Source: Candidatus Omnitrophota bacterium (GTDB lineage Bacteria > Omnitrophota > Gorgyraeia > Gygaellales > Profunditerraquicolaceae). From it: 64,000 bases of DNA. A program made the translations under genes and the position numbers. The stretch lies in assembly GCA_050012075.1 (NCBI GenBank), contig JBEKHW010000003.1:14690-78689 (forward strand). The letters are read 5' to 3'. Below are positions 1 to 64,000 of this stretch, piece by piece. The notes under the pieces are model-generated. The model made no database searches. It was not told the DNA's origin and was given only the letters and a program-made list of their open reading frames with translations. Positions within the stretch are counted from its first letter, which is position 1, and each line of letters starts with the position of its first letter.

Positions 1-310
1 TCCTTAATTCATAAAGCAGGTTTTCCAGGAGGTTAGTTTCATCGGCAGTCAGGTTTCCTTTTGTTTTCTCTTTGAGTATCCCCAGTGTATCGATAAGGAA
101 CCTGGCCTGGGTTATATCCTCCTCTATTTTATTAGTCGCCGGGTTTGCCACCTGGCCTAAAGAAATAGATGCCTGCAGCGCAAGTGTGGTGATAAAGAAG
201 TTAAAGTCCGGCTCAGGCGGGATAAACTTATTTTCTTTTTTTAATGTCTCTTTTTCATTGGCTACTGCGTCTTTCCAGCTTTCATCAATGTTCTTTTTGA
301 TCTCATCCAT
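1..310 (-). CDS. DUF1844-family protein, 5' part only (the 3' end runs off the window start)
   Basis: Manual minus-strand translation from the ATG at 308-310 gives MDEIKKNIDESWKDAVANEKETLKKENKFIPPEPDFNFFITTLALQASISLGQVANP..., which matches the conserved DUF1844 signature PEPDFNFFITTLA. It abuts the stop of the upstream gene at 311. Confidence 0.55.
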   Translation of the reverse strand, partial: MDEIKKNIDESWKDAVANEKETLKKENKFIPPEPDFNFFITTLALQASISLGQVANPATNKIEEDITQARFLIDTLGILKEKTKGNLTADETNLLENLLYELR

Positions 311-1126
311 TTAGTATATTATCACCCCCGCGTAACCTACTACGCTTTCAGTGTCTCCTGTAGAGGAGCCGCTAGTCTCATATTTAACAAGAGTTGCGTT
401 TTTCGCGCCCAATAACTTTGCCGCTTTTAACATCGCCACTACCGGTGCCCAGCCGCACATGGATATATTCAGCTCCCGTATCTTTTTTATAAGCGTATCT
501 GCATCCAGTTGTAAGATTGCAGCGATTGCTTCTTTATCTTTAAATTCAGCTTCCGTTTGGCTTTCATAATGTGTCATATCGGAGCTGGCGACTATAAGAG
601 AATTTTCTTTTCTGTTTTCTAAACTATGCGCAATTGCCGTACCTATCTGGTTAAGCTCTTCTACATTCTCGGACATAAACGTTATCGGCACGATTTTAAA
701 ATCAGGTTTAAAATATTGCAGGAACGGTAATTCTACTTCCAGGGAATGTTCATATACATGCGCAAGGGGATCTTCTTTCAGGAGTTCAGAGCCCGCCAGT
801 ATTTCCTTTGCCAAAGGAGAATCTACGAGTATCTGGCCAAGGGGCGTCTCCCAGCTACCCTCGGTCATAATACTATAATCGCCACCATAACCGGTGTGGT
901 TCGGGCCAAGAAGGATGATACTGTCTTTTATTTTGATTGATGATACGGTCTGCCCTGCCACTCTTCCGGAATAAGTGTAGCCTGCGTGAGGTAAGATGCA
1001 TGCTATGGCATCTATCTTCTCGGCTTTTTCTTCAACAAGGCCTGCAATCTGTTTTTCCAGGGCTTGCCGGGGCCGCGGGTAAAACTGTCCGGCAACTGCC
1101 GGTTTTCTTACTATAGGGCTAACCAT
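311..1126 (-). CDS. AmmeMemoRadiSam system protein B (MEMO1-family)
   Basis: 271 aa. N-terminal AGQFYP motif, a His-rich LPHAGYTYSG segment and overall MEMO1 organisation. Confidence 0.8.
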   Translation of the reverse strand: MVSPIVRKPAVAGQFYPRPRQALEKQIAGLVEEKAEKIDAIACILPHAGYTYSGRVAGQTVSSIKIKDSIILLGPNHTGYGGDYSIMTEGSWETPLGQILVDSPLAKEILAGSELLKEDPLAHVYEHSLEVELPFLQYFKPDFKIVPITFMSENVEELNQIGTAIAHSLENRKENSLIVASSDMTHYESQTEAEFKDKEAIAAILQLDADTLIKKIRELNISMCGWAPVVAMLKAAKLLGAKNATLVKYETSGSSTGDTESVVGYAGVIIY

Positions 1127-2036
1127 TTAAGAGTCCTGAAATATACTTCGTTGCTTCTTTAATATCTCCTGCCGTAGCAGGTTGATGAATCTCCAGGATT
1201 TTTAATACTGCGCTATTCAGGTATTTTTTCAGGATACGAAAATCAAACTCGCCTTTTCCCGGAGCCTGGTGGTCCCTTCCTTTGGTTATATCGTGTAAAT
1301 GTATGCCAAGCATCGAGCTGCCGTATAAGTCCAGGTATTGCATGTGCCGCCAAAAACCCAGATTCTCCATAAGCTGGGCATGCCCTGTATCGTGCCAGTA
1401 GGATAAATTACCGCCTTTGAATTCTTTAAGAATTATCCCTATTTCTTCTATGGATGGTATCTCGCGGTGATAAAAGCGCGTTTCTATGCCAAGCCGCACG
1501 CCTTTTTTCCGGGCATAACTGTTCAGGATGTTTAGGCTGCGCAAGGTATTCTGGAAAAATGGCCCGGAGCTTACCTTACGCTCTTTTTGCATCGACGACT
1601 TTTGTGCCCTGAATTCCCCTGTGTCTTTAAGGCCGGCTTCGTAAAGCGCTATAAGAGCGCGTGTTTTATCGGGTATCTGGACCCTGCCACAGTGTAAGAC
1701 AACGGCTTTCGCGCCTAACAGCGCTGCCGTATCAATGGTTTTCCTGGTGTATTTTAAGGACAGGGCTCTTTCATCTTCATCCAGAGAACTCATGGCGTAA
1801 TAGTCAGGCAGGACAATATTCCTTTTAAGCCCTCTGGGTATAGGGCAGAAGTTATGGATACTTAGAATCCTGACCTCACCTTTTTTCTGCAATTTCGCAG
1901 CATCTGTTACCATTAAAGGGCTAAGGTTGAAGCCAAGCTCCACATCCCTAAAACCCAGCTTTTTTATCTCAAAGAGCATATCTTTTGCATTGTCGTGACG
2001 GAAGGCGTTCCAGGAGGTGGATAATGCAAAAGGCAT
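1119..2036 (-). CDS. Sugar phosphate isomerase/epimerase (xylose-isomerase-like TIM barrel)
   Basis: The track ORF 1119..2096 has TIM-barrel AP-endonuclease/xylose-isomerase-like motifs. The start is moved to the internal Met at 2036 because the upstream 60 nt encode the conserved rpsU C-terminus. Confidence 0.65.
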   Translation of the reverse strand: MPFALSTSWNAFRHDNAKDMLFEIKKLGFRDVELGFNLSPLMVTDAAKLQKKGEVRILSIHNFCPIPRGLKRNIVLPDYYAMSSLDEDERALSLKYTRKTIDTAALLGAKAVVLHCGRVQIPDKTRALIALYEAGLKDTGEFRAQKSSMQKERKVSSGPFFQNTLRSLNILNSYARKKGVRLGIETRFYHREIPSIEEIGIILKEFKGGNLSYWHDTGHAQLMENLGFWRHMQYLDLYGSSMLGIHLHDITKGRDHQAPGKGEFDFRILKKYLNSAVLKILEIHQPATAGDIKEATKYISGLLNG

Positions 2037-2040
2037 ATGT

Positions 2041-2217
2041 TTATCTTTTATTACCCCCCCGCGCTTTTTTTCTCCTACGTTCGCTGGGTTTTTCATAATG
2101 CTTGCGGTCTCTTACTTCCCGTAAGATGCCTTCCTGCTCAATCTTTTTCTTAAAACGCCTCAATGCCACTTCAAACGGCTCATCTCTTTTAACCTCTACT
2201 TCGGACAATAGTATCAT
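2041..2217 (-). CDS. rpsU: 30S ribosomal protein S21, 58 aa (below the ORF-track cutoff)
   Basis: Manual translation gives [58 protein letters not shown], which matches the S21 consensus (...NEPFDVALRRFKR...EVRRREFYEKP...). A perfect AAGGAG RBS sits 6 nt upstream of the ATG. Confidence 0.8.
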
Positions 2218-2261
2218 CTCCTTTCAATAAGGTATTTTTCCGGAACTCTTTGCGAACAAAT

Positions 2262-2290
2262 AATATACCACTAAATAAACAGAGTGTCAA
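2262..2290 (-). promoter_or_regulatory. Sigma70-like promoter for rpsU
   Basis: On the minus strand: TTGACA, a 17 nt spacer, then TATATT, about 45 nt upstream of the rpsU start. Confidence 0.4.
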
Positions 2291-2378
2291 CCAAAGAAAC
2301 AGGGACGGTTCTCAATCTAATCGGAAAAGTGTCCCCGTAGCGGGGACACTTTTAGCTTTGATTTCAGAACCGTCCCTG
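2291..2378 (-). terminator. Compound hairpin terminator after tonB
   Basis: A perfect 12 bp inner palindrome AAAGTGTCCCCG-TAG-CGGGGACACTTT is nested in a roughly 14 bp outer inverted repeat (CAGGGACGGTTCTCA / TCAGAACCGTCCCTG). On the minus strand it is followed by a UUUCUUU run, immediately 3' of the tonB stop at 2381. Confidence 0.5.
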
Positions 2379-2380
2379 GA

Positions 2381-3091
2381 TTATTCTACTTCGAAGGTAA
2401 TGGCGACGTTAAAAGTAAGTTGGGGATAATCTAGCAACCCTTTGGGAAATTTGGGAAAAGGCGCGGCTTCTTTTATGCTATTTAGGGCGATTTGCCGCAG
2501 ATAGGCGCTAAAGGTTTTATTCTCCACAAGGTGCATACCTTTTACGTAGCCATCCTGCGATATCGAGAAAGAAATGATTATTTCCCCTGTCTCTGAGCCG
2601 GTATAATTCTGATAGGCCGCGCGTTTAATCTTTTCCCGCACAATCTGGTAGTAGCTTATGTAAGAAGGGTTGTTGATTTTATCGGCGTCGAGTAACGGCA
2701 GGGAAACCTTCTTTTTAATCCCGACCAGCCCCGTTTTGATAAGAGCCGGCTTATTAAAGATGATCTCCTGGTTCTTCATGCCTGCGCCAGGGCCGCTATT
2801 TTGGATAAATGGCGGAGGCGGCCTCATTGCGGCTACCGGAGTGACCCTGGAAGTATCTAAAAGAGGTTCCCTGGGAAGGGATGGCGGCCGGCTTAATGCG
2901 GGAGGCCGCATTTGCGCCTGCTGGCTAATTTCGATATCCTGAGGCAGTTTTTTTATATAACGGACCTCCAATTCCCGGGTTTTGGTAATTTTGTTAAAAA
3001 CAGAGCCGGAAACGATCTTATGGGTAAGGATAAATATATGCGCAAGCAGGGAAACCACCAGCGCCAGTTGTAATTCTCGCTCGATAACCAT
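2381..3091 (-). CDS. tonB: Energy transducer TonB-family protein
   Basis: An N-terminal TM anchor, a proline-rich spacer (RPPALSRPPSLP...RPPPP) and a TonB C-terminal domain, located downstream of a TonB-dependent receptor. Confidence 0.7.
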   Translation of the reverse strand: MVIERELQLALVVSLLAHIFILTHKIVSGSVFNKITKTRELEVRYIKKLPQDIEISQQAQMRPPALSRPPSLPREPLLDTSRVTPVAAMRPPPPFIQNSGPGAGMKNQEIIFNKPALIKTGLVGIKKKVSLPLLDADKINNPSYISYYQIVREKIKRAAYQNYTGSETGEIIISFSISQDGYVKGMHLVENKTFSAYLRQIALNSIKEAAPFPKFPKGLLDYPQLTFNVAITFEVE

Positions 3092-3114
3092 AAGATTATA
3101 ATACCATAAATAAA

Positions 3115-4968
3115 TTAAAATTCCACCTTTGCCCCGCCAGTAAAAGAAAATCCGGGCATTGGATAGTCATGTATGACCTGGTATTTCCGGTTTAAGAGGT
3201 TATCTATATAGGCAAAACAGGTAACTCCGTGGTTAAATTTCTTTGATACGCTAAGCCCCAGGACAAAGAAATCCTTTACTTTGATTGTATTTTTCGCGTC
3301 AGCGAATCTTATGCCGGTAAATTGCCCTTTAAGTTCAGCTGTTAGCCCGTTATGGTCGCTATATTTTAAAGAAGAGTCGATCTTATAGTTCGGCTGATAG
3401 ACAAGATATTTATGCGTATTCTCATCCTTGGCGATTAAATAACTATAGTCGATTTTTAAATCGAGATTATCGGCTATGGATACAGTATTCTCAAGCTCCA
3501 ATCCGTCGATTGCCGCAGTGTTGATATTCTCCGGTTGCGTCATCCCGGTGGATGCGTCATAAGACCATTGTATAAGCTCTTTATAATTGCTATGGTAATA
3601 AGTCAATCCCGAAGTAAGGTATTTGTTGATTATTATATCGGCCCCGACTTCTTCGGTTAACCCTTTTTCCGGTTTTAGATTAGAGTTTCCTTTTAAACCA
3701 TCTCCCATATCCGGCCAATACAGGTCGTTAAATGTAGGGACACGGAAAGAACGGCTGACCAGGCCGTGGAATTTAACCGCGTTATTGAATTTATAGAGGA
3801 GGCTTATGGCTGGATCGACCTCTGTCCCGAAGTTGGAGTAATCATCTATGCGCGCGCTTAAATTAATATTCAGCTTGTCATCCAGCATGCCTAAGCGGTT
3901 TTCAAGGTATCCGGAGCGCAGGCTGTATTCATGTTTTGCGGTAGACGTACTGTCATTTAAATTCTTTGCGTAATCAAAACCGTAAACAAGGCTGTAGTAT
4001 TCGGAAAGTTGATTGTCAAGCTGCAGGTTAAACCCTCGCACCGTAGTGGCATGGATATCTTTTTCATTAGCAGTTTCCCAGGGCAACTCTGCGTTATTTT
4101 CCATAAATTCCAGCCGGTTGTAATTCTGGTAAGCTTTGACCAGGATCCCCGTTTGTTCATTTGGTTTAAAGCTCCAGTTTAAATCAAAGAAACGCTCCAG
4201 GGTATTTTGCTTGTCGTCAGGATCGGGATAGGTTAGTGAGCCGGGTACGCCTACGCGGCTTGTATAAAAACCGGAGTTAAGGCTGATATTGTTTTGGCTG
4301 TTGAGCTCATATTCCAATTTGAGATTGGAATCTTTGGCATTTAGAGCTGAATTCTGCCGGAAACCCTCTGAACTTTGGTATCCACCGCTTAAAAGGTAAC
4401 CGAATTTTGAAACCTTAGCCCCATATGACATACGCTCAATATATGTGCGGGCAGTGCCGAAACTTGAATAAAGTTCTGCTTCCTGGCCGGAGATTGGCGG
4501 TTTTTTGGTAATGATATTTACCACTCCCCCCATTGCCGAGCTGCCATATAAGCTTGAACCAGGGCCATGCATCACCTCAACCTTGGCTATATTATCCAGG
4601 GGTATAGTGGATAGGTCTATCTCCCCGTCCCTAGGGTTATTTATCGGCCTGCCATCAATCAGGACCAGGACTTGAGCAGCGGTAGAGCCGCGCATCCTGA
4701 TTGTTTTTGTGGCACTGGGACCGCCGTAATCGCTTATATCAACGGACGTAAGGTCAGTAAGTGTATCAGCCAGGTTTTGCGTCCCGCTCTTCTCCATCTC
4801 CGTAGACGTAACTACATCCACGTTACGCGAGAGATTCCCAGGGTATTCTTCTACTCTTGAAGCCGTAACCACTATTTTATCCAGGTCAACATTTTCTGCC
4901 CTGACAATTCCCGGTAAAGCAAAAAGCAATAACCATAAAACAAGCGAATTTTTATTAATATTTTTCAT
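3115..4968 (-). CDS. btuB: TonB-dependent outer-membrane receptor, likely cobalamin transporter BtuB
   Basis: 617 aa with a signal peptide, a TonB box (DKIVVTASR), a plug domain, beta-barrel and a C-terminal aromatic residue. It is preceded by a cobalamin riboswitch and adjacent to the cob/btu operon. Confidence 0.8.
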   Translation of the reverse strand: MKNINKNSLVLWLLLFALPGIVRAENVDLDKIVVTASRVEEYPGNLSRNVDVVTSTEMEKSGTQNLADTLTDLTSVDISDYGGPSATKTIRMRGSTAAQVLVLIDGRPINNPRDGEIDLSTIPLDNIAKVEVMHGPGSSLYGSSAMGGVVNIITKKPPISGQEAELYSSFGTARTYIERMSYGAKVSKFGYLLSGGYQSSEGFRQNSALNAKDSNLKLEYELNSQNNISLNSGFYTSRVGVPGSLTYPDPDDKQNTLERFFDLNWSFKPNEQTGILVKAYQNYNRLEFMENNAELPWETANEKDIHATTVRGFNLQLDNQLSEYYSLVYGFDYAKNLNDSTSTAKHEYSLRSGYLENRLGMLDDKLNINLSARIDDYSNFGTEVDPAISLLYKFNNAVKFHGLVSRSFRVPTFNDLYWPDMGDGLKGNSNLKPEKGLTEEVGADIIINKYLTSGLTYYHSNYKELIQWSYDASTGMTQPENINTAAIDGLELENTVSIADNLDLKIDYSYLIAKDENTHKYLVYQPNYKIDSSLKYSDHNGLTAELKGQFTGIRFADAKNTIKVKDFFVLGLSVSKKFNHGVTCFAYIDNLLNRKYQVIHDYPMPGFSFTGGAKVEF

Positions 4969-4974
4969 TACAGT

Positions 4975-5120
4975 CCTTTCTCTCCCTGCGAGAGTACTTA
5001 CCTGCGATAGGCAATCGACCGGGCTAAGTTAATCGTTAGTATCTAAAGCTATCGATTAAACTATTACCGTTGCGGGGCAGCGTGAGAAATCCCATCTCCA
5101 CTTCCTTTGCCTATCCGGTT
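4975..5120 (-). promoter_or_regulatory. Cobalamin (AdoCbl) riboswitch in the btuB 5' leader
   Basis: The minus-strand RNA reads ...GAUAGGCAAAGGAAGUGGAGAUGGGAUUUCUCACGCUGCCCCGCAACGGUAAUAG...UUAGCCCGGUCGAUUGCCUAUC. This fits the cobalamin aptamer core (GGAA..GGUG.AA.UCC...GC.G.CCCGC.AC.GUnA) with a P1 pairing GAUAGGCAA/UUGCCUAUC. Confidence 0.65.
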
Positions 5121-5153
5121 TTCTCGTTGTAGAAAATTTCTGCCAGAAAGATT

Positions 5154-5828
5154 TTATGCGTATTTTTTAATATCTAAGAACCAATGCCTCCAGAAACTTT
5201 CCTTAATTACAGGTTCGGCCTCCAATATTTTAATCGGCCTCCTGAATATTGGCCCATCAACCACTAATGTATGGAACTCGCCTTTCTCCCCACAGGGACA
5301 GATACCTCTTTTTTTAAGTTCTTCGACTAAACTTTTATCGATATAGCGGCCAAGAAACTCCTTGCCCATTATGTCTGCCTTACAGCTGACAATAATGGCC
5401 TTAAATCCGGCACTTATGAACTCGTCAATAATATTATCCGGCGGTCTGTTCCAGAGCGGCTCCAGGGCTTTAATATTTAAATCGCCGCAGACGCGCTCAA
5501 TCCAGCTTTCGTGTTCCAACAGGTATATATCCCCGAAGACCATCGTTTGGATATCGCTACCTCTTAGTTCGGTAACTGCAGCTTTAAATTCTTCCTCATA
5601 TTTTTTCATGTCTGGGCTGACTTCTTTTTGCACGAGCGGTATGCCGATTAAATCCGCCTGAAACTTAAGTAGCTTTCCCTCGAGCCCATGAAAACAACCG
5701 CGTTTTGATTCGCGGGAAATAAAGTTTAAAAGCATCCTTACGTTATAGCCCTGCTGGATTGCCTTATAACAAGCCAGGCAACTATCTTTGCCTCCGCTCC
5801 AGGAAGATATCGCTCTAATACTATCCAT
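5154..5828 (-). CDS. PP-loop ATP pyrophosphatase, diphthine-ammonia ligase-like (MJ0570/DUF71 family)
   Basis: 224 aa with an SGGKDS PP-loop motif near the N-terminus. It overlaps the cobS stop by 8 nt, so it looks translationally coupled as the last gene of the cob operon. Confidence 0.7.
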   Translation of the reverse strand: MDSIRAISSWSGGKDSCLACYKAIQQGYNVRMLLNFISRESKRGCFHGLEGKLLKFQADLIGIPLVQKEVSPDMKKYEEEFKAAVTELRGSDIQTMVFGDIYLLEHESWIERVCGDLNIKALEPLWNRPPDNIIDEFISAGFKAIIVSCKADIMGKEFLGRYIDKSLVEELKKRGICPCGEKGEFHTLVVDGPIFRRPIKILEAEPVIKESFWRHWFLDIKKYA

Positions 5829-6573
5829 ATACTGCCCCCCTTTGATAAATACAAATAATGAATAAAGTAATGATTTCCGTCAATTCAATGGTAGCCCCCA
5901 GCGTATCTCCGGTTATCCCGCCAATTTTTCTGCTTATCAACTTGGAAAATAACCAGGCGGTAAAACCCGCGACAAGAAAAAGGAATAAGCCCTTTACCCG
6001 CCAGATTAAAACAGCAAAGATTAATGTAATAATCGTGGCCAGCAGAAATATCCTAAAGGTTATATTATTCATAAATATCTTTGCTTTACCTTCGCTACGG
6101 GCATAGGGGAAGAAAAACATCACCTCAACCAGCGACCAGCGGCTTAAGGTGCACACTAAGATTAAAACTATCGGTCTGTCCTGAGGCCGTAAAGAAAAAA
6201 TAAACGCTGCTTTCAATAACAGCGCGCATACTATACTGATGACTCCCATTACCCCGGCATGCGAATCACGCATAATCTCTAAGCGCTTCTCTTTGTTTTT
6301 TCCGCTCATCAACGCATCAAATGTATCGGATAGACCATCAAGGTGCATACCCCCTGTGATTACTGTCAGCGCTACAACTAAAATTACCGCTACCGTGAAC
6401 TCATAAAAATGCAGGTCAAATAACACAATGCCCAGGCCCGCCAAAATCAATCCGATCAATAACCCTACCAAAGGAAAATAGATAAGCGAATTAGCGAGCT
6501 TACGCTCATTAACATCACTGATTTTAAGCGGGAAAACAGTCAAAAACTGTATCGCCAGTAAAAGGCTTGTCAT
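5821..6573 (-). CDS. cobS: Adenosylcobinamide-GDP ribazoletransferase (cobalamin synthase)
   Basis: 250 aa polytopic membrane protein with CobS-family motifs (HLDGLSDTFDAL). Confidence 0.85.
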   Translation of the reverse strand: MTSLLLAIQFLTVFPLKISDVNERKLANSLIYFPLVGLLIGLILAGLGIVLFDLHFYEFTVAVILVVALTVITGGMHLDGLSDTFDALMSGKNKEKRLEIMRDSHAGVMGVISIVCALLLKAAFIFSLRPQDRPIVLILVCTLSRWSLVEVMFFFPYARSEGKAKIFMNNITFRIFLLATIITLIFAVLIWRVKGLFLFLVAGFTAWLFSKLISRKIGGITGDTLGATIELTEIITLFIICIYQRGAVYG

Positions 6574-7628
6574 TTTTTCTTCTCCGAGACATTTGCGCTT
6601 TGAAATGTAGCCATCTCGGTGAGTATTTTTATTGAGGCATCGGATAAGCTCATTGCTAACGCTGCCCCTGTTCCTTCACCAAGCCTTAAATCCAGGTCAA
6701 GCAGGGGTTTTAATCCAATATGTTCTAAGATATATTTATGCCCCTTCTCTACTGAGTTATGCGCGGCAATCATATAGTATTTTGATTTTGGCTCAATCTT
6801 AAAAGCAATCAAGGCAGCAGCAGTGGAAATAAAACCATCAATAACTACCGGGATTTTCTTGGATGCGGCAGCCAGGATTATCCCGGTTAATCCTGCAATT
6901 TCAAAACCGCCCACCTTGGATAAAACATCAATGGGGCTAGAAGGGTCAGGTTTATTTAAAGAGAGCGCCCTATTTATAATATCAATCTTATTTTTCAATC
7001 CTTTCTCGTCTATACCCGCACCTCTTCCGGTAACTTCTTCAACTGGTTTGCCGGTGATGCAGGCTGTTATTGCGCTGGCCGCAGTAGTATTACCTATCCC
7101 CATTTCACCAGTCCCTGCAATATCAATCTCGCGCCTGAATTCATCTTCAAATATCTCAATGCCGGCAGATATTGCCTTTATGGCTTCTTCCATTGTCATT
7201 GCCGACTCGTCAGCCATGTTTTTTGTACCGTAGTTTATTTTTTTAATCACCAGCTGTGGATGGGGTTTAAGGTCGCTTGAGACCCCCATATCAACAATGA
7301 CGACCCGCGCCCCAACATGTTTTGCCAAAACATTTATGCCTGCCCCACCGGAAAGAAAATTGTAGACCATCTGCGCAGTCACTTCTTTTGGATAAGCGCT
7401 GACGCCTTCAGCGGTAACCCCGTGGTCTGAAGCAAGGGTAAATATGACTTTATTGCGTAACAGTGGATTTTCTTTTCCGGTTATGCCGCAGATCTGCTTG
7501 GCCAATTCTTCCAGCCTTCCTAAGCTTCCGAGCGGCTTAGTTAAATGGTCAAGCCTATCCTGGGTTTTTGTTATAATTGCTTGATCTGGTATTGAAATGC
7601 CTGAGATTATGCGTTTTATTATTTCCAT
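6570..7628 (-). CDS. cobT: Nicotinate-nucleotide--dimethylbenzimidazole phosphoribosyltransferase
   Basis: 352 aa with CobT motifs (LGSLGRLEELA, SDHGV, MGIGNTT). Confidence 0.85.
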   Translation of the reverse strand: MEIIKRIISGISIPDQAIITKTQDRLDHLTKPLGSLGRLEELAKQICGITGKENPLLRNKVIFTLASDHGVTAEGVSAYPKEVTAQMVYNFLSGGAGINVLAKHVGARVVIVDMGVSSDLKPHPQLVIKKINYGTKNMADESAMTMEEAIKAISAGIEIFEDEFRREIDIAGTGEMGIGNTTAASAITACITGKPVEEVTGRGAGIDEKGLKNKIDIINRALSLNKPDPSSPIDVLSKVGGFEIAGLTGIILAAASKKIPVVIDGFISTAAALIAFKIEPKSKYYMIAAHNSVEKGHKYILEHIGLKPLLDLDLRLGEGTGAALAMSLSDASIKILTEMATFQSANVSEKKK

Positions 7629-7678
7629 TTTTCCCTTTCTAAGTAAGCAGTTTTACTTTGATGTAAGGATTCTGTTTC

Positions 7679-8194
7679 CTATTTTATTCTTAAGGGTATC
7701 CCCGATACCATAAAGAATACTTTCCTGGATTCTTTTGCCAGTATTTGATTTACCCTGCCGGCGATATCGCGAAAATCCCTACTCAGTTTATTATCCGGGA
7801 CTATCCCTAGGCCGACTTCATTAGAAACTAAGATTATCCTTGCTTTCTTTTTCTTCAACTGCCTAAGGACCGCGCAGATTTTATTTATAATCTCCTTTTC
7901 CTTATTCCCGCAGAGAATAAGGTTAGAAACTAAAAGAGTAATACAGTCAATGATGATGCATTCAGACTTATTCCCCATCCTGCTCAATATTTTTTCTACT
8001 TCTTTCGGCTCCTCAAAGGTTTTCCAACTCTTTGGCCGGGATATTTTATGTTTAAGAATACGCTCTTTCATTTCCTTATCCCGCCCCTGACAGGTGGCAA
8101 TAAAAGCCACTTTCTTATGCTTTTTAGCCAAGCCCACAGCATAAGTGCTCTTGCCGCTCCTTGCCCCTCCTAAAACCAGGATTATTTTACCCAT
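7679..8194 (-). CDS. cobU: Bifunctional adenosylcobinamide kinase / adenosylcobinamide-phosphate guanylyltransferase
   Basis: 171 aa with a P-loop GGARSGKS and CobU/CobP-family organisation. Confidence 0.85.
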   Translation of the reverse strand: MGKIILVLGGARSGKSTYAVGLAKKHKKVAFIATCQGRDKEMKERILKHKISRPKSWKTFEEPKEVEKILSRMGNKSECIIIDCITLLVSNLILCGNKEKEIINKICAVLRQLKKKKARIILVSNEVGLGIVPDNKLSRDFRDIAGRVNQILAKESRKVFFMVSGIPLRIK

Positions 8195-8214
8195 TTTTAC
8201 CTCGAATATTCTTT

Positions 8215-8808
8215 TTAGTCCTCAAGGGGACCCACCCCTGCTTTGATTTGAAAACCGTTCCTGGAATGGTTGACTATAGTTATTGTTCCCGCGGCGGGAA
8301 CATAGCGCCAGAAATTACAGCTTTTTAATATGCTGCTTAGGAAAATACCGATGACTCCTCCATGACAGACAATGGCAATCGTTTTTCCCGGGTTAACCCG
8401 CAGGATCTTTTTTATGGCAGAATTGACCCTTTTTTTAAATTCATCCATCTTTTCTGCCTTCGGTATGCGGTTAGAATAAGGGTTTTTCAACCATTCGCGG
8501 TAAATCTTCCCGTATTTTTTTATGATTTCTTCATGGTGCAACCCTTCCAGGACCCCGAAATTAATCTCCCTTAAGGCCTGTACTTTAGTAATCTTTCTTT
8601 TACAAAAGATTATGCGTGCGCTTTCGAGCGCCCGTTTTTTATTGCTTGAATAAAACCGGTCAATCTCGATTCCCTTGAGAAGCCGGCGCAATTTTCTTGC
8701 CTGTTCCCTGCCCTGCCGGCTTAATGGGATATCCCTGTGCCCGCAGTAGCGCCGCTGGATATTCCATTGCGTTATCCCGTGCCGTATCAATATTAAGCGT
8801 GTAGGCAT
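8215..8808 (-). CDS. cobC: Alpha-ribazole phosphatase (histidine phosphatase family)
   Basis: 197 aa with the RHG catalytic motif (LILIRHGITQWN), in cob operon context. Confidence 0.75.
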   Translation of the reverse strand: MPTRLILIRHGITQWNIQRRYCGHRDIPLSRQGREQARKLRRLLKGIEIDRFYSSNKKRALESARIIFCKRKITKVQALREINFGVLEGLHHEEIIKKYGKIYREWLKNPYSNRIPKAEKMDEFKKRVNSAIKKILRVNPGKTIAIVCHGGVIGIFLSSILKSCNFWRYVPAAGTITIVNHSRNGFQIKAGVGPLED

Positions 8809-9596
8809 TATTTTTCTCCAGGCACGAGCATTACATTTGGCTTTCCGGTAGCCCTGTTAGTATTTACGAGGACTACTGTTTTGTACACTGCTTCGATATT
8901 CTGATAGGTCAGGACTTCTTCGACATGGCCTTCCTTGAAGATTCGTCCTTTATCCAACAAGGCAATACGATTACAATAGGCGCCGGCTAAGTTAAGGTCA
9001 TGTAGGATCATGGCAATGGTCAGGTTCTTATCGTGGTTCAACCTTTTTAGCAGGTCCATGACCTGTATCTGGTGGCCGATGTCCAGATGGGAGGTTGGCT
9101 CATCCAGGAGCAATAATTCTGGTTCCTGGGCCAGGGCCTGGGCAATGGTTACCCGTTGGCGTTCACCCGCGCTTAATTCATTGATATGCCTGTTTTTGAG
9201 CCTTAAGGTATCGGTTAGCCGTAGCGCCTCTTCGGCAATCTCTATATCTTTTTTTGTCTCAAATTGCAGGCGTTTCAGGTGGGGTATCCTGCCCATAAGC
9301 GTAATCTCCATCACTGTAAAAGAGAAATCCGTGGCAATATCCTGGGAAACAAAAGCGACTTTACGGCAGAATTCCTTTAATTCCATGGCGAGGATATCTT
9401 GATTGCGAAAATAGACTTTTCCTGATGAGGGTTTTAGTATGCGTGTTGTCAGGCGCAGCAGCGTGGTTTTCCCTGAGCCGTTTGGCCCAATAATACCCAT
9501 AAAATCACCGGAAACCACATCAAGAGAGACATCTTTAATCACCTCTTCCTTATAATAGCCGCCTGCTAGATTCTCTATTTTAAGCAATATGCTCAC
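8808..9596 (-). CDS. btuD: ABC transporter ATP-binding protein (BtuD/FecE-like)
   Basis: Walker A GPNGSGKTT, an ABC signature LSAGERQRV and Walker B LLLLDEPTSHLD. Confidence 0.8.
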   Translation of the reverse strand: MSILLKIENLAGGYYKEEVIKDVSLDVVSGDFMGIIGPNGSGKTTLLRLTTRILKPSSGKVYFRNQDILAMELKEFCRKVAFVSQDIATDFSFTVMEITLMGRIPHLKRLQFETKKDIEIAEEALRLTDTLRLKNRHINELSAGERQRVTIAQALAQEPELLLLDEPTSHLDIGHQIQVMDLLKRLNHDKNLTIAMILHDLNLAGAYCNRIALLDKGRIFKEGHVEEVLTYQNIEAVYKTVVLVNTNRATGKPNVMLVPGEK

Positions 9597-10555
9597 GTGG
9601 CCTTCTTTTTTCGCTTAAGCAGGATAATAAATACAGGCGCCCCGATTATGGCAGTAATGACTCCGATAGGTATCTCTAAGGGGCCAAAAAACGTGCGCGA
9701 GATAAGGTCGCATCCAAGCATGAATATTGCCGCAGCCAGGCATGTTGTGGGAATGAGGATTTTATGGTTTGGCCCGACAATTGAGCGCATCATATGCGGC
9801 ACAATCAGCCCTACAAAGCCGATTATGCCGCAGATAGATATAAGGCTTGCAGTAATCAGGGCAGAAATGAGGATTAAGAGTTTTTTGATATTCTGTGTGT
9901 CTATCCCCAGATGTATCGCTTCTTCTTCACCCATGCTTATTGCGTTTAAATCCTGGGCAAAAAGATATATTACGAATATACCCAGGAGCACAGGTATGGC
10001 TACCAGTAACACCAGTTTATAATCATAAACCTGTAAGCTCCCCCACAGCCACCAGTTCATTTCATGCATAGCTTCATTGCCGAATAAGGAGACCAGGAAT
10101 ACGATGATCGAAGAAAATGCCACGGAGATGATTACACCGGAAAGAATCAGGGATTTGTCGCAGATTTTCTCATTCTCGCGCGAAAGATTATAGACGATGA
10201 GAATGCTCGCTACTGCTCCCAGGAAAGCTGCCAGCGGCATGTAGAGCCGGGAGATACCTAGGATTACCGCAATTACCGCCGCCAGGCCTGCGCCGCTGGA
10301 GGTGCCTAAAAGATACGGTTCAGCAAGAGGGTTCCTTAATATGGCCTGCAAAGCTATCCCGGCAACTGCCAAACCGCCTCCTGTCAGGATTGCAGCCAGG
10401 ATTCTAAGGAGCCGCATATTCAAGATAGGCTGGTTTTCCTTTAGAAAAAGATCAGCCACAGGAATATTTACTGTTCCTTTTATGGTTGCCAAAATCATGG
10501 CGGCACAAAGCAACAGAAACAGCACGAACAAGCTTCTTTTTAAATCCCTAATCAT
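9593..10555 (-). CDS. btuC: FecCD-family ABC permease (BtuC-like)
   Basis: 320 aa polytopic permease with FecCD/BtuC topology. It overlaps the neighbouring genes. Confidence 0.8.
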   Translation of the reverse strand: MIRDLKRSLFVLFLLLCAAMILATIKGTVNIPVADLFLKENQPILNMRLLRILAAILTGGGLAVAGIALQAILRNPLAEPYLLGTSSGAGLAAVIAVILGISRLYMPLAAFLGAVASILIVYNLSRENEKICDKSLILSGVIISVAFSSIIVFLVSLFGNEAMHEMNWWLWGSLQVYDYKLVLLVAIPVLLGIFVIYLFAQDLNAISMGEEEAIHLGIDTQNIKKLLILISALITASLISICGIIGFVGLIVPHMMRSIVGPNHKILIPTTCLAAAIFMLGCDLISRTFFGPLEIPIGVITAIIGAPVFIILLKRKKKAT

Positions 10556-11432
10556 TTTTAGGGTACAGCCTTTTGTAAATTTCTCGTAAGCCCTCGGTTA
10601 TCCTTGGCCCGGGCCTTAGCAAAATATCGGGGTTTATATCATTAAACACCCGTTTGTTCCTTACGGCATTGATATCCGACCAGCCGAAACGGCCGGCAAC
10701 CAGTTTCAACGGCATTTCTCTATCCATGTAAGCCAGTATGATGCAGTCCGGGTTAGCATTAACCACTTTTTCAGCGCTATAGTTACTGTATGGCCTAGTG
10801 AGGTCATACGCGATGTTTATGCCGCCTGCCAGGGTAATTAACTCGTCGATAAACGAACCTCTGCCTGCAGTCATCAGGGGGTCACGCCAGATTTCAACAA
10901 AAACTTTTGCTTTCTTGCCCTGCTGGATAGCACTTACCTTAGAAGTTACTGCTTTAATATCCCTTCTCATATTATCTATTAATACTGCGGCTTCCCTGGA
11001 TTTGCCGGTGATTCTTGCTATCTCGCTGATAGAATTAAGTAATTCCTCGATATTTGAAGGGTCAGAAACAAATACCTTTAATTTAAGCCGCCTTAATTCT
11101 CTTATAACCGGAGCCTGCTCCAGGCCGGTACAGAAGATGTAATCGGCCTTAAGGGATAGTATCTTTTCTATACTGGGATGGCTGAAATCCCCAACCCTTG
11201 GTTTATTTTTTACAGCCGGAGGGTAATTGCAATAGGAGCTTATTCCCACAATTTCTTCGTTTAGGCCTAATGCAAAAAGTATCTCTGTTGTTGAAGGCGC
11301 CAGGGAAATATATCTTGCTGCTGCCTGCGCCTTGCTTAAAAATAAAAGAATAAATACCGCGGTTAAGATTATTTTTTTCACAGGATAGCGCAAATAAAAA
11401 ACCCGCCACTTTTTCTGGCGGGTCGCACCCAA
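10548..11432 (-). CDS. btuF: Periplasmic cobalamin/siderophore-binding protein (BtuF-like)
   Basis: Class III substrate-binding protein with a signal peptide KKIILTAVFILLFLSKAQA. The true start may be the GTG at 11381. Confidence 0.75.
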   Translation of the reverse strand: MGATRQKKWRVFYLRYPVKKIILTAVFILLFLSKAQAAARYISLAPSTTEILFALGLNEEIVGISSYCNYPPAVKNKPRVGDFSHPSIEKILSLKADYIFCTGLEQAPVIRELRRLKLKVFVSDPSNIEELLNSISEIARITGKSREAAVLIDNMRRDIKAVTSKVSAIQQGKKAKVFVEIWRDPLMTAGRGSFIDELITLAGGINIAYDLTRPYSNYSAEKVVNANPDCIILAYMDREMPLKLVAGRFGWSDINAVRNKRVFNDINPDILLRPGPRITEGLREIYKRLYPKND

Positions 11433-11477
11433 ATATTTGCTTGGCCCTTTCCACGAGGCTTTTCATATAGGTAGGTC

Positions 11478-11660
11478 TTCTGGCTCAGGCTTTAACCTAC
11501 TTACTGCGTCTTCCCATCCCAAATTACCGGGACAGTGACTCTTGCAGCTTTCGTCTGCCTCTACAGCGGCGGGACCGCATCCGATTAACGGCTTTGGCTT
11601 ATCGGAAGCCAAACCATGGCCTACTGGCCAACGGATTTCCCTTAACCTATAATCCAAAAT
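11478..11660 (-). promoter_or_regulatory. Second cobalamin riboswitch, in the leader of the btuFCD-cob operon
   Basis: The minus-strand RNA reads GGUUAAGGGAAAUCCGUUGGCC...GCGGUCCCGCCGCUGUAGAGG...AGUCACUGUCCCGG. This gives the cobalamin core (GC.G.CCCGC..CUGUnA) and a B12-box-like GUCACUG. Confidence 0.55.
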
Positions 11661-11668
11661 GTCTTTTT

Positions 11669-11696
11669 ACTTTAACACTTTAAAAGGATTTGTCAA
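11669..11696 (-). promoter_or_regulatory. Putative sigma70 promoter upstream of riboswitch 2
   Basis: On the minus strand: TTGACA, a 16 nt spacer, then TAAAGT. Confidence 0.3.
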
Positions 11697-11799
11697 ATAT
11701 TTTTTGCCCACGGGGGCAATACTGGCGCAATACCGATTAGCGCCAGGTATATAACCTCTCGTGGTGTTGCCGCGTCACCCCTCGGATAAGCGCGTTGAT

Positions 11800-12300
11800 T
11801 CAGAATTCAATTCCCCTTCTTGCCTTTACGCCTTTCCTATAGTAATGTTTCCTTTCTTTTATTTCGCTTACGAGGTCTGCCATTTTTATGATCTGCGGAT
11901 GGGCATAGCGGCCGGTAAGAATAAGTTCCGCTCCCCGGTTTTCTTTGATGATACCCAGCAGTTCTCCTAAACTAAGGAGGTTAAGTTTGAGGGCGATATT
12001 GATTTCATCCAGGATAACCATGGCATATGTATTCTTTCGCAGGACTTGCCCTACTTTCTTTAAACCTTTTTTGGCGAGCATTATATCTTTAGGCGCAGGA
12101 GATTTCTTTATAAAACATCCTCTTCCAAACTGCTCGATTTTTATATTTTTTATTTTTCTTAACGCTTTTATCTCTCCGTAATCCCTACCTTTGGCAAACT
12201 GGGCAATGTAAACCTTAAGGCCGTTTCCTGCCGCCCTTAATGCAAGGCCGAATGCCGCCGTACTCTTTCCCTTGCCGTTACCGGTATATACCTGGATCAT
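11800..12300 (-). CDS. cobO: Cob(I)yrinic acid a,c-diamide adenosyltransferase
   Basis: P-loop YTGNGKGKSTAAFG and CobA/CobO/BtuR family organisation. The likely start is the internal Met MIQVYTG. Confidence 0.8.
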   Translation of the reverse strand: MIQVYTGNGKGKSTAAFGLALRAAGNGLKVYIAQFAKGRDYGEIKALRKIKNIKIEQFGRGCFIKKSPAPKDIMLAKKGLKKVGQVLRKNTYAMVILDEINIALKLNLLSLGELLGIIKENRGAELILTGRYAHPQIIKMADLVSEIKERKHYYRKGVKARRGIEF

Positions 12301-12944
12301 TTTTTCTCCTCCCACCCGAATTTACCTACGAGCGGAACGAATACGCAGCCGCAAATGCGGCGTGTTTGCAATTTACCTTCTTTTTTATCTATCACGGTAA
12401 GCACCTGGCTTAAGGTTTCGCCCAGGGGCACGACCATTTTTCCCATATCTTGAAGCTGTTCGGCAAGCGGCAAAGGGATGCGAGGGCTGGCAGCGGTGAT
12501 GATAATGCGGTCAAATGGCGCTTCTTCCGTCCAGCCGAGGGTGCCGTCTCCGACTTTTATTTTTACATCGTGATAACCGGCCGCATCCAACGCTATTTGC
12601 GCTTTTTTTGCGAGGGCCTCAAACCTCTCAATAGTATAAACTTTTCTCGCTAATTCTCGCAGGATCGCTGCCTGGTAACCAGAGCCGGTTCCGATTTCGA
12701 GCACCTTTTCTTTTCCGGTTAAGCCAAGGGACTCCGTCATAAGCGCGACCATATAGGGCTGAGAAATAGTTTGGCCTTCTCCGATAGGAATAGGATAATC
12801 GGCGTAGCTACTTTCCCGCCATTCTTGAGGGACAAACTTATGCCGCTCTACCTTGGAAAAAGCATCTATAACGCGCTTATCCTTTATACCCCTCAGGATA
12901 AGCTGCTCTTTTACCATCCGTTTTCTTAAGGTTTCGTAGTCCAT
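12297..12944 (-). CDS. pcm: Protein-L-isoaspartate O-methyltransferase
   Basis: 215 aa with a SAM-binding VLEIGTGSGYQAA motif and the TISQPYMVA motif. Confidence 0.85.
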   Translation of the reverse strand: MDYETLRKRMVKEQLILRGIKDKRVIDAFSKVERHKFVPQEWRESSYADYPIPIGEGQTISQPYMVALMTESLGLTGKEKVLEIGTGSGYQAAILRELARKVYTIERFEALAKKAQIALDAAGYHDVKIKVGDGTLGWTEEAPFDRIIITAASPRIPLPLAEQLQDMGKMVVPLGETLSQVLTVIDKKEGKLQTRRICGCVFVPLVGKFGWEEKK

Positions 12945-13633
12945 ATCTCTCTTATGATAAATGCGATGAATCTTAAGGTATCCAGCACCGGATTGATCCT
13001 ACTTTTTTCCTTTCCATACACCGTCTTGATCGGGACGGATTCAATCTTAAAACCGGCCTTGGCACCCTTAATAAGCAATTCCGATTCTATTTCATATTTG
13101 TCAGTAGAAAGATTTATTTTTTCCAGCGCCTCCCTTTTGATAAGGCGGAAACCGCATTGGCTGTCATTGATTTTTTGTTTCGCGATAACCGAGATGAGCC
13201 AGGACATGAATTTATTGGTAAACAGGCGCACGAAAGGCATATCCTTTACGGTTTGCATCCTGTCTCCGATAAATATCTTGCTGTCGGAAGACCCGGCCGC
13301 ACGTAAAAAAGACGGTATCTCTTCTGCGAGATGCTGCCCGTCTCCGTCCATGGCTATGACAGCGTCAAAATTGTTTTGCAGGGCATAAGCAAACCCCTTT
13401 ATTAACGAGGCGCCCTTGCCTTCATTGTTTTCATTTCTTATCACTACCGCCCCTGATTTTTCGGCGATGCCGGAGGTATCATCTCCTGAACCGTCGTCTA
13501 TCACGATAACAGGGAGGTTTAAATTTAACCCTTTAATCCGGCCTATCAGCCAACCGATTGTTTCGGATTCATTATATGTCGGTATTATTATGCAGGCCTT
13601 CATTCTTTCCAGAATCTCCGGAACATAAACCAT
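12926..13633 (-). CDS. GT2 polyprenol-phosphate glycosyltransferase (dolichyl-phosphate mannosyltransferase-like)
   Basis: IIIPTYNE and VIVIDDGSGDDT motifs. Confidence 0.75.
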   Translation of the reverse strand: MVYVPEILERMKACIIIPTYNESETIGWLIGRIKGLNLNLPVIVIDDGSGDDTSGIAEKSGAVVIRNENNEGKGASLIKGFAYALQNNFDAVIAMDGDGQHLAEEIPSFLRAAGSSDSKIFIGDRMQTVKDMPFVRLFTNKFMSWLISVIAKQKINDSQCGFRLIKREALEKINLSTDKYEIESELLIKGAKAGFKIESVPIKTVYGKEKSRINPVLDTLRFIAFIIREIWTTKP

Positions 13634-14490
13634 TGATCGGGATATTCGGTTATGTATCTTTCAAAAATTTTAAGGTAAGTTTTCATGATTTCTACGGTAT
13701 CGTTCCTCCTGTTTCCGGAAGGTGTTACTACAATAGGCGGCTCCATCCGCAGGGTGAAACTATCGTCTTTATTGCGCAGCATAAATCCCGCAACAATCGG
13801 AGCGCCAGTCCTTAGGGAAAAGGCAGCCGGGCCCTCTGGAAAAACCGTGGGTTTTCCGAAAAAAGGTAAAATCGCGCCGTCTTCGGTAAAGTCCCTATCT
13901 CCTACCAGAGCTACTGACTCATTTTTCTTAAAAACCGCAAGTGACTCTCTTACTGCTTTGGCAAGAGGGATAACTTTCACACCCTTACTTTCCCGTTGGG
14001 CATTGAAAAAGGAATTCACTTTCTTGTATTTATGCGGTAGGGCAACCACCCAGAACGGATACCCTAAAAGCGCAATGGTTATTCCTCCTAGCTCCCAATT
14101 CCCTATGTGCGCGGTTAAAATCACAATACCTTTCCCCTTTTTAAAAGCTTCATCAATATAATGGGTATTTTCTAACTGGACATTCTTTTCTATCCACTTT
14201 TTATCTATTTCCTGGAAGCGGAAGAAATCAACGAGGTATTTTGCGAAGTTGCGGAACATGTTGATTTGTAACTCCCGTATTTCTTTCTCTGTTTTATTGG
14301 GGAAAATAACCCTCATGTTTTCTGTTGCATACCTGCGGTCACGGAATGTCAAGAGAGACCGGATATCGGAACAGAATACAGCGATCCTGTACCCCCATTT
14401 TAAGGGTATATGTAAGGCCAGGAATTGGCCTATCCTGTAGAGGTAGTAATCAAGCATGCGGTAGTCCGAGAAGTAGCTTGGCGATATCAA
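13600..14490 (-). CDS. Lysophospholipid/lipid A acyltransferase (LpxL/HtrB-like LPLAT)
   Basis: 296 aa with LPLAT_LABLAT-like organisation, including the HIGNWE (HX4E-type) motif. Confidence 0.7.
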   Translation of the reverse strand: MISPSYFSDYRMLDYYLYRIGQFLALHIPLKWGYRIAVFCSDIRSLLTFRDRRYATENMRVIFPNKTEKEIRELQINMFRNFAKYLVDFFRFQEIDKKWIEKNVQLENTHYIDEAFKKGKGIVILTAHIGNWELGGITIALLGYPFWVVALPHKYKKVNSFFNAQRESKGVKVIPLAKAVRESLAVFKKNESVALVGDRDFTEDGAILPFFGKPTVFPEGPAAFSLRTGAPIVAGFMLRNKDDSFTLRMEPPIVVTPSGNRRNDTVEIMKTYLKIFERYITEYPDQWFMFRRFWKE

Positions 14491-15577
14491 GCGCAGCTTC
14501 GGGTTTGGCTATATACCTGCTGCATTCTCGCATAGTTTTTAATTTCTGCGGTTTATTGAGCAAATCTTCAATGGCAAGATGGGTATCTTTGGGGTTGTTT
14601 ACTTTTATAGCCGAGCCCTTTTCCATCAGGTAATCCGTATTGTGCATCTCCTGTCCAGGCAGGGGCTTTACGATGACCATAGGCAAATTATTACTTAAGA
14701 CCTCAGCCGTAGTTACTCCCCCTGGTTTTGTAATTATAATATCCGAGACGCTCATCAATTCATTGATATTGTTGACATAGCCCAGGAGTATTATTTTTTT
14801 CTTGCATCTTTTTATTTTTCTACGGAGAGAGCGGTAAAGTTTTTTATTGGTGGCGGTGACGATAATCTCTTCTAAGGGGCAGCTAACCATTTCCAGGGAT
14901 TTTACGATAGCCTTAATGGGCCCTAAGCCTTGTCCTCCCCCCATTATTAAAATAACGGATTCTTCGGCGCTTAATTTAAGTTTTTCTCTCAGGCGGTATT
15001 TATCCTGCGTTTCGTTAAACCGAGGGTCAAATGGTATTCCTAGGGCCCTGATTTTTCCCGCAGCCACCCCTTTCTTTATCAGGCGTAAACTTACATCTTC
15101 CGACGGGCTTATATAGTAATCTACGGCGTCATAAACCCAGTATGAATGCGGCACGTAGTCGGTAAGAACGCCGATAAGCGGAAGGCTAGAGTTATACGTT
15201 TTTTTATAATCTGCAACCATCCCGCAGGGAAACGCCTGGGTGCAGACCACGGCATCGGGATTAAAGCGGTCAAAAAGGTTCTTTAGCTTCGGGGAGTTGA
15301 ATTTATGGATTGTATCTTTCATCTTTTCTATGCTCTTTACGATTTTCGGGTTATCGTAAAGGTAATCCCAGAGTTTGGGAGTGCGTTTTATTACTTCCAT
15401 ATAAATGCGGTTTACGATTTTTTCAGAGATGGGATTGGTGTAATTGAAGGCGTTTATATTCAATATCTCGGTTTGAGGGGCAAGCATCTTTAACGCCTTT
15501 TCAATGGCAAGGGTAGCGCTATGGTGCCCGGAGATTTCGGAAATATACATTAAGATGATGCGCCTGCGGATGCCCAT
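14450..15577 (-). CDS. MGDG-synthase-family glycosyltransferase (processive diacylglycerol glycosyltransferase-like, GT28)
   Basis: 375 aa with an N-terminal MGDG-synthase domain (ISEISGHHSA) and a C-terminal GT-B domain (ITKPGGVTTAE). Confidence 0.65.
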   Translation of the reverse strand: MGIRRRIILMYISEISGHHSATLAIEKALKMLAPQTEILNINAFNYTNPISEKIVNRIYMEVIKRTPKLWDYLYDNPKIVKSIEKMKDTIHKFNSPKLKNLFDRFNPDAVVCTQAFPCGMVADYKKTYNSSLPLIGVLTDYVPHSYWVYDAVDYYISPSEDVSLRLIKKGVAAGKIRALGIPFDPRFNETQDKYRLREKLKLSAEESVILIMGGGQGLGPIKAIVKSLEMVSCPLEEIIVTATNKKLYRSLRRKIKRCKKKIILLGYVNNINELMSVSDIIITKPGGVTTAEVLSNNLPMVIVKPLPGQEMHNTDYLMEKGSAIKVNNPKDTHLAIEDLLNKPQKLKTMRECSRYIAKPEAALDIAKLLLGLPHA

Positions 15578-15579
15578 AA

Positions 15580-16746
15580 TCAGATTCTTCCTTCTTCGTA
15601 GAGTGAGGTAAAGGCCTTTACGATCCCGGGGTTGAATTGAGTGCCGCTTTTTTGTTTTATTTCGGAAATAGCATTTGATTTGGTCAATGCTTTCCGGTAG
15701 GGCCTGTCAGTAGTCATCGCGTCAAAGGTATCTGCAATGGAGATGATTGCCGCAATAAGGGGAATCTCTTCGCCTTTTAGCCCATCGGGATAACCTGAAC
15801 CGTCATATTTTTCGTGATGGTATTTTACCCCTAGAAGTGCATCCTGCAGTTCTTTTATCGGTGAAAGGATGTTTACGCCGATAAGCGGATGTTCGCACAT
15901 GCGTTTTTTTTCTTCTTTATCCAGAAAGTCCTTTTTGTTGAGTATGGATTCCGGTATGCCGATTTTTCCGATATCGTGTAAAAGACTTGCGATTTGAAGC
16001 TGTTCTAGGAAGTTTTCCTTTAACTTGGTTTTATTATCCCGGCTCATTTTCCTGGCGATTTCAAGGCTAAGGTTGGTTACCCGCGCAGTGTGGCCGTGCG
16101 TATGCGGGTCTTTGGCTTCGATTGCCGCAGCCAGGGCAATGGTAGTATGGATAAAAAGGCGCTTATTTCTCTGGAGCTCGGTTTCCAAATCCTGGAAAAG
16201 CCGGGCATTCCTGAGCGCCATCGCGACGTCAGAAGCAAGAGCGGCAAAGAAACCCAGTTCTTCTTTAGCGAATTTCTTATTAGTTTTCTTATTTCCCAGA
16301 AGCAGGAGCCCCAATAGTTCATTCCTGAAATAACTGGGGATACAGGCAATAGTTTCAAATATATCCATCTGATAGAGGATGCTATTTAGCAGCTTTTTAT
16401 CCTCGGGAGTTACATTTTTCCGTTTCAAGGCCTTTTTAATCTGTTCGTAAGTAAGCGCCCCGTCTCCCAGTATTTTTTTATCCAGCCTCTTGCGGAAGAA
16501 ATAAATCAGCGGATTATCCGCGTCCATGCGCGCAAAACCTTTGGGGATTTTAAGGCCTCTTGCGCCCCTTGAGACAGTCAGGATGTAGGTATCTTTTTCT
16601 TTATCGTGCAGGAGGATGCCGGCGTGCCGGACATTAAGTTTCTGGGTCATCATGCGCACTATCATCCTCATAAGGGTCTGCGGCTCATGCACAAGAATCA
16701 TGCTTTTTGCCGCGCCCTCAAGTTCTTTCTTATAGTCAATAGGCAT
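15580..16746 (-). CDS. GAF-domain HD-GYP phosphodiesterase
   Basis: HD motif LLHDIGKIGIP, the sequence HHEKYDGSGYP and an N-terminal GAF domain. Confidence 0.75.
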   Translation of the reverse strand: MPIDYKKELEGAAKSMILVHEPQTLMRMIVRMMTQKLNVRHAGILLHDKEKDTYILTVSRGARGLKIPKGFARMDADNPLIYFFRKRLDKKILGDGALTYEQIKKALKRKNVTPEDKKLLNSILYQMDIFETIACIPSYFRNELLGLLLLGNKKTNKKFAKEELGFFAALASDVAMALRNARLFQDLETELQRNKRLFIHTTIALAAAIEAKDPHTHGHTARVTNLSLEIARKMSRDNKTKLKENFLEQLQIASLLHDIGKIGIPESILNKKDFLDKEEKKRMCEHPLIGVNILSPIKELQDALLGVKYHHEKYDGSGYPDGLKGEEIPLIAAIISIADTFDAMTTDRPYRKALTKSNAISEIKQKSGTQFNPGIVKAFTSLYEEGRI

Positions 16747-16758
16747 TGGGATAAAAGG

Positions 16759-17133
16759 TTATTTTTTTGGAGGGAAAAGGTAATTCAAGACAATGCGTTC
16801 CAGTTCATCCAGCTCAAGGGGTTTATGTACATATGCGATTGCGCCCAGTTGCCGGCACTTCTCAAATACCCCTTCTTCATCCGGCTTTCTTCCTGTAACC
16901 ATAATGACCTTAAGCTCGGCCTTTAATTCTTTTATCCGGCGCAAGGTCTCTATGCCGTCCATCCCGGACATTTTAATATCCAGTAGCACCATATCCGGTT
17001 TTTGCGCCTCTACCAGCGTGCATGCCTCTTCTCCGGAAGATGCAGTGGTGACGTCGATTTTTCTCTTACGAAAAAAATTAGCGGCGAATTCGCGCACGTC
17101 TTCTTCATCATCCACTATCAAAAGCTTTACCAT
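16759..17133 (-). CDS. Single-domain response regulator receiver (CheY-like)
   Basis: LLIVDDEEDV, MVLLDIKMSGMDG and a conserved Lys, with no output domain. Confidence 0.8.
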   Translation of the reverse strand: MVKLLIVDDEEDVREFAANFFRKRKIDVTTASSGEEACTLVEAQKPDMVLLDIKMSGMDGIETLRRIKELKAELKVIMVTGRKPDEEGVFEKCRQLGAIAYVHKPLELDELERIVLNYLFPPKK

Positions 17134-17215
17134 TAAATAAACAATGCCTCCGGCGTTTATTGTTTATTTACTCCGCACTATGTGCGGAGTATCAGTCCGT
17201 TTCGTTACGTTCTTT

Positions 17216-17243
17216 ATTTTATCAAAATACCGACCAAGGTCAA
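17216..17243 (-). promoter_or_regulatory. Putative promoter for the receiver/HD-GYP operon, with a 10 bp perfect hairpin in the leader
   Basis: On the minus strand: TTGACC, a 16 nt spacer, then TAAAAT. Downstream the leader carries the palindrome TACTCCGCAC-ATA-GTGCGGAGTA (17180-17202) and a GGAGG RBS. Confidence 0.3.
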
Positions 17244-17245
17244 TC

Positions 17246-19117
17246 TTATTCGTAAATTAAATTGATCTTAAATGTTTCTTCGGGCTTAGCCATTTTATCA
17301 GGAAAATGTCCAAAAGGAGAAGCTTCTTTTATAGCTTTTACTGCTGGCTCAACCAGTGAATTGTCCGTAGTATTGATTATATCGGGTTCACCGATAAGAT
17401 TTCCGTTTTGAAGTAGCCTGAAACTGAGCAATACCCGCCCTTTCATCTTTTTAGGCCCGGCTGATTTTGCAACATTCTGGATTTTGGCGATGATTGATTG
17501 CCGGTAGTCAGAGGGAATTCCAGCGGCTGCCATGGAGTTTAATGATTCCGTCTCTACAGAGGTGGAAAATCTTTCAGTTACGATTTCTCCGTTTACCATT
17601 TTTGAGATAAAGCCCTCTTTTGGTTTTATATCGGAGAAATTTGAGTAAGGTTCTTCTCCTGTAATGATGTGGGGCGTCAGGAGAATTACAAGTTCATCTT
17701 TGGTTACCACGTCGCTTACACTGCGGAAGAGGAATCCTAATCCGGGAATGTCTCCCGCAAGGGGTATCTTTTTTACTGTTTTTACGTGTTTATCTTTGTG
17801 TAGCCCGCCGATAATAATCGTCACGCCATCTTTAACCATGACCGTTGTTTCTGCTTCGGATGTTGTCAGGTCAGGGACATCGGTCCCCTGGTCGTTCACC
17901 TCTACTTTAACAAGGGTTCCCTCGCTTATTTCAGGTTTAATCTTCATGGTTATAAAATTATCTCTGTTAATGGTAGGAGTAACATGCAGCTTGATGCCGG
18001 TTTCCAGAGTATTTGGCGTTACCGTGGTAGTTGTTGTTTGCGCATTCACGACTGCCGAAGAGGTCAGGTATGTCTGTTTTCTTCCGACAAGAATACTTGC
18101 TTCCTGGTTATTTGTAGCTACAATTCTGGGGCTTGAGATGATTTTTGTGTCGCCGATAGTGCGCAGGGCATCAAGCACCGCTTTATATTGGCCTGCTCCT
18201 GTAAGAGTGGTATTTGCCGTCCCAAGGGTGAGTCCGCCGACAGAACCACCAGGCAGGCTGCTTAATACCTTGAAATATTTTTCAATCCAGTAACCCCAGT
18301 CCACGCCCATTGTGAATGAATCCGAAGGAGTAATCTCAATGATTTGCGCGTCAATCAGCACCTGCGGAGTTTTTTCGTCAAAGGCCTTTATAATTCGGGC
18401 TATTTCTTTTAATTTATTCGGATAGTCAGTGACGACTACCTTATTTGTCCTCTCATCTTTTTTGACGCTGCCAATCCCTTTTGTGACCGCATCCTGGAGT
18501 TTTTCGCTTAACTTATCGGCTACGGCATAGTTGAGGCTAAAAACCCTGGTTTCCAGTGGCACATCTGCCTTAGAGATAAAATCCTGCATCGCTTTTATAG
18601 TTTCCGGAGAATCCATTAAAACCAATGTATTTGAACCGTCATCCGGCACTATCCTGCCGACATTAGTTTTCATCTGGGTCAGTGCCCGCGATAAATCCGC
18701 GGCCTTGGCATATTGGAGATGGACTATCTTTACTTCCTTTCTGTCTTTAAAGCGCCCGCCGTATGTCAGTTCATAATCCCTCTGGGTCATTACGTTAATG
18801 ATATTACCTTCCCGTATGTATGCCAGGTCATTAGCCAGGAGGATTATCTCAAAGGCGTCGAAGATATCTACATCCTTTAAAAAGAGCGTGACCTTACCGG
18901 TTACATTCTTACCGATAGCTAGGTTCATCCCCGAACGGTTTGAAATCATTTTAAGGACGTCTACGATATCCATCCCTTTTATATCCAGAGAAATCTTATT
19001 TTGCTGGCTGGCTGTGGGCGGTTGTGGAGCGGTCCCGGTTTCGTAGGCCTGCGCTAAGGATGGCATAGCGCCAGATAAAAATAAAATGAGAACAAAGATA
19101 AATTTATTTTTCATCAT
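17246..19117 (-). CDS. Secretin (GspD/PilQ family) with a C-terminal TonB-C-like domain
   Basis: 623 aa with a signal peptide, N0/N1 domains and a secretin core (IIGGLHKDK...IPLAGDIPGLGFLFRS). The C-terminal roughly 100 aa resemble the TonB C-terminal domain of ORF 2381-3091 (AIKEASPFGHFP...FKINLIYE vs SIKEAAPFPKFP...FNVAITFE). Confidence 0.8.
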   Translation of the reverse strand: MMKNKFIFVLILFLSGAMPSLAQAYETGTAPQPPTASQQNKISLDIKGMDIVDVLKMISNRSGMNLAIGKNVTGKVTLFLKDVDIFDAFEIILLANDLAYIREGNIINVMTQRDYELTYGGRFKDRKEVKIVHLQYAKAADLSRALTQMKTNVGRIVPDDGSNTLVLMDSPETIKAMQDFISKADVPLETRVFSLNYAVADKLSEKLQDAVTKGIGSVKKDERTNKVVVTDYPNKLKEIARIIKAFDEKTPQVLIDAQIIEITPSDSFTMGVDWGYWIEKYFKVLSSLPGGSVGGLTLGTANTTLTGAGQYKAVLDALRTIGDTKIISSPRIVATNNQEASILVGRKQTYLTSSAVVNAQTTTTTVTPNTLETGIKLHVTPTINRDNFITMKIKPEISEGTLVKVEVNDQGTDVPDLTTSEAETTVMVKDGVTIIIGGLHKDKHVKTVKKIPLAGDIPGLGFLFRSVSDVVTKDELVILLTPHIITGEEPYSNFSDIKPKEGFISKMVNGEIVTERFSTSVETESLNSMAAAGIPSDYRQSIIAKIQNVAKSAGPKKMKGRVLLSFRLLQNGNLIGEPDIINTTDNSLVEPAVKAIKEASPFGHFPDKMAKPEETFKINLIYE

Positions 19118-19123
19118 TCCTCC

Positions 19124-19723
19124 TTACAGGAAAAGTTCGAATTTCTCCCCCCTGTAATTTAAGATTATTTTTCCGTCCATGATTTTCTCAACCTGTATTT
19201 CTCCGATAAATTGCCCCGCGGTCAGATAGTATGTTTTCTGAGATCTCTTGTCTTCGATAACCGCCTGAGGGTTATCTCCGGAGATGATTCCTACAAGGGC
19301 GATATCCTTGACCATATCCGAAGTAGCCGCATTTATAGGCGAGCCCATCCCCTGCGTGGTTTGCGCCCCGAATATATTACGGTTTTTTAAATCACCGGCA
19401 TAAAATTCATACGGCTTTATTTCCGGCTTATCTGATATTTTGTTTTCGGCAGGGTTTTCTTTTGTGCCCTTGAGCATTTCAATTCTTTTGGAGCCGAAAA
19501 AAGGATAAACCAGTGAAAAGGAAAGATAAATACAGGAAATAATAAAGATCGTCCAGATTGCTTTATCCGTATTGAAATCAGCGGGGAGAAAAAAATTGAA
19601 GCGCGGTTTATTTCTTTCTTTAGATGCCTTGCCTTCTTTATTTAAAAGTGTTTCTTGCGGCTGTTTTTTTGGGCCTCGGATTAGTTTTAATAGTTTTTCT
19701 TCCGGTGCACTGGAGTCTCTCAT
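19124..19723 (-). CDS. PilP/GspC-like secretin-interacting protein
   Basis: 199 aa with an N-terminal TM segment, a C-terminal beta-domain, and a position between exeA and the secretin. The assignment rests on context and architecture only. Confidence 0.4.
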   Translation of the reverse strand: MRDSSAPEEKLLKLIRGPKKQPQETLLNKEGKASKERNKPRFNFFLPADFNTDKAIWTIFIISCIYLSFSLVYPFFGSKRIEMLKGTKENPAENKISDKPEIKPYEFYAGDLKNRNIFGAQTTQGMGSPINAATSDMVKDIALVGIISGDNPQAVIEDKRSQKTYYLTAGQFIGEIQVEKIMDGKIILNYRGEKFELFL

Positions 19724-20538
19724 GCGCCTGTCCTCTCTGAAATCAGCTTCCTGATCATTTCTCCGTCTACTGACGGGGCATCTTTTATCACGGCTGTTTC
19801 AAGCGCATCGTGGCAGAGCATGGATATCCTGCGGGGATAACCTTGAGTTTGCTGGTAAATAAGTTTTATTGCTTCATCGCTAAATAGCGTGGGTGCGCCG
19901 TTATATCCTGCCTGTTTGAGGCGAAACACTATCATTTCCCTGGTTTCTTCCTCATCCAGGGGGTTGATAGTGTATTTTAGGGCAACTCTATCCATAAAAT
20001 TGCGGACCCTGGTTATCCGGGGGAGTAATTCCACCTGCGCCAGAATTATTAGCTGCAGCAGTTTATATTCATTGGTTTCGTAATTCAGGAGCATCCTTAA
20101 GACCTCTAGATTCTCAGGGGTTATTTTTTGTCCCTCATCAATAAGCAGGACAATGGTTTTATTTTCATCTACGCCTTTCTGAAATAAATATTTTTCCAGG
20201 GCTTCCTTGAAATCCAGCGTGGATTTAAAGGGCGGAGTAATGCCAAACATCTTGACCAGGCTAAATAGGAATTGGAATTCCGATTTATATCCGGGGTCCA
20301 GGATCATGTGGAAGATATAATCATTTTCGTCTTTGAACGCCTGTAGAAGCGTGCGGGAAAGCGTGGTTTTTCCTGTTCCAACATCGCCTAGGATGACACA
20401 GAGCCCGCGGCGTAGCCTTACGGCAATCTCAAGCCGTTTTAATGCGGTATTGTGGCTGGTTGAATGATAAAAGAAATCAGGGTCAGGGCTTGTGGAAAAG
20501 GGTTCTTTTTCTAATCCCAGTACTTTAAAGTAGCTCAT
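19720..20538 (-). CDS. ExeA/GspA-like AAA+ ATPase
   Basis: Walker A GDVGTGKTTL and Walker B LLIDEGQ, in the 272 aa ExeA-type AAA module. Confidence 0.75.
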   Translation of the reverse strand: MSYFKVLGLEKEPFSTSPDPDFFYHSTSHNTALKRLEIAVRLRRGLCVILGDVGTGKTTLSRTLLQAFKDENDYIFHMILDPGYKSEFQFLFSLVKMFGITPPFKSTLDFKEALEKYLFQKGVDENKTIVLLIDEGQKITPENLEVLRMLLNYETNEYKLLQLIILAQVELLPRITRVRNFMDRVALKYTINPLDEEETREMIVFRLKQAGYNGAPTLFSDEAIKLIYQQTQGYPRRISMLCHDALETAVIKDAPSVDGEMIRKLISERTGA

Positions 20539-20758
20539 CTTTAATCTGTTTAAGGGATTTCTTCTCTTTTCTTAAGGTATGTATTTTATTTAATCTTTCT
20601 ACTGTAGAATCATCAAAATAACGAAAGCGCGTCTCAGGGCTTCTGCTAATCTCCTTAATAAGGCCTATCTTGAGATAGAATTTTAAGGTATGAATAGAGT
20701 AGCCAGTCGAACGCGCTAAGTCTTTAATTAAAAATATGTTAGGAGTTTTTATGTCCAT
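20525..20758 (-). CDS. MerR-family HTH transcriptional regulator (small)
   Basis: HTH sequence IKDLARSTGYSIHTLKFYLKIGLI. The track start at 20785 is a TTG, and the ATG at 20758 (MDIKTPN) is preferred. Confidence 0.6.
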   Translation of the reverse strand: MDIKTPNIFLIKDLARSTGYSIHTLKFYLKIGLIKEISRSPETRFRYFDDSTVERLNKIHTLRKEKKSLKQIKDELL

Positions 20759-20824
20759 GCTCTCTAAGTAGAGAGTAGACCACAAAATCCGGGTTTTGTC
20801 AAGAAGTTTTTAATGGAATGATTC

Positions 20825-21337
20825 CTAATCCAAAAGGATTTGGGAGATGGAAAATGCGGCTTCCAGGCCTGCGGTTTCCGGCTTACTGCTAAATTGAAGC
20901 CTTTTAATCTGCAGAAGCGCCAGGGAGGTCTCCACATCATAGATGAATTTCATAAAATCCTCTAATGCGCCTTCTGCCCTTAAATCAACGACTACTTCTT
21001 TGCTTCTGGTAGTGGCCTGAGGCCGTATATCAATTATACGAATATTGGCATCTTTGGCTAAGCTATCTAGCTCAGCAAGGGTTAGCGCCAAGGGGTTTTC
21101 CGCTATACCTTCAGGCGCATTTAATCTGCCGGTATATTTATTTTTAATCTGTTCCTTCTGGTTCAATAACCTTAGATATCTCTTTAGTTTACTCCGGGCA
21201 GTATTGATTTCTTTATTAAGCGCGGCATTCCTGCTTAAGAGTGGAGAAATAATAAAATTAAAACATACTGCTATCAGGAATACGGATACCGCCAGATATA
21301 AAATACCCCTCTCTCTTTTGTTCAGTACTTTTATCAT
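20825..21337 (-). CDS. PilO/GspM-like inner-membrane assembly protein
   Basis: 170 aa with a single N-terminal TM, a coiled coil and a C-terminal alpha/beta domain. It overlaps pilMN by 4 nt. Confidence 0.5.
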   Translation of the reverse strand: MIKVLNKRERGILYLAVSVFLIAVCFNFIISPLLSRNAALNKEINTARSKLKRYLRLLNQKEQIKNKYTGRLNAPEGIAENPLALTLAELDSLAKDANIRIIDIRPQATTRSKEVVVDLRAEGALEDFMKFIYDVETSLALLQIKRLQFSSKPETAGLEAAFSISQILLD

Positions 21338-22776
21338 TTTCTTAAGCAGCCTATTTCAAAATCTATGATTTCTCCCGTAGAACTCTTTCTTTTGCTGGCA
21401 TACTTCGGCTTTATATTAAAAGCCTTAAAAACTTTTGATTTTTCCAATTGGTCGACAAACGCAAGGACGCCATCCATTGCGGTTGTTTGGCCGCGCACGG
21501 TAATCGAACTATTCTCTTCGTAAGTGAGGCTGGTGAGGCTTACTTGCGCAGGTACGATCTGATAAAGCTCGTGCAGTATCGTTAAGGTAGAAGGTTTTTG
21601 TAAACGGCCCTGTAAGAACCTGGATCTTTTTTCTAATAGCGCAAGCGGCTGGGCTTCTTTTTCAATCTTGACTAACTCCCGATTCAGCCGCTTAAGATAA
21701 TCGGCTTTATTGCTCATACTCTTGGCCAATCCTAAGGCCGAAATTAAGATTATCCCGCATAATAGCATTAGCCTCTCTAGCCGCTTCTTGAGCAAAAGCT
21801 TTTTCTTGGCCTCTTCTTTTTTATCTTGAGGCAGGAAATCAAGTGAAAGAGGAACTTCTTTTAAGGCAAGGCCTATAAGGGCGGCGAAAGATTTTTCCGT
21901 GCCGGAAAGTTTTTCTACGAAATCTTTTTGGGCATTTATTTTAGCCGCGTAAGGCAGGTGGGTAACAGCTAAATTAAGCTCTGGTTTCAACCGGTCAGCT
22001 AACGTAGGGGCATTAGCCGGAGAACCTAGAACAATGATCTTTGCCGGAGGCAGGGTAGATACCTCCTTTAAATACGCCTCTTTAGTTTTATTTATTTCTT
22101 CTGCCAAAAAGCGGCAAGGATCTTCATTTTGAGGAATCCTGACGTATCTGCTTAAGAGTAGTTTCTGCGAGCCGATAACGGCTATTTCTGCCTGAAAAGA
22201 GTCGGAATCGATAAGGATAACCGGTTGCTCTTCTCTTGCCGCGCAGAAATTATATAAATTGCGGATTCCGTAAGAACCTAGGGTAATAGAGAAATTGCTG
22301 ATTTTTAACTTCTGGAAATTATTTACAAGACGGTTGATTACGTCTTTATGCATGATATTCAAGGTGATGTTGGTATATCCCTGTTTATCCGTAGACACAA
22401 CCTGATAGCCGGTAACGAGCTCATCCATCGAATATGGCAGGTATTTCGGGGACTGGAACGTCGCGATCCTTTCTATCTCTTCGGGTTTTTGCGAAGGCAC
22501 TTTTATGTATCTGGAAGTGACATTCTGGCGGGATAAAGAAACAATCAAGCGGTCATTATTGTATCCTAAGGTTTTTAGGATCTGATTCAAGCGGCCAAAA
22601 AGATTCTCTTCATTCGTATCCGCAGGAAGCTCTTCGTAGGCCAGGGCAATAAACTCTCTTCCTATGCCGCTATGTAGGCATTTAATGACCTTTATGGAAT
22701 TCTGGTTAAATTGGCAGACGAAAAGCGATTTTTTCTTAAAGGAGAATAACTTGTTAAGGATATTTTTCATTCTCAA
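21334..22776 (-). CDS. PilM-PilN fusion (actin-like ATPase domain plus PilN TM/periplasmic domain)
   Basis: 480 aa. The N-terminal roughly 330 aa are PilM-like. The C-terminal part has a TM helix (LMLLCGIILISALGL) and a PilN-like fimbrial assembly domain. Confidence 0.65.
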   Translation of the reverse strand: MRMKNILNKLFSFKKKSLFVCQFNQNSIKVIKCLHSGIGREFIALAYEELPADTNEENLFGRLNQILKTLGYNNDRLIVSLSRQNVTSRYIKVPSQKPEEIERIATFQSPKYLPYSMDELVTGYQVVSTDKQGYTNITLNIMHKDVINRLVNNFQKLKISNFSITLGSYGIRNLYNFCAAREEQPVILIDSDSFQAEIAVIGSQKLLLSRYVRIPQNEDPCRFLAEEINKTKEAYLKEVSTLPPAKIIVLGSPANAPTLADRLKPELNLAVTHLPYAAKINAQKDFVEKLSGTEKSFAALIGLALKEVPLSLDFLPQDKKEEAKKKLLLKKRLERLMLLCGIILISALGLAKSMSNKADYLKRLNRELVKIEKEAQPLALLEKRSRFLQGRLQKPSTLTILHELYQIVPAQVSLTSLTYEENSSITVRGQTTAMDGVLAFVDQLEKSKVFKAFNIKPKYASKRKSSTGEIIDFEIGCLRK

Positions 22777-22836
22777 TGCGTTCCATAAGTTTAGGCTTCA
22801 TTTTATACTATAACTTCTGTTTATCCAATTGCAAGA

Positions 22837-23775
22837 TTAATTTTGGTGCCAGTAAACTATATTCTTGGCGGTGCGGTCGTAAACCACGGAGATTCTTTTA
22901 GTCGTATTCCTGAATCCTCCCTTTGCCTCTATCCTTAGGTTACTAGGTATAGCGGTGAAATAGGGAACAGAACGGTCAATTATTTTAGTCTGGTCGTTAA
23001 TCTGCCCTGCTAATCCAAGCGCTTTTTTAATAGCTTCCTGATTTATATCTGTGCTGGAAAATGGCTCGATACCTGCTTTCTGTGCGCCCTGCCTGTAGCC
23101 ATCTATGGCGGACAATAAATTAGGAATAGCGCCTTCTATGGTTTTATCAGCTTCCCCGCTATCAATCATTTCTTTGGTAGTGGTCCCGAAGATAACCTCC
23201 AATACCCGTAACGGCGCAGTGTTTAAATCTATCTTGTTATCACCGTAGGTAGTAATAAAATCCTTAACTTTGGCGAAAGCTTCCTGCGCCTTGTTACGGT
23301 AATCAAATATTCCTTTCGACTGATAGAAATATTCCAGGATCAGTAACAATTCTTCAGGCTTCTTCAACGGTTCTTTTTTAGCGAGTTCTATTGTCGTAAC
23401 GGGATTCATCCAATCTATTATGACATTGGTTAATTCTGCGGCATCCTCTACTTGCGCAAGGATAAGCAGTATGGACAATTTATCACGGTCAAAATCAGAG
23501 TGGCCGTTGATATTTAGCTTTCCCTCTTCATTGCTTAGCGCGCATTCAAAATATCCGCCGTCATCCCAGTTTTTCTTTAATGGGTTATCGGGTTTGGCCG
23601 AAATAATCGCCTGGTTTATTCCTGCCTTTGCCAGATAATAGGCCTTTAAGCTGTCTCTCTGGTATCTGGCCAGGGTAAGGTTTACAGAGGCCCGGTAACC
23701 TAATCCCACGACGAATACGGCCAGGATCGCCAGTATCCAGAGGGTAATCATGAGAATCGAGCCTTTTTTATTCAT
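22837..23775 (-). CDS. Type II secretion minor pseudopilin GspK-like
   Basis: 312 aa with an N-terminal hydrophobic helix MITLWILAILAVF typical of GspK, and the expected size. Confidence 0.6.
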   Translation of the reverse strand: MNKKGSILMITLWILAILAVFVVGLGYRASVNLTLARYQRDSLKAYYLAKAGINQAIISAKPDNPLKKNWDDGGYFECALSNEEGKLNINGHSDFDRDKLSILLILAQVEDAAELTNVIIDWMNPVTTIELAKKEPLKKPEELLLILEYFYQSKGIFDYRNKAQEAFAKVKDFITTYGDNKIDLNTAPLRVLEVIFGTTTKEMIDSGEADKTIEGAIPNLLSAIDGYRQGAQKAGIEPFSSTDINQEAIKKALGLAGQINDQTKIIDRSVPYFTAIPSNLRIEAKGGFRNTTKRISVVYDRTAKNIVYWHQN

Positions 23776-23780
23776 AGCAG

Positions 23781-24392
23781 TTATTTTATTTCAAGCGGCA
23801 CAGTCTTGTTAAACTCTACTAAATCTCCTCGTTTCTCTCCTTGCTGCAGGGTTAAGGTTATTTTAACGGCGATAGGCACGAGATTAAGCTGGCTTTCTTC
23901 GGGCCAGCTCTCCTGCCATTCATAAGGGCTAGAAGGGTTTCTCGTGGCATAGGCATAACGGAAAGAAAGTGCTTTTACATTGCCGCATATTTCATCCGGC
24001 AGTTGCGTAAGTGCCTCTACTTTTTTTAAAGAATCAATTCCTTTATAGCAGTAACGCCTTAAAATCCCGTCTACAAGTTCATACTTTATACGGCAGATAT
24101 CCGGGTTTAATTTACCGTTGGCGTATGTATCAAGTAAACTGATAAAATCCATGGAGCCGGCTGTCCCCTTAAAATGGGAATCATTCTGGGTATATTGAAA
24201 GGAATTTTTTAGATCCAATTCTATTCTGTTAAAGGCAATCCTTGCGTTTGTGGATACCTCAAATACGGAATCAGCCCTCTTATAGCTTGAAATCCCCGTC
24301 TGGAACGCCGAATACAAACTTAAAATAATAATAGTGGCGATTGACGATGCTATAAGAAGCTCAACAAGCGTAAACCCCTGTTTATTTCTCAT
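23781..24392 (-). CDS. Minor pseudopilin GspJ-like (prepilin-type N-terminal methylation domain)
   Basis: GFTLVELLIASSIATII prepilin motif. Confidence 0.55.
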   Translation of the reverse strand: MRNKQGFTLVELLIASSIATIIILSLYSAFQTGISSYKRADSVFEVSTNARIAFNRIELDLKNSFQYTQNDSHFKGTAGSMDFISLLDTYANGKLNPDICRIKYELVDGILRRYCYKGIDSLKKVEALTQLPDEICGNVKALSFRYAYATRNPSSPYEWQESWPEESQLNLVPIAVKITLTLQQGEKRGDLVEFNKTVPLEIK

Positions 24393-24754
24393 TTATTTAT
24401 AAGATAGGTTAAAAAATCCAGGGAATACTCCTCCTGCCTTTTTTGGGGCCATGAGACAGAGAAATGGAGTTCCTTGAGGTCAGGGATATCTGCTTCGGTT
24501 AAATCAGTTATATTGTAATTCCATTTAAATACGCCCTGCTGGCTGGTTACGTTTGGAAAACCTTTTTCTATCTCCCAGATTTTTTCTTCAGCTATATAAC
24601 AGGCGCGGCCTATATTTTGGGCAAATACCGCGGCAGATAGTGATGCGGTAAAGGAACGGAAGATAAAGACGATTGCCGTGCTCAAAATTGCCAGGGCAAT
24701 CAATACCTCCAGTAACGAAAACCCTCTATTCTTTTTTAATAGCAATTGTCGCAC
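24389..24754 (-). CDS. Minor pseudopilin GspI-like
   Basis: GFSLLEVLIALAIL prepilin motif, 121 aa. Confidence 0.55.
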   Translation of the reverse strand: MRQLLLKKNRGFSLLEVLIALAILSTAIVFIFRSFTASLSAAVFAQNIGRACYIAEEKIWEIEKGFPNVTSQQGVFKWNYNITDLTEADIPDLKELHFSVSWPQKRQEEYSLDFLTYLINK

Positions 24755-25205
24755 CTTTGATTGAGAGGCAAAATTTTTGCTGGTTACTGTTTTGGAAACA
24801 TATTATAGCATTATCCGCGCTTGAGTCAGGATAAAAATAAACTCCCTGTGTTTCTTCGGGCGTAATTGAAGAAATGCTGATGCCGCGGGGGGTTTCGTAT
24901 ACGCCTGAAAATCTTCCCTTTATTTTTTCTAACGTGCTCTCTTGCGTTACGTAATATGCCTGGAATTGCGCTTTCTCCTCATCGCGGTTTAACCCAAGGT
25001 AGAAAATTTTCTCTTGTGAGATGGCGCTTGACTGCAGGTAGCGTGATAAGTAATAGATTTCTTTAGTGAAATTCTCCAGCTCAAGGCTTGAGAATGTATT
25101 GCGGAATCTTGGAATTGATACCGTAGAGAGGACCCCTATAATAACTATTACGATAAGCAGTTCTATAAAGGTAATTCCGCGCCGCCATTTAATTGCAGAT
25201 GTCAT
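24726..25205 (-). CDS. Minor pseudopilin GspH-like
   Basis: GITFIELLIVIVIIGVL prepilin motif. Confidence 0.55.
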   Translation of the reverse strand: MTSAIKWRRGITFIELLIVIVIIGVLSTVSIPRFRNTFSSLELENFTKEIYYLSRYLQSSAISQEKIFYLGLNRDEEKAQFQAYYVTQESTLEKIKGRFSGVYETPRGISISSITPEETQGVYFYPDSSADNAIICFQNSNQQKFCLSIKGATIAIKKE

Positions 25206-25602
25206 CTTCGGCTTTGGTTTCGTCAGGTCCCTTGGAGCAAAGTTTATAATCCTTATCAGCGCTGCTGATCAGCTCATATTCATAATCCCTTCCCCAGGGG
25301 TCTTTGGGTTCTTTTTTCAGGTAAGGGCCTTTCCATCCGGCTACTCCGGGGTTTGTCCTTAACTCCTGTAAACTGTTAGGGAAATGCCCTGTATCCATTT
25401 CAAACATATCCAGGCCCAGGGCGATACTACCCTGTATATCAGATTTTGCCGCGGTAACACGCGCCTGCTCCGAGCGGCCGACAAGCCGCGGCATAACCAT
25501 TGCCGCAAGTATGCCTATGATGATTACGACGAGCATAAGTTCAATCAAGGTAAATCCGTTCGCGTTGTGGGTTGTGGGTTGTGGGTTGTGCGTTTTATTC
25601 AT
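25189..25602 (-). CDS. gspG: Type II secretion major pseudopilin GspG
   Basis: G|FTLIELMLVVIIIGILAAMVMPRL followed by the GspG-specific SDIQGSIALGLDMFEMDTGHFP. The leader (MNKTHNPQPTTHNANG) is unusually long. Confidence 0.8.
   Translation of the reverse strand: MNKTHNPQPTTHNANGFTLIELMLVVIIIGILAAMVMPRLVGRSEQARVTAAKSDIQGSIALGLDMFEMDTGHFPNSLQELRTNPGVAGWKGPYLKKEPKDPWGRDYEYELISSADKDYKLCSKGPDETKAEDDICN
25564..25591 (-). repeat. Heptanucleotide tandem repeat (GTTGTGG on plus, CCACAAC on minus), about 4 copies inside the gspG leader-peptide codons
   Basis: gttgtgg gttgtgg gttgtgg gttgtgc read directly from the sequence. It encodes HNPQPTTHNA. Confidence 0.8.
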
Positions 25603-25966
25603 TAGGGCCTCCTTCTACTGCTTGGATAAATTTATTAAGCTTTCTGCCTAGTTTATCATACTCTTCTAAGAAATACGCGTATTGTTCTTTATCCTGCATA
25701 GATTTCGTTCCAAATAATAACTGTAAATGTTCAATAGTTTCATTACATGAAGAATGTGCGAATATTAAGAATCTTGCATATTCTTGAGGATACTTCTTGC
25801 GCCCAAAACCCTCTACGATATTAGCTGAGATTGCCTTGGCTGATCTGCGTATCTGTGAACCTTCTTCATACATTTCTAATTGAGGCAACTTTAATGTCAT
25901 GCTATGTATCTCAACAGCTAGCTTGTGCGCAAGTTGGTATATTTCTAAATCGCTATAATTCTGCAT
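25595..25966 (-). CDS. Four-helix-bundle protein (TIGR02436 / 23S rRNA-intervening-sequence protein family)
   Basis: About 123 aa (MQNYSDLEIYQLAHKLAVEIH...SAKAISANIVEGFGR...ETIEHLQ). It sits between gspF and gspG. The ATG at 25966 is preferred over the track start. Confidence 0.7.
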   Translation of the reverse strand: MQNYSDLEIYQLAHKLAVEIHSMTLKLPQLEMYEEGSQIRRSAKAISANIVEGFGRKKYPQEYARFLIFAHSSCNETIEHLQLLFGTKSMQDKEQYAYFLEEYDKLGRKLNKFIQAVEGGPNE

Positions 25967-26017
25967 ATATATTTTTTCTACGCCTAACGCATGACGCATA
26001 ACGCCTAACGCACAACG

Positions 26018-27226
26018 CTATTTTACGATTAAGTTGATTTGGAAAATGGGCAGTAACATCGACAGGACAATAAACCCGACGACAATCCCCATTACCAGGA
26101 TTATCACCGGCTCAAGCAGCCGTGTCAGCGCCTTAATAGTCCTTTGGGTATCCTTTTCGTATTCATTGGCAATGCGTAAAAGCGATTTATCCAGAGAGCC
26201 GGTTTCTTCTCCGATCGCGGTTATATTAGTCACAAATTCCGGGAAAAGCCCGGAGTCCCTAAAACAGGTATACAGAGTTGCTCCGTCGGCAATCTTACTT
26301 TTGATTTTTTTCATTTCCTCTTTTAAAACCTGGTTATCCAATACCGTAGCTGATATATCAAGCGCGGAGGTAATCGGGATTCCGCTGCCAAGCAATAAAG
26401 AAAGCGTGCGGCTCAAGCGTCCTATTTCGGTCTTTAAAATAATCGGGCCAAAGAGCGTCATTTTCAGCTTGAACCTGTCTACGGATAACCTTCCCTGCGG
26501 GCTGCGGTATAGCCGCTGGTATACGAAAATCAATAGTGAAACCATGATGATGATAAGCCACCAGTAACCGCGTATAAAAGCCGAAGTAGAAATCAGGAGT
26601 TGCGTGGGTAAAGGCAGGGCTTGTCCCATATCTTCAAACATACTTACGAGGCGTGGTATGACGAATACCAGTAACACTATTACGGTAGCGATACCTACGC
26701 AAAGGACAAAAAGCGGGTAAGTTAAACTCGCACGCAGGGAATTCCTGAATTCGTCCTGCTCCTCCAGGAAATCGGAAAGCTCCTTAAGGGCGCTGTTTAA
26801 TTTACCGCTGGACTCTCCCGTGTGCAGTATAGAAGTATATAAATCAGAGAAAGTATTTCTATGAGTGGATAAACTTTCTGAAAGCGAGCTGCCGTTCCTG
26901 ATTTTGTCAATGACGTCTTTGAGTAATTCTTTTAAATACCTGTTATCGGTTTGTTTGGTGAGGATATTAAGGGCGTTGACTATGTTTATCCCTGAATCTA
27001 TCAGACTTGAAAGCTGCCGGGTAAAAAGCACAAGGTCCTTGCTTGAAACTTTTTTGAAGCCAAATGTTTTTTTGGATGCCAGGGCAAGGGTTGTGGGAGT
27101 TACCGAGACAGGAAAAAGCTGCATCCCGGACAATTTATGAATGGCGTCCTGTTCTGATTCTGCTTCTATCTCTCCTTGGATAATTTTATTCGGCGCGGAT
27201 TTTGCGGTATAGGTATATGTGGGCAT
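26018..27226 (-). CDS. gspF: Type II secretion / T4P inner-membrane platform protein GspF/PilC
   Basis: 402 aa with two T2SSF repeats and three TM helices. Confidence 0.85.
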   Translation of the reverse strand: MPTYTYTAKSAPNKIIQGEIEAESEQDAIHKLSGMQLFPVSVTPTTLALASKKTFGFKKVSSKDLVLFTRQLSSLIDSGINIVNALNILTKQTDNRYLKELLKDVIDKIRNGSSLSESLSTHRNTFSDLYTSILHTGESSGKLNSALKELSDFLEEQDEFRNSLRASLTYPLFVLCVGIATVIVLLVFVIPRLVSMFEDMGQALPLPTQLLISTSAFIRGYWWLIIIMVSLLIFVYQRLYRSPQGRLSVDRFKLKMTLFGPIILKTEIGRLSRTLSLLLGSGIPITSALDISATVLDNQVLKEEMKKIKSKIADGATLYTCFRDSGLFPEFVTNITAIGEETGSLDKSLLRIANEYEKDTQRTIKALTRLLEPVIILVMGIVVGFIVLSMLLPIFQINLIVK

Positions 27227-27228
27227 GC

Positions 27229-28947
27229 TTATTCAGGAAGTTCTTCCTGTTGCGTGACGCGGATTACCTCGGTAAGCGTAGTCAGCCCCTTGGCGACCTT
27301 CTGCAGGCCGTCGTGGCGCAATGTGCGCATACCTTGGGATATGGCTTTCTGTTTTATCTGCTGGCTGGAGGCATGGGTTAAAATCAATTCGCGGATCGGC
27401 TCGGTAATGGTAATGATTTCATAAATGCCTGTCCTGCCGCGATAGCCCGTAAACCTGCATTCCTCGCAACCTTTGCCTTCATAAAATTCTATTTTGTGCG
27501 CGTCAAAAGACAACTCTTTGATCTGCGCCAGTATTTCTTCGCTGGGTTTTACAGGGGTTTTGCAATGCTGGCAGATAAGCCGCACCAGCCGCTGGGCAAT
27601 AAGGCATTCTAAAGATGAGGATACAAGGAACGGCTCAATCCCCATATCCAGTAACCTGGTTACTGCTCCTGCCGCGTCATTGGTATGTAGTGTCGAGAAA
27701 ACCAGGTGGCCGGTAAGAGCAGACCTTATGGCAATCTCGGCGGTTTCGTAATCCCTTACCTCTCCTACCATCATTATGTCAGGGTCATGCCTTAACATGT
27801 GGCGCAGCGCCACCGCAAAAGTGAATCCGATTTGCGGATTTACCTGAATTTGGTTAACGCCCCGCAACTGATATTCAATAGGGTCTTCTATGGTGATGAT
27901 TTTTACTGCCGCGGAATTTAGCTGCGCCAGGGACGCATACAGCGTCGTGGATTTTCCTGAGCCAGTCGGCCCGGTGACAAAGATTATTCCGTGCGGTTTC
28001 TTGATTACTTCTCTTATTATCTTAAGGTCCTCGGGAAACAGGCCCAATTTTTCAAGCTCGAGGAAGAAACGTGAACCAAGGATTCTGATATGCACTGCCT
28101 CTCCGAAAGCAGTAGGAAGTGTAGAGACACGTAAATCAACCTCTTCGTCATTGACCCTTATTTTTATCCTTCCATCCTGCGGCATCCTGCGTTCAGCTAT
28201 ATTAAGCTTAGCCATGATTTTTACGCGCGAGACGATTGCCGGGTGGAAATATTTTATGGTCTCTGGTATGTTTATATCATAAAGCACGCCGTCAATCCTG
28301 AACCTGCTGCGTAATTCATTCTGAAATGGCTCAAGGTGAATGTCGGTTGCCCTGTCTTTGATTGCCTCTGATAGCACCTGGTTTACAAACTTGATAATCG
28401 AGGCGTCTTCCGCAAGGGCCTCCAGGTTTAAGTTCTCGGCGGTGTCCGTTGACATCTTTAACTCTTCTGTAGGCGGCTTCTGCGCAATCATCTTCTCCAG
28501 GGTCTCGGCACCTACGCCGTAATATTTACGTATTGCCTCGAGGATTTCTATTTCACTTGCCAGGACACCCTTTATCTCAAACCCTAAGAGCAGGCGGATA
28601 TCATCAAGGGTCCGTATATCCAGGGGGTTTGTCATGACAATAGTCAGGACATTATCCTCAAATTTTAAAGGTATTATTTTATAGTGGCTGGCGAATTTCG
28701 CGGGAACCTTCTGGATAACCAGCGGCTCAATATCCTTATCCGCAAGCTTTACGTAAGGGATATTTAAGTGGCGGGAAAGCAGGTTAAATATCTTTTCTTC
28801 CGAGGCAAATCCGAGCTTGACTAAGGTGGTACAGATGAATTCCCCTGTTTTACGCTGCTCTATGAGCCCTACTTCAAGCTGCTCCGGGGTAATTACCCCC
28901 TCTTCTACCAGGAATTCTCCTATAAGTATATCGTCTCTTTCCGGCAT
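27229..28947 (-). CDS. gspE: Type II secretion ATPase GspE
   Basis: 572 aa with a T2SSE N-terminal domain, Walker A GPTGSGKST, Asp box, Walker B, His box, and a tetracysteine CQHC...CEEC. Confidence 0.85.
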   Translation of the reverse strand: MPERDDILIGEFLVEEGVITPEQLEVGLIEQRKTGEFICTTLVKLGFASEEKIFNLLSRHLNIPYVKLADKDIEPLVIQKVPAKFASHYKIIPLKFEDNVLTIVMTNPLDIRTLDDIRLLLGFEIKGVLASEIEILEAIRKYYGVGAETLEKMIAQKPPTEELKMSTDTAENLNLEALAEDASIIKFVNQVLSEAIKDRATDIHLEPFQNELRSRFRIDGVLYDINIPETIKYFHPAIVSRVKIMAKLNIAERRMPQDGRIKIRVNDEEVDLRVSTLPTAFGEAVHIRILGSRFFLELEKLGLFPEDLKIIREVIKKPHGIIFVTGPTGSGKSTTLYASLAQLNSAAVKIITIEDPIEYQLRGVNQIQVNPQIGFTFAVALRHMLRHDPDIMMVGEVRDYETAEIAIRSALTGHLVFSTLHTNDAAGAVTRLLDMGIEPFLVSSSLECLIAQRLVRLICQHCKTPVKPSEEILAQIKELSFDAHKIEFYEGKGCEECRFTGYRGRTGIYEIITITEPIRELILTHASSQQIKQKAISQGMRTLRHDGLQKVAKGLTTLTEVIRVTQQEELPE

Positions 28948-28967
28948 AAAAACTCCTTGAATGAAAT

Positions 28968-38139: not shown

Positions 38140-39600
38140 TTATTTAAGAATAATCATTTGCCAGGGCCAATCTTTCTTGAGATACCCTGAAGCTATCCTT
38201 GCCGCATTTCTACCTAAAGTAGCCACGCCGGAAATACCGCCCTCTCCCCCTATACCCGAAGTGCACCAATGCCCGGCTAAAATGAGGCCCTCTAAAGATG
38301 AAAGTTGCGGCACCAGTTTAGAGCTGATTTGTTCCAGGGTTGACTCCCATCCGTAAATCGCGCCATTATGATTAAGGGTATACCTATAAAAGGTATAGGG
38401 GCTCGCCCCTTCCATTACATCAACATGTTCATCTTTTAATCCGGGAATTATCTTCTTTACCTTTTGGAACATTTTGGCGATCAATTCGGTTTTTTGCTGT
38501 TTCCAGAAATCTTTTGACTCAAAAGGGGCATTTATTAGCGCCTGTATGGTATTAGAACCAAGTTTAACCGATTCATCATGCAAAGATGGGAAATATACTA
38601 AAATATACGGGAGCTCTTTTTCAAGCAGGTTTTTATTTAATGAGGAAAGCAATCCTATTATGTCGTAAGAGCCGATATGCCATATATTACACTCTTCTTT
38701 TATTAAGCTACTTAAATCAACGTTTATTCCTATATATAATGCCGCGGCAGAAGAAGAAGCTTTTAAGGATTCAACTACTGAAGATTCTTTTGTATCCTCG
38801 TCGGATAGCAGGTTTTTATAGGTTAAGGTAGCATCGGCACCTGAAACAACAATCCGGGAATTCAGGGTTCTTCCATCTTCTAATAGAACGCCGGTGACTT
38901 TTTTCTCCTTAGTGACAATTTTTGTGACTTTGGCGGATAAAATAAGCTCTCCTTTGTTTTTTTTAAGTTTATTGACAAGGGTATCAGTAAATGCCTGGAT
39001 TCCTCCAGCCGGGTAATATCCGGGGTCAAGTATAAATTCTTTAAGGAATATAACGCCGGCTAGAGCTGAAGTTTTGTCAGGCGAGGTCCCCATATTCGCT
39101 AAAAGAGCGCTTAAGGTTGCCTTGATTCTATCATCATTAAAATAGCTATTTAAGAGGCTACTAAAGGTCAGATTGGCTATTTCCGTGCGGATAGCCAGGA
39201 TATTTTCCTTCAGGATTTTTGTAAAGAATTTCTCAATATTCAGTTTTTCTTCAGGAAAGCTTTTCTTGAATTCTTCGATAGTGTCAAAAGGGGATGCCCT
39301 TACGTAGGTTACGTTATCAGGCATTATAATTTTGTCGGTAGGGTCGAATTGCTTAAATTTGAGTTGCTTTTTTAGGTCGAGCTCATCCAGGATTACGCTT
39401 AATGTCCCTCGCTTAACCGAACCAAGATAATGGACGCTGGTATCAAACCTGTATTTTCCTCTGGAAAAAGAGGTGCAATAACCTCCGGGGGTATGATGTT
39501 GCTCTATAATTAAAACATTAAATCCTAATTCAGACAGGTAACAACCGCAGGTTAACCCCCCTATCCCCGCCCCGATTATAATTACGTCGTATTTATCCAT
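38140..39600 (-). CDS. CrtI-family FAD-dependent oxidoreductase (paralog)
   Basis: YDVIIIGAGIGGLTCG motif, 486 aa. Confidence 0.75.
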   Translation of the reverse strand: MDKYDVIIIGAGIGGLTCGCYLSELGFNVLIIEQHHTPGGYCTSFSRGKYRFDTSVHYLGSVKRGTLSVILDELDLKKQLKFKQFDPTDKIIMPDNVTYVRASPFDTIEEFKKSFPEEKLNIEKFFTKILKENILAIRTEIANLTFSSLLNSYFNDDRIKATLSALLANMGTSPDKTSALAGVIFLKEFILDPGYYPAGGIQAFTDTLVNKLKKNKGELILSAKVTKIVTKEKKVTGVLLEDGRTLNSRIVVSGADATLTYKNLLSDEDTKESSVVESLKASSSAAALYIGINVDLSSLIKEECNIWHIGSYDIIGLLSSLNKNLLEKELPYILVYFPSLHDESVKLGSNTIQALINAPFESKDFWKQQKTELIAKMFQKVKKIIPGLKDEHVDVMEGASPYTFYRYTLNHNGAIYGWESTLEQISSKLVPQLSSLEGLILAGHWCTSGIGGEGGISGVATLGRNAARIASGYLKKDWPWQMIILK

Positions 39601-39648
39601 ATTGGCATTATAGGTTATAAATTATATTTATTATAGTTTATAACTTAT

Positions 39649-40209
39649 TTAATAAATTTCAAAGCTTAATTTAGCGTCCAGGCTATCCGTAATTTTCTTC
39701 AATGTCAGTAAAGAAATATTCTCTCTTCCTGATTCAATACGCGATATTACCTGTTGGGAAATTTTTAACCTTTTTGCCAGCTTGTTTTGGGTTAAGCCAT
39801 TTTGCACGCGCACAGCTTTAATCTTGTCCGCCACTAATTTGCAGAATTCGTTCTCCGGTCTTAACGCAAAATTATTTTTGGGGATAAGCAGGCCTTTAGC
39901 CTTGTGTTTTTCCCGCAATTTCTCGTATATGGCCTGCCAGAATTCAATTCTCGGGTCATTCCATGCATTTTTGCGCATTTGCCTCTTTATCGCATTCCAA
40001 TTATTCACAAAAATAGCGGGTTTTAGATAAACGTTAAAAACCTCTTTCGGGGAATTTTTCCTGGATAACAACAGGGATGCCAAAGATAAAAAATGGGCGT
40101 GTTTTGCGTCCTTTAATATTGCCTTGCTCATACGCAAGGAAATATTCCTGTCCCAAAGCCAATCGTTTTTAATATTAGCTTTCTGTAATCTTTTCGACAA
40201 TTTTATCAA
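39649..40209 (-). CDS. XRE-family HTH protein (candidate antitoxin/regulator partner of the upstream nucleotidyltransferase)
   Basis: C-terminal HTH NGLTQNKLAKRLKISQQVISRIESGR. The start overlaps the upstream gene by 35 nt, and an internal Met is possible. Confidence 0.55.
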   Translation of the reverse strand: MIKLSKRLQKANIKNDWLWDRNISLRMSKAILKDAKHAHFLSLASLLLSRKNSPKEVFNVYLKPAIFVNNWNAIKRQMRKNAWNDPRIEFWQAIYEKLREKHKAKGLLIPKNNFALRPENEFCKLVADKIKAVRVQNGLTQNKLAKRLKISQQVISRIESGRENISLLTLKKITDSLDAKLSFEIY

Positions 40210-40906
40210 CCTCTTTCTTAAAATGACGTTCTATTTCAGGGTAATTTATATCTTTTTTTATTTTTAGTTCCAGCAGGCCTGTTTTTACCTCGAAACGGCT
40301 ATATGTCCTGAACCACCTGATAATGGATTCGCGTATTAACTGATTGCCGTATCGAAAGGAAAAATCAGACAAGCGCATAAAAATCTGCGACAGGCAGTAT
40401 AAGTCATAAAAATCCTTTGCTTCCTGCCTGCCGCCTTCTGAAATCTTCCTGCCTATATAGTCAGTCGTTTGATGGGTGCCGGTAGCAGCATAAATTTTCC
40501 TCAGATAAATATCCTCTAAAGATAGAATATTAATCCCGTTAACCGATTTAAACGGTTTTATGCAATCCAGGTAGTCCTCAATAAAATCTATCTTTAAGGT
40601 ATCCTTTCTATCTATAACAAGGGAATAAACCAATATTTTTATCTTTCCTTTACGCGATTCCTCAGATATTAATTTAATTTTTCTATTTAAAGAAGCCGAA
40701 AGCGCCGTGATTATCTCTACTATCCTTTTTTTGCTGAAATCCTTTGTAAAGAAATCCAGGTCGAGCGATTCCCTGTGGTTAAAATAAAACAGAGAAAGCG
40801 CTGTTCCCCCGCCCAAATAGAAATCGTCAATTCTTCCAGTAAGGGCTTTTAATACCTTATTTTGCGCCTCTATAATTTTAGGTAGCATACCCAATATATA
40901 CAGCAT
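40175..40906 (-). CDS. Nucleotidyltransferase, AbiEii/AbiGii toxin family (DUF1814-like)
   Basis: LGGGTALSLFY...SLDLDFF minimal nucleotidyltransferase motif, 243 aa. Confidence 0.65.
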   Translation of the reverse strand: MLYILGMLPKIIEAQNKVLKALTGRIDDFYLGGGTALSLFYFNHRESLDLDFFTKDFSKKRIVEIITALSASLNRKIKLISEESRKGKIKILVYSLVIDRKDTLKIDFIEDYLDCIKPFKSVNGINILSLEDIYLRKIYAATGTHQTTDYIGRKISEGGRQEAKDFYDLYCLSQIFMRLSDFSFRYGNQLIRESIIRWFRTYSRFEVKTGLLELKIKKDINYPEIERHFKKEVDKIVEKITES

Positions 40907-40969
40907 AAAAGTTGTTTTGTCAAGTATTTTTACAACTTTCCTGCTGTTATTTATAGAGTGTATTTTATA

Positions 40970-42268
40970 TTAAACCTTACGGAATACCGCGGCGGCGTTG
41001 TAGCCGGCAAAGCCGCAGGAGAGTTTCATTACGGTGGTAAGCTTTTTATTTTGTTGTTTACGGATAAGGTTTATGTTGTAGCGGCTGTCAAAATCATCGC
41101 AGTTTAAAGAAGCGGGGATTATCCCGTTTTGTAGCGCAAGGATCAGGATTATTGACTCAAGGATTGCGCTACCACCCAGGTTATGGCCCACATAGGGTTT
41201 AAACGCGGAAACAGGGGTTTTATTGCCGAACATATTCGTAATTGCCTTTGCTTCGTATTGGTCGGTTATTTTGATACCTACACCGTGGGGGTTGATTAAA
41301 TCTATATCTTGCGCTTTAATTTCACTATTTTTAAGAGCTCCCTCTATTGCTTTCCCGTAAGAATTACTTATCGGGTTAGGTAATATCAGCTTCCAGCCCT
41401 CAAGAGAGAATCCACCTCCCGTATATTCAGCATAAATATTGGCTCCTCTTTTTTTGGCATGATTCAACTCTTCAAGAAGAATGGCAGAGTATCCTTCGCC
41501 GAAAACTATCCCGTCTGCATTCTTGGAGAAGGGCTTAATCTTTCCGTCTTCAGCGTAAAGATTGCGTTCTTTAAACCATAGGTGTTTAAGCATGCCGGCA
41601 GGGTTATCCCCCCCTGCGATAATCGCTACGTCGGTATCTTTAAATTTGATTTGCGTGTAAGCGGCATCCAGGGCAAAAAGCCCGGAGGCACAGGCATTAT
41701 TGGTAAACAGGGAGTATCCGCGAAAGCCCATTGCCTTTGCTACCAGATATAGGTACATAAAGCTTTGCAGCTCCTGGCCGTAATCGGAAAACTTGCTGAA
41801 AAGGTGCTGATAGAAACCAAACTCCGACGGATTTTCCTTAAGCCGGGATTTTTCCTTAAAATAGTTTAATCCTTCTTTGGTGAGAGATTCGCAGAATGGC
41901 TCAAAGCCCGGGTGCTCTATTGTCAGGAAAAAGCCTATATTGTTATCATCACGGTTATAATCCAATCCGCTGTCTTTTAACGCTAGTTGAGTAGCGGCTA
42001 AAGGGTAAAGAAAATCATTATCTTCTCTTCCCTGCCTGAAGCCGGAGATTTCTTTGAGCACCTCTTTATCTATGCCGAAATTATTTATGTTAAAATCCTT
42101 AATCTTATGCATCCAGAAGCTGTCCCACAATTGCTTATCCAGGAAAATCTCTTCTTTATGAAGCCCGGATTTTTCCCCAAGGATAGATTTCCACAAAGCT
42201 TCTTTACCAAAACCAATGGCGCATAGCGGCCCCAATCCTGTTATTACAACTCTTCTTTCTTTAGGCAT
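40970..42268 (-). CDS. Beta-ketoacyl-[ACP] synthase family protein (active-site Cys present, atypical N-terminal insert)
   Basis: NNACASG (Cys), HGVG and VGHNLG (His) motifs. Confidence 0.75.
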   Translation of the reverse strand: MPKERRVVITGLGPLCAIGFGKEALWKSILGEKSGLHKEEIFLDKQLWDSFWMHKIKDFNINNFGIDKEVLKEISGFRQGREDNDFLYPLAATQLALKDSGLDYNRDDNNIGFFLTIEHPGFEPFCESLTKEGLNYFKEKSRLKENPSEFGFYQHLFSKFSDYGQELQSFMYLYLVAKAMGFRGYSLFTNNACASGLFALDAAYTQIKFKDTDVAIIAGGDNPAGMLKHLWFKERNLYAEDGKIKPFSKNADGIVFGEGYSAILLEELNHAKKRGANIYAEYTGGGFSLEGWKLILPNPISNSYGKAIEGALKNSEIKAQDIDLINPHGVGIKITDQYEAKAITNMFGNKTPVSAFKPYVGHNLGGSAILESIILILALQNGIIPASLNCDDFDSRYNINLIRKQQNKKLTTVMKLSCGFAGYNAAAVFRKV

Positions 42269-43472
42269 ATTTTTTAATCACAAGGGTAGCATTGTTTCCG
42301 CCGAATGCAAAGCCATTTTTTAAGGCGATGTTTACCTTTTTCTTTCTGGCAACGTTGGGGACGCAGTCAATATCGCATTCAGGGTCTGCTTCCTCAAAAT
42401 TTATAGTCGGCGGGATAATATCTTCTTTTACCGACAGGCAGCAGGCAGCCGCTTCGATTACAGAAGCAGCTCCCATCGCATGGCCAAGCGCTGATTTTAA
42501 GGCGGTCACCGGGATATCTCTATAGCGCTCCTTAAACACATTTTTTATGGCAAGGCACTCTGTTTTATCGTTAAGAGTGGTCCCTGTGCCGTGGGTGCTG
42601 ATATAATCCACGTCTTTATAACTTATATTACTTTCCCGCATCCCCTTCTCTATTGCTTTTGCTATACCTTCGGCGCTTGGGGCGGTAGGATGAAAGGCAT
42701 CGCAGGAGAGACCGTAACCTAATATTTCCGCGTAAATTGGCGCGTTTCTTTTTAAAGCCGAATCCAGGTCTTCAAGTAGCAGGGCTCCTGCCCCTTCACT
42801 TAACATCATACCTTTCCTGTTTTTATCAAAGGGCTGGCATTTTTCAGGCGCCATGGCATAAATACGCTGAAACCCCGCAAAGGCAAAATAAGAAAAAGAA
42901 TCACTGCCCCCGCAGAGAGCAAAATCAAGCTCTCCGTTTTTTATAAGATCGAAGCCATAACCGATAGCATAATTTCCCGCGGCGCAGGCAGTAGGAAAAA
43001 GGTAATTCGGTCCCTTAATCTTAAAATGCAGGCCTACGTTGGCGGAGATATTGTTGACCCCGGACTGCATTATTCTTTGCCTGTCCACATCCTTAAGCCC
43101 TCCCTTTGCCCAAACCTGCATCAGCTCTTCAAGCGGCTTTTCTCCGTTTGTAGTCCCCATAAAAACTCCGGTTTTTGATTTCGGCAGATTTTTCAGGGGA
43201 AGCATCGCGTCAGTTATGGCTAAAGAGGAAGCGGCAATGGCAAATTGCGAAGCCTTGCCCAGGAATTTTATTCTCCTTTTCGGGATAAATTCTTCCGGCT
43301 TGAAATTTCTTACCTCTCCTCCCCTATGGCACCTGAAGGCGCTGGTATCAAAACTGGTTACTTCGCTTATCCCGGATTTACCGGAAATGACAGAACGCCA
43401 GAATTGCTCCTTGCCGATTCCTACGGACGAAACAACTCCTATACCAGTAACTACTACTCTCCTTTTATCCAT
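42261..43472 (-). CDS. Beta-ketoacyl-[ACP] synthase II-like (FabF-like)
   Basis: TACAAG Cys, STHGTGT and LGHAMGAA His motifs. It overlaps both neighbours. Confidence 0.8.
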   Translation of the reverse strand: MDKRRVVVTGIGVVSSVGIGKEQFWRSVISGKSGISEVTSFDTSAFRCHRGGEVRNFKPEEFIPKRRIKFLGKASQFAIAASSLAITDAMLPLKNLPKSKTGVFMGTTNGEKPLEELMQVWAKGGLKDVDRQRIMQSGVNNISANVGLHFKIKGPNYLFPTACAAGNYAIGYGFDLIKNGELDFALCGGSDSFSYFAFAGFQRIYAMAPEKCQPFDKNRKGMMLSEGAGALLLEDLDSALKRNAPIYAEILGYGLSCDAFHPTAPSAEGIAKAIEKGMRESNISYKDVDYISTHGTGTTLNDKTECLAIKNVFKERYRDIPVTALKSALGHAMGAASVIEAAACCLSVKEDIIPPTINFEEADPECDIDCVPNVARKKKVNIALKNGFAFGGNNATLVIKKYA

Positions 43473-43908
43473 TTTTTGGTTTAACCCCGAAAGTTAAACT
43501 TGCCTTTGCCACTAGTTTATCCCCGACACGCGCGACGGCGTCAACCACTCCTGCGGTATCCATAACTTTCACGCAAGATACTTCCAGAATAAGTTTATCT
43601 CCCGGAAACACTGGCGCCCTGAATTCAGCTTTTACCCTGCCCAGGTAATAAATGGGATGCGCCTCGGCGATTTTGGGCTTACGCACATAATAAAGGATTA
43701 TTGCAGTTTGGGCCATTGCTTCTACGATAAGCACCCCAGGCATAACGGGATTGCCTGGAAAATGGCCGCGGAAAAAATCTTCATTATGCCTAACATACTT
43801 TGCCGCTGTTACTTTATCCTGGTTCTCGACCGCTATTACTTCGTCTATAAGCAGGAATGGGTCGCGGTGCGGAAGGATTGTTTTTATTTTTTCTTTATCC
43901 CAGAGCAT
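43465..43908 (-). CDS. 3-hydroxyacyl-[ACP] dehydratase FabZ-like
   Basis: [11 protein letters not shown]...[20 protein letters not shown]. Confidence 0.8.
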
Positions 43909-43913
43909 ACTCG

Positions 43914-44159
43914 TTACTCCTTTTTGGCGTTTTTAAAATAATCAATTATTTGTTTCAAATTCCTGATTTTGGGGATATCTTTCTCCGGAACGATAATCTT
44001 ATACTTTTTTTCAAAAGCAGCCACAATCTCAATTGCCTTAAGTGAATCTACTCCAAGCTCTGTAAAGAAATCCGCCTCGGGAGTAAGCTTTTCAACCGGC
44101 ACCTCGGTAATCTCTGAAACCATCTGCGTTAGTTCTAAATCAATATTCTCGTTCGCCAT
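43914..44159 (-). CDS. Acyl carrier protein
   Basis: 81 aa with the LGVDSL phosphopantetheine attachment motif. Confidence 0.8.
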
Positions 44160-44170
44160 TTTTTTCTCCC

Positions 44171-45418
44171 TTAGCTGTGGGTATGCCGGGATATGACGGC
44201 AGAGGCGTTATTGCCTCCCGGCCCAAAATTATTGATTAAAATATTATCGACTTTACACTTGCGCGCGCCTGTAGTGACATAATCAAGGTCGCAGTCATCA
44301 TCTTTTTCTTTGTAATTTATGGTCGGAGGTATAAAACCCTGCTCAATGCTCCCTAACGAAGAGATAATCTGGAATATCCCGGAGGCGCTAAAACTTTCTC
44401 CGATCATGGACTTGATGGCGCTGACCGGTATTTTTAAGGCAGCGCTGTTAAACACTTCTTTTATTGCCATAGTCTCCAGTTTATCCTGTATGACTACGGA
44501 ATTAGCCGCCGCGTTTATATAACTTATTTTTTCTTTATCTATACCGGAGTTATTTAAGACGGAAGAAATGCAATTTTTCAGGCCCTCTGCTTCAGGAGAA
44601 TATTTTCCGCTACGGTAAGCGTCAAAGCAGCTTTTTGTGCTTTTTATGCTCGCGTAAATCTTTGCCCCTCTTTTTAAGGCGTCGTCTTCGTTTTCAATCA
44701 GGATAACGCCGGCGCCTTCTCCTAAAATAATCCCGTTCCTGCGCTTGTCAAACGGGCAGCATATTTCTTCTCCTTTTATTCCGGCAAGGAATTCAATTTT
44801 ATGGAATCCGGCAAAACTCTGAAAAGACAATCCCTCAAGCCCGGCGAGCAGTATCGCCTTTGCCTTACCCCACTTTATAAAGTCAACGGCGTATTTTAAG
44901 GCATCTAAGCTTGCGGTAAATCCGGTAGATATAGTGGTGTTAAAACCTTTAATCTTAAACCAGATGGAGACCTGGCTTGAAGGCGCGTTCATTGTGGTGG
45001 CGGGAAATATAGCCGGGTTTACGAATTGAGGGCCGTCCTGTTCCGCCTCTTTACTGAATTCCGCTATATTCCACATTGCCGATAAAGTCGTTGCCGTAAC
45101 TACACCTATATCATCAGTATTACCTTCATTAATGTTGAGATTTGCGTCATCAAGGCAGAGTTTTACCGCGGAGCATAGGAACCTGGTGCTGCGGTCAAGG
45201 TTACGTAGCCCCTTGGGCCCCAGAAATTTTTCCGCTTCAAAATCAGGCACTTCCCCGGCAAGGTGCGCTTTAAAAAGCACCGGGTCAAATACGGTAATCG
45301 GCCTTATTCCTGAGCGGCCTTCTTTTAAGGCCTGCCAGAACTCTTCTTTGCCTATCCCGATAGGCGATACTACCCCTATGCCGGTTATAACCGCTTTATT
45401 ACTAGCAGAATTATCCAC
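44171..45418 (-). CDS. Ketosynthase-like protein lacking the catalytic Cys and both His residues (chain-length-factor-like)
   Basis: It aligns to the KS fold, but the active-site positions read STGFTAS (Cys to Phe), INAAANS (His to Ala) and IGESFS (His to Glu). Confidence 0.75.
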   Translation of the reverse strand: MDNSASNKAVITGIGVVSPIGIGKEEFWQALKEGRSGIRPITVFDPVLFKAHLAGEVPDFEAEKFLGPKGLRNLDRSTRFLCSAVKLCLDDANLNINEGNTDDIGVVTATTLSAMWNIAEFSKEAEQDGPQFVNPAIFPATTMNAPSSQVSIWFKIKGFNTTISTGFTASLDALKYAVDFIKWGKAKAILLAGLEGLSFQSFAGFHKIEFLAGIKGEEICCPFDKRRNGIILGEGAGVILIENEDDALKRGAKIYASIKSTKSCFDAYRSGKYSPEAEGLKNCISSVLNNSGIDKEKISYINAAANSVVIQDKLETMAIKEVFNSAALKIPVSAIKSMIGESFSASGIFQIISSLGSIEQGFIPPTINYKEKDDDCDLDYVTTGARKCKVDNILINNFGPGGNNASAVISRHTHS

Positions 45419-46163
45419 TTTGTATTGATAACCCTCCGTCGATAACTAATGTTTGTCCTGTGATATAATTTGCCGCGTCACTTATCAGGAATTTTACTGC
45501 TTTCGCCACTTCTTCAGGCCTGCCGAATCTTCTTAAGGGTATATGTTTCATCAGCCCATCTTTCAGTGGTTCTTTGAGTCCGCTTACCATATCGGTTTCA
45601 ATGAAACCAGGGGCAACAGCATTTACCCTTATCCCGTATTTAGCTACTTCCCTTGCCAGGGATCTGGTAAAGCCGATTATCCCTGCTTTTGACGCGGCAT
45701 AATTGGTTTGCCTGGCAACCCCTGTTATCCCGCTTATCGAAGATATATTCACGATTATGCCGCTGTTTTGTTTTATCATGCCGGTTATTACCGCGCGGGT
45801 AAGGTTAAAAACACCTCCGAGGTTAGTGTCTATCACTTTCTGCCAGTCATTTTTTTCCATAAATGCCAGCGCCTTATCGTTGATTATCCCGGCATTATTT
45901 ATTACGATATCAAGCCCGCCGAAAGTTTTCTTTGTTTCTTCAACCCAGGCCGTAACGGCGTCAAAATCGCTGATATCTACGCGTGATGCCTTGGTTTTTA
46001 TTCCTAACCGCGTAATCTCGGCTAAAAGTTTATCCGCCTCTTCTTTATTATTCAGGTAGCTAAAGGCAATATTCAGGCCTTGGCGGGCTAACTCCAATGC
46101 AATCTGCCTGCCTATGCCCCTGCTTGCCCCGCTTACAATCGCTATTTTATTTTTTAAGTCCAT
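45411..46163 (-). CDS. fabG: 3-oxoacyl-[ACP] reductase (SDR)
   Basis: IAIVSGASRGIGRQIA, NNAG, and a YAASKAG catalytic triad. Confidence 0.85.
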   Translation of the reverse strand: MDLKNKIAIVSGASRGIGRQIALELARQGLNIAFSYLNNKEEADKLLAEITRLGIKTKASRVDISDFDAVTAWVEETKKTFGGLDIVINNAGIINDKALAFMEKNDWQKVIDTNLGGVFNLTRAVITGMIKQNSGIIVNISSISGITGVARQTNYAASKAGIIGFTRSLAREVAKYGIRVNAVAPGFIETDMVSGLKEPLKDGLMKHIPLRRFGRPEEVAKAVKFLISDAANYITGQTLVIDGGLSIQSG

Positions 46164-46539
46164 CGGTATCTATATTCCTCCTGACTGCTTCCAGAAAATC
46201 ATGGGTATCAAAGGGTTTTAATATGTATTCGGCGACTTTAAGGTCAAGCGCGTTTTTATAACTTTGCTCGTCGGCGTAGCCGGTAATCAGTATTTCTTTT
46301 ACCGGCGGCTTACCGGAGTCTTTGAGCGCCTGGCGTATCTTTTTAATCGTCTCTATGCCGTCTAAATGTGGCATCCTGATATCGCATACTATCAAATCCA
46401 GCTCTGTGGTTCTTGATTTTTCCGCCGCGTCCTCCCCATCGGCGGCAACCATGGCATTGTAGCCCTCTTTTTGCAAAAGCTTATGCAGCGTCTTGGTTAT
46501 CAGTCCCTCATCGTCGATTATTAAAATATTCTTTCCCAT
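46147..46539 (-). CDS. Single-domain response regulator receiver
   Basis: ILIIDDEG and LIVCDIRMPHLDG motifs, no output domain. Confidence 0.8.
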   Translation of the reverse strand: MGKNILIIDDEGLITKTLHKLLQKEGYNAMVAADGEDAAEKSRTTELDLIVCDIRMPHLDGIETIKKIRQALKDSGKPPVKEILITGYADEQSYKNALDLKVAEYILKPFDTHDFLEAVRRNIDTDGLKK

Positions 46540-46540
46540 T

Positions 46541-48709
46541 CTAACTCTCCTTCTTCGGCAGGGATACCGTAAAGACCGAGCCCCTTCCTTCTTCTGAATG
46601 AACGGTAATCGTCCCTTTATGCTTATTTATTATTGTTTGACAAATAGACAGCCCTAACCCGGTTCCTTTTCCCACTTCTTTTGTGGTAAAGAAAGGGTCG
46701 AATATTTTCGGCATTGTCGCTTTCGGTATGCCCATTCCTTCATCTTTAACCGACATATGGATCCACTTGCCGTTTTTTGAAAGCGATATGCAGACCTCTC
46801 CGGTTTTTTTAACTGCCCTGATCGCGTCGCGGGCGTTTAAAACCATATTTGTAAGCACCTGTTCCAGTTCATGTTGATTGCCGTTGACCAGATAATCGTC
46901 TTTTTTGGCGTCGATAATTATGCCGACGTTTTCCTGGTGGAGTTGATAGCCCAGGAACGCTTCCGCATCCTTGATTACATCCAGCAGGTTTACTTCTGAA
47001 AAAGGAGTGTCTTCAAGGGGTTTCTTGGCATAAGCCATGAGTTTCTGGACGATGGTGCGGCAACGCTTGGTGGCTTCTTCGATAAGCCCCAGAGATTCTT
47101 TTGAATCCGCGTCCAGGTTAGTCCTTTCGTCGATAAGCATCTGGACGTTAGTGAGAATCGCAGTCAGAGGGTTATTGATTTCATGCGCGACTCCTCCTGC
47201 CAGGGTACCTACGGTAGCAAGTTTCTCCGCATGGGTGAGTTGTTTTTGCACGTCAACTAATTCTTTAGTACGTTGCCTTACCTGCTCTTCTATATTTTCA
47301 TAAAGAAGTGAATTTGAGATGGCAATCGTCGCCTGGTTTTTCAGTGTCCTTAAGAAATGCAGTTCTGCCGCGTCGTAACGTTTAAGGTTTGATTTCCTCG
47401 CCAGGTTTATTACGCCAAGAAGTTTCTCGTTAAGGATAACAGGTATGATTACGACAGCTCCTGTAAGGTTGAAATATTCTCTTGCCCTGTCTTTTATGGA
47501 TGAATAAATTGGGTCTATCTCGATAAAATCGCGATGTAGTATCTTATCTCTTTTTGCAAGCCATGACAGGAATTCACTTTCCGTGCTCATTCGCGTGATT
47601 TTACTTTGGTTTGTGCTGGCATTAGCCAATATGTACTCTTTCCTCTGTTCGTTATAAATCAGTATATCTATATGTTGAGGGTAAAGCGTATCGTAAATAG
47701 TAGATTCAATGCGTTGGATGAGCTGGTTTAGGCCTTTCAGGTGCACGAGGTCTTCGGTAAACTTACGCGCGATTTCATCAAGGTCAGCCTGCCTCCTCTG
47801 GAAAAAATGGTCGATCTTTGGTTGTATTTCGCGTAAATACAGCGCCAATATCAGGAAGCCGGCAAGCCAGAATAACGTCTCAAGTAGAGACGAACCTTGT
47901 ATATACGGATAGGCCCATCGGTAGATAAGAAAAAGCGGTATTATTGCCAGGGAGAATGTAAGCAGCCACATCGTGGTTTTATGGATAACCGTCTCTATAT
48001 CAAAGGTCCGGTATTTGACGATGGAATAGGCAACTATCAGGATATAAATAAGCATCGAGATATATCCGAATGGATATAAAGGGTAATGTAAGAATTTCGG
48101 TACGAAGTCAAGGGATGCGGTAAATGCGATGAGCGTGGCTATGGTTACCACCTGCATCTGCCTTTTTTTTGCCGGAAGAGTTTCTTTTCTGTAGGAAAGA
48201 TAGAGCTTCCCGAAGCCCGCAAAGAACTGGAAGGCGAAAAACCCCAGGAATAATATCGTCTCCGGACGGTAAACAGGGTAATATCCCCAGAAATATCTTG
48301 TCGCGGTATAGGGCAGAATGAATTTATCCGTGGTCACGGCCAGAAAATAAAACAGGAAAGATATGCCGTAATTTAAGAGGACTAGCGCCTTCTTCTCTTC
48401 AAATTCCTGCGACCAGGCAACCGCGAACAGGTAGACACTGGGCATTATATTCACTACACCGAAGAAGGTAAAATAACGGTACCAGAAAAGAGCGGTTTCC
48501 GGAGCACGGCTTGAATAGACCACGGAACTCATAAGAAGCCAGAAGGTGACGCTAAAACACTGCAGGAAGAAAGCTATGTTTATGATTGATTTTCTGTTTT
48601 GGGCCAGGACAAAAAGGCCGATAAAAATAATGACCGCGCTTACTGAAAATACCGCAAGCGCGTAAGGGTTGAAATAGTAGCTTGAGATCTGAAGAAGAGG
48701 GTTATGCAT
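46541..48709 (-). CDS. Sensor histidine kinase (multi-TM sensor, GAF, HisKA, HATPase_c), a paralog of the 34392-36575 kinase
   Basis: H-box HAEKLATVGTLAGGVAHEINNPL and G-box GTGLGLSI. Confidence 0.8.
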   Translation of the reverse strand: MHNPLLQISSYYFNPYALAVFSVSAVIIFIGLFVLAQNRKSIINIAFFLQCFSVTFWLLMSSVVYSSRAPETALFWYRYFTFFGVVNIMPSVYLFAVAWSQEFEEKKALVLLNYGISFLFYFLAVTTDKFILPYTATRYFWGYYPVYRPETILFLGFFAFQFFAGFGKLYLSYRKETLPAKKRQMQVVTIATLIAFTASLDFVPKFLHYPLYPFGYISMLIYILIVAYSIVKYRTFDIETVIHKTTMWLLTFSLAIIPLFLIYRWAYPYIQGSSLLETLFWLAGFLILALYLREIQPKIDHFFQRRQADLDEIARKFTEDLVHLKGLNQLIQRIESTIYDTLYPQHIDILIYNEQRKEYILANASTNQSKITRMSTESEFLSWLAKRDKILHRDFIEIDPIYSSIKDRAREYFNLTGAVVIIPVILNEKLLGVINLARKSNLKRYDAAELHFLRTLKNQATIAISNSLLYENIEEQVRQRTKELVDVQKQLTHAEKLATVGTLAGGVAHEINNPLTAILTNVQMLIDERTNLDADSKESLGLIEEATKRCRTIVQKLMAYAKKPLEDTPFSEVNLLDVIKDAEAFLGYQLHQENVGIIIDAKKDDYLVNGNQHELEQVLTNMVLNARDAIRAVKKTGEVCISLSKNGKWIHMSVKDEGMGIPKATMPKIFDPFFTTKEVGKGTGLGLSICQTIINKHKGTITVHSEEGRGSVFTVSLPKKES

Positions 48710-50273
48710 TAACGGCTTCCTTTATACTTTCTACCATCGCAGTATCTATCTGTTTATGCCCCCAGTAGAAATCCGCGAGGACAAAACCGTGTTTTTCTCC
48801 GAGCGACTTTATCTCCTGCATCTTTTCAGGGGTGATATTTCCCCTTCCGAAGCTGAAGTTTTCATAACGTTTTTCAAGGGCAAGTATTATTGATTCGGAA
48901 AAACATCCGTAAAGGGCGTTGGTAGCGGGAAGGCCCACGTCAATGGGAAAAAGAATCGACGTAGGAGGTTTGCTTAATCCTCCGGAAAAAATGAAAATAT
49001 CCTTTCTGTCCGTCGGGGTGTAAGAGATATTTTTCGGGTATCCTACGTCGCAGATTATTGAGCCGGACTTAAACCAATCAACTTTCAGTATTGAAGAAGT
49101 GGCGCTTGCCGCTGAAATCACAATATCCGCATCCCTTACAGCTGCTTGGTTGTCGGTAGTCGCCACAATTTTAGCTTTTCTATGGCGGGAAAGCTCTTTG
49201 TTCATACGTGTAAGGTTAATCTTGGTCCTGCCGGTTATGGTAAGCTGCCTTACTTTATCCGTAAGGACCCTGGCGCAGGCGCTTCCGATATCGCCGGTCC
49301 CGCCTACTACAGCTATTTTTAATCCGGAGATATCTTTCCCCATGAGTTTAGTTGCTTTTAGCACCCCTTCTACTGCCATGGCCGCGGTAAAACTATTTCC
49401 TGTCGTCACCGCGACATCCACCTGTTCAGCTATCTCCTGGCCCACTCTTTCTGCCACAATAGAAGTGAATCCACCAAGGGTAACTATCCCCACGCCTTTT
49501 TTCTCCGCGAGCTTACAGGCCTTGACTACTTTGGAGAATACGACCCAGATATCTTTTTCTATCATATCTGGGATGAAGGTAGCGATTATAAACGTCCCGT
49601 TAACAGAATCTCCGGTTTTAGATTTGAAATCCAGGATGTCGTAAAGTTTAAATGACGGCGTAAGGTGGAAAAGTTGCCCGAGGAATTCTCGGGAAGGAAG
49701 TTTTATCCCAGGATTCAACACATGGAAACAGCTTTCCAGGTGATGATAATTATAAAGATGGCCGATAATTCCGAAACCGGCGATTTTTTCCGTATTCCCT
49801 TTCCTGTAACTTATGTATTTCAGTGATATGAGTTTTCTTTCTATCGCCTCAAGGATCGCTTCAAAACTCAAAACGATAAGTTTCCTTATATAATTATCGG
49901 CGAAATCCTTTATCGCTGGCACCCCGACCCTAAGGTGCACTATCACCGATACTTCTGTGCCTTCCGGATGCGGGCTAAAGCGCCATTCCCCGCTAAATTC
50001 TTCCAGGTCACCTTCTTTTAAGCGGAAAGAAATCTTATTTTGATTCAATTCCAGAGTATCCTCTTCTACCCAACTTATCGGCACTTTGTCTACCTGGATG
50101 CGCCACTTAGTAACCATTTTATTCCCGCTCTTGTTAAGTACCGTTGCCTCTCTAACAGAGGGTATAAAGGAAGGAAATTCCCAGACCCGGGTTAAGATAC
50201 GTATTACGCGCCATTTCTCGGCGGGTATTACGCGCGAAACTCTTATCTCTAGTAATTCGTTATCCGGCATCAA
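48702..50273 (-). CDS. SRPBCC (START/Bet v1-like) domain fused to a long-chain acyl-[ACP] reductase (cyanobacterial AAR, COG5322) homolog
   Basis: The C-terminal roughly 370 aa match the AAR block pattern: FGIIGHLYNYHHLE, TLGGFTSIV, TTGNSFTAAMAV, a Rossmann motif IAVVGGTGDIGSA, GYPKN, and FSFGRGNITPEKMQEI...HGF. The N-terminal roughly 145 aa is SRPBCC-like. Confidence 0.7.
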   Translation of the reverse strand: MMPDNELLEIRVSRVIPAEKWRVIRILTRVWEFPSFIPSVREATVLNKSGNKMVTKWRIQVDKVPISWVEEDTLELNQNKISFRLKEGDLEEFSGEWRFSPHPEGTEVSVIVHLRVGVPAIKDFADNYIRKLIVLSFEAILEAIERKLISLKYISYRKGNTEKIAGFGIIGHLYNYHHLESCFHVLNPGIKLPSREFLGQLFHLTPSFKLYDILDFKSKTGDSVNGTFIIATFIPDMIEKDIWVVFSKVVKACKLAEKKGVGIVTLGGFTSIVAERVGQEIAEQVDVAVTTGNSFTAAMAVEGVLKATKLMGKDISGLKIAVVGGTGDIGSACARVLTDKVRQLTITGRTKINLTRMNKELSRHRKAKIVATTDNQAAVRDADIVISAASATSSILKVDWFKSGSIICDVGYPKNISYTPTDRKDIFIFSGGLSKPPTSILFPIDVGLPATNALYGCFSESIILALEKRYENFSFGRGNITPEKMQEIKSLGEKHGFVLADFYWGHKQIDTAMVESIKEAVNA

Positions 50274-50853
50274 GCATTCCTTTTATTGCGTTCCTGACTT
50301 TAAACATGCCTTCCTGCAAATATATATCTTCAATGATGTCTTCCATTTCTTTAAGCATGTATATAGGCCTACCTACCTTTACCTTCAAGGGGAAAAGTTT
50401 CGGTAATTTTGCCGTTATGGGATAAGCCTCGAAAGTCCCTAAGATTGCCGCGGGCACAATGGGCCTGCCTGTTTTTATGGCTAAAAGCGCTGCCCCCCTC
50501 CTGAATTCCAGAAGTTTTCCTTCGTGGCTTACTCCGCCTTCAGGAAAGATACCGACGTTGCGGTTTTTAAGCAGTAATTCCAGGGCTTTATTAGAAGCGC
50601 TCCCCCCGGGAAGAGCCTCGCTTACATGCAAAAACCATTTTAGCAAGGGTATCCCGTAAAGCATCCTCATGGCTATGCAATGCACTTTTACGGGAAGCGC
50701 CACCATCATTACTAAAGGGTCCAGATAACTATTGTGGTTTGCCACGATGATAAAGTTACTTTTCTTAGGTAAATTTTCCAGCCCTTCAACCTTTAGCCTG
50801 AAAAATAATTTGAAAATAGGGGTAAAAAATGTTTTAAATATCCAGTACCACAT
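50260..50853 (-). CDS. PlsC-family acyltransferase (1-acyl-sn-glycerol-3-phosphate acyltransferase-like)
   Basis: NHNSYLDP (HX4D variant) and FPEGG motifs. The start is taken at the internal Met MWYWIFK. Confidence 0.7.
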   Translation of the reverse strand: MWYWIFKTFFTPIFKLFFRLKVEGLENLPKKSNFIIVANHNSYLDPLVMMVALPVKVHCIAMRMLYGIPLLKWFLHVSEALPGGSASNKALELLLKNRNVGIFPEGGVSHEGKLLEFRRGAALLAIKTGRPIVPAAILGTFEAYPITAKLPKLFPLKVKVGRPIYMLKEMEDIIEDIYLQEGMFKVRNAIKGMLDAG

Positions 50854-50857
50854 GTTT

Positions 50858-51769
50858 TTATAACAACGGCGCCTCAGGCACCCAGATTTCAAAGCCATGC
50901 CGTGCCGCGATATCAGCTATCTCCTCAAGGTTGTCCGGGTTTATAGCGTTGCCTAAATAATTCAGGAAAAACTTTTTTGCCAGGGTTAAAAGTATTGTTT
51001 CTGCAAGCTGAGTCCGGATAACAGCCCGCGGAAGGCGAGTCCTTATTTTTGAATCTAACGGATAAGGCAATTTTACCAATCCGCTCCTGATGCGGGCTAT
51101 GTCGTTACGGATTCCTTCGCGGGGTATCCCGTTACCAGAAAATAGTTCACAAAGGATTGCCCCGGGTTTCATCTTATCTATAATGTCGGCTGTTTTATCA
51201 AGGCATGCCGCAAGGTTTACGGCAATGTCCGCTTCGTTAATCGATTCGGCGGGCCTACCCGCGTAATTTGATAATTTTTTTTCACAGAGTCTACCCAGGA
51301 CACTTTCCCTTCCATTGATATAAAAAGACAGGTTTTTAATCTCCTTATCTTTTATCCTGACATAGCGGTAAAGCGCCTCAAGGACCGACCAGGCAGTGAA
51401 TGCGTTTCCGTCGGTAACGGTTACTTTTATTTTTTTGCTTATTTTATCGTGTATTTTTTCGGCAACGCAAGAGAGATGCTCATCCAGGCCTATCACTGCC
51501 ACTCCCAGCTTTTCGCAAAAAATAAGCGTATCTATAAGCAGGTTTTGTGAGTCCGTATCTGTGGCGCAAAGTCGTGGGCATAATACAATGTAGCCGGTTA
51601 TTTCTTCTCCTTGAAGTGATTTTATACCTTTAATATACCCTACCTTTATGGGCTTGTTTCTCTTTAGTATTGTTTTTATGATAAAAGACGGCAATAACCG
51701 CACAGAAGGCCAGATATCCTTTATATTCTCTATAGTCCCAGGGCTAACTATATAGGCAAAAGTGTCCAT
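50858..51769 (-). CDS. AAR/COG5322-like paralog lacking the NAD(P)-binding glycine motif
   Basis: It shares blocks with the neighbouring AAR homolog (VTVTDGNAFTAWSVLEAL, and a C-terminal ...PDNLEEIADIAARHGF), but the GxGxxG position reads FYINGRESVLGRL. Confidence 0.5.
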   Translation of the reverse strand: MDTFAYIVSPGTIENIKDIWPSVRLLPSFIIKTILKRNKPIKVGYIKGIKSLQGEEITGYIVLCPRLCATDTDSQNLLIDTLIFCEKLGVAVIGLDEHLSCVAEKIHDKISKKIKVTVTDGNAFTAWSVLEALYRYVRIKDKEIKNLSFYINGRESVLGRLCEKKLSNYAGRPAESINEADIAVNLAACLDKTADIIDKMKPGAILCELFSGNGIPREGIRNDIARIRSGLVKLPYPLDSKIRTRLPRAVIRTQLAETILLTLAKKFFLNYLGNAINPDNLEEIADIAARHGFEIWVPEAPLL

Positions 51770-51784
51770 ATTCGTTTCCTGTCG

Positions 51785-52000
51785 TTAGGCGCTCTCAATA
51801 AGCGATTTCCGTCTTTCTTTTGGCTGGAGGACGTAACTGGATTTTTCTTTAATCCATCTCTCGATATATTTCTTATGGAATCGCCAGTCAGTGCCGATTT
51901 TGAACGCCGGGATTTTTCCCTCCCTGGCATACTTGTGCACTGTGAGAGGATGAATCTTCAGATATTCCGCAACCTCTTTTGCAGTCAGAATTTCTTTCAT
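51785..52000 (-). CDS. Excisionase-family (MerR-superfamily) HTH DNA-binding protein
   Basis: 71 aa with LTAKEVAEYLKIHPLTVHKYAREGKIPAFKIG, the TIGR01764-type HTH. Confidence 0.65.
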   Translation of the reverse strand: MKEILTAKEVAEYLKIHPLTVHKYAREGKIPAFKIGTDWRFHKKYIERWIKEKSSYVLQPKERRKSLIESA

Positions 52001-52036
52001 ATCTCACCTCATTTAGGTATATTTACGATAATCATA

Positions 52037-52065
52037 TGTATACTAGGTAAGCTTCATGTTGTCAA
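52037..52065 (-). promoter_or_regulatory. Strong sigma70-like promoter for the HTH gene and the downstream lipid operon
   Basis: On the minus strand: TTGACA, a 17 nt spacer, then TATACA, and a GAGGTGAG RBS before the ATG. Confidence 0.45.
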
Positions 52066-52084
52066 GATGTATTTTGGATAACCA

Positions 52085-52116
52085 ATAAAAAAGGCGTGCT
52101 TCTATGCACGCCAAAA
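52085..52116 (-). terminator. Rho-independent terminator after the lipoyl-domain gene
   Basis: GGCGTGC-TTCTAT-GCACGCC hairpin, followed on the minus strand by UUUUUUAUU. Confidence 0.55.
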
Positions 52117-52144
52117 GAAATTATTACCCTTCTAAATCCTATTG

Positions 52145-52387
52145 CTACTTCTCTTCCTCTTCCACTATCCCTAACACAGCGCCTACAGTTACGGTGTCTC
52201 CTTCGTGAAAGACAATTTCTCTGAGTATACCGTCACAGGGGCTGGTGACATTGAAAGTTGCCTTGTCTGTGGTGATTTCAACCACGTCTTCTTTCTCGTT
52301 GACGCTATCACCTTCCGTACGCATCCAGTAGGAAACCGTTGCTTTCTCAATACCTTCGCCTAATTCTGGTAAAATAATCTTTGTCAT
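52145..52387 (-). CDS. Stand-alone biotin/lipoyl attachment domain protein
   Basis: MTKIILPELGEGIEKATV...ITTDKATFNVTSP, a lipoyl-lysine motif. The start is taken at the internal Met. Confidence 0.7.
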   Translation of the reverse strand: MTKIILPELGEGIEKATVSYWMRTEGDSVNEKEDVVEITTDKATFNVTSPCDGILREIVFHEGDTVTVGAVLGIVEEEEK

Positions 52388-52401
52388 CTTTTGCCTACCT
52401 T

Positions 52402-53082
52402 TCAATAGACAGCAGGACAAGGATGGTTTTCAGCGTAAAATACAGCTGTCCCTAGTTTATAAACCGCTTTGATTTCAGAAATCAGGGATTTCTTGACATC
52501 ATCTATATCTATTTTTCTGCGCAAAATATCTTCCAGGGATGTCATTTCTATATCCATTCCGCATGGCCGTATCAGGCGAAAATTCCCAAGGTCGTCACTT
52601 GTGACGTTTATGCTCATCCCGTGAAAAGTAACCCAGTTTTTAACGGCGATACCGATGGATGCGAGTTTACGGTTTCTAAACCATACGCCGGTTAATCCGG
52701 CTTTTCTTTCTGCTTCTACCCCAAAACTTGCGGCAACCTTTAATGCCACCTCTTCCAGTGACCTCAGGAACCAATGAAGGTCTTTCTTCAGGAACTCCAG
52801 GTTAAATACAGGATAAGCCGTAACCTGCCCCGGGCCATGATAGGTAAAATCGCCGCCTCTTTCTACTTTATAAACCCTTATCCCTTTCTCCCTGGCATTC
52901 TTTTCCGTGGCTAAAATATTTTTTATACCCGCACTTCTGCCCCAGGTAAATACCGGGTAATGCTGACAGATAACCAGGTTGAAAGGGAAAGGGGAATTAA
53001 CAGTTTCTAGCAAAAGCTTTTTCTGAAAATCCCATGATTCCTGGAAATGAGTTACCCCCAGGTCAAATATCCTTATCTCCAT
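52402..53082 (-). CDS. lipB: Lipoyl(octanoyl) transferase
   Basis: RGGDFTYHGPGQ and KLASIGIAV LipB motifs. The start is taken at MEIRIFDLG. Confidence 0.8.
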   Translation of the reverse strand: MEIRIFDLGVTHFQESWDFQKKLLLETVNSPFPFNLVICQHYPVFTWGRSAGIKNILATEKNAREKGIRVYKVERGGDFTYHGPGQVTAYPVFNLEFLKKDLHWFLRSLEEVALKVAASFGVEAERKAGLTGVWFRNRKLASIGIAVKNWVTFHGMSINVTSDDLGNFRLIRPCGMDIEMTSLEDILRRKIDIDDVKKSLISEIKAVYKLGTAVFYAENHPCPAVY

Positions 53083-54370
53083 AAGCTGCTTCCTGTATTG
53101 CCTCAGATAAAGTCGGATGGGCAAAAATAGTATTTTTAAGAGCGGTGATCCCTAATCCTGAAGAGATTGTTAGTGTCAGGATATTTATAAGTTCTGTTGC
53201 GGCCGGGCCGATGATAGAAGCCCCGAGAAGCTGAGCCGTGTTCTTATCCGCAATTATTTTTATAAAGCCCTCTGCCTCTTCTTTAATCCTTGCCATTCCG
53301 TTTCCCAGGAAATCAAACCTGTAAATTTTGGCGTCTATATTGTTTTTAGCAGCCGTATCTTGGTCCATACCGACAAATGCAATCTCCGGGTCAGTAAAAA
53401 TACAGTTAGGCACCGCGTTATTTTGGGCCTTCTGCGGCTTATCCGGGCAAGAGATGTTATACGCGGCTAGTATTCCCTGGTAGCGCGCAAAATGCGCAAG
53501 CATTATCCGGCTGCTACAATCACCGGCAGCATAAATACTCGATATATTCGTCCTTAAATAATCATCAACTATGATCCTGCCCTTCTCGGTCTTTATCCCC
53601 AGATCTTCCAGGCCCAGTCCCGAGGTATCAGGAATTCTACCTACGCAAACAAGTATCTTTGCATAATTATTGACACCAAACCCGGAGGCATCCGTATTTG
53701 TATGGACCAGTATATTTTTCTTCTTAAAGATTATCTCAAGCTTCTTAGCTACCTCTTTATCTAAGCCGGGAAGTAACTGCGGCATTTTTTCAACCAGGGT
53801 TACTTTTACTCCGAAAGCGGAAAATAGCCCTGCGAATTCGCAGCCGATAACTCCCCCGCCTATGATTAAGATTGAATCCGGCATTTCCTGTAAGTTTAGG
53901 ATGTCTGTACTAGAGAGTATTTTCTTCCCGTCAAATCTAAAAGATGGCAGCTCAAAAGGCCGTGAGCCGGTGGCAATAAGAATATTCTTTGTTTTTAAAA
54001 TTTTGCCGTCAACTTTTATCTCCTCCGGAGACAGTATCCCGGCTCCGGAGTTTATAAAATCCACGCCTTTAGAGATAAACTGCATACCTTGGCGTAACTG
54101 CGCGACTATTTTTTCTTTGCGTGCCTGGATTTTCTGGAAATCAAACCTATACTCTTTTGTTTCTATGCCAAAAATCTGGGATTTCTTGATTGAGGTGTAT
54201 ATTTTTGCGGACTGGATAAGTGTTTTAGTGGGGATACATCCGGTGTTCAGGCAGGTTCCGCCAAGGAGTGCCTTTTCTATCAGGCAGGCTTTTAGGCCCA
54301 GTTTTTTAGCTTTTAATGCTGCATTAAAACCTGCCCAACCTGACCCGATTACACAAAGGTCATAATCCAT
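53063..54370 (-). CDS. lpdA: Dihydrolipoyl dehydrogenase
   Basis: YDLCVIGSGWAGF FAD motif, a GGTCLNTGCIPTK redox disulfide, an NAD-binding domain and a dimerisation domain. Confidence 0.85.
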   Translation of the reverse strand: MDYDLCVIGSGWAGFNAALKAKKLGLKACLIEKALLGGTCLNTGCIPTKTLIQSAKIYTSIKKSQIFGIETKEYRFDFQKIQARKEKIVAQLRQGMQFISKGVDFINSGAGILSPEEIKVDGKILKTKNILIATGSRPFELPSFRFDGKKILSSTDILNLQEMPDSILIIGGGVIGCEFAGLFSAFGVKVTLVEKMPQLLPGLDKEVAKKLEIIFKKKNILVHTNTDASGFGVNNYAKILVCVGRIPDTSGLGLEDLGIKTEKGRIIVDDYLRTNISSIYAAGDCSSRIMLAHFARYQGILAAYNISCPDKPQKAQNNAVPNCIFTDPEIAFVGMDQDTAAKNNIDAKIYRFDFLGNGMARIKEEAEGFIKIIADKNTAQLLGASIIGPAATELINILTLTISSGLGITALKNTIFAHPTLSEAIQEAAYGDKDI

Positions 54371-55296
54371 TAGAATAGTGGTTTAAGTGCCTCTTGGTTC
54401 TTTCTGACTGATTGAGCGGATTTACCAAAAGCTTCTTTTTCCTTGCTGTTAAGCTCAAGCTCTATAACTTTTTCTATTCCATTTCTTCCTATACGGCAAG
54501 GTAGCCCAATACAAATATCTTTCATACCGTACTCGCCGGTAAGATACGCGCATACACCTATAGTGCGTTTTTCATCCTTTGCGATTGCCTTGACCAGGAC
54601 CGCCGCGGCAGCCGAAGGAGCAAAATATGCGCTACCGCTACCTAATGCCGCGACGATTTCGGCTCCCCGGTTCACTGTTTTCTTGACGAGCGCCCCTATT
54701 TTTTCATCATCCATAAATTCCCCTAACTCCACACCCTTTATTTTCGTAAAACGCGGTAAAGGCAACATTTCTTCTCCGTGCGCTCCGATAACACAGGGCT
54801 CTATTTGGCTGGGTGCTACATTTAATTCTTTGCTGATAAGATTTGTAAAGCGGCTGGCATCAAGGCTTATCCCCATCCCTATAACTTTTTTGGGGCTAAA
54901 TCCCGTCGCCTTTAAAACAAAATAAGTCATAAGGTCAAGTGGGTTGGTCACTACTACAATTACTGCTTTCGGAGAAAGCTCTTTTATACTAGCACAGATG
55001 CCTTTTAAGATCTGCGCATTCTTTGCCAATAGTTCTTCTCTTGTCATTCCCGGTTTACGGGCGAGTCCCGCGGTAATAACTATGATATCGGAATCTTTTA
55101 TCCGGGTTATATCCTCACTGCCTTCCAGGCGGTAATTTAGCCGGCTCAAGAACTGCGCGTCTTCCATATCCATGGCTTTGCCATGGGCTAGCCCTTTTGC
55201 TATATCAACAAGGACGATGTCGTCCAAACCCGCCTCAGCAAGCCGCATCGCTAAAAGGGCTCCAACGTTTCCAGCTCCGATTATAGATATTTTCAT
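54370..55296 (-). CDS. mdh: Malate dehydrogenase (LDH-like family)
   Basis: KISIIGAGNVG, ITAGLARKPGMTR and VTNPLD motifs. Confidence 0.8.
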   Translation of the reverse strand: MKISIIGAGNVGALLAMRLAEAGLDDIVLVDIAKGLAHGKAMDMEDAQFLSRLNYRLEGSEDITRIKDSDIIVITAGLARKPGMTREELLAKNAQILKGICASIKELSPKAVIVVVTNPLDLMTYFVLKATGFSPKKVIGMGISLDASRFTNLISKELNVAPSQIEPCVIGAHGEEMLPLPRFTKIKGVELGEFMDDEKIGALVKKTVNRGAEIVAALGSGSAYFAPSAAAAVLVKAIAKDEKRTIGVCAYLTGEYGMKDICIGLPCRIGRNGIEKVIELELNSKEKEAFGKSAQSVRKNQEALKPLF

Positions 55297-56378
55297 TTCT
55301 TGATTTTTGAAATAATAGCGTCGGCCATTACGCTCGTGCCTACAGCCGAGGGGTCTTTGGGATTGGGTTTTAAATCGTAAGTTACGGATTTTCCTTCTGC
55401 TATGATTTCTTTTACGGCCGCTTCTAACTTATTTGCTGCCGCTTCTTCTTTTATGTGCCTTAGCATCAATACCCCGGAAAGGATCATCGCAGTAGGATTA
55501 GCCTTATTCATACCTTTGTATTTTGGGGCAGAGCCATGCACTGCTTCAAATACCGCAGCCTTATCCCCAAGGTTCGCTCCAGGGGCAACTCCTAATCCTC
55601 CGACCAAGCCCGCGCAAAGGTCGGAAATGATATCTCCGTAAAGGTTAGGCAGAAGCAGGATATCGAAATTATGCGGTTTCTGGACCAGCTGCATCGCCAT
55701 ATTATCGACAAGCGCCTCTTCAAATAAGACTTTTCCTTCATACTGTTTTGCGACTTCCCTGGCAGTATTCAGGAATAGCCCGTCTGTGAACTTCATAATA
55801 TTGGCCTTGGTAACCACGGTTACTTTTTTGCGCCCAAGCCTTACGGCATACTCAAACGCAAAGGCAGCTATTCTTTGCGTTGCTGATTTTGAAATGGGCT
55901 TTATGGAAATCCCGGAATCAGGACGGATTTTTTTTCTTGATTTTTTTTCGATCTCTGCGATAAGCTCCAGGGTATCGGGGCTACCCTCTTCAAATTCAAT
56001 CCCCGCATACAGGTCTTCACTATTTTCGCGCACAATAATAAGGTCTATATCCTTGTAGCAGCTTTTTACGCCGGGATACGTCTTTGCCGGCCTAAGGCAG
56101 GCGTATAAATCCAGGGCATGCCTTATGGCTACGTTTACCGAGCGAAAACCTGTTCCGATAGGAGTAGTAATCGGCCCCTTAAGGCAGACTTTGTTTCTTT
56201 TTATTGATTCCAGGGTTTCCTGCGGCAATAATTCCCCGATTTTTTTAAGGGCCTCTTCTCCTGCAATCGCCTCTTCCCATTCAATTTTTACACCGGTTGC
56301 ATCAATACATCTTTTTGCGGCGAGGCTGACTTCAGGGCCGATACCGTCTCCGGGTATAAGGGTGATTTTGTGCGTCAT
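55293..56378 (-). CDS. Isocitrate/3-isopropylmalate dehydrogenase family protein
   Basis: ITLIPGDGIGPEV, NLYGDIISD and GSAPKYKG motifs. Icd versus LeuB cannot be resolved from the sequence alone. Confidence 0.75.
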   Translation of the reverse strand: MTHKITLIPGDGIGPEVSLAAKRCIDATGVKIEWEEAIAGEEALKKIGELLPQETLESIKRNKVCLKGPITTPIGTGFRSVNVAIRHALDLYACLRPAKTYPGVKSCYKDIDLIIVRENSEDLYAGIEFEEGSPDTLELIAEIEKKSRKKIRPDSGISIKPISKSATQRIAAFAFEYAVRLGRKKVTVVTKANIMKFTDGLFLNTAREVAKQYEGKVLFEEALVDNMAMQLVQKPHNFDILLLPNLYGDIISDLCAGLVGGLGVAPGANLGDKAAVFEAVHGSAPKYKGMNKANPTAMILSGVLMLRHIKEEAAANKLEAAVKEIIAEGKSVTYDLKPNPKDPSAVGTSVMADAIISKIKK

Positions 56379-56379
56379 C

Positions 56380-56880
56380 TTAGACCTTTAGTTCTCCGTA
56401 CTTCTTATAATAATTAATAATGCCGCCCGCATTAAGCAATTCCTGCATAAATTTGGGGAAAGCAGTTACGGAAAGTTCAACATTGCGGGAAAGATTCTTT
56501 ACAACCCCTTTATCAAGGTCAACTTCAACCTGGTCGGCCTCACCTATTTTGTCGGTGTCAGTTTCTACCAGTAGCAGGCCTATATTAAAAGCATTGCGGT
56601 AAAAAATCCTGGCGAATGACTTGGCTAATACCGCCGTAATTCCGGCTTCTTTTATTACGAGGGGAGCCTGCTCGCGCGAGGAACCCATTCCGAAATTTTT
56701 TCCTGTTACTAGAATGGTTTTTCCAGGCTTAATCTTGGAAGCAAATGCGGGGTCAATATCTTCCATAATATGCTTGCTCAGTTCTTTTATATCGGTGATA
56801 GCGAATTTATACCTTCCGGAAATAATAAAATCCGTGTTGATATTGTCTGCGAGTTTTATCGCTTCTCCAGATATCTTCAT
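56380..56880 (-). CDS. leuD: 3-isopropylmalate dehydratase small subunit (type 2)
   Basis: 166 aa with DNINTDFIISGRY and GKNFGMGSSREQAP motifs. Confidence 0.8.
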   Translation of the reverse strand: MKISGEAIKLADNINTDFIISGRYKFAITDIKELSKHIMEDIDPAFASKIKPGKTILVTGKNFGMGSSREQAPLVIKEAGITAVLAKSFARIFYRNAFNIGLLLVETDTDKIGEADQVEVDLDKGVVKNLSRNVELSVTAFPKFMQELLNAGGIINYYKKYGELKV

Positions 56881-57923
56881 AGTTGTTTGAACTCTTCGAT
56901 ATCCTTTACTTTTGCCATGGCAGTATCAAGAGTAATTACTCCCCTTTGCACCAGCTCTTTCAGGGATTTGTCCATAGTTTTCATCCCGTATTGGGAGCCG
57001 GTCTGCATAAGAGTGGGTATCTGCTCAAGCTCCTGCTCGCGGATAAGGTTTCTTATACCAGAGGTAGCAATCATTATTTCGGTTGCCAGGACTCGGCCTT
57101 TTCCCGAAGCATGCGGCAATAAAAGCTGGGAAACCACTGCCTGAAGGCAGTCAGACAGCTGGAGCCTGACCTGTTGTTGTTGGTGAGGCGGGAAAACATC
57201 AATAATCCTTTCAATAGTCTGGGGTGCATCAGGAGTATGCAGGGTGGCCAAAACTAAATGGCCTGTTTCTGCGGCAGTTAAAGCCGTGGAAATTGTTTCC
57301 AGGTCGCGCATTTCTCCTACCACGATAACATTGGGGTCCTGCCTTAATGCGTGGCGCAGGGCTTCTGAAAAGGAGCGGGTATCGGCGAAAACCTCTCTTT
57401 GCTTGATAATGCTTTTTTTATTGGTAAAAATAAATTCGATAGGGTCCTCTATGCTTATGATGAGGCATTCCCTTTCATGATTAATCAGGTTAATCATTAC
57501 CGCAAGGGAGGTTGTTTTACCCATGCCGGTCGGGCCGGTAATCAAAACCAGGCCGTTAGATTTACGAGCCAGCTCCGGTATAATCGGCGGTAACCCCAGT
57601 TCATGTATAGAAGGTATTTCCAGGGGCACGCGCCTGAATGCGGCCTCAGCTGACCCTTTCTGCACGTGCAGATTCACCCTGAAGCGGTCAAGGCTTGGCA
57701 GGGCCAATGAGAAATCCAGTTCTAATTCTCTTTCGAATTTTTCTTTTTGTAAATCAGTTAAAGCTGTATAAATAAGCCTTTTTAGCTCATTCCTGTTTAA
57801 AGTAGCAAAACCTGTCCTGAAGATTTTTCCGTCTATACGTAAGATAGGCGGTTCATTTTCAGTCAGATGCAGATCCGAAGCCTTTTTATCGATACATAGT
57901 AAAAGCAGATCGCGCAGTTCCAT
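56877..57923 (-). CDS. pilT: Type IV pilus retraction ATPase PilT
   Basis: Walker A GPTGMGKTTS and PilT-specific sequence (AHLVLATLHT-like GHLVLATLHT). Confidence 0.85.
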   Translation of the reverse strand: MELRDLLLLCIDKKASDLHLTENEPPILRIDGKIFRTGFATLNRNELKRLIYTALTDLQKEKFERELELDFSLALPSLDRFRVNLHVQKGSAEAAFRRVPLEIPSIHELGLPPIIPELARKSNGLVLITGPTGMGKTTSLAVMINLINHERECLIISIEDPIEFIFTNKKSIIKQREVFADTRSFSEALRHALRQDPNVIVVGEMRDLETISTALTAAETGHLVLATLHTPDAPQTIERIIDVFPPHQQQQVRLQLSDCLQAVVSQLLLPHASGKGRVLATEIMIATSGIRNLIREQELEQIPTLMQTGSQYGMKTMDKSLKELVQRGVITLDTAMAKVKDIEEFKQL

Positions 57924-57933
57924 AGTTTACCTC

Positions 57934-58016
57934 CTTATTTAGTTCATGGTTCATAGCGGATAGTTCATAGTAAGATATTTTACCATGAACCATTAACTAT
58001 GAACAATGAACTAACT
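57934..58016 (-). repeat. About 83 bp palindromic GTTCAT/ATGAAC-rich intergenic element (copy A), in the pilT leader
   Basis: Sequence cttatttagttcatggttcatagcggatagttcatagtaagatattttaccatgaaccattaactatgaacaatgaactaactac. It contains the inverted repeats ATGGTTCAT/ATGAACCAT and is roughly 75 percent identical to the element at 62046-62118. Confidence 0.7.
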
Positions 58017-59286
58017 ACATAAATTCTCTTGGGTCGCTTATGTATCCCTTTAATGCGGAAGCTACTACCGTAGCCGGTGACGCCAGATAAATAAAAGCAT
58101 TGGGATTACCCATCCGGCCTTTGAAATTCCTGTTAGCTGTAGAAATAACAGTTTCTCCATCGGCAGGCACACCGTTATGCGTGCCTACGCACGGCCCGCA
58201 GCCGGGTGCCACAATCACAGCCCCTGCCCTGACAAATATATCGATGTAGCCTGCTTTTATGGTATCAAGATAAATCTGCCGGGAGCTGGGGGCAACGATC
58301 ATTTTTATTCCGGCGTAAACCTTCCTGCCTTTTAAAATTTGCGCGGCAACTTTAAAGTCATCCAGGCGCGCATTGGTGCATGTCCCCAGAAATGCCTCGT
58401 TTATCTTTATATCCCCTAGATCCCTTACCTCTTTCACATTATCCACGCTATGAGGGCAGGAGACCTGCGGGGCCAGTTTCGATATGTCGAATTTAATTGT
58501 TTTCTCATATTCCGCATCCTTATCGGCAATAACCGGTTTTAGATCCCTTGATTTAAGCATCCTCATCTTTAGCCACTTAAGAGTTTTCTTATCCGCAGGA
58601 ATAAAACCACACTTAGCACCCATCTCAACCAGCATATTGCAGATCGTGAAGCGTCCGTCCATATCCAGCTTATCAATCACTGGCCCGTAGAATTCCATAG
58701 ATTTGTAAGTAGCGCCGTCAGCTTTCAATGTATATATTATATGCAAAATTATGTCTTTTGCATAGATTCCTTTTGGTATATTGCCCTCTACTATTATCTT
58801 TATGGTTTGCGGAACCTTAAACCAGTTTTTTCCTGTCGCCAGGGCAATCGCAAGGTCGGTCGAACCGACACCTGTTGAGAGGGCACCAAGCGCCCCGTAA
58901 GTGCAGGTATGAGAGTCCGCGCCCAACACTAGATCGCCAGGAAGGATCTGTCCTGATTCCGGTATGACCTGGTGGCATACGCCGCAGCCGATATCAAATA
59001 AATCAAACCCATATTTATTGCTGGAATCGCGCATTTTCTTATGGACAGCTGAAACGCCTTCACTTGGGGAAGGCGCGCTATGGTCTATTACCATGCAAAA
59101 TCTGGTCTTTAATTCTTTCAGGCCAAGTTCATTTATGCGGTCAATGATTATGGCGGAAGTGCCATCCTGGCCAAAAGCAAAATCGACCCTGCATATTGCG
59201 AAATCGCCGGCTTTTAAATCCCTGCCGGCATGTCCGCTTAAAATTTTTTCCGCTATCGTTTTCTGGTTCATAACGTGTTCAGCCAC
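58015..59286 (-). CDS. leuC: 3-isopropylmalate dehydratase large subunit (type 2, aconitase family)
   Basis: 423 aa with Fe-S ligand Cys motifs (CNARLDDF... GTCTN, PGCGPCVG) and the aconitase fold. Confidence 0.85.
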   Translation of the reverse strand: MAEHVMNQKTIAEKILSGHAGRDLKAGDFAICRVDFAFGQDGTSAIIIDRINELGLKELKTRFCMVIDHSAPSPSEGVSAVHKKMRDSSNKYGFDLFDIGCGVCHQVIPESGQILPGDLVLGADSHTCTYGALGALSTGVGSTDLAIALATGKNWFKVPQTIKIIVEGNIPKGIYAKDIILHIIYTLKADGATYKSMEFYGPVIDKLDMDGRFTICNMLVEMGAKCGFIPADKKTLKWLKMRMLKSRDLKPVIADKDAEYEKTIKFDISKLAPQVSCPHSVDNVKEVRDLGDIKINEAFLGTCTNARLDDFKVAAQILKGRKVYAGIKMIVAPSSRQIYLDTIKAGYIDIFVRAGAVIVAPGCGPCVGTHNGVPADGETVISTANRNFKGRMGNPNAFIYLASPATVVASALKGYISDPREFM

Positions 59287-60443
59287 TCCTCTAACCTGTC
59301 CATCCCCTTCTGGAGCTGTTCTATGTTCGTCGCAAAGCTGATGCGCACGTAATCGTCCCTGCCAAATCCATCCCCGGGTATAATGCTGACGTATTTTTCT
59401 TCCAGCAGCCGCTGTGCAAAAACAGATGAGCTGATCCCTGTTTTGCCAATGTTGCAGAAAATATAAAAAGCGCCCTCGGGCTTATATAAACCAATCCCTT
59501 TCATTTTAGACAGCCTCTGGATGCAAAAATCCCTTCTTTTTTGGAATTCCTGGGCCAATTTTTTAATAAACTCCTCCTGGCTGCTTAACGCTTCAATGCC
59601 TGCTTTCTGCGCAATGGAATTGGGGCAAGATGTGGAATGGTCCTGTAGGCGTGACACTGCCTCCGCTATATCGGGTGCCGCACCCAGATAACCGAGGCGC
59701 CATCCGGTCATGGAATAGCTTTTTGAAAATCCGTTTATAGTTACAGTGAGGCCGTAGATATCCTTATTGAGGCTTGCGATAGAACAATGTTTGAGGTTGT
59801 CGTAAATCAGCTTCTCATATATTTCATCGCTTAAAACAAAGATTCTTTTCTTTACGCAAATTTGCGCTATTTTTTCCAGTTCCTCTTTCGTGTAAACGCA
59901 TCCCGTAGGGTTGGAGGGGCTGTTTAAAATCAGGGCTTTTGTTTTCTTGGTAATATGTTTTTCCAGATCACGCTCCGTGATTTTAAAACCATTCTCCGGT
60001 TGGGTATCTATAAAACGCGGTACCCCGTCGCAAAGATTGACCATTTCAGGGTAGCTGACCCAATAAGGCACAGGTATCAGCACTTCATCTTGCCTGCTTA
60101 CCAGTACAAAAAGGGCGTTAAAAATACTGTGTTTTGCGCCGCAGGAGACAACTATCTGTTCCGGGGTATATATAAGGGAATTATCCTTGCGGAATTTCTC
60201 GCAGATAAGCTTTTTTAACTCGGGGATACCTGTGGTGGGCGTGTATTTGGTAAATCCGCTCTTGATTGCCGTAATGGCCGCATCTTTTACCGCGAGAGGA
60301 GTGTCGAAATCAGGTTCTCCGGCAGCGAGATTCACTATATCTTTTCCTTCGGATTTGAGCTTCTTGGCTTTTGAGGTTATCGAGAGTGTCGGGGAGGGCT
60401 TTATCTTTCTTAGGCGTTCGGATAAACGTATCTCTATACGCAT
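59268..60443 (-). CDS. PLP-dependent aminotransferase class I (aspartate aminotransferase-like)
   Basis: LAAGEPDFDTP and SKSYSMTGWRLGY (PLP-binding Lys). Confidence 0.8.
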   Translation of the reverse strand: MRIEIRLSERLRKIKPSPTLSITSKAKKLKSEGKDIVNLAAGEPDFDTPLAVKDAAITAIKSGFTKYTPTTGIPELKKLICEKFRKDNSLIYTPEQIVVSCGAKHSIFNALFVLVSRQDEVLIPVPYWVSYPEMVNLCDGVPRFIDTQPENGFKITERDLEKHITKKTKALILNSPSNPTGCVYTKEELEKIAQICVKKRIFVLSDEIYEKLIYDNLKHCSIASLNKDIYGLTVTINGFSKSYSMTGWRLGYLGAAPDIAEAVSRLQDHSTSCPNSIAQKAGIEALSSQEEFIKKLAQEFQKRRDFCIQRLSKMKGIGLYKPEGAFYIFCNIGKTGISSSVFAQRLLEEKYVSIIPGDGFGRDDYVRISFATNIEQLQKGMDRLEEWLNTL

Positions 60444-60474
60444 AGCTCGCAGCTCTTATGGATTGATTCTTGAA

Positions 60475-61035
60475 TTATAAGGAATCTCTTTCCTTTTTAA
60501 AGATATTCCTTATCCCTCCCAGGAACTTCTTTGTCGGTTTCTTGGCGGCAGAGGGTTTTTCTTGAACACCTACGGCTGTTTCGGGCTTTTTCTTTTCAGG
60601 TGCCTTTTCTTCGGTTTTTTCCGGGGAAGGCAGTTTTTCCTCTTTCTCTTTCTTGGGTAATGGGCGCTCTTTCTTTTTTATTTCCGTCAGTTCCAATAAT
60701 GCCAAGGTAGCATTATCGCCTCGCCGGGGCCCTAAAGTGATGATCCTGGTATAGCCGCTGTTTCTTTTCTCGAAAAGAGGGCCGGTTTCCGTAAATAACC
60801 TGGAAACGAGTGTATGGTCGCTTAGAATACTGAAAGCGCGTCTTTTCGCGCTTAAGGTATTCTCTTTAGCGAGACTGATCAATTTTTCTGCCAGCGGCCT
60901 TGCTGCCCTGGCTTTGCTTAAGGTGGTCTTTATACTTTGGTGTATTAAGAGGTTTCTTGCCAGCGATATGGTTGTGGCTTTTTGCCAGCTTGTAAAACGG
61001 TTTAATAAAAGCCCTTTTTTCTTTTTATGTCTCAT
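60475..61035 (-). CDS. rplQ: 50S ribosomal protein L17 with a Lys/Glu-rich C-terminal extension
   Basis: MRHKKKKGLLLNRFTSWQKATTISLARNLL... Confidence 0.85.
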   Translation of the reverse strand: MRHKKKKGLLLNRFTSWQKATTISLARNLLIHQSIKTTLSKARAARPLAEKLISLAKENTLSAKRRAFSILSDHTLVSRLFTETGPLFEKRNSGYTRIITLGPRRGDNATLALLELTEIKKKERPLPKKEKEEKLPSPEKTEEKAPEKKKPETAVGVQEKPSAAKKPTKKFLGGIRNIFKKERDSL

Positions 61036-61040
61036 TTGTC

Positions 61041-62033
61041 TTAAGCCTTCTTTAGTTTTTTAGAATCGATCTGCATGCCGAGCGAAAGCGCCATACCTGC
61101 AAGCAGGTCTTTAATTTCAGTCAACGATTTCTTTCCAAAATTCTTAAAGTCGAGCATTTCATCTTCGTTTTTCCTCACCAGGTCGGCGATTATCTTGATA
61201 TTCGCTTCCCTGAGGCAATTGGAGCTCCTGACCGATAGTTCCAGTTCCGAGATAGGCAGGCGCAGCTTCTCATACAGCGAAACCTCTTCTTTCGTCATCT
61301 CCGGTTCTTCCTCGATAATATCTTCTGGGAGGGAACCAAAATTAACGAATATATCCAGATGCCTCTGCAGTATATTGGAAGCGTAGAGCAACGCGTCTTT
61401 GGGGCTGATCGCGCCATTTGTCCAAATTTCTATCATAAGCTTGTCGTAATCGGTCCTCTGCCCCACACGCGTATTCTCCACGTAAAAATTTACTTTCCTA
61501 ACCGGGCTAAAAATTGAATCTATCGGGATTACACCTATGGTGGTATCTTCCTTTTTATTCAATTCCGCCGTGACATAACCCCTGCCCCTGGCTACTTCCA
61601 TCTCCATGTTAAATTTCACGTCCTTGGTGAGGGTGGCAATATGCAAATCAGGATTATTTATTTCTATGGTTTCATCAACCGCTATATCTTTCGCCTTTAT
61701 TTCCCCTTTTGCGTTCTTCTTTATATAAATTGTCTTCGGGATCTTGGAATGCGAATTGATAATCAGGCTCTTGACGTTAAGTATTATTTCCGGTACGTCT
61801 TCCAGGATTCCCGGCAAAGCGGAAAATTCATGTTCTGCCCCGGCAATCTTGACTGAGGTTACGGCACTGCCTTCGATAGATGAAAGCAATACGCGCCTTA
61901 AGGAATTGCCCAGCGTTACCCCATAGCCCTTTTCGAAAGGTGCCGCCGAGAATTTCCCGTACGTATCTGTATAGGTTGACTCATCGCATTCTAGCCTCTT
62001 CGGTAACTGGAAATCGTGCCACTTTATGCCCAT
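61041..62033 (-). CDS. rpoA: DNA-directed RNA polymerase subunit alpha
   Basis: 330 aa with N-terminal, dimerisation and C-terminal domains and conserved motifs. Confidence 0.9.
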   Translation of the reverse strand: MGIKWHDFQLPKRLECDESTYTDTYGKFSAAPFEKGYGVTLGNSLRRVLLSSIEGSAVTSVKIAGAEHEFSALPGILEDVPEIILNVKSLIINSHSKIPKTIYIKKNAKGEIKAKDIAVDETIEINNPDLHIATLTKDVKFNMEMEVARGRGYVTAELNKKEDTTIGVIPIDSIFSPVRKVNFYVENTRVGQRTDYDKLMIEIWTNGAISPKDALLYASNILQRHLDIFVNFGSLPEDIIEEEPEMTKEEVSLYEKLRLPISELELSVRSSNCLREANIKIIADLVRKNEDEMLDFKNFGKKSLTEIKDLLAGMALSLGMQIDSKKLKKA

Positions 62034-62045
62034 TTTGCCCCCCCG

Positions 62046-62118
62046 TTATTTAGTCCATAGTTCATTGTTCATGGTCAGATATTTACTATGAACTATCCAC
62101 TATGAACCAAGAACTATA
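62046..62118 (-). repeat. Palindromic GTTCAT/ATGAAC-rich intergenic element (copy B), between rpsD and rpoA
   Basis: Sequence ttatttagtccatagttcattgttcatggtcagatatttactatgaactatccactatgaaccaagaactatatt. It is homologous to copy A and shares the TTATTTAGT and ACTATGAAC motifs. Confidence 0.7.
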
Positions 62119-62748
62119 TTATTTAGAATAAAGTTCAACTATCAACTGCTCTTCAATCGGCTGCTGGATATCTTCTTTCTCGGGAAGCCGCACTACTTTT
62201 GCCGTAAGAGCTGCGGCGTCAAACTCAAGCCATGAAGGCACGGTTCGTTCCTTTGAAATCTCCAGGTTCTCTTTTATTTTCTTCAAGGCCTTTTCTTTTG
62301 TCTTTACCTGGATAACATCGTCTTTATCTACGGAGTACGAAGGAATATTTACACGCCTGTTGTTTACATGGATATGGTTATGCCGGACAATCTGCCGGGC
62401 TTGTGAGCGGGAGATCGCTATTCCCATACGGAAAATAACATTATCCAGCCTTCTTTCCAGTGACTGTAGCAGCACTTTTCCGGTAACGCCTTTTGTTTTG
62501 GAAGCGATTTTAAAATACCTGCGGAATTGCCTCTCCAGGACCCCGTATATTCTTTTTACTTTTTGTTTTTCCCTTAACTGTAAGCCGTAATTAGAGAGTT
62601 TTGTCCTTCTTCTTTCACCATGCTGCCCGGGCGCATACGGCCTTTTTGCCATAGCGCATTTTTCAGTAGAACAACGGGTACCTTTTAAGAAGAGCTTTTC
62701 ACCCTCTCTCCGGCAAAGCCTGCAAACCGCTTCGATGTATCTGGCCAT
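62119..62748 (-). CDS. rpsD: 30S ribosomal protein S4
   Basis: [23 protein letters not shown]... Confidence 0.9.
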
Positions 62749-62751
62749 TGA

Positions 62752-63141
62752 TTATACTCTCCTTTTTTTCTTAGGACGGCAACCGTTATGAGGAATAGGA
62801 GTCACGTCTTTAATCGCGGTGATAATGAGGCCTGCTGCCTGTAGCGCGCGTATGGCCGATTCCCTACCGAAACCCGGCCCTTTTACCCGCACCTCCACCT
62901 CTTTCATGCCGACTTCTTTTGCCTTTCTTGCTGCGTCAGTTGCCGCGATCTGAGCGGCAAATGGTGTCGATTTCTTTGAGCCGCTGTAGCCGACTACCCC
63001 TGGCGCAGACCAAACCAGCACATTTCCCTCTTTATCGGTAATAGTGATTATAGTATTATTAAAACTTGCCTGTATATGGGCTATGCCCGACGTTATTCCC
63101 TTTGCTATCTTTTTCTTTTTTGCCTTTTCTTTTGTAGCCAT
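62752..63141 (-). CDS. rpsK: 30S ribosomal protein S11
   Basis: 129 aa, S11 family. Confidence 0.9.
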
Positions 63142-63166
63142 CCTGTATACTCCTTATGATTATGGA

Positions 63167-63571
63167 TTATTTCGCCGCAGGTTTTGCTGCAGGTTCTGCT
63201 TTCCTGACTATTGCCGTTCCGCTCTTACGCGGCCCTTTTCTTGTCCTGGCATTGGTACGGGTGCGCTGGCCCCTGACCGGAAGGCCCTTCTTATGCCTGA
63301 AACCCCGCCAGGAACCTATATCCATCAATCTTTTGATATTCTGCTGTATGTCCCTGCGTAGATCACCTTCCAGCTTAAGTCCGCTTTTCTGCAGTGTGCC
63401 GGTTATGCGGGAAATCTCCTCTTCGTTTAAATCCTTTGTCCGCCTGTTAGGTTCAATGCCGGCTTCCTTAAGGATTTTTTTGGAAAGGACGCGGCCGATA
63501 CCGTAAAGATAGGTTAAAGAAATGTCAATCCTTTTGTCTTTTGGTATATCAACACCCATGATCCTTGGCAT
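63167..63571 (-). CDS. rpsM: 30S ribosomal protein S13
   Basis: [26 protein letters not shown]... Confidence 0.9.
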
Positions 63572-63588
63572 AATTACTCCTTAAAATT

Positions 63589-63702
63589 TTATCCTTGTCT
63601 TTGCTTATGTTTTGGATTAGTGCAAATTACGCGCAGTACACCTCTTCTTTTAATTATTTTGCACTTGTCGCAGATTTTTCTGATGGACGCTTTTACCTTC
63701 AT
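63589..63702 (-). CDS. rpmJ: 50S ribosomal protein L36, 37 aa (below the ORF-track cutoff)
   Basis: Manual translation gives [37 protein letters not shown]. Confidence 0.85.
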
Positions 63703-63703
63703 T

Positions 63704-63922
63704 TTATTTGACCCTGAAAGTTATCCTTCCCCTGTTTAGATCATACGGTGAAAGCTCCAGCTTCACCTTGTCTCCCGGAAGAATCCTGATGAAGTTCATG
63801 CGCATTTTTCCGGAGACATGCGCCAGGACCATGTGCCCGTTTTCCAATTGTACTTTAAACATGGCATTCGGCAATGCTTCAGTTATTGTGCCTTCCGTTT
63901 CAATCAGCTCTTCCTTTGCCAT
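63704..63922 (-). CDS. infA: Translation initiation factor IF-1
   Basis: [41 protein letters not shown]... Confidence 0.9.
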
Positions 63923-63923
63923 A

Positions 63924-64000
63924 TTATTTTGTTAAAATTTCAGGGCCTTTCTCCGTAATCGCGACGGTATGCTCAAAATGCGCAGAGGCAAGCCCGTCTT
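63924..64000 (-). CDS. map: Methionine aminopeptidase, C-terminal fragment (the rest lies beyond the window end)
   Basis: Manual translation of the minus strand gives ...[24 protein letters not shown]. Confidence 0.7.

Follow-up and report, generated by a model that had tools for sequence, protein, structure and literature searches.

A cobinamide-salvage gene cluster with two cobalamin riboswitches and a DUF71-B12 PP-loop ATPase in an Omnitrophota bacterium

Gene content of the locus

The window, the 64-kb stretch of DNA that we analysed, is part of one 89-95 kb contig from a member of the Omnitrophota, a phylum of which some but not all genomes encode cobalamin biosynthesis (PMC10066038). 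An earlier, sequence-only reading of this DNA saw no corrin-ring genes and took the organism for a B12 scavenger; from this one window, that can be no more than a possibility. On its minus strand, btuF-, btuC-, btuD- and cobC-like genes are followed by cobU, cobT, cobS, a gene for a DUF71-family PP-loop ATPase, and btuB- and TonB-like genes (Table 1). The sequence-only reading had named these genes in this order, and open reading frames with Pfam and NCBIfam matches bear it out. Across the operon, neighboring genes overlap by 1-8 nt or are separated by gaps of at most 50 nt.

The top NCBIfam match of the permease is the vitamin B12 permease BtuC, and that of the ABC ATPase is a corrinoid ABC transporter ATPase. 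Several products match the expected families below the respective cutoffs: the periplasmic protein (BtuF NF002894, 111.5 bits, cutoff 234), the phosphatase (TIGR03162 ribazole_cobC, 139.2 bits, cutoff 162.9), the TonB-like protein (TIGR01352, 21.7 bits, cutoff 27.1) and, by a wide margin, the outer-membrane receptor (TIGR01779, TonB-dependent vitamin B12 receptor, 194.7 bits, cutoff 599.7). The TonB-like gene is kept 3' of btuB in relatives L006, L026, and L037.

Table 1. Features of the B12-salvage locus, in window coordinates.
Feature	Coordinates	Strand	Evidence
cobA/btuR-type ATP:corrinoid adenosyltransferase	11800..12315	-	PF02572 204.8 bits; NF004637 190.1 bits, cutoff 185
Sigma-70-like promoter, TTGACA / 16-nt spacer / TAAAGT, TG extension	11669..11696	-	Consensus scan, 10/12 matches
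Riboswitch 2, full-length cobalamin riboswitch aptamer	11453..11665	-	RF00174 78.8 bits, model positions 1-189
Intrinsic-terminator hairpin after riboswitch 2	11400..11424	-	Terminator scan; 9 pairs, 6 G-C, plus T-run
btuF-like periplasmic corrinoid-binding protein	10548..~11393	-	PF01497 (Peripla_BP_2) 109.6 bits
btuC-like ABC permease	9593..10555	-	PF01032 (FecCD) 292.3 bits
btuD-like ABC ATPase	8808..9596	-	PF00005 (ABC_tran) 113.3 bits
cobC-like alpha-ribazole-phosphate phosphatase (histidine phosphatase superfamily)	8215..8808	-	PF00300 (His_Phos_1) 175.2 bits
cobU, adenosylcobinamide kinase / adenosylcobinamide-phosphate guanylyltransferase	7679..8194	-	PF02283 198.3 bits; NF004469 200.6, cutoff 161
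cobT, nicotinate-nucleotide:dimethylbenzimidazole phosphoribosyltransferase	6570..7628	-	PF02277 462.5 bits; TIGR03160 463.4, cutoff 319.3
cobS, adenosylcobinamide-GDP ribazoletransferase (cobamide synthase)	5821..6573	-	PF02654 195.1 bits; TIGR00317 148.5, cutoff 110
PP-loop ATPase assigned to the DUF71-B12 subgroup, 224 aa	5154..5828	-	PF01902 199.7 bits
Riboswitch 1, cobalamin-clan aptamer	4976..5132	-	Best match RF01482, 34.2 bits, gathering score 50
btuB-like TonB-dependent outer-membrane receptor	3115..4968	-	Plug and TonB_dep_Rec_b-barrel domains
TonB-like protein, proline-rich linker and weak TonB C-terminal domain	2381..3091	-	PF03544 20.9 bits, cutoff 24.6
Palindromic hairpin, 13-bp stem, end of btuB-tonB unit	2325..2353		Terminator scan

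Upstream of riboswitch 2, and beyond its control, lies a cobA/btuR gene that the sequence-only reading had missed; its start and the end of the PCMT gene before it overlap. The proposal that the locus holds a complete set for cobinamide salvage and nucleotide-loop assembly is correct once this gene is counted, because CobA completes the route from cobinamide to adenosylcobalamin. The enzymes and their reaction order are those of cobUST-cobC and btuB/btuFCD in Salmonella and E. coli (Escalante-Semerena 2007, J Bacteriol 189:4555, as cited in PMC3541065), where btuB is likewise under a cobalamin riboswitch. Unlike in those bacteria, a single run of co-directional genes encodes the transporter, the loop-assembly enzymes, and the outer-membrane receptor, and it also contains two riboswitches and an additional DUF71-B12 gene.

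Two cobalamin riboswitches

The sequence-only reading had placed one cobalamin leader ahead of btuF-btuC-btuD-cobC-cobU-cobT-cobS-DUF71 and a second ahead of the btuB- and TonB-like genes. Both are found there, although an Rfam scan recovers only the first. Riboswitch 2 is a standard member of RF00174 (class I type; Rfam clan CL00101) with a terminator platform; its match (E 9.9e-18) is well above the gathering score of 31.5, and three relatives, L005, L006, and L007, reach 76-88 bits at the orthologous positions. The terminator hairpin that follows it (GACCCGCC...GGCGGGTT, then TTTTATTT) acts as its expression platform. A few bases 5' of the aptamer is a promoter-like site, found by pattern matching only, in a region whose total number of such sites equals the shuffled expectation.

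The terminator also constrains the start of btuF. The TTG at 11432, previously listed as the start, lies upstream of the terminator, so the real start must be at or after ~11393. Its exact position is uncertain; the public gene call uses the TTG at 11393 (281 aa), and a GTG at 11381 is also possible.

Riboswitch 1, directly 5' of the btuB-like gene, falls below the RF01482 gathering score (E 0.006 in the 24 kb searched). Sub-threshold RF01482 matches recur at the same position in relatives L005 and L007, and relative L032 has an RF00174 match of 40.3 bits there. Compensatory changes occur in 18 of 28 pairs across 29 homologous intergenic regions, and 94.9% of cells are paired, compared to 83.0% in shuffles, with none of 500 shuffles reaching the observed values; when partners were slid, pairing dropped to 28-46%. 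This covariation in relatives strongly supports riboswitch 1 being a real cobalamin-clan aptamer.

The core of riboswitch 1 (GGAAGU..., ...CCGC.AC.GU.A..., AG.CCGGUC) resembles that of the short aptamers of clan CL00101 (RF01482/RF01689, class II type), and, as in short translation-acting aptamers, a P13-like hairpin (CUCUC GCAGG GAGAG) on its 3' side adjoins the btuB ribosome-binding site. It departs from the Rfam cobalamin families in scoring 34-37 bits, below each family's gathering score, in carrying an invariant GCAACGGUAA where the RF01482 consensus has GCCACUGU, and in lying inside an operon, unlike cobalamin riboswitches at the 5' end of a transcript. Because the terminator scan found no terminator 3' of the aptamer, control is probably translational, with riboswitch 1 acting on btuB.

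Scans of the region between the DUF71 stop and riboswitch 1 found neither a terminator nor a consensus promoter, and several relatives without aptamer 1 (L107, L116, L118, and L119) have a 4-nt overlap between btuB and the DUF71 stop. These features suggest that DUF71 and btuB share one transcript, such that the riboswitch 2 transcript probably continues into btuB-tonB. After the hairpin that ends this unit, the promoter scan finds a strong promoter-like site (2290-2262) serving the next unit; the genes that follow are rpsU, an AP_endonuc_2 gene, and a Memo gene.

A DUF71-B12 protein coupled to cobS

The DUF71 ATG (5828-5826) overlaps the cobS TAG (5823-5821) within the 8-nt stretch ATGGATAG, as the sequence-only reading had noticed, and a Shine-Dalgarno sequence, AAAGGGGGG, lies just 5' of the ATG. 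The overlap indicates translational coupling of the gene to cobS. The same reading considered the gene unexpected here and its family not a recognised B12 enzyme, but neither point stands against the literature. A DUF71-B12 subgroup that clusters with B12 salvage genes (btuFCD/cbiB) was described by de Crécy-Lagard et al. 2012, Biol Direct 7:32 (PMC3541065), and in a 2016 review (PMC5041015) its entry reads 'function unknown, B12 salvage'. The link to B12 salvage has therefore been known since 2012, and we reproduce it here. Our search of the literature for biochemistry or genetics of DUF71-B12 found no data for any member.

By its sequence features, the window protein is a member of this subgroup (COG2102; SEED 'Duf71-B12'). 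It has a PF01902 domain, its sole Pfam match, an intact SGGKDS PP-loop (S11-G-G-K-D-S16), and a His at the position of E188 in PF0828, within the signature E-x-G-E-[F/Y]-H-T (here E181-K-G-E-F-H186-T); its host is bacterial, and its gene lies, under B12 control, in a cluster with btuFCD and the cob genes for salvage. It differs from the 2012 description in the second residue of the signature (K rather than the consensus N; K occurs in 9 of 61 aligned members), in its phylum, which is absent from the 2012 table, and in the setting of its gene, which is coupled to cobS and has an internal riboswitch and btuB after it rather than cbiB beside it. The signature is present in 103/103 motif-bearing proteins among the best 150 50%-cluster representatives, and all 61 diverse members aligned have H186. 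In those 61, the ATP site is nearly invariant: S11 59/61, G12 59/61, G13 60/61, K14 61/61, D/E15 60/61, H47 59/61, and T/S187 61/61.

An AF2 model of the protein (pLDDT 96.6) has the predicted fold of ATP-bound PF0828, with TM scores of 0.84-0.87 to the archaeal Dph6 structures (EC 6.3.1.14; PF0828 3RJZ/3RK0/3RK1, PH1257 2D13). Identity to these is 28-30%, the ATP-binding residues are shared, and the adenylation chemistry is probably the same. Unlike Dph6, the protein has H186 in place of the catalytic-site E188, scores 157.2 bits against the Dph6 equivalog TIGR03679 (cutoff 197.3), and comes from an organism without the diphthamide pathway. We rejected the identity given in its public annotation, 'diphthine--ammonia ligase', on the replaced glutamate, the missed cutoff, and the B12-salvage context.

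Association with B12 genes in other genomes

A recurrent neighborhood with cob genes, which the sequence-only reading had proposed looking for, is found. A co-directional B12 gene lies no more than 300 nt away at 41 of 80 GTDB homologue loci, drawn from many phyla; widening the distance to 10 kb raises the count to 47. Transporter genes are the commonest immediate neighbors (BtuF at 13 loci, BtuB at 9); others include cbiB (7 loci, within 4 kb), cobD (5), and cbiP (4). In close relatives, cobS lies directly 5' of DUF71 in 61/66 loci and btuB lies 3' in 49/62. No B12 neighbor was detected at ~40% of the 80 loci, so the His-type family may not have a single function; a search of seven large loci of this kind found no cobalamin riboswitch.

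These loci and the public annotation would fit a gene that sits at the end of the operon as a passenger with no role in B12 metabolism and encodes a genuine diphthine-ammonia-ligase-type enzyme or an unrelated PP-loop ATPase. We regard this as highly improbable: bacteria lack diphthamide (PMC3541065), the Dph6 signature residue and cutoff both fail, the overlap couples the gene to cobS, and the synteny in close relatives and B12 adjacency in many phyla are far above what would be expected from chance adjacency to the few such genes in each genome.

Gene fusions bear on the substrate. The Omnitrophica protein P0271 (L037:4962-6398), the one clean case, is a direct fusion of DUF71 and a BtuF-like domain, without a signal peptide; in a second fusion, P0272, the two parts meet at a hydrophobic segment, and this protein may be membrane-anchored or a product of read-through. 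Amide-forming enzymes also occur beside DUF71 (cbiP) or fused to it (an Asn-synthase-like domain, P0285). Together, the P0271 fusion and the amide-forming partners make a corrinoid a plausible substrate.

Proposed role of DUF71 in corrinoid salvage

Our preferred reading, to which we assign a probability of roughly 0.45, is that the locus is a cobalamin-repressed operon for corrinoid uptake and loop assembly whose DUF71 product adenylates and amidates a corrinoid carboxylate. The analysis shows the gene identities, the two riboswitches, the coupling within the operon, the membership of DUF71 in its subgroup, and its association with B12 genes across genomes, to which we add, by inference, the single transcript and the substrate and reaction of DUF71. 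When corrinoid is scarce, riboswitch 2 would let transcription pass the terminator into btuFCD-cobC-cobU-cobT-cobS-DUF71 and probably on to btuB-tonB, with the class-II-like riboswitch 1 gating btuB translation through the hairpin beside the ribosome-binding site. Imported cobinamide or incomplete corrinoid would be adenosylated by CobA and activated by CobU; CobS would couple it with the alpha-ribazole-phosphate made by CobT, and CobC would then dephosphorylate the product. DUF71 would bind ATP at its PP-loop and adenylate a carboxylate of the salvaged corrinoid, and the acyl-AMP would be resolved by ammonia, or possibly aminopropanol, to form or re-form an amide. Incompletely amidated or deamidated corrinoids could thereby become usable. 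The conservation of the ATP-site residues is our reason for preferring adenylation and amide formation. The sequence-only reading had raised such a step, which is plausible and differs from the published amidohydrolase proposal.

That proposal (PMC3541065), drawn from phyletic patterns only, holds DUF71-B12 to be functionally interchangeable with CbiZ, an adenosylcobinamide/pseudo-B12 amidohydrolase also encoded beside corrinoid transporters and salvage genes. DUF71-B12 would convert pseudocobalamin or cobinamide to adenosylcobyric acid by removing aminopropanol and the nucleotide loop, or open another route of pseudo-B12 remodelling, and the product would be rebuilt via CbiB and the adjoining CobUTSC. 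In the 2012 survey, DUF71-B12 and CbiZ are strictly anti-correlated in bacteria, nearly all CbiB-encoding genomes carry one or the other, and 18/102 DUF71-B12 genes are adjacent to cbiB; the authors took the replacement of E188 by His to indicate a changed reaction. The loss of this predicted catalytic residue of Dph6 and the CbiZ and CbiB patterns weigh against amidation, the latter pointing to a CbiZ-equivalent hydrolytic role, and our GTDB loci agree in that cbiB and cobD occur near DUF71 while the CbiZ family is absent from its recurrent neighbors. We nevertheless consider a CbiZ analogue unlikely. CbiZ belongs to an unrelated family with no sequence or fold similarity to the window protein, and hydrolyses its amide independently of ATP, yet the ATP-binding residues of DUF71-B12 are near-invariant. 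Moreover, the window operon and most close relatives have cobU/T/S/C but no cbiB or cobD beside DUF71, so a cobyric-acid product would need genes not seen here.

It is also doubtful, to a similar degree, that DUF71 serves B12 salvage by acting elsewhere than on a corrin side-chain carboxylate, whether by activating the lower-ligand base or a loop precursor or through adenylation tied to the uptake or trafficking of BtuFCD-delivered corrinoid. With CobT, CobS, CobC, and CobU in place, the nucleotide-loop pathway lacks no specific reaction; Dph6, the characterised protein closest to DUF71, amidates a carboxylate; and cbiP and the AsnB-like partner point to amide chemistry rather than to such a role. 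Consistent with it, transporters are the commonest immediate neighbors in our loci and adjoin 75/102 genes in the 2012 set (PMC3541065), and base carbonyls, too, are adenylated by PP-loop enzymes, of which GMP synthase, TilS, MnmA, and QueC are distant fold matches of the DUF71 model. DUF71 is further found fused to small Cys-rich, GNAT, and thioredoxin-like domains, which hint at varied partners.

A B12 salvage operon that ends in a DUF71 gene

The window is part of a metagenome-assembled genome of Candidatus Omnitrophota, and ORF, Pfam and NCBIfam calls place all of the B12-cluster genes discussed here on the minus strand, with the coordinates and gene order that an earlier, sequence-only reading had proposed. 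The names btuF, btuC, btuD, btuB and cobC reflect family and context, because the B12-specific models, though the best matches, miss their cutoffs. Junctions in the operon are either overlaps of 1–8 nt or gaps of ≤50 nt; the cobS TAG and the DUF71 ATG overlap within ATGGATAG, with a G-rich Shine-Dalgarno sequence just upstream. The cobinamide salvage set, described earlier as complete, is so only once the upstream cobA, which was absent from the original gene list, is counted. The cobA/btuR gene begins within the end of a protein-isoaspartate methyltransferase gene and sits directly upstream of riboswitch 2, outside its control, as it does in three homologous loci (L005, L016, and L026).

Features of the B12 cluster, with the family evidence for each call
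Feature	Position (nt)	Strand	Family evidence
cobA/btuR-type corrinoid adenosyltransferase	11800-12315	-	passes NCBIfam equivalog/subfamily cutoff
leader region (riboswitch 2)	11400-11696	-	
btuF-like binding protein	10548-~11393	-	B12-specific NCBIfam model best, sub-cutoff
btuC	9593-10555	-	B12-specific NCBIfam model best, sub-cutoff
btuD	8808-9596	-	B12-specific NCBIfam model best, sub-cutoff
cobC-like histidine phosphatase	8215-8808	-	B12-specific NCBIfam model best, sub-cutoff
cobU	7679-8194	-	passes NCBIfam equivalog/subfamily cutoff
cobT	6570-7628	-	passes NCBIfam equivalog/subfamily cutoff
cobS	5821-6573	-	passes NCBIfam equivalog/subfamily cutoff
PF01902/DUF71 protein	5154-5828	-	PF01902, 199.7 bits
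DUF71-btuB spacer	185 nt long		
btuB-like TonB-dependent receptor	3115-4968	-	B12-specific NCBIfam model best, sub-cutoff
weakly TonB-like protein	2381-3091	-	

The leader of the operon, riboswitch 2 (11453-11665), is unambiguously an aptamer of RF00174, scoring 78.8 bits against a gathering threshold of 31.5 (E = 1e-17) over the full model (positions 1-189). A promoter-like site, TTGACA-16-TAAAGT, lies directly before it, and a terminator hairpin with nine pairs, GC-rich and followed by a T-run (11400-11424), separates it from btuF, an arrangement that fits transcription attenuation. The true start of btuF should lie downstream, because the mechanical TTG start at 11432 precedes the terminator; the public gene call puts it at 11393. 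We rejected the btuF ORF at 10548-11432 (-) with its TTG start as over-extended, since it overlaps the riboswitch 2 terminator, and the ORFs at 11203-11466 and 11463-11657 (-) as spurious, since they overlap riboswitch 2 and the terminator.

A search of the rest of the 64-kb window returned no cbiB, cobD, cbiP, cbiZ, or B12-dependent enzyme; the remainder holds lipid, secretion/pilus, signaling, ribosomal, and TCA-type genes. Some Omnitrophota have cobalamin biosynthesis and others lack it (PMC10066038). The sequence-only reading of the organism as a B12 scavenger, drawn from missing corrin-ring genes, thus goes beyond what this part of the genome can support. At 39649-40906 (-), flanked by fatty-acid synthase and amine-oxidase-like genes, lies an AbiEii-type toxin together with its HTH antitoxin-like partner.

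The terminal gene belongs to the DUF71-B12 subgroup

In dividing the DUF71/COG2102 family, de Crécy-Lagard et al. (Biol Direct 2012; PMC3541065) set Dph6 apart from a 'DUF71-B12' subgroup. A His-containing motif defines this subgroup, in which 75 of 102 genes adjoin B12 transporter genes and 18 of 102 adjoin cbiB; its genome-level pattern in bacteria is that CbiB co-occurs and CbiZ is missing. The PP-loop gene that the sequence-only reading had found unexpected is therefore a rediscovery, both the subgroup and its B12 link having been published in 2012 (PMC3541065). The authors cautiously proposed a pseudo-B12 amidohydrolase or another role in pseudo-B12 salvage (PMC3541065), and in a 2016 review the subgroup still stands as 'function unknown, B12 salvage' (PMC5041015). 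Apart from papers citing the 2012 work, our literature searches yielded no later characterization of DUF71-B12.

The 224-aa DUF71 protein, which has a 100% identical counterpart among public proteins, matches PF01902 along its full length (residues 5-223). Its translation contains the SGGKDS PP-loop of the subgroup (S11-G-G-K-D-S16) and the motif E181-K-G-E-F-H186-T, which corresponds to the subgroup's ENGE[F/Y]H, with His in place of Dph6 E188 (PF0828 numbering). In an alignment to 3RJZ, 'GEGGEFET' of PF0828 becomes 'GEKGEFHT', and Glu188 is replaced by His186. The gene also clusters with B12 transport and salvage genes, being coupled to cobS in a riboswitch-controlled btuFCD-cobCUTS operon. 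We conclude that, on each sequence and context criterion tested, the protein is a member of the DUF71-B12 subgroup.

Dph6 (EC 6.3.1.14), by contrast, has the motif EGG[E/D]xE188 with a catalytic Glu where this protein has His, and it serves diphthamide on EF-2 in Archaea and Eukarya (with dph1-5), whereas the host here is a bacterium; diphthamide is absent from bacteria (PMC3541065). Against TIGR03679, the NCBIfam equivalog for archaeal Dph6, the protein reached 157.2 bits, short of the cutoff of 197.3. The public annotation of these genes in bacteria as 'diphthine--ammonia ligase' is wrong. An AlphaFold model (pLDDT 96.6) superimposes on the archaeal Dph6-type proteins PH1257 and PF0828 with TM scores of 0.84-0.87 at 28-30% identity; sequence and fold searches of the PDB returned Dph6-type structures only, with no solved DUF71-B12 structure or ligand clue.

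Among the best 150 representatives of 50%-identity clusters, all 103 motif-bearing proteins have E-x-G-E-[F/Y]-H-T, and the Dph6 form does not occur. Across 61 diverse aligned members, K14 and H186 are invariant and S11, G12, G13, D/E15, H47, and T/S187 are kept in 59-61, while position 182 varies, with N in 24, K in 9, and other residues elsewhere. The conserved residues are those assigned to ATP binding in the 2012 paper (PMC3541065). The locus is a member of the kind described in 2012, from a new phylum, and the interpretation first offered for it is partly supported.

DUF71 recurs beside B12 genes across genomes

We searched, with the window's own proteins, 80 loci from the GTDB species representatives with the closest homologs (37-85% identity), which include Omnitrophota, Chloroflexota, Nitrospirota, Desulfobacterota, Bacteroidota, Acidobacteriota, Bacillota, and several archaea. 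In 41 of the 80 loci, a B12 gene lies no more than 300 nt from DUF71 and on its strand; in 47, one lies within 10 kb. Because 41 loci are reached at 300 nt and just 6 more by 10 kb, the association cannot be put down to chance, given that the pathway has roughly a dozen genes. The immediate neighbors are BtuF (13), CobU (9), BtuB (9), CobC (8), CobS (6), and CobT (4). When the unexplained neighbors were clustered and Pfam-scanned, cbiB appeared in 7 loci, a cobD-type aminotransferase in 5, cbiP in 4, radical-SAM/SPASM proteins in 4, and Asn-synthase-like proteins in 3; CbiZ is not among the recurrent neighbor families in the 80 loci. In close Omnitrophota relatives, cobS immediately precedes DUF71 in 61 of 66 evaluable loci, and btuB lies downstream of it in 49 of 62. 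The proposed co-occurrence of DUF71 with cob genes in other genomes was thus borne out, and we regard it as highly improbable that the DUF71 gene is a passenger.

About 40% of the GTDB loci show no B12 gene, some of them being short contigs. Seven large loci without B12 neighbors also had no cobalamin riboswitch, so the His-type family may lack one uniform function. Radical-SAM/SPASM proteins recur in the Omnitrophota clusters L009, L037, and L050, and also in L057. In L009, two DUF71 homologs (7663-8388 and 10251-10943) flank btuB, and a radical-SAM/SPASM gene lies between cobS and the first copy.

A putative ATP-dependent step in corrinoid salvage

We favor, with a probability of roughly 0.45, a reading of DUF71 as an ATP-dependent ligase over a CbiZ-like activity, another B12 role, or a passenger. 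The protein would use ATP to adenylate a corrinoid side-chain carboxylate, and the adenylated corrinoid would then form an amide with ammonia, or possibly with aminopropanol. The ligase reading is favored because the ATP site is near-absolutely constrained, which a hydrolase would not need, and because, to our knowledge, the only characterized relative is Dph6, which performs this chemistry with free ammonia. It is also favored because amide-forming enzymes (cbiP, AsnB-like) recur beside DUF71 or fused to it: P0285, a protein of 526 aa, joins an AsnB-like domain, a Zn ribbon, and DUF71, and three loci (L037:3977-4927, L058:7997-8929, and L038) have, directly before DUF71-B12, an Asn-synthase-like domain that lacks a glutaminase domain.

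The published alternative, a CbiZ-like hydrolase, draws on the strict anti-correlation between DUF71-B12 and CbiZ in bacteria (PMC3541065), but the conserved ATP site argues against a purely hydrolytic role, and neither this operon nor most of its close relatives carry cbiB or cobD. The DUF71 protein also falls outside the CbiZ amidohydrolase family: its sole Pfam family match is PF01902, and its structural neighbors are PP-loop ATPases instead. We consider the hydrolase unlikely, and take a similar view of some other B12-related role for the protein.

Returning to the ligase reading, a corrinoid substrate is suggested by P0271 (L037:4962-6398, Omnitrophica), since it fuses DUF71 directly to a BtuF-like Peripla_BP_2 domain without a signal peptide; a normal BtuF with a signal peptide comes after it. 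As one clean case, P0271 makes the fusion evidence for such a substrate thin. A hydrophobic segment marks the junction of the second DUF71::BtuF-like fusion, P0272 from Elusimicrobiota, which may be membrane-anchored or the product of read-through. Standalone BtuF-like proteins of ~262 aa (e.g., P0274) likewise have no signal peptide and share 58-66% identity with the fused domain, which suggests that these domains could be cytoplasmic corrinoid-binding partners. In other fusions (P0221, P0238, P0225, and P0159), DUF71-His is joined to PF04071 'zf-like' Cys-rich, Cys_rich_CWC, GNAT, or thioredoxin-like domains.

For the subgroup as a whole, we tentatively raise the possibility that DUF71-B12 proteins are PP-loop corrinoid-carboxylate amide ligases, catalyzing a re-amidation or repair step with free ammonia or aminopropanol. 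If so, scavengers could use deamidated or incompletely amidated corrinoids without CbiA/CbiP, and B12 metabolism would gain in DUF71-B12 its first PP-loop enzyme, one that fills a step missing from current salvage schemes. DUF71-B12 is one of the few recurrent B12-salvage genes still without an assigned reaction; cobamide scavenging and remodeling shape which microbes grow in mixed communities, and genome-based predictions of salvage capacity would change if a new ATP-dependent step were added. With the DUF71-B12 link itself dating from 2012, the remaining interest lies first in the reaction and less so in the divergent internal riboswitch. The locus adds a clean, compact example from an uncultured phylum, together with evidence of constraint on the ATP site, the DUF71::BtuF-like fusion, and an example of a riboswitch inside an operon.

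A divergent aptamer between DUF71 and btuB

The sequence-only reading had placed a second cobalamin riboswitch, riboswitch 1 (aptamer 1), in the leader of btuB-tonB. The Rfam check of the two leaders succeeded for riboswitch 2, the only riboswitch found at gathering thresholds, and failed for riboswitch 1, with no match at 4976-5132; in E-value mode its best match was RF01482, whose 34.2 bits fall short of the threshold of 50. The same sub-threshold RF01482 match occurs in L005 and L007, with relatives scoring 36.8-37 bits, and a more distant relative, L032, has at the same position an RF00174 match of 40.3 bits, above the 31.5-bit threshold.

Because Rfam missed riboswitch 1, we gathered the spacers of relatives from 80 metagenome loci (64-87% protein identity) and from the GTDB loci, and aligned 29 distinct spacers, that of the window and 28 others. 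RNAalifold predicted 28 pairs, 18 of them with compensatory double changes. Cells at paired positions were paired in 94.9% of cases versus 83.0% in column shuffles, and none of 500 shuffles reached the observed values; when partners were slid by 1-3 columns, 28-46% of cells paired. This covariation upholds the claim of a second riboswitch despite the sub-threshold Rfam score. We conclude from these comparisons that riboswitch 1 is a real but divergent short aptamer below Rfam cutoffs, with a corrinoid as its predicted ligand.

The invariant core of aptamer 1 (GGAAGU, GCAACGGUAA, and CCGG) is the counterpart of the conserved core of the RF01482 consensus. GCAACGGUAA is invariant in aptamer 1 and all 28 relatives, compared with GCCACUGU in the RF01482 consensus, and all 29 sequences fall under the Rfam gathering thresholds. 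The internal aptamer with the GCAACGGUAA core may be a lineage-specific (Omnitrophota-type) variant of the cobalamin riboswitch that standard annotation misses. Some relatives (L088, L094, L108, L111, L132, and L006) have an insertion of ~80-100 nt in the variable hairpin, where imperfect inverted repeats rich in CTAC/GTAG give a long extended stem; in others, the P4-like loop contains an added 20-nt GC hairpin.

A terminator scan found no T-run terminator after aptamer 1. A small hairpin there, CUCUC-GCAGG-GAGAG, adjoins the AAAGGA ribosome-binding site, and the arms of this P13-like element co-vary among relatives (CUCUC/GAGAG, CUUUC/GAAAG, CCUUC/GAAGG, and CCCUC/GAGGG), as judged by eye, MAFFT having lost the register of the 3' arm. 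The hairpin on the ribosome-binding-site side, with its co-varying arms, suggests translational control.

A probable single transcript and its downstream boundary

Between the DUF71 stop (5154) and aptamer 1 (5132), a scan found no terminator-like site or consensus promoter. In several relatives without the aptamer, the start of btuB and the DUF71 stop share 4 nt (L107, L116, L118, and L119), or btuB likewise begins at or overlaps that stop (L009, L016, and L026). Because these relatives join the two genes without a riboswitch, the internal aptamer is an optional insertion into a DUF71-btuB junction that is otherwise coupled in translation. Both observations favor a single transcript, which would start at the riboswitch 2 promoter and extend through tonB, aptamer 1 gating the translation of btuB from within.

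The btuB-tonB unit ends at a 13-bp palindromic hairpin (2325-2353), followed by a strong promoter-like site for rpsU. Beyond it, we considered and rejected the AP_endonuc_2 ORF at 1119-2096 (-) as a CbiR-type cobamide-remodeling phosphodiesterase: NF041277, though its best NCBIfam match, gave 26 bits against a cutoff of 105. The ORF is cut off from tonB by the terminator hairpin, the promoter-like site, and rpsU, and no counterpart turned up near DUF71 in any of the 80 loci; a link to B12 is improbable. This xylose-isomerase-like TIM-barrel gene shares a unit with rpsU (~2041-2208) and a Memo gene (311-1126), which encodes AmmeMemoRadiSam-system protein B.

Follow-up and report, generated by a model that had tools for sequence, protein, structure and literature searches.

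The CCACAAC repeat in a gspG leader as the probable 3' arm of a small IVP gene cassette

Intervening sequences (IVS) with an S23p gene were described from the 23S rRNA of Coxiella burnetii and Leptospira (Afseth 1995 and Ralph & McClelland 1993, as cited in Warrier et al. 2016, PMC4990558). In the Coxiella IVS, the S23p ORF is accompanied by a 28-bp terminal stem that is cut by RNase III, and two to three tandem heptamers (GACAGAT) lie upstream of the ORF in copy numbers that differ between strains (PMC4990558). What S23p proteins and rRNA IVS do, and where they come from, has been debated from the early 1990s onward as an open question (PMC4990558). Avd, the accessory protein of diversity-generating retroelements (DGR), is a PF05635-like four-helix bundle that forms a pentamer (PMC10053308). 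Here we compare these systems with a locus in the window (the whole stretch of 64,000 nucleotides that was analysed), in which a heptamer repeat lies at the start of gspG, the gene of the major pseudopilin.

Non-triplet repeats in leaders cause translational phase variation at Neisseria opa (CTCTT repeats) and at the contingency loci of Haemophilus and Neisseria, and the sequence-only reading of the present locus had proposed a switch of this kind. What it had said of the repeat, the gene and the reading frame was borne out. The ORF at 25189..25602 (minus strand) translates as MNKTHNPQPTTHNANG|FTLIELMLVV... and matches T2SSG (3.9e-20) and N_methyl (5.9e-8) in Pfam, and a TIGR01710 score of 105.8 bits (cut-off 88.85) identifies it as GspG; it belongs to a gspE-F-G-H-I-J-K cluster, with T2SSE, T2SSF, N_methyl pseudopilins and T2SSJ as neighbours. 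Tandem Repeats Finder gave the tract at 25564..25594 (minus strand) a period of 7, 4.4 copies, 95% matches and a score of 55, the unit being GTTGTGG on the plus strand, which is CCACAAC on the minus strand. On the sense strand, the tract consists of ACGCACA, three times ACCCACA, and ACGCGAA (equivalently, CCACAAC in 4.4 copies), with four perfect units and 27 nt of perfect periodicity. It is translated as codons 4-15 of gspG, within the leader and before the G|FTLIE cleavage motif at residues 16-21. As in the opa-type loci, a non-triplet repeat stands just after the start of an envelope or secretion gene and one unit shifts the frame: the simulated loss of two units or one places a stop at codon 16 or 17, the gain of one or two units places it at codon 23 or 24, so that GspG is abolished in each case, and a gain of three units keeps the frame.

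The tract has a partner across a small gene. Directly upstream of gspG lies a gene for a four-helix-bundle protein of the S23p/IVP type ("23S rRNA intervening-sequence protein"; 25595..25966, minus strand, 123 aa), which was recognised by PF05635 (2.1e-26), TIGR02436 (96.2 bits, cut-off 24) and PDB 2gsc (5.9e-7). The mechanically called ORF runs to 25999, within the next array; we placed the start at MQNYSDLEIYQ, homologs beginning with MQ(S/N)Y, and the window sequence offers no good Shine-Dalgarno sequence there. Further upstream, a second heptamer array (25980..26018, minus strand; period 7, 5.6 copies and 81% matches in Tandem Repeats Finder) reads CGTTGTG CGTTAGG CGTTATG CGTCATG CGTTAGG CGT on the sense strand, and the inverted-repeat search paired it with the tract in the gspG leader (arms 25562-25594 and 25986-26018, 33 nt, 76% complementary, 391 nt apart). 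The order is a 5' heptamer array, the IVP gene and a 3' heptamer array of opposite orientation, and the whole cassette measures about 457 nt. It begins immediately behind the stop codon of gspF (26018..27226, minus strand; Pfam T2SSF 3.9e-65, and sequence reading), which abuts the 5' array, and ends immediately ahead of the codon for Gly-1 of gspG. The leader tract is the sole perfect repeat with at least three copies at periods 5-12 in the 64 kb, and a lag-7 scan of the 64 kb matched only this tract and its partner (none in 20 shuffles). Two further heptamer hairpins, at 57936-58017 and 62051-62115, occur in the window with no gene between their arms.

The cassette resembles the 23S rRNA IVS of Coxiella and Leptospira in that a PF05635 four-helix-bundle ORF is enclosed by complementary stem-loop termini, and the Coxiella IVS also in that tandem heptamers, whose copy number can differ between strains, adjoin the ORF; both elements are regarded as selfish and possibly once mobile. 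It differs from them in its position, an mRNA operon between gspF and gspG without rRNA (no rRNA match was found within the 64-kb window), and in its arms, which are entirely heptamer arrays and of which the 3' arm is translated into the next gene. The cassette is accompanied by neither a transposase nor any other function for mobility, and a comparison with Rfam gave no family for the arms or for the cassette as a whole. Avd shares a homologous four-helix-bundle fold with the IVP, whose neighbours, unlike those of Avd, are gspF and gspG, with no adjoining reverse transcriptase, template or variable repeats; a DGR was considered and rejected, no reverse transcriptase domain being present among the ten cluster proteins scanned. 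Enterobacterial REP/BIME and cyanobacterial STRR, the latter with units of 7 nt, are short intergenic repeats able to form hairpins, and like the present arrays they can lie between co-transcribed genes; REP elements, however, are not heptamer arrays, and neither REP nor STRR is linked to the cassette by demonstrated homology or a shared mechanism.

We read the CCACAAC tract as the 3' arm of this small IVP gene cassette and not as a device of the pilin gene, with a probability of roughly 0.7. A GGAGG Shine-Dalgarno sequence (25608..25612, minus strand, in GAAGGAGGCCCTAATG) falls within the 3' end of the IVP ORF, 5 nt upstream of the gspG ATG (25602-25600), and the start of gspG and the stop codon of the IVP gene (25597-25595) overlap in ATGAATAA (25595..25602, minus strand); no other in-frame start is found in the sequence before G|F. 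The same arrangement, with GGAGG inside the IVP ORF, recurs at three related loci (L005, L093 and L233), whose start/stop junctions read ATGTTTAA, ATGAATAA and ATGATTAA, respectively. From the 3' end of the cassette, gspG obtains its ribosome-binding site, the start codon that overlaps the stop of the IVP gene, and 12 additional codons of the leader; gspG may be translationally coupled to the IVP gene. The leader, which had been called unusually long, is indeed long (16 residues) but not unique: the G-F motif was located in 81 of 120 GspG homologs, most commonly at position 5 and at most at position 31, and homolog leaders range from 4 to 31 residues. Prepilin peptidase, which in this protein family removes the leader, would presumably cut off everything before G|F, the array-encoded codons included, and the insertion may be tolerated for that reason.

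Comparison of relatives at the gspF-gspG site shows that the cassette is an insertion and reveals a series of decay states. In the closest GspG relative (P0001, 89% identity, on contig L004), neither cassette nor arrays are present, the gspF-gspG spacer measures 8 nt (TAG GAGGATAT ATG) and the leader is MNRKG. The cassette is intact at this site in the window and in L005, L092 and L233. L093 has an internal deletion of the IVP gene but retains both arrays together with the ATGAATAAAACGCACA junction; in L090, gspG is fused to the IVP N-terminus (MRVVRFEDLEAWKSTHKG); and in L006-L009, the 3' array is the sole remnant of the cassette. The arrays of L093 and L006 have outlasted the deletion of the IVP gene, and gspG leaders encoded by an array are found together with IVP genes or IVP remnants. 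The repeat is, then, not a property of gspG itself but one arm of the arrays that flank the IVP gene.

The same architecture was found far outside this operon. We surveyed 79 IVP loci from Omnitrophota, Planctomycetota, Verrucomicrobiota, Bacteroidota, WOR-3 and archaeal MAGs, in which the best 35-nt lag-7 identity averaged 0.77 upstream and 0.75 downstream of the IVP gene (0.40 in 237 control windows); among lags 3 to 12, lag 7 alone stood out. The units are locus-specific, with more than 30 different consensus sequences, and the two arms of a locus match each other: the consensus of the 5' unit differed from the reverse complement of the 3' unit at no more than two of seven positions in 43 of 46 loci (35% for mismatched loci), and native arms had a complementarity score of 20.2, compared with 11.8 for non-native pairs. 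The median arm carries 4-5 units (range about 1.5 to 16), and some arrays are long and perfect (9-16 units). Neighbours are long ORFs oriented as the IVP gene is (68 of 70 upstream, 66 of 68 downstream) at median gaps of 70 nt upstream and 60 nt downstream, so the cassettes sit inside operons. At 11-17 of 60 loci, the array is translated as part of the gene that follows, as in the N-termini of a response regulator (MRPKTQDPGPKTNKKILIIDDEP), an exonuclease (MTQDARPTTHDALIAFDFETTG) and GuaA, and across about 80 unrelated loci the architecture precedes housekeeping genes such as guaA, ilvH and those of an exonuclease and response regulators.

The recurrence bears on one alternative, in which the tract would be a neutral microsatellite, formed in the gspG leader by chance and unconnected with the neighbouring gene. 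Leader peptides are removed and tolerate insertions, and leader lengths vary among the homologs; the only other period-7 array in 64 kb, however, is the inverted partner on the far side of the IVP gene, the pairing of arrays recurs at dozens of IVP loci, and the array-encoded gspG leaders keep company with IVP genes or their remnants. We rejected this explanation on account of the partner array and its recurrence elsewhere, and consider it extremely improbable.

The switch proposal, that gain or loss of heptamers by slipped-strand mispairing during replication turns on and off GspG and with it the whole type II secretion or pseudopilus system, variability being the selected function, has more in its favour. 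The 7-nt unit lies in the ORF after the sole usable start, and a change of one or two units truncates the product at codons 16-24. The 27 nt of perfect periodicity shows a recent spread of the variant unit ACCCACA within the tract, orthologous gspG leaders contain about 5 and 11 units, and some IVP arrays reach 9-16 perfect units; heptamer copies also differ between Coxiella strains (2 vs 3; PMC4990558). Against it, the tract of about four units is shorter than those of the usual contingency loci, it has an inverted partner across an inserted gene in an architecture that also fronts housekeeping genes, and the closest relative is without any repeat. Characterised contingency loci usually have tracts longer than about four units, and the present locus differs from the opa type in this as well as in its inserted gene, its inverted partner, the occurrence of the same repeats before housekeeping genes of other genomes and the lack of observed polymorphism.

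Copy number was followed in several data sets. Among the contigs that carry the exact GspG and GspF proteins, no alternative copy-number allele was found; all of them are 100% identical to the window and hence are not independent samples. A strain-specific pattern with a variable gap retrieved no allele from the JGI metagenome contigs or the GTDB genomes, the strain being in neither collection, and the 90% protein cluster of GspG comprises only the query and the repeat-less P0001. With a looser pattern (TAAAACGCA...TTYACNYTNATHGA), one real allele was obtained among the matches listed (L182, 5 units, in frame), the rest being chance matches. In 10 and in 9 independent samples, comparable arrays of similar size beside identical IVP proteins showed no variation, despite nearby SNPs, and the leader array of P0107 was identical on 6 contigs. 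All orthologous gspG alleles, L182 included, are in frame, an observation that counts for little, since called proteins would be in frame in any case. Taken with the position of the tract as an arm that flanks the IVP gene, these results did not uphold the claim of a phase-variation switch in a surface-structure gene, and we consider such a switch unlikely. The differing copy numbers of the orthologs nevertheless indicate that slippage does occur over evolutionary time at array-bearing leaders, and occasional OFF variants of gspG that arise from it are a possible side effect. With the tract read as a cassette arm, the run of identical ACCCACA units would reflect recent local homogenisation of the 3' arm, by slippage or conversion, and copy number would drift over evolutionary time with in-frame states alone surviving.

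The two arms can pair, which would enclose the IVP ORF in a long-range stem-loop. In predictions for the 481-nt RNA, the MFE structure and the centroid structure both join the two arrays, and the hairpin of the arms alone gives -27.5 kcal/mol (z -2.35), weaker than those of L005, L092 and L093 (z about -5 to -5.7); RNA duplex energies, being inflated by the large loops, were used for the sense/antisense contrast only. The fold of the whole cassette was no better than that of shuffled sequences (z -0.43), and chance inverted repeats of a quality similar to that of the window arms are also present in the 64 kb; arm pairing is the only informative result among those on folding in the window. Mismatches between arms across loci comprise 80 G:U and 85 A:C pairs and many G.A or A.A, without G:U enrichment, so they do not reveal selection for an RNA helix; the symmetry of the inverted arms could act at the level of DNA or of protein binding. 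Cutting by RNase III, established for the Coxiella IVS, is putative for the window element and would be harmful: a cut in the stem would split the gspG start codon from the body of the gene, a costly event unless translation blocks pairing.

The heptamers might instead be protein-binding sites, with the toroidal IVP pentamer or some other factor binding a 4-5-nt core (ACGC here) every 7 nt on RNA or DNA, and with binding to the 3' arm controlling translation, whether of gspG or of the IVP itself, or marking the ends of the cassette for mobilisation. The period of 7 is strict at all loci, and within arrays a core is conserved and two to three positions vary (e.g., ACGC+NNN, GAT(A/G)CT(C/G)); about one mismatch per unit between arms, with no G:U bias, fits poorly with pure selection for an RNA helix. 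The median of 4-5 units per arm speaks for such sites, as does the Xanthomonas homolog 2gsc, which has five chains and is described as a homopentameric toroid (PMC4990558); against them, unit number ranges from about 1.5 to 16. IVP proteins are 55-83% identical across loci, and closely related ones are accompanied by related unit types, a link that common descent of whole cassettes would produce equally well. The arrays of L093 and L006, moreover, persist without an IVP gene, and we know of no nucleic-acid binding by non-DGR PF05635 proteins. On balance, binding sites of this kind seem to us very unlikely as the explanation of the tract.

A wider and tentative extension of the cassette reading, which we consider less likely than not, is that S23p/IVP genes with inverted heptamer arms form one cross-domain family of mobile, operon-invading cassettes, of which the 23S rRNA IVS would be an rRNA-resident special case. 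Co-directional insertion and read-out from the cassette's own SD and ATG would keep the downstream gene expressed by way of a new N-terminus, the period-7 arms would be functional ends (RNase III stems and/or binding sites of the pentameric toroid), and the arms, being microsatellites, could incidentally make any downstream gene, gspG included, frame-switchable.

A search of the literature on heptanucleotides of Omnitrophica or beside four-helix-bundle genes, on STRR and on TIGR02436/S23p was incomplete and found the Coxiella heptamers alone; the generality of the cassette may be new. For the present locus, the reading has changed from an apparent contingency switch of a pilin gene to the footprint of a selfish cassette that has captured the point at which translation of the major pseudopilin begins. 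In annotation, unusual N-terminal extensions with a 7-residue periodicity (such as THNAQRT and TQDAGRI) are to be taken as translated cassette arms. The module of heptamer array, IVP ORF and inverted array that is known from rRNA also occupies operons of protein-coding genes, in archaeal MAGs as well as in many bacterial phyla, and the anatomy of the element, comprising its ends, the reading of its array into the following gene and its decay series, is now concrete and testable.

The gspG ORF (25189-25602, minus strand) was identified by Pfam T2SSG (3.9e-20) and N_methyl matches and by TIGR01710 (105.8 bits, cut-off 88.85). It belongs to a minus-strand cluster with gspE (27229-28947) and gspF (26018-27226), the rest of which comprises three N_methyl pseudopilins (one T2SSJ), a PilX_N-like gene and a PilM/N fusion. 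The minus strand reads ATG AAT AAA ACG CAC AAC CCA CAA CCC ACA ACC CAC AAC GCG AAC GGA TTT ACC TTG ATT GAA at the 5' end of gspG, giving the N-terminus MNKTHNPQPTTHNANG|FTLIE; GGAGG is found 5 nt 5' of the ATG, and the ORF contains no alternative start ahead of the prepilin peptidase cleavage motif G|F. Tandem Repeats Finder delimits a heptamer array in these leader codons (25564-25594; period 7, 4.4 copies, 95% matches), with the sense units ACGCACA ACCCACA ACCCACA ACCCACA ACGCGAA, i.e., of the type ACGCNNN. Among periods of 5-12, the window has no other perfect repeat that reaches three copies. The sequence-only reading had described a 7-nt repeat in the gspG leader whose gain or loss of one unit breaks the frame; the repeat finder, the reading of the ORF and the GspG profiles bear out the description, and simulated changes of -2, -1, +1 or +2 units led to a stop at codons 16-24 (the frame was kept with +3 units).

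gspF and gspG are separated by a gene (25595-25966) whose 123-aa product belongs to PF05635/TIGR02436, the four-helix-bundle family known as 23S rRNA intervening-sequence protein (IVP, or S23p); the nearest solved relative of this product is Xanthomonas XCC0516 (PDB 2gsc). The IVP stop and the gspG start overlap (ATGAATAA), and the last IVP codons contain the Shine-Dalgarno sequence of gspG. The mechanically called ORF (134 aa; NCBI deposit P0121) begins at an ATG within the 5' array (25967-25999); IVP homologs begin MQ(S/N)Y, so that 25966 is the likely start, which is without a clear Shine-Dalgarno sequence. Directly after the gspF stop there is another heptamer array (25980-26018; period 7, 5.6 copies by Tandem Repeats Finder), in sense orientation CGTTGTG CGTTAGG CGTTATG CGTCATG CGTTAGG CGT; reverse-complemented, its units are of the ACGCNNN type seen in the gspG tract. 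A lag-7 scan of the window returned two strong arrays, and none in 20 shuffles. A repeat search paired the inverted arms 25562-25594 and 25986-26018 (33 nt, 76% complementary, 391 nt apart); this complementarity is unexceptional on its own, because comparable chance pairs occur in the same repeat list, and what is exceptional is that the sole two heptamer arrays of the 64 kb face each other across the IVP gene. Beside this arrangement, an unrelated microsatellite in the gspG leader is very improbable.

Other structured elements were seen in the window. Two short hairpins (57936-58017 and 62051-62115) have arms of heptamer units (TAGTTCA/TGGTTCA versus TGAACTA/TGAACCA) and a conserved 12-13-nt loop (TAAATATCT.AC) with no gene inside; they sit between co-oriented genes (leuC-like/pilT-like and rpsD/rpoA, respectively) and look like a gene-less form of the array-IVP-array architecture. 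A 38-nt inverted repeat at 2300-2378 (79% complementary, 3-nt loop; CAGGGACGGTTCTC...GAACCGTCCCTG) has a sequence unrelated to that of the heptamer arrays. The only Rfam match above threshold in the window is a cobalamin riboswitch (RF00174; 11453-11665, minus strand; 78.8 bits, gathering score 31.5).

Comparison of homologous loci shows that the array-IVP-array cassette is an insertion between gspF and gspG, where it can be followed through a series of decay states. In the closest GspG relative (P0001; 89% identity, 126 aa) the IVP gene and the arrays are absent, the gspF-gspG spacer is 8 nt (TAG GAGGATAT ATG AAT AGA AAA GGT TTC) and the leader is MNRKG; a leader of about five residues is found in most of the best 120 GspG homologs. 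At least seven of these 120 have a long leader with a 7-residue periodicity (e.g., MFKTHNAQRTTHNAKG, MNKTHSAQRTARSAKG, MIKTHNAIRNTRDA, MDKLTHYAGRRAQDAGHMTQDAGRITHDAEG), as translation of a heptamer array would give, and two more have an IVP-like N-terminus (e.g., MRVVRFEDLEAWKSTHKG). The cassette is intact, with the same ATGnnTAA overlap as in the window, at loci L005, L092 (11 units, 31-residue leader) and L233. At L093 both arrays and the junction ATGAATAAAACGCACA are retained and the IVP is reduced to its last ~20 codons; at L090 the last array unit and gspG follow in frame on the first 13 IVP codons; and at L006-L009 the 3' array alone remains in the leader, identical on six contigs. The most likely explanation of the gspG tract, to which we give a probability of roughly 0.7, is that it represents the translated 3' arm of an IVP cassette of the intervening-sequence (IVS) type inserted between gspF and gspG. 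On this reading the cassette supplies gspG with its ribosome-binding site, start codon and leader extension; as in the family generally, prepilin peptidase would remove this extension. A cassette of the same type (L234:1640-2260; IVP 80% identical, junction ATGATTAGAACGCACAG) precedes a 516-aa GspK-like gene instead of gspG, with the resulting leader MIRTHSTQRIAHNAKG, so that more than one pseudopilin-type start site is occupied.

Omnitrophota, Planctomycetota, Verrucomicrobiota, WOR-3, Bacteroidota and Chloroflexota all have close relatives of the IVP (55-83% identity), as do several archaeal MAGs, among them Methanophagales, Halobacteriota and Nitrosotalea. Across 79 loci (the window, L005 and 77 of 80 GTDB genome loci), lag-7 self-identity in the best 35-nt stretch averaged 0.77 upstream and 0.75 downstream of the IVP ORF; 237 control windows taken from these loci gave 0.40, and at lags 3-6 and 8-12 the flanks did not differ from the controls. 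The arrays have a median of 4.4 (5') and 3.9 (3') copies (range about 1.5 to 16), and they leave a median gap of 24 nt between the end of the 5' array and the start codon, and of 17.5 nt between the end of the protein match and the first base of the 3' array. The unit is locus-specific, with more than 30 consensus units in 46 loci (e.g., GGGTCGT, GATACTC, CAGGTTA, GATGTGA, GATGCAT). Within a locus, the 5' unit differs from the reverse complement of the 3' unit at no more than two of seven positions in 43 of the 46 loci (35% when loci are mismatched), and the arm-pair score is 20.2 for native and 11.8 for non-native pairs. A few cassettes (L023, L080) have direct instead of inverted arms, and several loci (L104-L112, 3' of the IVP; L012; L016) carry an extra same-orientation array followed by an inverted one, forming a local hairpin past the IVP stop. 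The archaeal homologs on seven MAG contigs (L046, L050, L052, L054, L055, L062, L074; 56-58% identical; Methanophagales, Halobacteriota, Methanobacteriota and Nitrosotalea) have flanking arrays of a separate unit family, GATGCAT/GATACAG, which suggests transfer of the cassette between domains, MAG contamination being a possible alternative source of the matches.

Of 70 upstream neighbours 68 share the orientation of the IVP gene, as do 66 of 68 downstream neighbours; the median gaps are 70 and 60 nt, so the cassettes sit inside operons. In 11-17 of the 60 loci with a clear 3' array, the reading frame of the following gene runs open through that array, which stands behind or around the gene's first start codon. 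Array-derived N-termini were found in a response regulator (MRPKTQDPGPKTNKKILIIDDEP), a DnaQ-like exonuclease (MTQDARPTTHDALIAFDFETTG) and GuaA (MPHRPEPKAQSPELIIILDFGSQY); the IVP ORF of several Planctomycetota crosses the array and ends in an ATGA overlap with ilvH. The N-terminal extension is thus a recurrent by-product of the cassette and is not peculiar to pilins.

The MFE and the centroid fold of the 481-nt sense RNA each pair the two arrays; as a whole, the fold has an energy no better than that of shuffles (z -0.43). The arm-only hairpin reaches -27.5 kcal/mol in the window (z -2.35), -28.9 at L005 (z -5.7), -53.0 at L093 (z -5.0) and -63.0 kcal/mol at L092 (z -5.6). C.C mismatches arise in the window where the homogenised ACCCACA units face the GCGT cores of the 5' arm; the perfect tract is therefore a derived state with a weakened stem. 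Across loci the arms (median 29 nt) are ~84% complementary, with about one mismatch in each unit; among the mismatches G:U is no commoner than A:C (80 vs 85; many G.A and A.A), and the duplex energy is ~4 kcal/mol better for the sense than for the antisense strand (p = 1.5e-4). An RNA helix between the arms is plausible by analogy. The periodic cores may instead have a DNA-level or protein-binding role, and we regard it as quite unlikely that the gspG tract itself is a protein-binding array.

In the 23S rRNA intervening sequence of Coxiella burnetii, an S23p ORF lies within a 28-bp terminal stem cut by RNase III, two or three tandem heptamers (GACAGAT, the number depending on the strain) stand just 5' of the ORF, and the 5' cleavage site is at the first of them (Warrier et al. 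2016, PMC4990558). The same paper cites a homopentameric toroid for the Xanthomonas homolog and recalls an older proposal that IVSs are, or formerly were, mobile elements. The window element shares this module of S23p/IVP ORF and heptamers but lies outside rRNA; no rRNA was matched in the window and no Rfam family matched the arms. A literature search, which covered the older literature incompletely, returned no description of the general array-ORF-array architecture or of a location in mRNA operons. The legend of a FLSHclust CRISPR survey names '23S rRNA IVP' and 'GspH' among new CRISPR-linked proteins (PMC10910872), and one may speculate that heptamer arrays beside IVP/pseudopilin genes are caught by array finders.

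The Coxiella strain differences in copy number (PMC4990558) also speak for a selected slipped-strand switch of gspG, the phase variation which the sequence-only reading had proposed. Its frame logic stands, a variant unit has recently spread within the tract, and orthologs differ in unit number (5 vs 11). However, the tract has only four units and no length variant was present in any collection searched. The contigs that carry gspG match the window at 100% identity along 3.8-13 kb and so are not independent samples; moreover, arrays of similar size were the same around an identical IVP (P0136) in 10 samples, despite two SNP haplotypes, and around another (P0128) in nine. Assemblies give the consensus sequence only, so minority OFF variants may exist, and we consider the switch itself unlikely. 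The cassette behind the gspG tract gives a concrete starting point for work on the biology of S23p proteins and intervening sequences.

What the first reader, a model, noticed from the sequence alone, without database searches (positions are those of the whole stretch)
39649..40906. AbiEii-family nucleotidyltransferase plus HTH protein inserted in the middle of the lipid operon
A DUF1814/AbiEii-like nucleotidyltransferase (LGGGTALSLFY...DLDFF) overlaps by 35 nt an XRE-HTH protein. The pair sits between the KS genes and the CrtI-like genes, with roughly 50-60 nt gaps on either side. The order is reversed relative to canonical AbiEi-AbiEii, where the antitoxin comes first. It may be a toxin-antitoxin or abortive-infection module that integrated into the biosynthetic operon, or a nucleotidylating regulator of the pathway.
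Basis: partly seen in the sequence, partly recalled or inferred. Interest (0 to 1): 0.55.

Follow-up and report, generated by a model that had tools for sequence, protein, structure and literature searches.

The report
Self-regulated toxin–antitoxin-like pair in lipid operon
A two-gene module, an AbiEii/MenT-type nucleotidyltransferase followed by a DNA-binding partner with its own promoter and operators, has landed between two genes of a lipid/polyketide operon in an Omnitrophota bacterium; it looks like a variant toxin–antitoxin module and not a part of the pathway.

Summary
On the minus strand, a DUF1814/AbiEii nucleotidyltransferase (40175-40888) is followed by an overlapping gene (39649-40200). 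That gene encodes an unannotated six-helix N-domain plus a C-terminal XRE HTH. All four AbiEii catalytic motifs are intact, and so is the serine equivalent to the MenT3 phospho-site.

The pair is a conserved unit. The same order and adjacency occur in 84 of 85 related loci, almost all Omnitrophota. Many of these loci also share a promoter with two palindromic operators and a leaderless-type start.

In orthologous clusters the flanking KS/CLF and CrtI-like genes abut or overlap, so the pair is an insertion here. It is not a recent foreign arrival: third-position GC is normal and divergence tracks the flanking genes. Close relatives carry the pair at other slots of the same neighbourhood. Other TA modules (canonical AbiE, Phd/ParE) occupy equivalent slots, one at this same junction.

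No operator copies lie elsewhere in the window, so a role as pathway regulator is unsupported.

Best reading: an autoregulated, reverse-order DUF1814 toxin–antitoxin-like module with a new type of partner. It is a new variant of a known kind, of moderate-to-low interest. Toxicity and target are untested.

The parts
40932..40947 (-). Distal operator-like palindrome. It reads ACAGCAGGAAAGTTGT, one mismatch from the family consensus ACAAC-N6-GTTGT.
   Evidence: pattern search. (same position relative to TTGACA in relatives). (38 of 82 loci have two such sites 31-32 bp apart).
40918..40923 (-). -35 hexamer TTGACA of the module's own promoter.
   Evidence: Read. TTGACA is present at the equivalent place in 64 of 82 loci. 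The automatic sigma-70 scan did not list it, because the -10 TATATA fails its rule requiring T at position 6.
40900..40915 (-). Proximal operator-like palindrome ACAACTTTTATGCTGT (one mismatch). It fills the -35/-10 spacer and touches the -10.
   Evidence: The variant half-sites co-vary between the two sites of a locus.
40895..40900 (-). -10 hexamer TATATA, 17 nt after the -35 and 6 nt before ATG 40888. This geometry implies a leaderless or near-leaderless transcript.
   Evidence: Searches show the same geometry in relatives. The transcription start itself is inferred.
40175..40888 (-). DUF1814/AbiEii-MenT-type nucleotidyltransferase, 237 aa (the ORF is open back to ATG 40906). Key residues:
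- L25-G26-G27-x15-D43-L-D45
- R39
- S41
- K131
- K158-D159-x-x-D162
   Evidence: Pfam PF08843. Weak PADLOC AbiEii hits. Invariant columns. AF2 model with pLDDT 87.6. Foldseek matches to JHP933, MenT3 and MenT1. Motif definitions from PMC3985639 and PMC11375011.
39649..40200 (-). Partner protein, 183 aa, TTG start, overlapping the NTase gene by 26 nt.
   Evidence: P0241, 183 aa. Adjacent and in the same order in 84 of 85 loci.
39898..40167 (-). Family-specific six-helix N-terminal domain of the partner (residues 12-101). Conserved stretches are DWLWD, LLLSRKN and IKRQMRK..WN.PRIEFWQ.
   Evidence: No hit in Pfam, NCBIfam, PADLOC, PHROGs or PDB sequences. AF2 pLDDT is about 90. 18 of the 26 invariant columns lie in this domain. 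Only 94 clusters at 50% identity in 1.84 billion proteins match, and the domain is always N-terminal.
39682..39849 (-). C-terminal XRE/Cro-C1-type helix-turn-helix domain of the partner (residues 118-173).
   Evidence: Pfam HTH_3. Foldseek matches to C.BclI, HipB and C.Esp1396I.
39610..39648 (.). AT-only inverted repeat (17-nt arms, 5-nt loop) directly after the partner's stop codon. A TATAAT lies 6 nt before the CrtI-like ATG at 39600. It is not conserved in relatives.
   Evidence: I1. (-7.5 kcal/mol, z -1.6, weak). (the downstream sequence is not conserved between loci).
40970..42268 (-). Context: the KS/CLF-type ketosynthase, last of the KS genes. In relatives it overlaps the next CrtI-like gene directly.
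38140..39600 (-). Context: the first CrtI-like/amine-oxidase flavoprotein, immediately downstream of the pair.

Best explanation
The pair is a self-contained, autoregulated two-gene module of the DUF1814 (AbiEii/MenT) nucleotidyltransferase toxin–antitoxin kind, in a lineage-specific variant centred on Omnitrophota.

Shown from sequence:
- The NTase gene comes first. It is read from its own TTGACA-N17-TATATA promoter, which ends 6 nt before the ATG.
- The partner gene overlaps the NTase gene.
- Two palindromes (ACAAC-N6-GTTGT) lie 32 bp apart. One sits upstream of the -35 and the other fills the spacer.
- This whole unit is conserved across about 80 genomes.

Inferred:
- Dimers of the partner's XRE HTH bind the two palindromes and repress the operon.
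- The partner's conserved helical N-domain binds the NTase and keeps it inactive. This may work by inducing auto-phosphorylation of the invariant Ser41, as shown for MenT3 and AbiEii.
- When the partner is lost or displaced, the NTase nucleotidylates an RNA target and arrests translation. By analogy with MenT the target would be tRNA 3' ends.

In this genome the module sits at a junction (KS/CLF | CrtI-like) that is a direct gene overlap in relatives. It is therefore a passenger in the operon, not a pathway component.
For: Family and catalytic competence:
- Pfam AbiEii at 66.6 bits.
- Exact hG[GS]x15DhD with the motif-II Arg, the motif-III Lys and the +DxxD pentad, all invariant in 38 homologues (definitions).
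- R-x-S-x-D-x-D with an invariant Ser at the MenT3 S78 position.
- The predicted fold matches JHP933 (E 4e-11), MenT3 (about 1e-6) and MenT1.

Module unity:
- NTase followed by the partner, adjacent, in 84 of 85 loci. 54 of these overlap by 4 nt.

Autoregulation architecture:
- The promoter and operators are conserved at DNA level. A 25-mer is exact in 16 loci.
- Two sites sit in fixed register in 38 of 82 loci.
- Variant half-sites are matched between both sites of a locus.
- The HTH resembles R-M controller proteins and HipB.

Insertion:
- CLF and the CrtI-like gene overlap directly in L006/7, L009/10, L008 and L092.

TA-like behaviour of the slot:
- A canonical AbiEi_4-AbiEii pair sits at the same junction in L013.
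- Other AbiE pairs occur in L006 and L009.
- Phd/ParE sits in the HK|RR slot in L092.

Conflict-system flavour:
- In some relatives the partner is extended by Mrr_cat, TPR and PIN domains.

No link to the pathway:
- No operator copies occur elsewhere in the 64 kb beyond chance.
Against: - No experiment exists. Toxicity, neutralisation, DNA binding and the NTase target are all inferred by analogy.
- The partner is not an AbiEi/MenA homologue, so the neutralisation mechanism may differ.
- The distribution is not that of a typical mobile TA:
  - The best 80 genome hits each come from a different genome.
  - There are no relatives in IMG/VR and only 26-28% identical hits on plasmids.
  - Third-position GC is normal.
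  - Divergence tracks neighbouring genes (r 0.65-0.75).
  - In close relatives the pair stays in one chromosomal neighbourhood, next to histidine kinase, response regulator and HD-GYP genes.
- The partner is as conserved as the NTase, which is unusual for an antitoxin.
- Both operators in this window carry one mismatch.
Confidence: 0.6

Rival explanations
1. The pair is a vertically inherited, non-toxic regulatory device of this Omnitrophota lineage. The NTase reversibly nucleotidylates its partner (or a neighbouring signalling protein), and the partner controls transcription. The link would be to the adjacent 7TM-GAF histidine kinase / response regulator / HD-GYP signalling genes, not to conflict.
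For: - The pair appears single-copy among the best 80 genomes.
- Identity to the window tracks the flanking core genes. In L001 the NTase is 68% identical and the partner 66%, against 59-67% for the flanking genes. In L036 the values are 52% and 46% against 40-56%. Pairwise r is 0.65-0.75.
- In about 9 genomes the next gene is a response regulator, histidine kinase or HD-GYP gene: L001, L004/14, L011, L016, L019, L030, L036, L055 and L078.
- Absent from viral contigs and plasmids.
- The partner is unusually conserved.
- Precedent: in HEPN-MNT systems the NTase modifies its partner (PMC7641770, abstract).
Against: - More distant homologues (<55% identity) sit in unrelated contexts.
- Related genomes with the same synteny lack the pair in those slots (L006, L009, L092) or carry other TA modules there.
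- The operator occurs only in the pair's own promoter.
- The long forms fuse the partner to nuclease domains typical of conflict systems.
- All characterised DUF1814 NTases are toxins acting on tRNA.
Confidence: 0.17
2. The pair is a phage-defence (abortive infection) system in which the partner is the sensor/effector scaffold and the NTase its regulator or co-effector. The window would hold a minimal form of the longer N-domain-HTH-Mrr_cat-TPR-PIN systems.
For: - L074 and L086 carry the NTase immediately followed by 755-aa and 1204-aa partners. These combine the N-domain, HTH, Mrr_cat, TPR (L086 only) and, in L074, a PIN-TPR-GreABC-type PIN domain.
- Five further such fusions occur among the representatives.
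- The partner's HTH domain hits PADLOC HTH families such as capH, control protein and RmrA.
Against: - The window's partner has no effector domain.
- Most family members (170-190 aa) lack one as well.
- No defence island surrounds the pair in the window.
- No phage data exist.
Confidence: 0.13
3. The pair is a dedicated regulator of the lipid/polyketide operon. The HTH would control the CrtI-like genes, and the NTase would modify a pathway protein or intermediate.
For: - The pair lies inside the operon with no predicted terminator on either side.
- AbiEii-type pairs recur in or beside this cluster in four genomes: the window, L006, L009 and L013.
Against: - Those other pairs belong to a different subfamily (25% identity, AbiEi_4-like partner) and sit at different junctions.
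- Orthologous clusters L008 (as far as the contig reaches), L091, L092 and L093 have no AbiE-type pair.
- About 70 of 80 genomes carry the pair with no KS genes within 10 kb.
- No operator sites lie near other genes of the cluster.
Confidence: 0.05

Closest known systems
AbiE (AbiEi-AbiEii) of Streptococcus agalactiae / Lactococcus (Dy et al. 2014, PMC3985639; reclassified as type VII in bioRxiv 10.64898/2026.01.19.700257)
   Same: - DUF1814 NTase with motifs I-IV.
- Bicistronic, overlapping genes.
- The promoter is covered by two inverted repeats, which suggests negative autoregulation by the DNA-binding partner.
- The serine in the R-x-S-x-D-x-D loop is conserved.
   Different: - The partner is not AbiEi. 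AbiEi has an N-terminal winged HTH plus a C-terminal domain (COG5340). Here there is a new helical N-domain plus a C-terminal XRE HTH.
- The gene order is reversed.
- The NTase has family-specific insertions (residues about 137-153 and about 171-200, absent from the AbiEi_4-linked NTases).
- PADLOC AbiEii scores are weak (31 bits or less).
MenAT systems of Mycobacterium tuberculosis (MenT1/MenT3/MenT4; PMC7450476, PMC10435456, PMC11375011)
   Same: - The predicted fold matches MenT3 and MenT1.
- The catalytic loop carries a Ser at the S78-equivalent position.
- It is a two-gene module.
   Different: - Only 11-13% sequence identity.
- The MenA antitoxins are unrelated to the partner here and are encoded upstream.
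- tRNA modification has not been tested here.
JHP933 of Helicobacter pylori (PDB 4O8S/4OK0)
   Same: It is the best structural and sequence match in the PDB. It is a DUF1814 NTase domain plus a helical domain.
   Different: About 15-18% identity, no XRE partner described, and function unknown.
abiEii-HTH_XRE and abiEii-higA pairs counted in silico in Pseudomonas aeruginosa (PMC9424990)
   Same: An AbiEii-family NTase paired with an XRE-type HTH protein instead of AbiEi. The authors flagged these as uncategorised.
   Different: They are uncharacterised, and no N-domain or gene order is reported. Their relation to this Omnitrophota family was not tested.
Reverse-order type II TA modules (HigBA, MqsRA) and R-M controller (C) proteins
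   Same: The toxin or effector gene comes first. The XRE-HTH partner resembles C.BclI, C.Esp1396I and HipB. Two operators overlap the promoter.
   Different: The toxins and effectors are unrelated to NTases.

Membership tests
DUF1814 / AbiEii NTase superfamily (PF08843) | Match to the family profile above the curated threshold | tested here: met
   PF08843 at 66.6 bits against a 22.5 cut-off, covering residues 27-237.
DUF1814 / AbiEii NTase superfamily (PF08843) | Motifs I+II, hG[G/S]x15DhD, with the motif-II arginine (Dy 2014) | tested here: met
   L25-G26-G27, 15 residues, D43-L44-D45, and R39 four residues before D43. All are invariant in 38 homologues.
DUF1814 / AbiEii NTase superfamily (PF08843) | Motif III: a lysine among hydrophobic residues (KLxAaxxR-like) | tested here: inconclusive
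   K131 is invariant (RKIYA). There is no Arg at +7, because an insertion follows. The invariant R154 may substitute for it.
DUF1814 / AbiEii NTase superfamily (PF08843) | Motif IV: the +DxxD pentad | tested here: met
   K158-D159-F-Y-D162. D159 and D162 are invariant.
DUF1814 / AbiEii NTase superfamily (PF08843) | Pol-beta-like NTase fold plus helical domain, as in JHP933 and MenT3 | tested here: met
   AF2 model with pLDDT 87.6. Foldseek gives 4o8s at E 3.7e-11, 6j7r and 6y5u at about 1e-6, and 8an4 at 1e-4.
AbiE toxin-antitoxin / abortive infection system | Partner is AbiEi (COG5340: N-terminal winged HTH plus C-terminal domain) | tested here: not met
   No AbiEi Pfam or PADLOC model is hit. 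The partner has an unannotated N-domain and a C-terminal XRE HTH. It shows no meaningful alignment with the AbiEi_4-like partners of L006 and L009.
AbiE toxin-antitoxin / abortive infection system | The regulator/antitoxin gene precedes the NTase gene | tested here: not met
   The NTase comes first in the window and in all 84 loci where both genes are seen.
AbiE toxin-antitoxin / abortive infection system | Bicistronic operon whose promoter is covered by paired inverted repeats (autoregulation) | tested here: met
   The genes overlap. Two palindromes bracket the -35 and fill the spacer, and they are conserved and co-varying across loci. Binding itself is not testable here.
AbiE toxin-antitoxin / abortive infection system | NTase toxic, neutralised by the partner; phage protection | not testable with these tools
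   This needs expression and phage assays.
MenAT-type (type VII-like) regulation | Conserved Ser/Thr in the catalytic loop that is auto-phosphorylated on antitoxin binding | tested here: met
   S41 in R39-E-S41-L-D43 is invariant in 38 homologues and in the second AbiEii subfamily. MenT3 has R76, S78 and D80. Phosphorylation itself was not tested.
Mobile TA module (general) | Patchy distribution, multiple copies, presence on mobile elements, compositional anomaly | tested here: inconclusive
   For:
- Position varies among relatives.
- The pair is absent from syntenic slots in L006, L009 and L092.
- Other TA modules occupy the same slots.

Against:
- One locus per genome among the best 80.
- None in IMG/VR or plasmids.
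- Third-position GC is normal.
- Divergence tracks the flanking genes.
XRE / Cro-C1 HTH regulators (PF01381) | HTH_3 profile match and five-helix fold | tested here: met
   HTH_3 at 53.4 bits. Foldseek TM about 0.75-0.8 to C.BclI, HipB and C.Esp1396I, normalised to the target.

The most novel reading that the evidence does not exclude
The NTase plus 'N-domain-HTH' pair may define an undescribed DUF1814 conflict or regulatory system that is near-core in a large part of Omnitrophota. In this reading the unannotated six-helix N-domain is the NTase's docking or modification target. It would act as a switch controlling either DNA binding alone (the short forms, as here) or fused Mrr-like and PIN nucleases (the long forms). 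The NTase would then be a regulator of its partner and not, or not only, a tRNA-directed toxin.
Probability: 0.2. Interest if true: 0.6.

Novelty: new variant of a known kind. Interest (0 to 1): 0.35.

Why it matters
- For annotating the cluster, the pair should be treated as a passenger. The lipid/polyketide pathway is FabG-KS-ACP-FabZ-KS-CLF plus CrtI-like genes, without the pair.
- For TA and defence biology, it adds a well-delimited DUF1814 subfamily. The subfamily has about 220 species-level genomes, reversed gene order, a leaderless promoter with two co-varying operators, and a partner domain absent from every library I could search. PADLOC-style rules that require AbiEi would miss it.
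- The invariant Ser41 makes the recently proposed 'antitoxin-induced auto-phosphorylation' model directly testable with a completely different antitoxin.
- Different TA modules land repeatedly at the same operon junctions in Omnitrophota. This is a small but clean example of permissive insertion slots in streamlined genomes.

Tried and rejected
- **KS/CLF scan of genome contigs.** A single-sequence scan found no relatives. I replaced it with a homologue search plus contig look-ups.
- **Promoter and terminator scan.** The sigma-70 scanner did not flag the module promoter, because TATATA fails its rule requiring T at position 6. I identified the promoter by cross-locus conservation instead. No convincing terminator flanks the pair.
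- **Insertion footprints.** There are no tRNA genes in the window. The only flanking direct repeat is a 21-nt AT-rich element at 76-81% identity (D1), too weak to call a target-site duplication.
- **Mobile-element origin.** No relatives appear in IMG/VR. Plasmids hold only two distant AbiEii hits at 26-28% identity.
- **RNA elements.** Rfam found nothing in 38000-42500.
- **Same-family test.** The AbiEii pairs in L006 and L009 are not the same family as the window's pair. They share 25% identity and have a different partner.
- **Compositional evidence for foreign origin.** Rejected for the pair, whose third-position GC is 0.40-0.45 against a window mean of 0.45. Neighbouring genes are truly anomalous.
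Full report
**1. What is there**

The window comes from a Candidatus Omnitrophota MAG. The NTase is 100% identical to an NCBI/JGI protein named as such. All credible genes in the 64 kb are on the minus strand.

At the flagged coordinates there are two overlapping ORFs: 40175-40906 and 39649-40209.
- The first hits Pfam PF08843 (AbiEii) at 66.6 bits and has weak hits to many PADLOC AbiEii models.
- The second has an XRE-type HTH_3 domain at its C-terminus. Nothing is recognisable in its first ~120 residues in Pfam, PADLOC or NCBIfam.

The neighbours, in minus-strand order, are FabG, KS, ACP, FabZ (ApeI/ApeP-like), KS, KS/CLF, [the pair], two CrtI-like flavoproteins, and a 7TM-GAF histidine kinase.

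Two refinements come from homologues:
- The NTase starts at ATG 40888, giving 237 aa. Relatives are 238 aa.
- The partner most likely starts at TTG 40200, giving 183 aa. This matches the JGI call P0241, and a GAGG lies 9 nt upstream. The overlap is then 26 nt.

**2. The NTase is a catalytically intact DUF1814 enzyme**

Dy et al. 2014 define the family motifs. The protein carries:
- L25-G26-G27-x15-D43-L-D45, which is exactly hG[G/S]x15DhD
- the motif-II arginine, R39
- the motif-III lysine, K131
- the +DxxD pentad, K158-D159-F-Y-D162

All are invariant in an alignment of 38 homologues.

The loop R39-E-S41-L-D43 places an invariant serine where MenT3 has S78. That residue's antitoxin-induced auto-phosphorylation silences MenT3 and, per a 2026 preprint, AbiEii.

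An AF2 model (pLDDT 87.6) matches JHP933 (E 4e-11), MenT3/TglT (about 1e-6) and MenT1. JHP933 is also the best PDB hit for the sequence profile.

**3. The pair is a conserved unit with a novel partner**

Contexts of close NTase homologues and a scan of 185,579 species genomes show how widely the pair occurs. The scan found 224 relatives. The best 80 loci each come from a different genome, nearly all Omnitrophota or bins likely mislabelled as Planctomycetes.

I compared window ORFs against the ORFs of all loci.
- The NTase is followed immediately by the partner in 84 of 85 loci. The 85th ends at a contig edge.
- The overlap is 4 nt in 54 of these loci.
- The 'reversed' order is therefore the family rule.

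The partner's N-terminal half is the more conserved half. It holds 18 of the 26 invariant columns, with motifs DWLWD, LLLSRKN and IKRQMRK..WN.PRIEFWQ. AF2 predicts a six-helix domain (pLDDT about 90), a disordered linker and the HTH.

Foldseek against the PDB matches only the HTH half, to C.BclI, HipB and C.Esp1396I. The N-domain alone has no significant PDB, PHROGs or Pfam match. In 1.84 billion representative proteins it matches only 94 clusters, always at the N-terminus, usually of 170-190 aa proteins.

A minority are long fusions: N-domain, HTH, Mrr_cat nuclease, then TPR and/or a PIN domain of the 'PIN-TPR-GreABC' type. Two of these (L074, L086) sit directly after the NTase. This gives the family a biological-conflict flavour.

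**4. The module has its own promoter and operators**

I aligned the upstream regions of the loci by eye. This shows a DNA-level conserved block:
- [ACAACTTAAAAGTTGT], then aaaaatac, then TTGACA, then aa, then [ACAACTTTTATGTTGT]ATATT
- 6-9 nt later, the ATG

A 25-mer from this block is exact in 16 loci.
- 38 of 82 loci have two ACAAC-N6-GTTGT sites (one mismatch or fewer) 31-32 bp apart. They sit in fixed register to the -35, at +8 and -23/-24.
- 64 of 82 loci have TTGACA.
- Loci without this sequence have other palindromes at the same two positions. The variant is matched between the two sites of a locus, for example ACCAAT..ATGGT twice in L089. This co-variation argues for real operators recognised by the co-evolving HTH.

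The -10 lies 6-9 nt before the ATG, which implies a leaderless or near-leaderless NTase mRNA. This is an inference.

In the window the elements are:

| Element | Coordinates |
|---|---|
| Distal site | 40932-40947 |
| -35 | 40918-40923 |
| Proximal site | 40900-40915 |
| -10 | 40895-40900 |

Each site has one mismatch. Apart from one chance-level match there is no further copy in 64 kb (3 found, 0.9 expected, 8 of 100 shuffles reach 3). The HTH therefore most likely regulates only its own operon. Sequence downstream of the partner's stop codon is not conserved, so the module ends there.

**5. Insertion, but not a recent foreign one**

Orthologous clusters found through the KS/CLF protein show CLF overlapping a CrtI-like gene directly:
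- L006/L007: 4 nt
- L009/L010: 8 nt
- L092: 44 nt
- L008, the closest relative: about 32 nt, and the overlapping gene is the orthologue of the window's second CrtI-like gene (66% identity)

Relative to these clusters, the pair, and possibly the first CrtI-like gene as well, lies in an opened junction.

The pair nevertheless does not look newly imported.
- Its third-position GC (0.40-0.45) is normal for the window (mean 0.45, sd 0.06). Several neighbouring genes are true outliers.
- Its identity to homologues tracks that of flanking core genes. In L001 the NTase is 68% identical and the partner 66%, against 59-67% for the flanking genes. In L036 the values are 52% and 46% against 40-56%. Pairwise r is 0.65-0.75.
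- In close relatives the pair sits in the same ~50-kb syntenic neighbourhood but at other slots:
  - HK-[pair]-RR-HD-GYP-MGDG synthase (L001, L036, L055)
  - HD-GYP-[pair] (L011, L016)
  - after the 303-aa protein (L015)
  - between the lipoyl protein and a polyketide-cyclase gene (L003/L012)
  - two genes downstream of the CrtI-like genes (L013)
- No relatives were found in IMG/VR, and plasmids hold only distant AbiEii hits.

**6. The same slots collect other TA modules**

- L013 has a canonical-order AbiEi_4-like plus AbiEii pair exactly between CLF and the CrtI-like genes.
- L006 has an AbiEii plus AbiEi_4-like pair between the histidine kinase and response regulator upstream of FabG.
- L009/L010 has one between FabG and KS. 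These NTases are only 25% identical to the window's, and their partners are unrelated.
- L092 has Phd/ParE between the histidine kinase and the response regulator.
- L091 and L093 have none.

Different selfish-type modules landing in equivalent intergenic slots fits permissive insertion sites. It does not fit a functional tie between NTases and the pathway.

**7. Interpretation**

Best reading (confidence about 0.6): an autoregulated, reverse-order DUF1814 toxin–antitoxin-like module.

| Step | Status |
|---|---|
| Family, motifs and fold | Shown |
| Conserved pair and order | Shown |
| Conserved, co-varying operators overlapping the promoter | Shown |
| Absence from orthologous junctions | Shown |
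| Repression by the HTH | Inferred |
| Neutralisation through the N-domain, possibly by Ser41 auto-phosphorylation | Inferred |
| RNA/tRNA as the target | Inferred |

Rivals:
- A vertically inherited, non-toxic regulatory pair linked to the neighbouring signalling genes (0.17).
- A defence system in which the partner is the scaffold or effector and the window holds a minimal form (0.13).
- A pathway regulator (0.05).

**8. Comparison and novelty**

It works like AbiE/MenAT but is not an AbiE system by definition. The AbiEi partner and the antitoxin-first order were both tested and not met.

AbiEii paired with XRE-type proteins has already been counted in silico in Pseudomonas aeruginosa (PMC9424990) without characterisation. 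No paper found describes the N-domain or this Omnitrophota family.

I rate it a new variant of a known kind. Interest is 0.35. It is ordinary as a TA-like passenger in an operon. Three features lift it slightly: the clean operator architecture, the unannotated partner domain, and the near-resident behaviour in Omnitrophota.

Noticed in passing
window 29059-38129 (genes 29059-29523, 29787-32072, 32109-32741, 36588-38129): Several genes just downstream of the pair are strong low-GC outliers. Their GC is 0.30-0.36 and third-position GC 0.24-0.29, against a window gene mean of 0.43 and 0.45. One of them is the second CrtI-like gene. The pair itself is not an outlier at third positions. This looks like a variable or acquired block.
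   Followed up: partly
window 36588-39600; L006, L009, L013, L092, L008: The CrtI-like genes after the KS/CLF gene differ greatly between genomes, at 26-46% identity where the KS genes are 60-65% identical. Their number also varies: one in L006, L009 and L092, two in the window and L013. In the closest relative (L008), the gene overlapping CLF is the orthologue of the window's second CrtI-like gene.
   Followed up: partly
L013:436-1879: A canonical-order AbiEi_4-like plus AbiEii pair of another subfamily sits at the same KS/CLF | CrtI-like junction in a related Omnitrophota MAG. That MAG also carries the window-type pair about 8 kb downstream.
   Followed up: yes
L006:3462-4716; L009:4616-5885; L092:15094-15623: Other TA-type modules occupy other junctions of the same syntenic region. 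AbiEii plus an AbiEi_4-like partner (NTase first) lies between HK and RR in L006 and between FabG and KS in L009. Phd/ParE lies between HK and RR in L092.
   Followed up: partly
L074:8010-10277; L086:10693-14307: Long forms of the partner lie directly after the NTase. They combine the N-domain, XRE HTH, an Mrr_cat nuclease, TPR (L086 only) and, in L074, a PIN domain of the 'PIN-TPR-GreABC' type.
   Followed up: partly
window 40970-46163 and related loci: The cluster (FabG, KS, ACP, a FabZ with ApeI/ApeP-like signatures, KS, KS/CLF) resembles aryl-polyene-type type II systems. It is shared by Omnitrophota and Nitrospirota MAGs at 55-65% CLF identity. It is usually framed by 7TM-GAF histidine kinases and response regulators.
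   Followed up: no
window 17246-34303: A block with type II secretion / type IV pilus-like genes and low-GC genes separates the histidine kinase (34392-36575) from the response regulator, HD-GYP, MGDG synthase and acyltransferase genes (12297-17133). In L006, L009 and L036 these genes are contiguous.
   Followed up: no
window 39601-39648: The first CrtI-like gene has a TATAAT ending 6 nt before its ATG. This is the same leaderless-type geometry as the NTase promoter. An AT-only 17-bp inverted repeat precedes it.
   Followed up: partly
window 1-64000: Every gene-like ORF of at least 120 aa across the whole 64-kb window is on the minus strand. ARAGORN found no tRNA or tmRNA gene.
   Followed up: no
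L001:5944-6593 and L001:1180-2235: In a relative, a small NTP_transf_5/DUF6036-like NTase with a 53-aa companion, and a Fic-domain gene, lie within a few kb of the pair. This hints that these neighbourhoods collect small nucleotidyl-transfer modules.
   Followed up: no

Follow-up and report, generated by a model that had tools for sequence, protein, structure and literature searches.

What does a compact minus-strand gene cluster from a Candidatus Omnitrophota MAG make, when it joins ketosynthases to an acyl-ACP reductase homolog and a two-component system? The window analysed here is a 64 kb stretch of this MAG, for which a preliminary description had proposed a specialised-lipid pathway. All of the genes named in that description were found on the minus strand with the domains it had given them, and a dedicated lipid pathway of FAS II-like or type II PKS-like character, distinct from a canonical fab operon, is supported.

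Organization of the locus

The genes from position 52000 down to 40970 overlap or lie no more than 15 nt apart, and the operon consists of two separable modules. Module A comprises an HTH_17 gene, an acyl-ACP reductase (AAR) paralog (pseudo-AAR), a PlsC-like acyltransferase, an SRPBCC–AAR fusion, a 7TM–GAF histidine kinase and a receiver. Module B comprises FabG, a dead ketosynthase (KS) or chain length factor (CLF), ACP, FabZ, a KS (KSa), a second KS (KSb) and the CrtI-like flavoproteins. The first gene of the unit encodes a small excisionase/MerR-like DNA-binding protein (51785–52000; PF12728, E = 5.7e-17). In related Omnitrophota loci, too, HTH_17 is the leading gene of the cluster, and in one relative (P0134) it is fused to PilZ–SRPBCC–AAR. 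A terminator-like GC hairpin with a T-run (52093–52112, minus strand; a 7-bp stem with six GC pairs, then TTTTTTATTG) sits between an ORF at 52145–52420 and the HTH_17 gene. It is the predicted end of the upstream lipoyl-protein/LipB/Lpd unit and hence the upstream boundary of the cluster, which is marked by this hairpin only. The promoter previously placed at the head of the operon found no support, as a promoter scan gave 44 matches versus 44.8 in shuffled sequence, with no excess.

At the other end, the two CrtI-like genes reported earlier are present, but they lie outside the interval to which the cluster was first assigned and are separated from the KS genes by an AbiEii toxin and HTH_3 protein (a toxin–antitoxin pair; 39649–40906). 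This pair is probably not part of the pathway; a homologous pair occupies the equivalent relative place in another locus (L070). The second CrtI-like gene had been taken as the end of the unit, which is instead closed by a second 7TM–GAF histidine kinase (HK2; 34392–36575). In line with the preliminary description, no FabD, FabH, FabI/K or ADO domain occurs anywhere in the 64 kb window, nor do Acc genes or any enoyl reductase.

Chain-building enzymes

FabG (3-oxoacyl-ACP reductase; 45411–46163; TIGR01830 score 308.7 versus a cutoff of 297.75) and the FabZ dehydratase (43465–43908) score above NCBIfam equivalog cutoffs, whereas the dedicated acyl carrier protein (43914–44159; PF00550, DSL motif) falls below all NCBIfam AcpP cutoffs and KSa (42261–43472) fails the FabF equivalog cutoff. 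A housekeeping role, in which KS/CLF, FabG, FabZ and ACP would be the main FAS II with an unusual condensing enzyme and the acyltransferase would be PlsC, accommodates the FabG and FabZ scores, a chromosomal position next to core genes that is conserved in several Omnitrophota, and the conservation of the fusion protein (64–82% identity across the 21 orthologs compared, with more than 100 clusters scoring E < 1e-238). In some genomes CLF–FabG–FabZ stand on their own, surrounded by riboflavin and ligase genes, and in another lineage (L063) a KS–CLF pair lies inside a FabD–FabG–FabZ operon. We nevertheless consider this role unlikely in view of the ACP and KSa scores, the lack of FabD, FabH, enoyl reductase and Acc genes within 64 kb, the highly variable gene content of related loci, with module B missing from the same chromosomal site in many genomes, and the separate canonical FabF and ACP that anammox bacteria keep besides their orthologous cluster.

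In the dead KS (44171–45418), Phe, Ala and Glu replace Cys, His and His (the residues read Phe/Ala/Lys/Glu), while KSa and KSb both retain Cys-His-His, with Cys-His-Lys-His intact in KSa; the CLF and the two active ketosynthases proposed earlier are thus borne out. The best PDB match of the dead KS is 9s5h_C (E = 2.8e-115, versus 3e-75 for the next), and it groups with the anammox CLFs in 50 of 50 bootstraps. By sequence it is a true chain length factor. KSa matches 9s5h_B best (E = 4.1e-142) and also forms a clade with its anammox counterpart (50/50). A search of species-representative genomes gave 590 matches to amxFabFmut, among which the CLFs of Omnitrophota come directly after the anammox sequences. 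These comparisons identify the CLF and KSa as ortholog-level relatives of amxFabFmut and amxFabF2, respectively. KSb (40970–42268; domain and NCBIfam searches) carries an active triad and a divergent N-terminal region of ∼175 residues, so that residues 176–431 alone align with known ketosynthases; it belongs to a separate, long-branched clade (50/50 bootstraps) found in a subset of loci.

The second-best PDB match of KSa is the ishigamide ketosynthase Iga11 (6kxd; E = 6.9e-104), ahead of all FabFs. Since Iga11 is polyene-forming, this match would suit a pigment or lipid with a polyene chain, made in the manner of aryl polyenes or highly reducing type II PKS products. With no enoyl reductase to follow KS/CLF, ketoreductase and dehydratase, the product would be a conjugated polyenoyl-ACP, which the acyltransferase could transfer to a lipid or which could leave as a polyenal. 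The missing enoyl reductase, an LPLAT-type acyltransferase as in APE clusters and an Old Yellow Enzyme beside the fusion in one relative also fit. Such a product is nonetheless improbable: starter-activating enzyme, thioesterase, MMPL and LolA-like genes are lacking, FlxB and ApeI scores lie under the cutoffs, the FabZ tunnel residue (see below) argues for short substrates, and a photoprotective pigment would be unexpected in what is probably an anaerobe of dark habitats. The earlier separation of this locus from aryl-polyene and flexirubin clusters and from the cyanobacterial alkane locus holds.

The top five PDB matches of FabZ are amxFabZ structures. Its catalytic His and Glu are present, and so is the tunnel isoleucine typical of amxFabZ, aligned with Ile69 of that enzyme. 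The amxFabZ match leads canonical FabZ by a narrow margin (127 versus 106 bits), and amxACP (7qv0_D) is the second-best PDB match of the ACP, with 48 bits versus 51 for a canonical ACP, so by score the ACP is not specifically amxACP-like. The anammox KS/CLF has been described as a heterodimer that decarboxylates malonyl-ACP and prefers C6–C8 chains in crosslinking (bioRxiv 10.64898/2026.05.19.726425). Together with the conserved FabZ isoleucine, this preference could point to octanoyl-ACP supply for lipoylation, as in mitochondrial FAS, with module B making C8-ACP for the genes directly upstream (a lipoyl/biotinyl-domain protein, a LipB-like octanoyltransferase and dihydrolipoyl dehydrogenase). 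We regard this as very unlikely, because the strong terminator-like hairpin separates the two units, the same upstream block adjoins loci without module B, enoyl reductase and LipA are lacking, and the AAR fusion, flavoproteins and kinases would be left unexplained.

PDH1 (38140–39600), a CrtI/CrtISO-family flavoprotein, is homologous to the 'phytoene dehydrogenase' of anammox Cluster I (33% identity to the Brocadia enzyme over the full length, E = 7e-75). It scores only 88 bits against the best solved CrtI-family structure and lies under the crtI_fam cutoff. PDH2 (36588–38129), encoded by DNA of low G+C content (27–36%), shares 28% identity with PDH1 across the N-terminal 300 residues and 40% with the product of the gene that follows KSb in locus L003.

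Relationship to the anammox cluster

Sequence comparison thus places the KS/CLF/FabZ/CrtI-like core of module B as the sister of anammox Cluster I (kuste3603–3608), the putative ladderane cluster, whose amxFabF2 and amxFabFmut are sister groups of the module B KS and CLF. By the same comparison, the chain-building enzymes are the closest relatives of the putative ladderane genes outside anammox bacteria, which makes the operon a natural comparison for an unsolved pathway. Here, in contrast to Cluster I, the B12 radical-SAM gene is lacking, and FabG, a third KS, the AAR fusion, an acyltransferase and kinases are added. The pathway had been called undescribed, which does not stand for the core: antiSMASH 'ladderane' clusters have previously been reported in Omnitrophota MAGs, without functional analysis, and the core is therefore a known orphan family. 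For half of the operon, membership in a known family accordingly holds in part, without near-identical gene content. For module A, no description was found in the literature.

True ladderane biosynthesis in a non-anammox bacterium would agree with the orthologous relationship that links four or five gene families to Cluster I, and with the antiSMASH label. We disfavour it as extremely improbable. The B12 radical-SAM gene adjoins the cluster in 11 of 11 complete anammox loci; neither the window nor any of the 13 complete Omnitrophota loci contains it. Some Omnitrophota module A loci do encode a B12 radical-SAM protein, but it shares only 36% identity with the anammox enzyme, and more than 120 clusters are closer to that enzyme, at 52% identity or more; no Omnitrophota is named among these. 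Ladderanes, moreover, have so far been reported from anammox bacteria only.

The reductase fusion and the acyltransferase

The fusion protein (FUS; 48702–50273) consists of an SRPBCC (Polyketide_cyc) domain and an acyl-ACP reductase-like domain, and is identical to one Omnitrophota MAG protein. Alignment with Synechococcus AAR (6jzq; E = 7.6e-36) places Cys457 opposite the catalytic Cys294 and GGTGDIGSA opposite the NADPH motif GATGDIGSA, so that the AAR assignment passed a check of its specific residues. The catalytic cysteine is invariant in 22 fusion orthologs and in eight diverse fusions. PigE is the second-best NCBIfam match. The pseudo-AAR (50858–51769; 303 residues) proved to be the degenerate paralog that had been described, with 24% identity to the AAR domain of the fusion (BLASTP, E = 4e-19), Gln at the catalytic Cys position and the GxGxxG NADPH motif lost; it has no Pfam match and was found in nine of 60 scored FUS-centred loci.

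The PlsC/Aas-type acyltransferase (50260–50898; PF01553, E = 2.1e-27) carries the HX4D motif as HNSYLD, together with FPEGG. Its best NCBIfam match is acyl-[ACP]–phospholipid O-acyltransferase, under the cutoff of that model, and its hydrophobic N-terminus suggests membrane association. The gene is immediately upstream of the fusion in most window-like loci, and the two overlap here.

In sister Omnitrophota clusters, a thioester reductase (PF07993/TIGR01746) replaces the fusion or accompanies it, and this non-homologous replacement supports reductive release. Genes inserted beside the fusion in relatives speak for a product at the aldehyde level: they encode a GMC oxidoreductase, an SDR/3-beta-HSD-like protein, an Old Yellow Enzyme and receiver–aldehyde dehydrogenase fusions. 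For koreenceine KecF, too, it has been proposed that an AAR-like domain frees type II PKS chains from ACP in the form of aldehydes.

Kinases and receiver

HK1 (46541–48709; HisKA_7TM–GAF–HisKA–HATPase) contains an H-box (AHEINNPL), and the single-domain, receiver-only response regulator (46147–46539; PF00072, E = 1.8e-26) retains the acidic pocket DD, the Asp of CDIRMP and Lys108. HK2 is a full-length paralog of HK1 (24% identity, E = 1e-57), and a kinase follows the PDH gene in seven of nine Omnitrophota loci with enough sequence. The embedded two-component system had been read as a means of expression control. It is present, but goes beyond that: a 7TM-type kinase lies no more than four genes downstream of FUS in 60 of 60 related loci (directly adjacent in 36), and a DNA-binding output domain is missing from the response regulator. 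Given this association, the two-component system is an obligate partner of the SRPBCC–AAR fusion.

Most relatives have module A without module B, and loci that lack KS/CLF and acyltransferase alike still keep the fusion–kinase pair, at 27–47% identity. The commonest cargo between the response regulator and HK2 in relatives is a methyltransferase; the frame HTH_17..HK1–RR–[methyltransferase]–HK2 recurs in other loci, likewise closed by HK2. Relatives also carry an SRPBCC–LuxD-like–methyltransferase fusion and receivers fused to aldehyde dehydrogenase or to ketosynthase, with several kinases and receivers per locus.

Synthase–sensor pairs such as CqsA/CqsS, LuxM/LuxN and PhcB/PhcS offer an analogy to the fusion and kinase. 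The fusion, with the methyltransferase in relatives, could use acyl-ACP to make a signal molecule, small and hydrophobic (aldehyde, alcohol or methyl ester), that the 7TM kinases detect, with module B supplying a bespoke short chain and the flavoproteins tailoring it. The invariant adjacency of synthase and kinase, the retention of the pair without chain-building genes, the variable tailoring enzymes between them, the methyltransferase arrangements, the short chains indicated by the anammox orthologs and the FabZ isoleucine, and the multiple kinases and receivers all agree with such a role, and the receiver–aldehyde dehydrogenase fusions could clear the signal. On the other side stand the tight coupling of the acyltransferase to the fusion in Omnitrophota, the lack of an exporter in the window and of output domains on the receivers, and the fact that quorum sensing is not documented in Omnitrophota; the Cqs, Lux and Phc likeness is itself an analogy and not homology. 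We consider a signal synthase and receptor possible, though doubtful.

Proposed pathway

The explanation that we favour, if only tentatively, is a pathway, coupled to kinases, in which a dedicated acyl chain is assembled and then leaves by two routes; it is drawn from sequence relationships, and each chemical step is given as a prediction. By orthology to the biochemically studied anammox proteins, a KSa–CLF heterodimer would prime itself by decarboxylating malonyl-ACP and elongate on the cluster's own ACP, with FabG and the amx-type FabZ acting in each cycle. Short or medium chains at this point are suggested by the tunnel isoleucine of FabZ and a conserved Phe in the CLF tunnel; KSb may lengthen them. 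As the cluster does not encode an enoyl reductase, the chain may stay unsaturated, may be desaturated, isomerised or saturated by the CrtI-like pair, or may be acted on by a reductase encoded elsewhere. With its catalytic residues in place, the fusion would then use NADPH to reduce the acyl-ACP thioester to a fatty aldehyde and possibly to an alcohol, its SRPBCC domain holding the hydrophobic substrate or product, and the acyltransferase would acylate a glycerolipid from acyl-ACP. The 7TM–GAF kinases, constant neighbours of the fusion, may sense the lipid product or the state of the membrane, and the receiver-only regulators would tune enzyme activity rather than transcription.

A membrane-lipid role would be less likely if chains stop at C6–C8, as the anammox orthologs hint, unless KSb extends them. 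The prevalence of module A without module B and the methyltransferase cargo are fitted at least equally well by a small-molecule signal, and no ether-forming enzyme of the AGPS, PlsA/PlsR or Ger type is encoded in the window. For the two-way pathway, an alkyl(ether)- or alcohol-containing membrane lipid is the favoured product by analogy, as ACP, reductase and acyltransferase make up a set with the functions that are combined in myxobacterial ElbD and in the eukaryotic FAR1/GNPAT pair, a likeness by function. ElbD homologs have been reported in 93 of 267 Black Sea Omnitrophota MAGs.

Operon organization and genomic context

Every gene in the preliminary description was confirmed by ORF calling and Pfam/NCBIfam scans. 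From 52000 to 40970 on the minus strand, the operon encodes, in order, an HTH_17 protein, a 303-aa protein with no Pfam match (50858–51769), a PlsC/Aas-type acyltransferase, a fusion of an SRPBCC domain and an acyl-ACP-reductase-like (AAR) domain (48702–50273), a HisKA_7TM-GAF-HisKA-HATPase kinase (HK1; 46541–48709), a receiver-only protein (RR; 46147–46539), FabG, a ketosynthase (KS) lacking the catalytic triad (CLF; 44171–45418), an ACP, FabZ and two further ketosynthases, KSa (42261–43472) and KSb (40970–42268). These genes overlap or are separated by gaps of at most 15 nt. An AbiEii/HTH_3 toxin–antitoxin pair, two CrtI-like flavoproteins, PDH1 (38140–39600) and PDH2 (36588–38129), and a second 7TM-GAF kinase (HK2; 34392–36575), which is a full-length paralog of HK1, lie 3′ of KSb; both flavoprotein genes thus fall outside the range of 40970–52065 originally assigned to the pathway. 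The catalytic residues are intact in KSa, KSb, FabZ, FabG, the acyltransferase (HX4D), the AAR domain, both kinases (H-box) and the receiver. FabD, FabH, an enoyl reductase (FabI/K), ADO and radical SAM proteins are all absent from the Pfam annotations of the whole 64-kb window.

The commonest frame among 32 window-like loci is HTH_17-(pseudo-AAR)-acyltransferase-fusion-(X)-HK1-RR-[methyltransferase]-HK2, where pseudo-AAR denotes the 303-aa protein, and in the window the genes from FabG to PDH2 occupy the methyltransferase slot of this frame. The cluster is always preceded by the same housekeeping block (52145–54370 in the window; also in L027, L035, L070, L122, L137, L143, L154 and L158), which encodes a T2SSE-like ATPase, LeuD, an isocitrate/isopropylmalate dehydrogenase, malate dehydrogenase, Lpd, a LipB-like protein and a lipoyl/biotinyl protein. 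Depending on the genome, the site after LipB holds only the genes from HTH_17 to RR (module A), only those for FabG, CLF, ACP, FabZ, the ketosynthases and the flavoproteins (module B) or both, and the operon is therefore a composite of two modules. A role in lipoate supply, which these neighbours might bring to mind, is among the less likely readings; a strong terminator-like hairpin (52112–52093) lies between the operon and the upstream lipoyl-protein/LipB/Lpd genes. This hairpin alone is informative at the boundary, since a promoter scan gave 44 matches compared with 44.8 in shuffled sequence and thus lends nothing to the promoter earlier placed at the head of the operon.

The region covering PDH2 and that end of HK2 which codes for the 7TM segment (35800–38200) has a G+C content of 27–36%, compared with ∼44% for the window, and PDH2 is rich in Lys, Asn and Ile, which suggests a foreign origin or different constraints. 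The toxin–antitoxin pair (39649–40906) sets PDH1 apart from the KS genes. Its fresh, random insertion was considered as an explanation and is weakened by a 33–38% identical pair in the same relative place in a related locus (L070). In L131, L139, L141 and L143, the fusion is separated from a radical SAM gene by an MNT/HepT toxin–antitoxin pair, and such pairs are recurrent inside this kind of lipid cluster.

In many other Omnitrophota clusters, the KS and flavoprotein genes flank that of a stand-alone thioester reductase (PF07993/TIGR01746), which either replaces the AAR fusion or occurs alongside it; others have an alpha/beta hydrolase at this position. Such an exchange between unrelated reductase families in a shared context is an argument for release of the chain from the ACP in aldehyde or alcohol form. 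In three of these sister clusters (L053, 7814–8695; L051, 14730–15302; L044, 16382–17221), the thioester reductase and CrtI-like genes are separated by genes for 4Fe-4S ferredoxin-type or nitroreductase-family proteins, one ferredoxin-type protein having a very weak flavodoxin-like N-terminus. These proteins might serve the flavoprotein as electron partners; the window contains no genes of that kind.

Relationship of the KS/CLF module to anammox Cluster I

Cluster I, the putative ladderane cluster of anammox bacteria (kuste3603–3608), encodes amxACP, amxFabZ, amxFabF2, amxFabFmut, a phytoene-dehydrogenase homolog and a B12 radical SAM protein, and falls in the antiSMASH 'ladderane' BGC class. 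The best PDB match of CLF is 9s5h_C (E=2.8e-115, 388 bits; next match 3e-75, 257 bits) and that of KSa is 9s5h_B (E=4.1e-142, 477 bits), followed by the polyene-forming ishigamide KS Iga11 (351 bits). The residues of 9s5h_C are Val/Asn/Tyr/Gly/Lys/Glu, the pattern tabulated for kuste3606 by Rattray et al.; 9s5h_C is therefore amxFabFmut, recently described as the chain length factor in the FabF heterodimer of anammox bacteria. The window CLF has Phe/Ala/Lys/Glu at the triad positions and shares the Lys/Glu pattern with kuste3606 and kuste2805.

The remaining proteins of the module resemble Cluster I to different degrees. The top PDB matches of FabZ are amxFabZ structures, by a small margin over canonical FabZ, and an Ile is aligned to Ile69 of amxFabZ, where a Gly-to-Ile change narrows the tunnel and has been termed typical of amxFabZ. 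Cluster FabZs with this Ile number 15/15 in anammox bacteria and 17/28 among those of the Omnitrophota type. PDH1 shares 33% identity with the 'phytoene dehydrogenase' from Cluster I of Brocadia (E=7e-75), and its matches among solved CrtI-family enzymes reach no more than 88 bits. The ACP scores 48 bits against amxACP (7qv0_D) and 51 bits against a canonical ACP (2ehs), stays below the cutoffs of all AcpP models and from its sequence does not appear to be specifically amxACP-like.

Scanning species-representative genomes with amxFabFmut as the first query gave 590 relatives. The anammox genera rank first (62–94% identity), then Omnitrophota CLFs (45–50%), then a small set of MAGs with the labels Nitrospirota, Desantisbacteria or Planctomycetes, and finally ordinary FabFs (35–40%); the CLF-type ORFs all lack the triad. 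In a neighbour-joining tree, the anammox and Omnitrophota KSs form one clade and the CLFs another, each in 50/50 bootstraps, with KSb in a long-branched clade of its own. KSa and CLF are sisters of amxFabF2 and amxFabFmut, respectively.

The gene order ACP-FabZ-KS-CLF-flavoprotein-B12 radical SAM is found in 11/11 complete anammox loci. The window keeps the local order ACP-FabZ-KS; its CLF lies upstream of the ACP, whereas that of Cluster I follows the KS, and it adds FabG, a third KS, a second flavoprotein, the AAR fusion, pseudo-AAR, the acyltransferase, two 7TM kinases and a receiver. The 13 complete Omnitrophota loci contain FabG (11), a flavoprotein (8), a reductase (8) and a 7TM kinase (9). 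The radical SAM gene, present in all 11 complete anammox loci, is found in none of these 13 or in the window. For all the kinship of the KS, CLF and FabZ, true ladderane synthesis is hence one of the less likely functions; the host lies outside the anammox bacteria, and ladderanes are not expected. The B12 radical SAM protein encoded between the fusion and the kinase in L131, L139, L141 and L143 was considered as a Cluster I ortholog and rejected, as it is 36% identical to the anammox enzyme, which has more than 120 closer clusters (at least 52%), none of them named Omnitrophota.

The antiSMASH 'ladderane' class has existed since version 3 and was built on Rattray's clusters, and 'ladderane' clusters, with expression detected and function left open, have already been reported in Omnitrophota MAGs. 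The KS/CLF core is therefore a known orphan family and the pathway cannot be called undescribed, as had been proposed.

Several further loci were noted in the scan. Seven from Omnitrophota (L028–L031, L037, L041 and L060) encode a dead CLF with FabG and FabZ and no adjoining KS or ACP, between riboflavin genes and DNA ligase, with Cys instead of Ile at the FabZ tunnel position. Additional KS-CLF pairs outside Cluster I occur in L067 and L068 (Scalindua), L063 and L073; one is kuste2805-like (Phe/Asn/Lys/Glu) and another belongs to a methyltransferase-FabD-FabG-FabZ-KS-CLF operon of an unclassified bacterium. Loci labelled Nitrospirota or Desantisbacteria (L046, L047, L049, L050, L052, L056 and L058) have the order FabG-CLF-ACP-FabZ-KS with 55–67% identity to the window; being nearer to it than many Omnitrophota loci, they indicate mis-binning or lateral transfer.

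The SRPBCC-AAR fusion and its kinase

The identification of the fusion as an AAR homolog and of the 303-aa protein as a degenerate AAR-like paralog was upheld by alignments. Synechococcus AAR (6jzq) can be aligned over its entire length with the last 330 residues of the fusion (E=7.6e-36), with Cys457 corresponding to the catalytic Cys294 and GGTGDIGSA to the NADPH motif. The fusion has a 100% identical counterpart in a Candidatus Omnitrophota MAG, and more than 100 orthologs (65–82% identity) are found in the same phylum. Both features are invariant in 22 orthologs, and eight fusions with identities down to 28% all keep the Cys as well. Pseudo-AAR, a degenerate paralog of the AAR domain of the fusion, has Gln at the Cys position and has lost the glycine motif. 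Against the AAR equivalog model (TIGR04058) the fusion scores 173.8 bits, well below the cutoff of 449.7; the N-terminal reductase domain of PigE, its second-best NCBIfam match, equals this score. An AlphaFold2 model of the fusion, calculated to look for an inter-domain channel, was unusable (mean pLDDT 66, pTM 0.50, N-terminal half of the AAR domain below 50).

A metagenome scan identified 80 further fusion loci, 60 of which had at least 2.5 kb of downstream sequence and were scored. All 60 have a 7TM-type kinase no more than four genes away from the fusion, and in 36 the two are direct neighbours. The intervening genes mostly encode redox enzymes, including GMC oxidoreductase, SDR/3-beta-HSD-like, radical SAM and Old Yellow Enzyme proteins, several of alcohol- or aldehyde-level kinds. 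Distant homologs of the fusion (40–43% identity) are directly followed by a HisKA_7TM kinase and have a receiver-aldehyde dehydrogenase or receiver-ketosynthase fusion nearby. The former occur in L008 (15464–17428) and L106, an ORF in L164 matching the aldehyde dehydrogenase portion only, and the latter in L009 (16622–18328); from their domain composition, these fusions imply phosphorylation control of lipid enzymes. Other relatives of the reductase (P0134, P0135, P0136 and P0247) are fused to HTH_17 and PilZ, to PilZ or to GAF, and an SRPBCC-LuxD-like acyltransferase-methyltransferase fusion lies beside another such kinase in L122 (15130–17265). A PilZ-methyltransferase was also seen at the latter locus.

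The embedded two-component system is thus present as initially described, but mere regulation of the operon, the role it had been given, does not account for a 7TM kinase accompanying the fusion at every scored locus; the system belongs to the fusion enzyme. No description of the fusion-kinase module was found in the literature searched. Nothing on an acyl-ACP reductase in Omnitrophota was found there, the koreenceine paper was the sole relevant item for COG5322, acyl-ACP reductase, SRPBCC and histidine kinase, and HisKA_7TM appeared only in surveys of archaeal two-component systems.

Comparison with other systems

The fusion has the same fold family as cyanobacterial AAR (TIGR04058; 6jzq/6jzu), with the full AAR length aligned and the Cys and NADPH glycine motif kept. 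It differs from the cyanobacterial AAR/ADO system in its N-terminal SRPBCC domain, the lack of ADO and a 7TM histidine kinase as its constant partner. PigE (prodigiosin; 4ppm) and KecF (koreenceine) also contain a COG5322-type reductase domain proposed to release an ACP-bound type II FAS or PKS chain as an aldehyde, as envisaged for the window fusion. KecF acts in this proposal on a type II PKS chain and comes from a cluster that, like the window, has KS/CLF pairs and a dedicated ACP, which provides a precedent for AAR-type aldehyde release. Both PigE and KecF carry the domain in fusion with an aminotransferase, and their aldehyde undergoes transamination, whereas the window has an SRPBCC fusion and no aminotransferase.

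The ishigamide (Iga11/Iga12) and aryl-polyene systems share with the window the logic of a KS/CLF heterodimer, a KR and a DH without an enoyl reductase; the window differs in lacking starter-unit, thioesterase and export genes. A polyene pigment would agree with the aryl polyene/flexirubin set of KS/CLF, KR, DH, ACP and LPLAT-type acyltransferase present in the window, all of which are generic features. It is a less likely product: the window has no domains for a starter-activating enzyme or ammonia lyase, a thioesterase, an MMPL exporter or a LolA-like carrier, and the flexirubin model FlxB scores 261.8 (cutoff 340) and the ApeI-like model 22 (cutoff 28.5). Assignments to APE, flexirubin, dialkylresorcinol, cispentacin or PUFA clusters were rejected, with model scores far under the cutoffs. 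Housekeeping fatty-acid synthesis is likewise less likely. FabG (308.7, cutoff 297.75) and FabZ (151.1, cutoff 113) do reach equivalog level, while KSa (408, TIGR03150 cutoff 493.75) and the ACP (55, AcpP cutoff 71) fall short of it, and FabD, FabH and FabI/K domains are absent from the window.

The ether-lipid protein ElbD of myxobacteria comprises carrier, NAD_binding_4 reductase and acyltransferase domains. The window likewise encodes a carrier protein, a thioester reductase and a PlsC-type acyltransferase, a parallel of predicted functions, but as discrete proteins and with a reductase of the unrelated AAR family; the ElbD-type NAD_binding_4 reductase is used by sister Omnitrophota clusters. 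ElbD homologs have been reported widely in Omnitrophota MAGs.

Proposed pathway and implications

The anammox KS/CLF pair has been shown to self-prime and elongate (bioRxiv 10.64898/2026.05.19.726425). With this pair as a model, KSa/CLF would self-prime and elongate on the dedicated ACP, probably to a short or medium chain, and the flavoproteins may then act on chain unsaturation. The fusion would convert acyl-ACP to aldehyde, the acyltransferase would transfer acyl-ACP onto a glycerolipid and HK1 and HK2 may sense the product or the membrane state. The tight acyltransferase-reductase pairing, the ElbD parallel and the wide occurrence of ElbD homologs in Omnitrophota lead us to favour, tentatively, an alkyl(ether)- or alcohol-type membrane lipid as the product. 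A signal synthase and its receptor would explain the data nearly as well, although we regard this as rather doubtful; in CqsA-CqsS, LuxM-LuxN and PhcB-PhcS a synthase gene also stands beside a membrane sensor kinase, as the fusion does beside its kinase in 60/60 loci, an analogy of arrangement only.

A more far-reaching and, taken as a whole, speculative reading is that the SRPBCC-AAR protein and the invariant 7TM-GAF kinase form a previously unrecognized lipid-signal synthase/receptor pair or a membrane-lipid homeostat, with the enzyme product as the kinase ligand. This pair would be widespread in Omnitrophota and related uncultured lineages, and in the window would have captured an ancestral KS/CLF-FabZ-flavoprotein module that anammox bacteria later joined to the B12 radical SAM enzyme for ladderanes. 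The Omnitrophota product would then be what the 'pre-ladderane' module makes alone.

Ladderane synthesis is an old unsolved problem, and the anammox organisms are not genetically tractable. Recent work describes Cluster I as 'unique to ladderane-producing bacteria' and its CLF as 'the first in a fatty acid pathway'. The KS, CLF, Ile-type FabZ and flavoprotein of Cluster I have sister orthologs across Omnitrophota and the adjoining B12 radical SAM protein has none, which narrows the ladderane-specific step to the radical SAM enzyme. The value of the window cluster is therefore comparative, in separating the anammox genes common to Omnitrophota from the unshared one. It is a natural 'minus-rSAM' version, the product of which, once expressed, would reveal the substrate of cyclobutane formation. 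To our knowledge, Omnitrophota have almost no cultured members.

We thus regard the operon as a variant of a known cluster class of orphan function, combined with a fusion-kinase module that is new to the literature searched. That an acyl-ACP reductase homolog is invariably coupled to a 7TM histidine kinase suggests either that lipid enzymes are under the direct control of a two-component system or that a new class of lipid signal exists, an idea backed by the receiver-ALDH and receiver-KS fusions of the relatives and by the HTH, PilZ and GAF fusions to the reductase. The enzyme-kinase association is very consistent and directly testable.

Remainder of the window

Core metabolic genes are also present in the remainder of the window. 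Cobalamin-salvage and BtuFCD/TonB receptor genes lie at ∼3–12 kb, followed at 12.9–15.6 kb by genes for an MGDG-synthase-like glycosyltransferase, a lipid A-type acyltransferase and a GT2 protein. Positions 1–32000 also encode a receiver and HD-GYP-like protein, a 761-aa PGAP1-like lipase and a type II secretion/pilus operon that encloses a gene for a 23S rRNA intervening-sequence protein.
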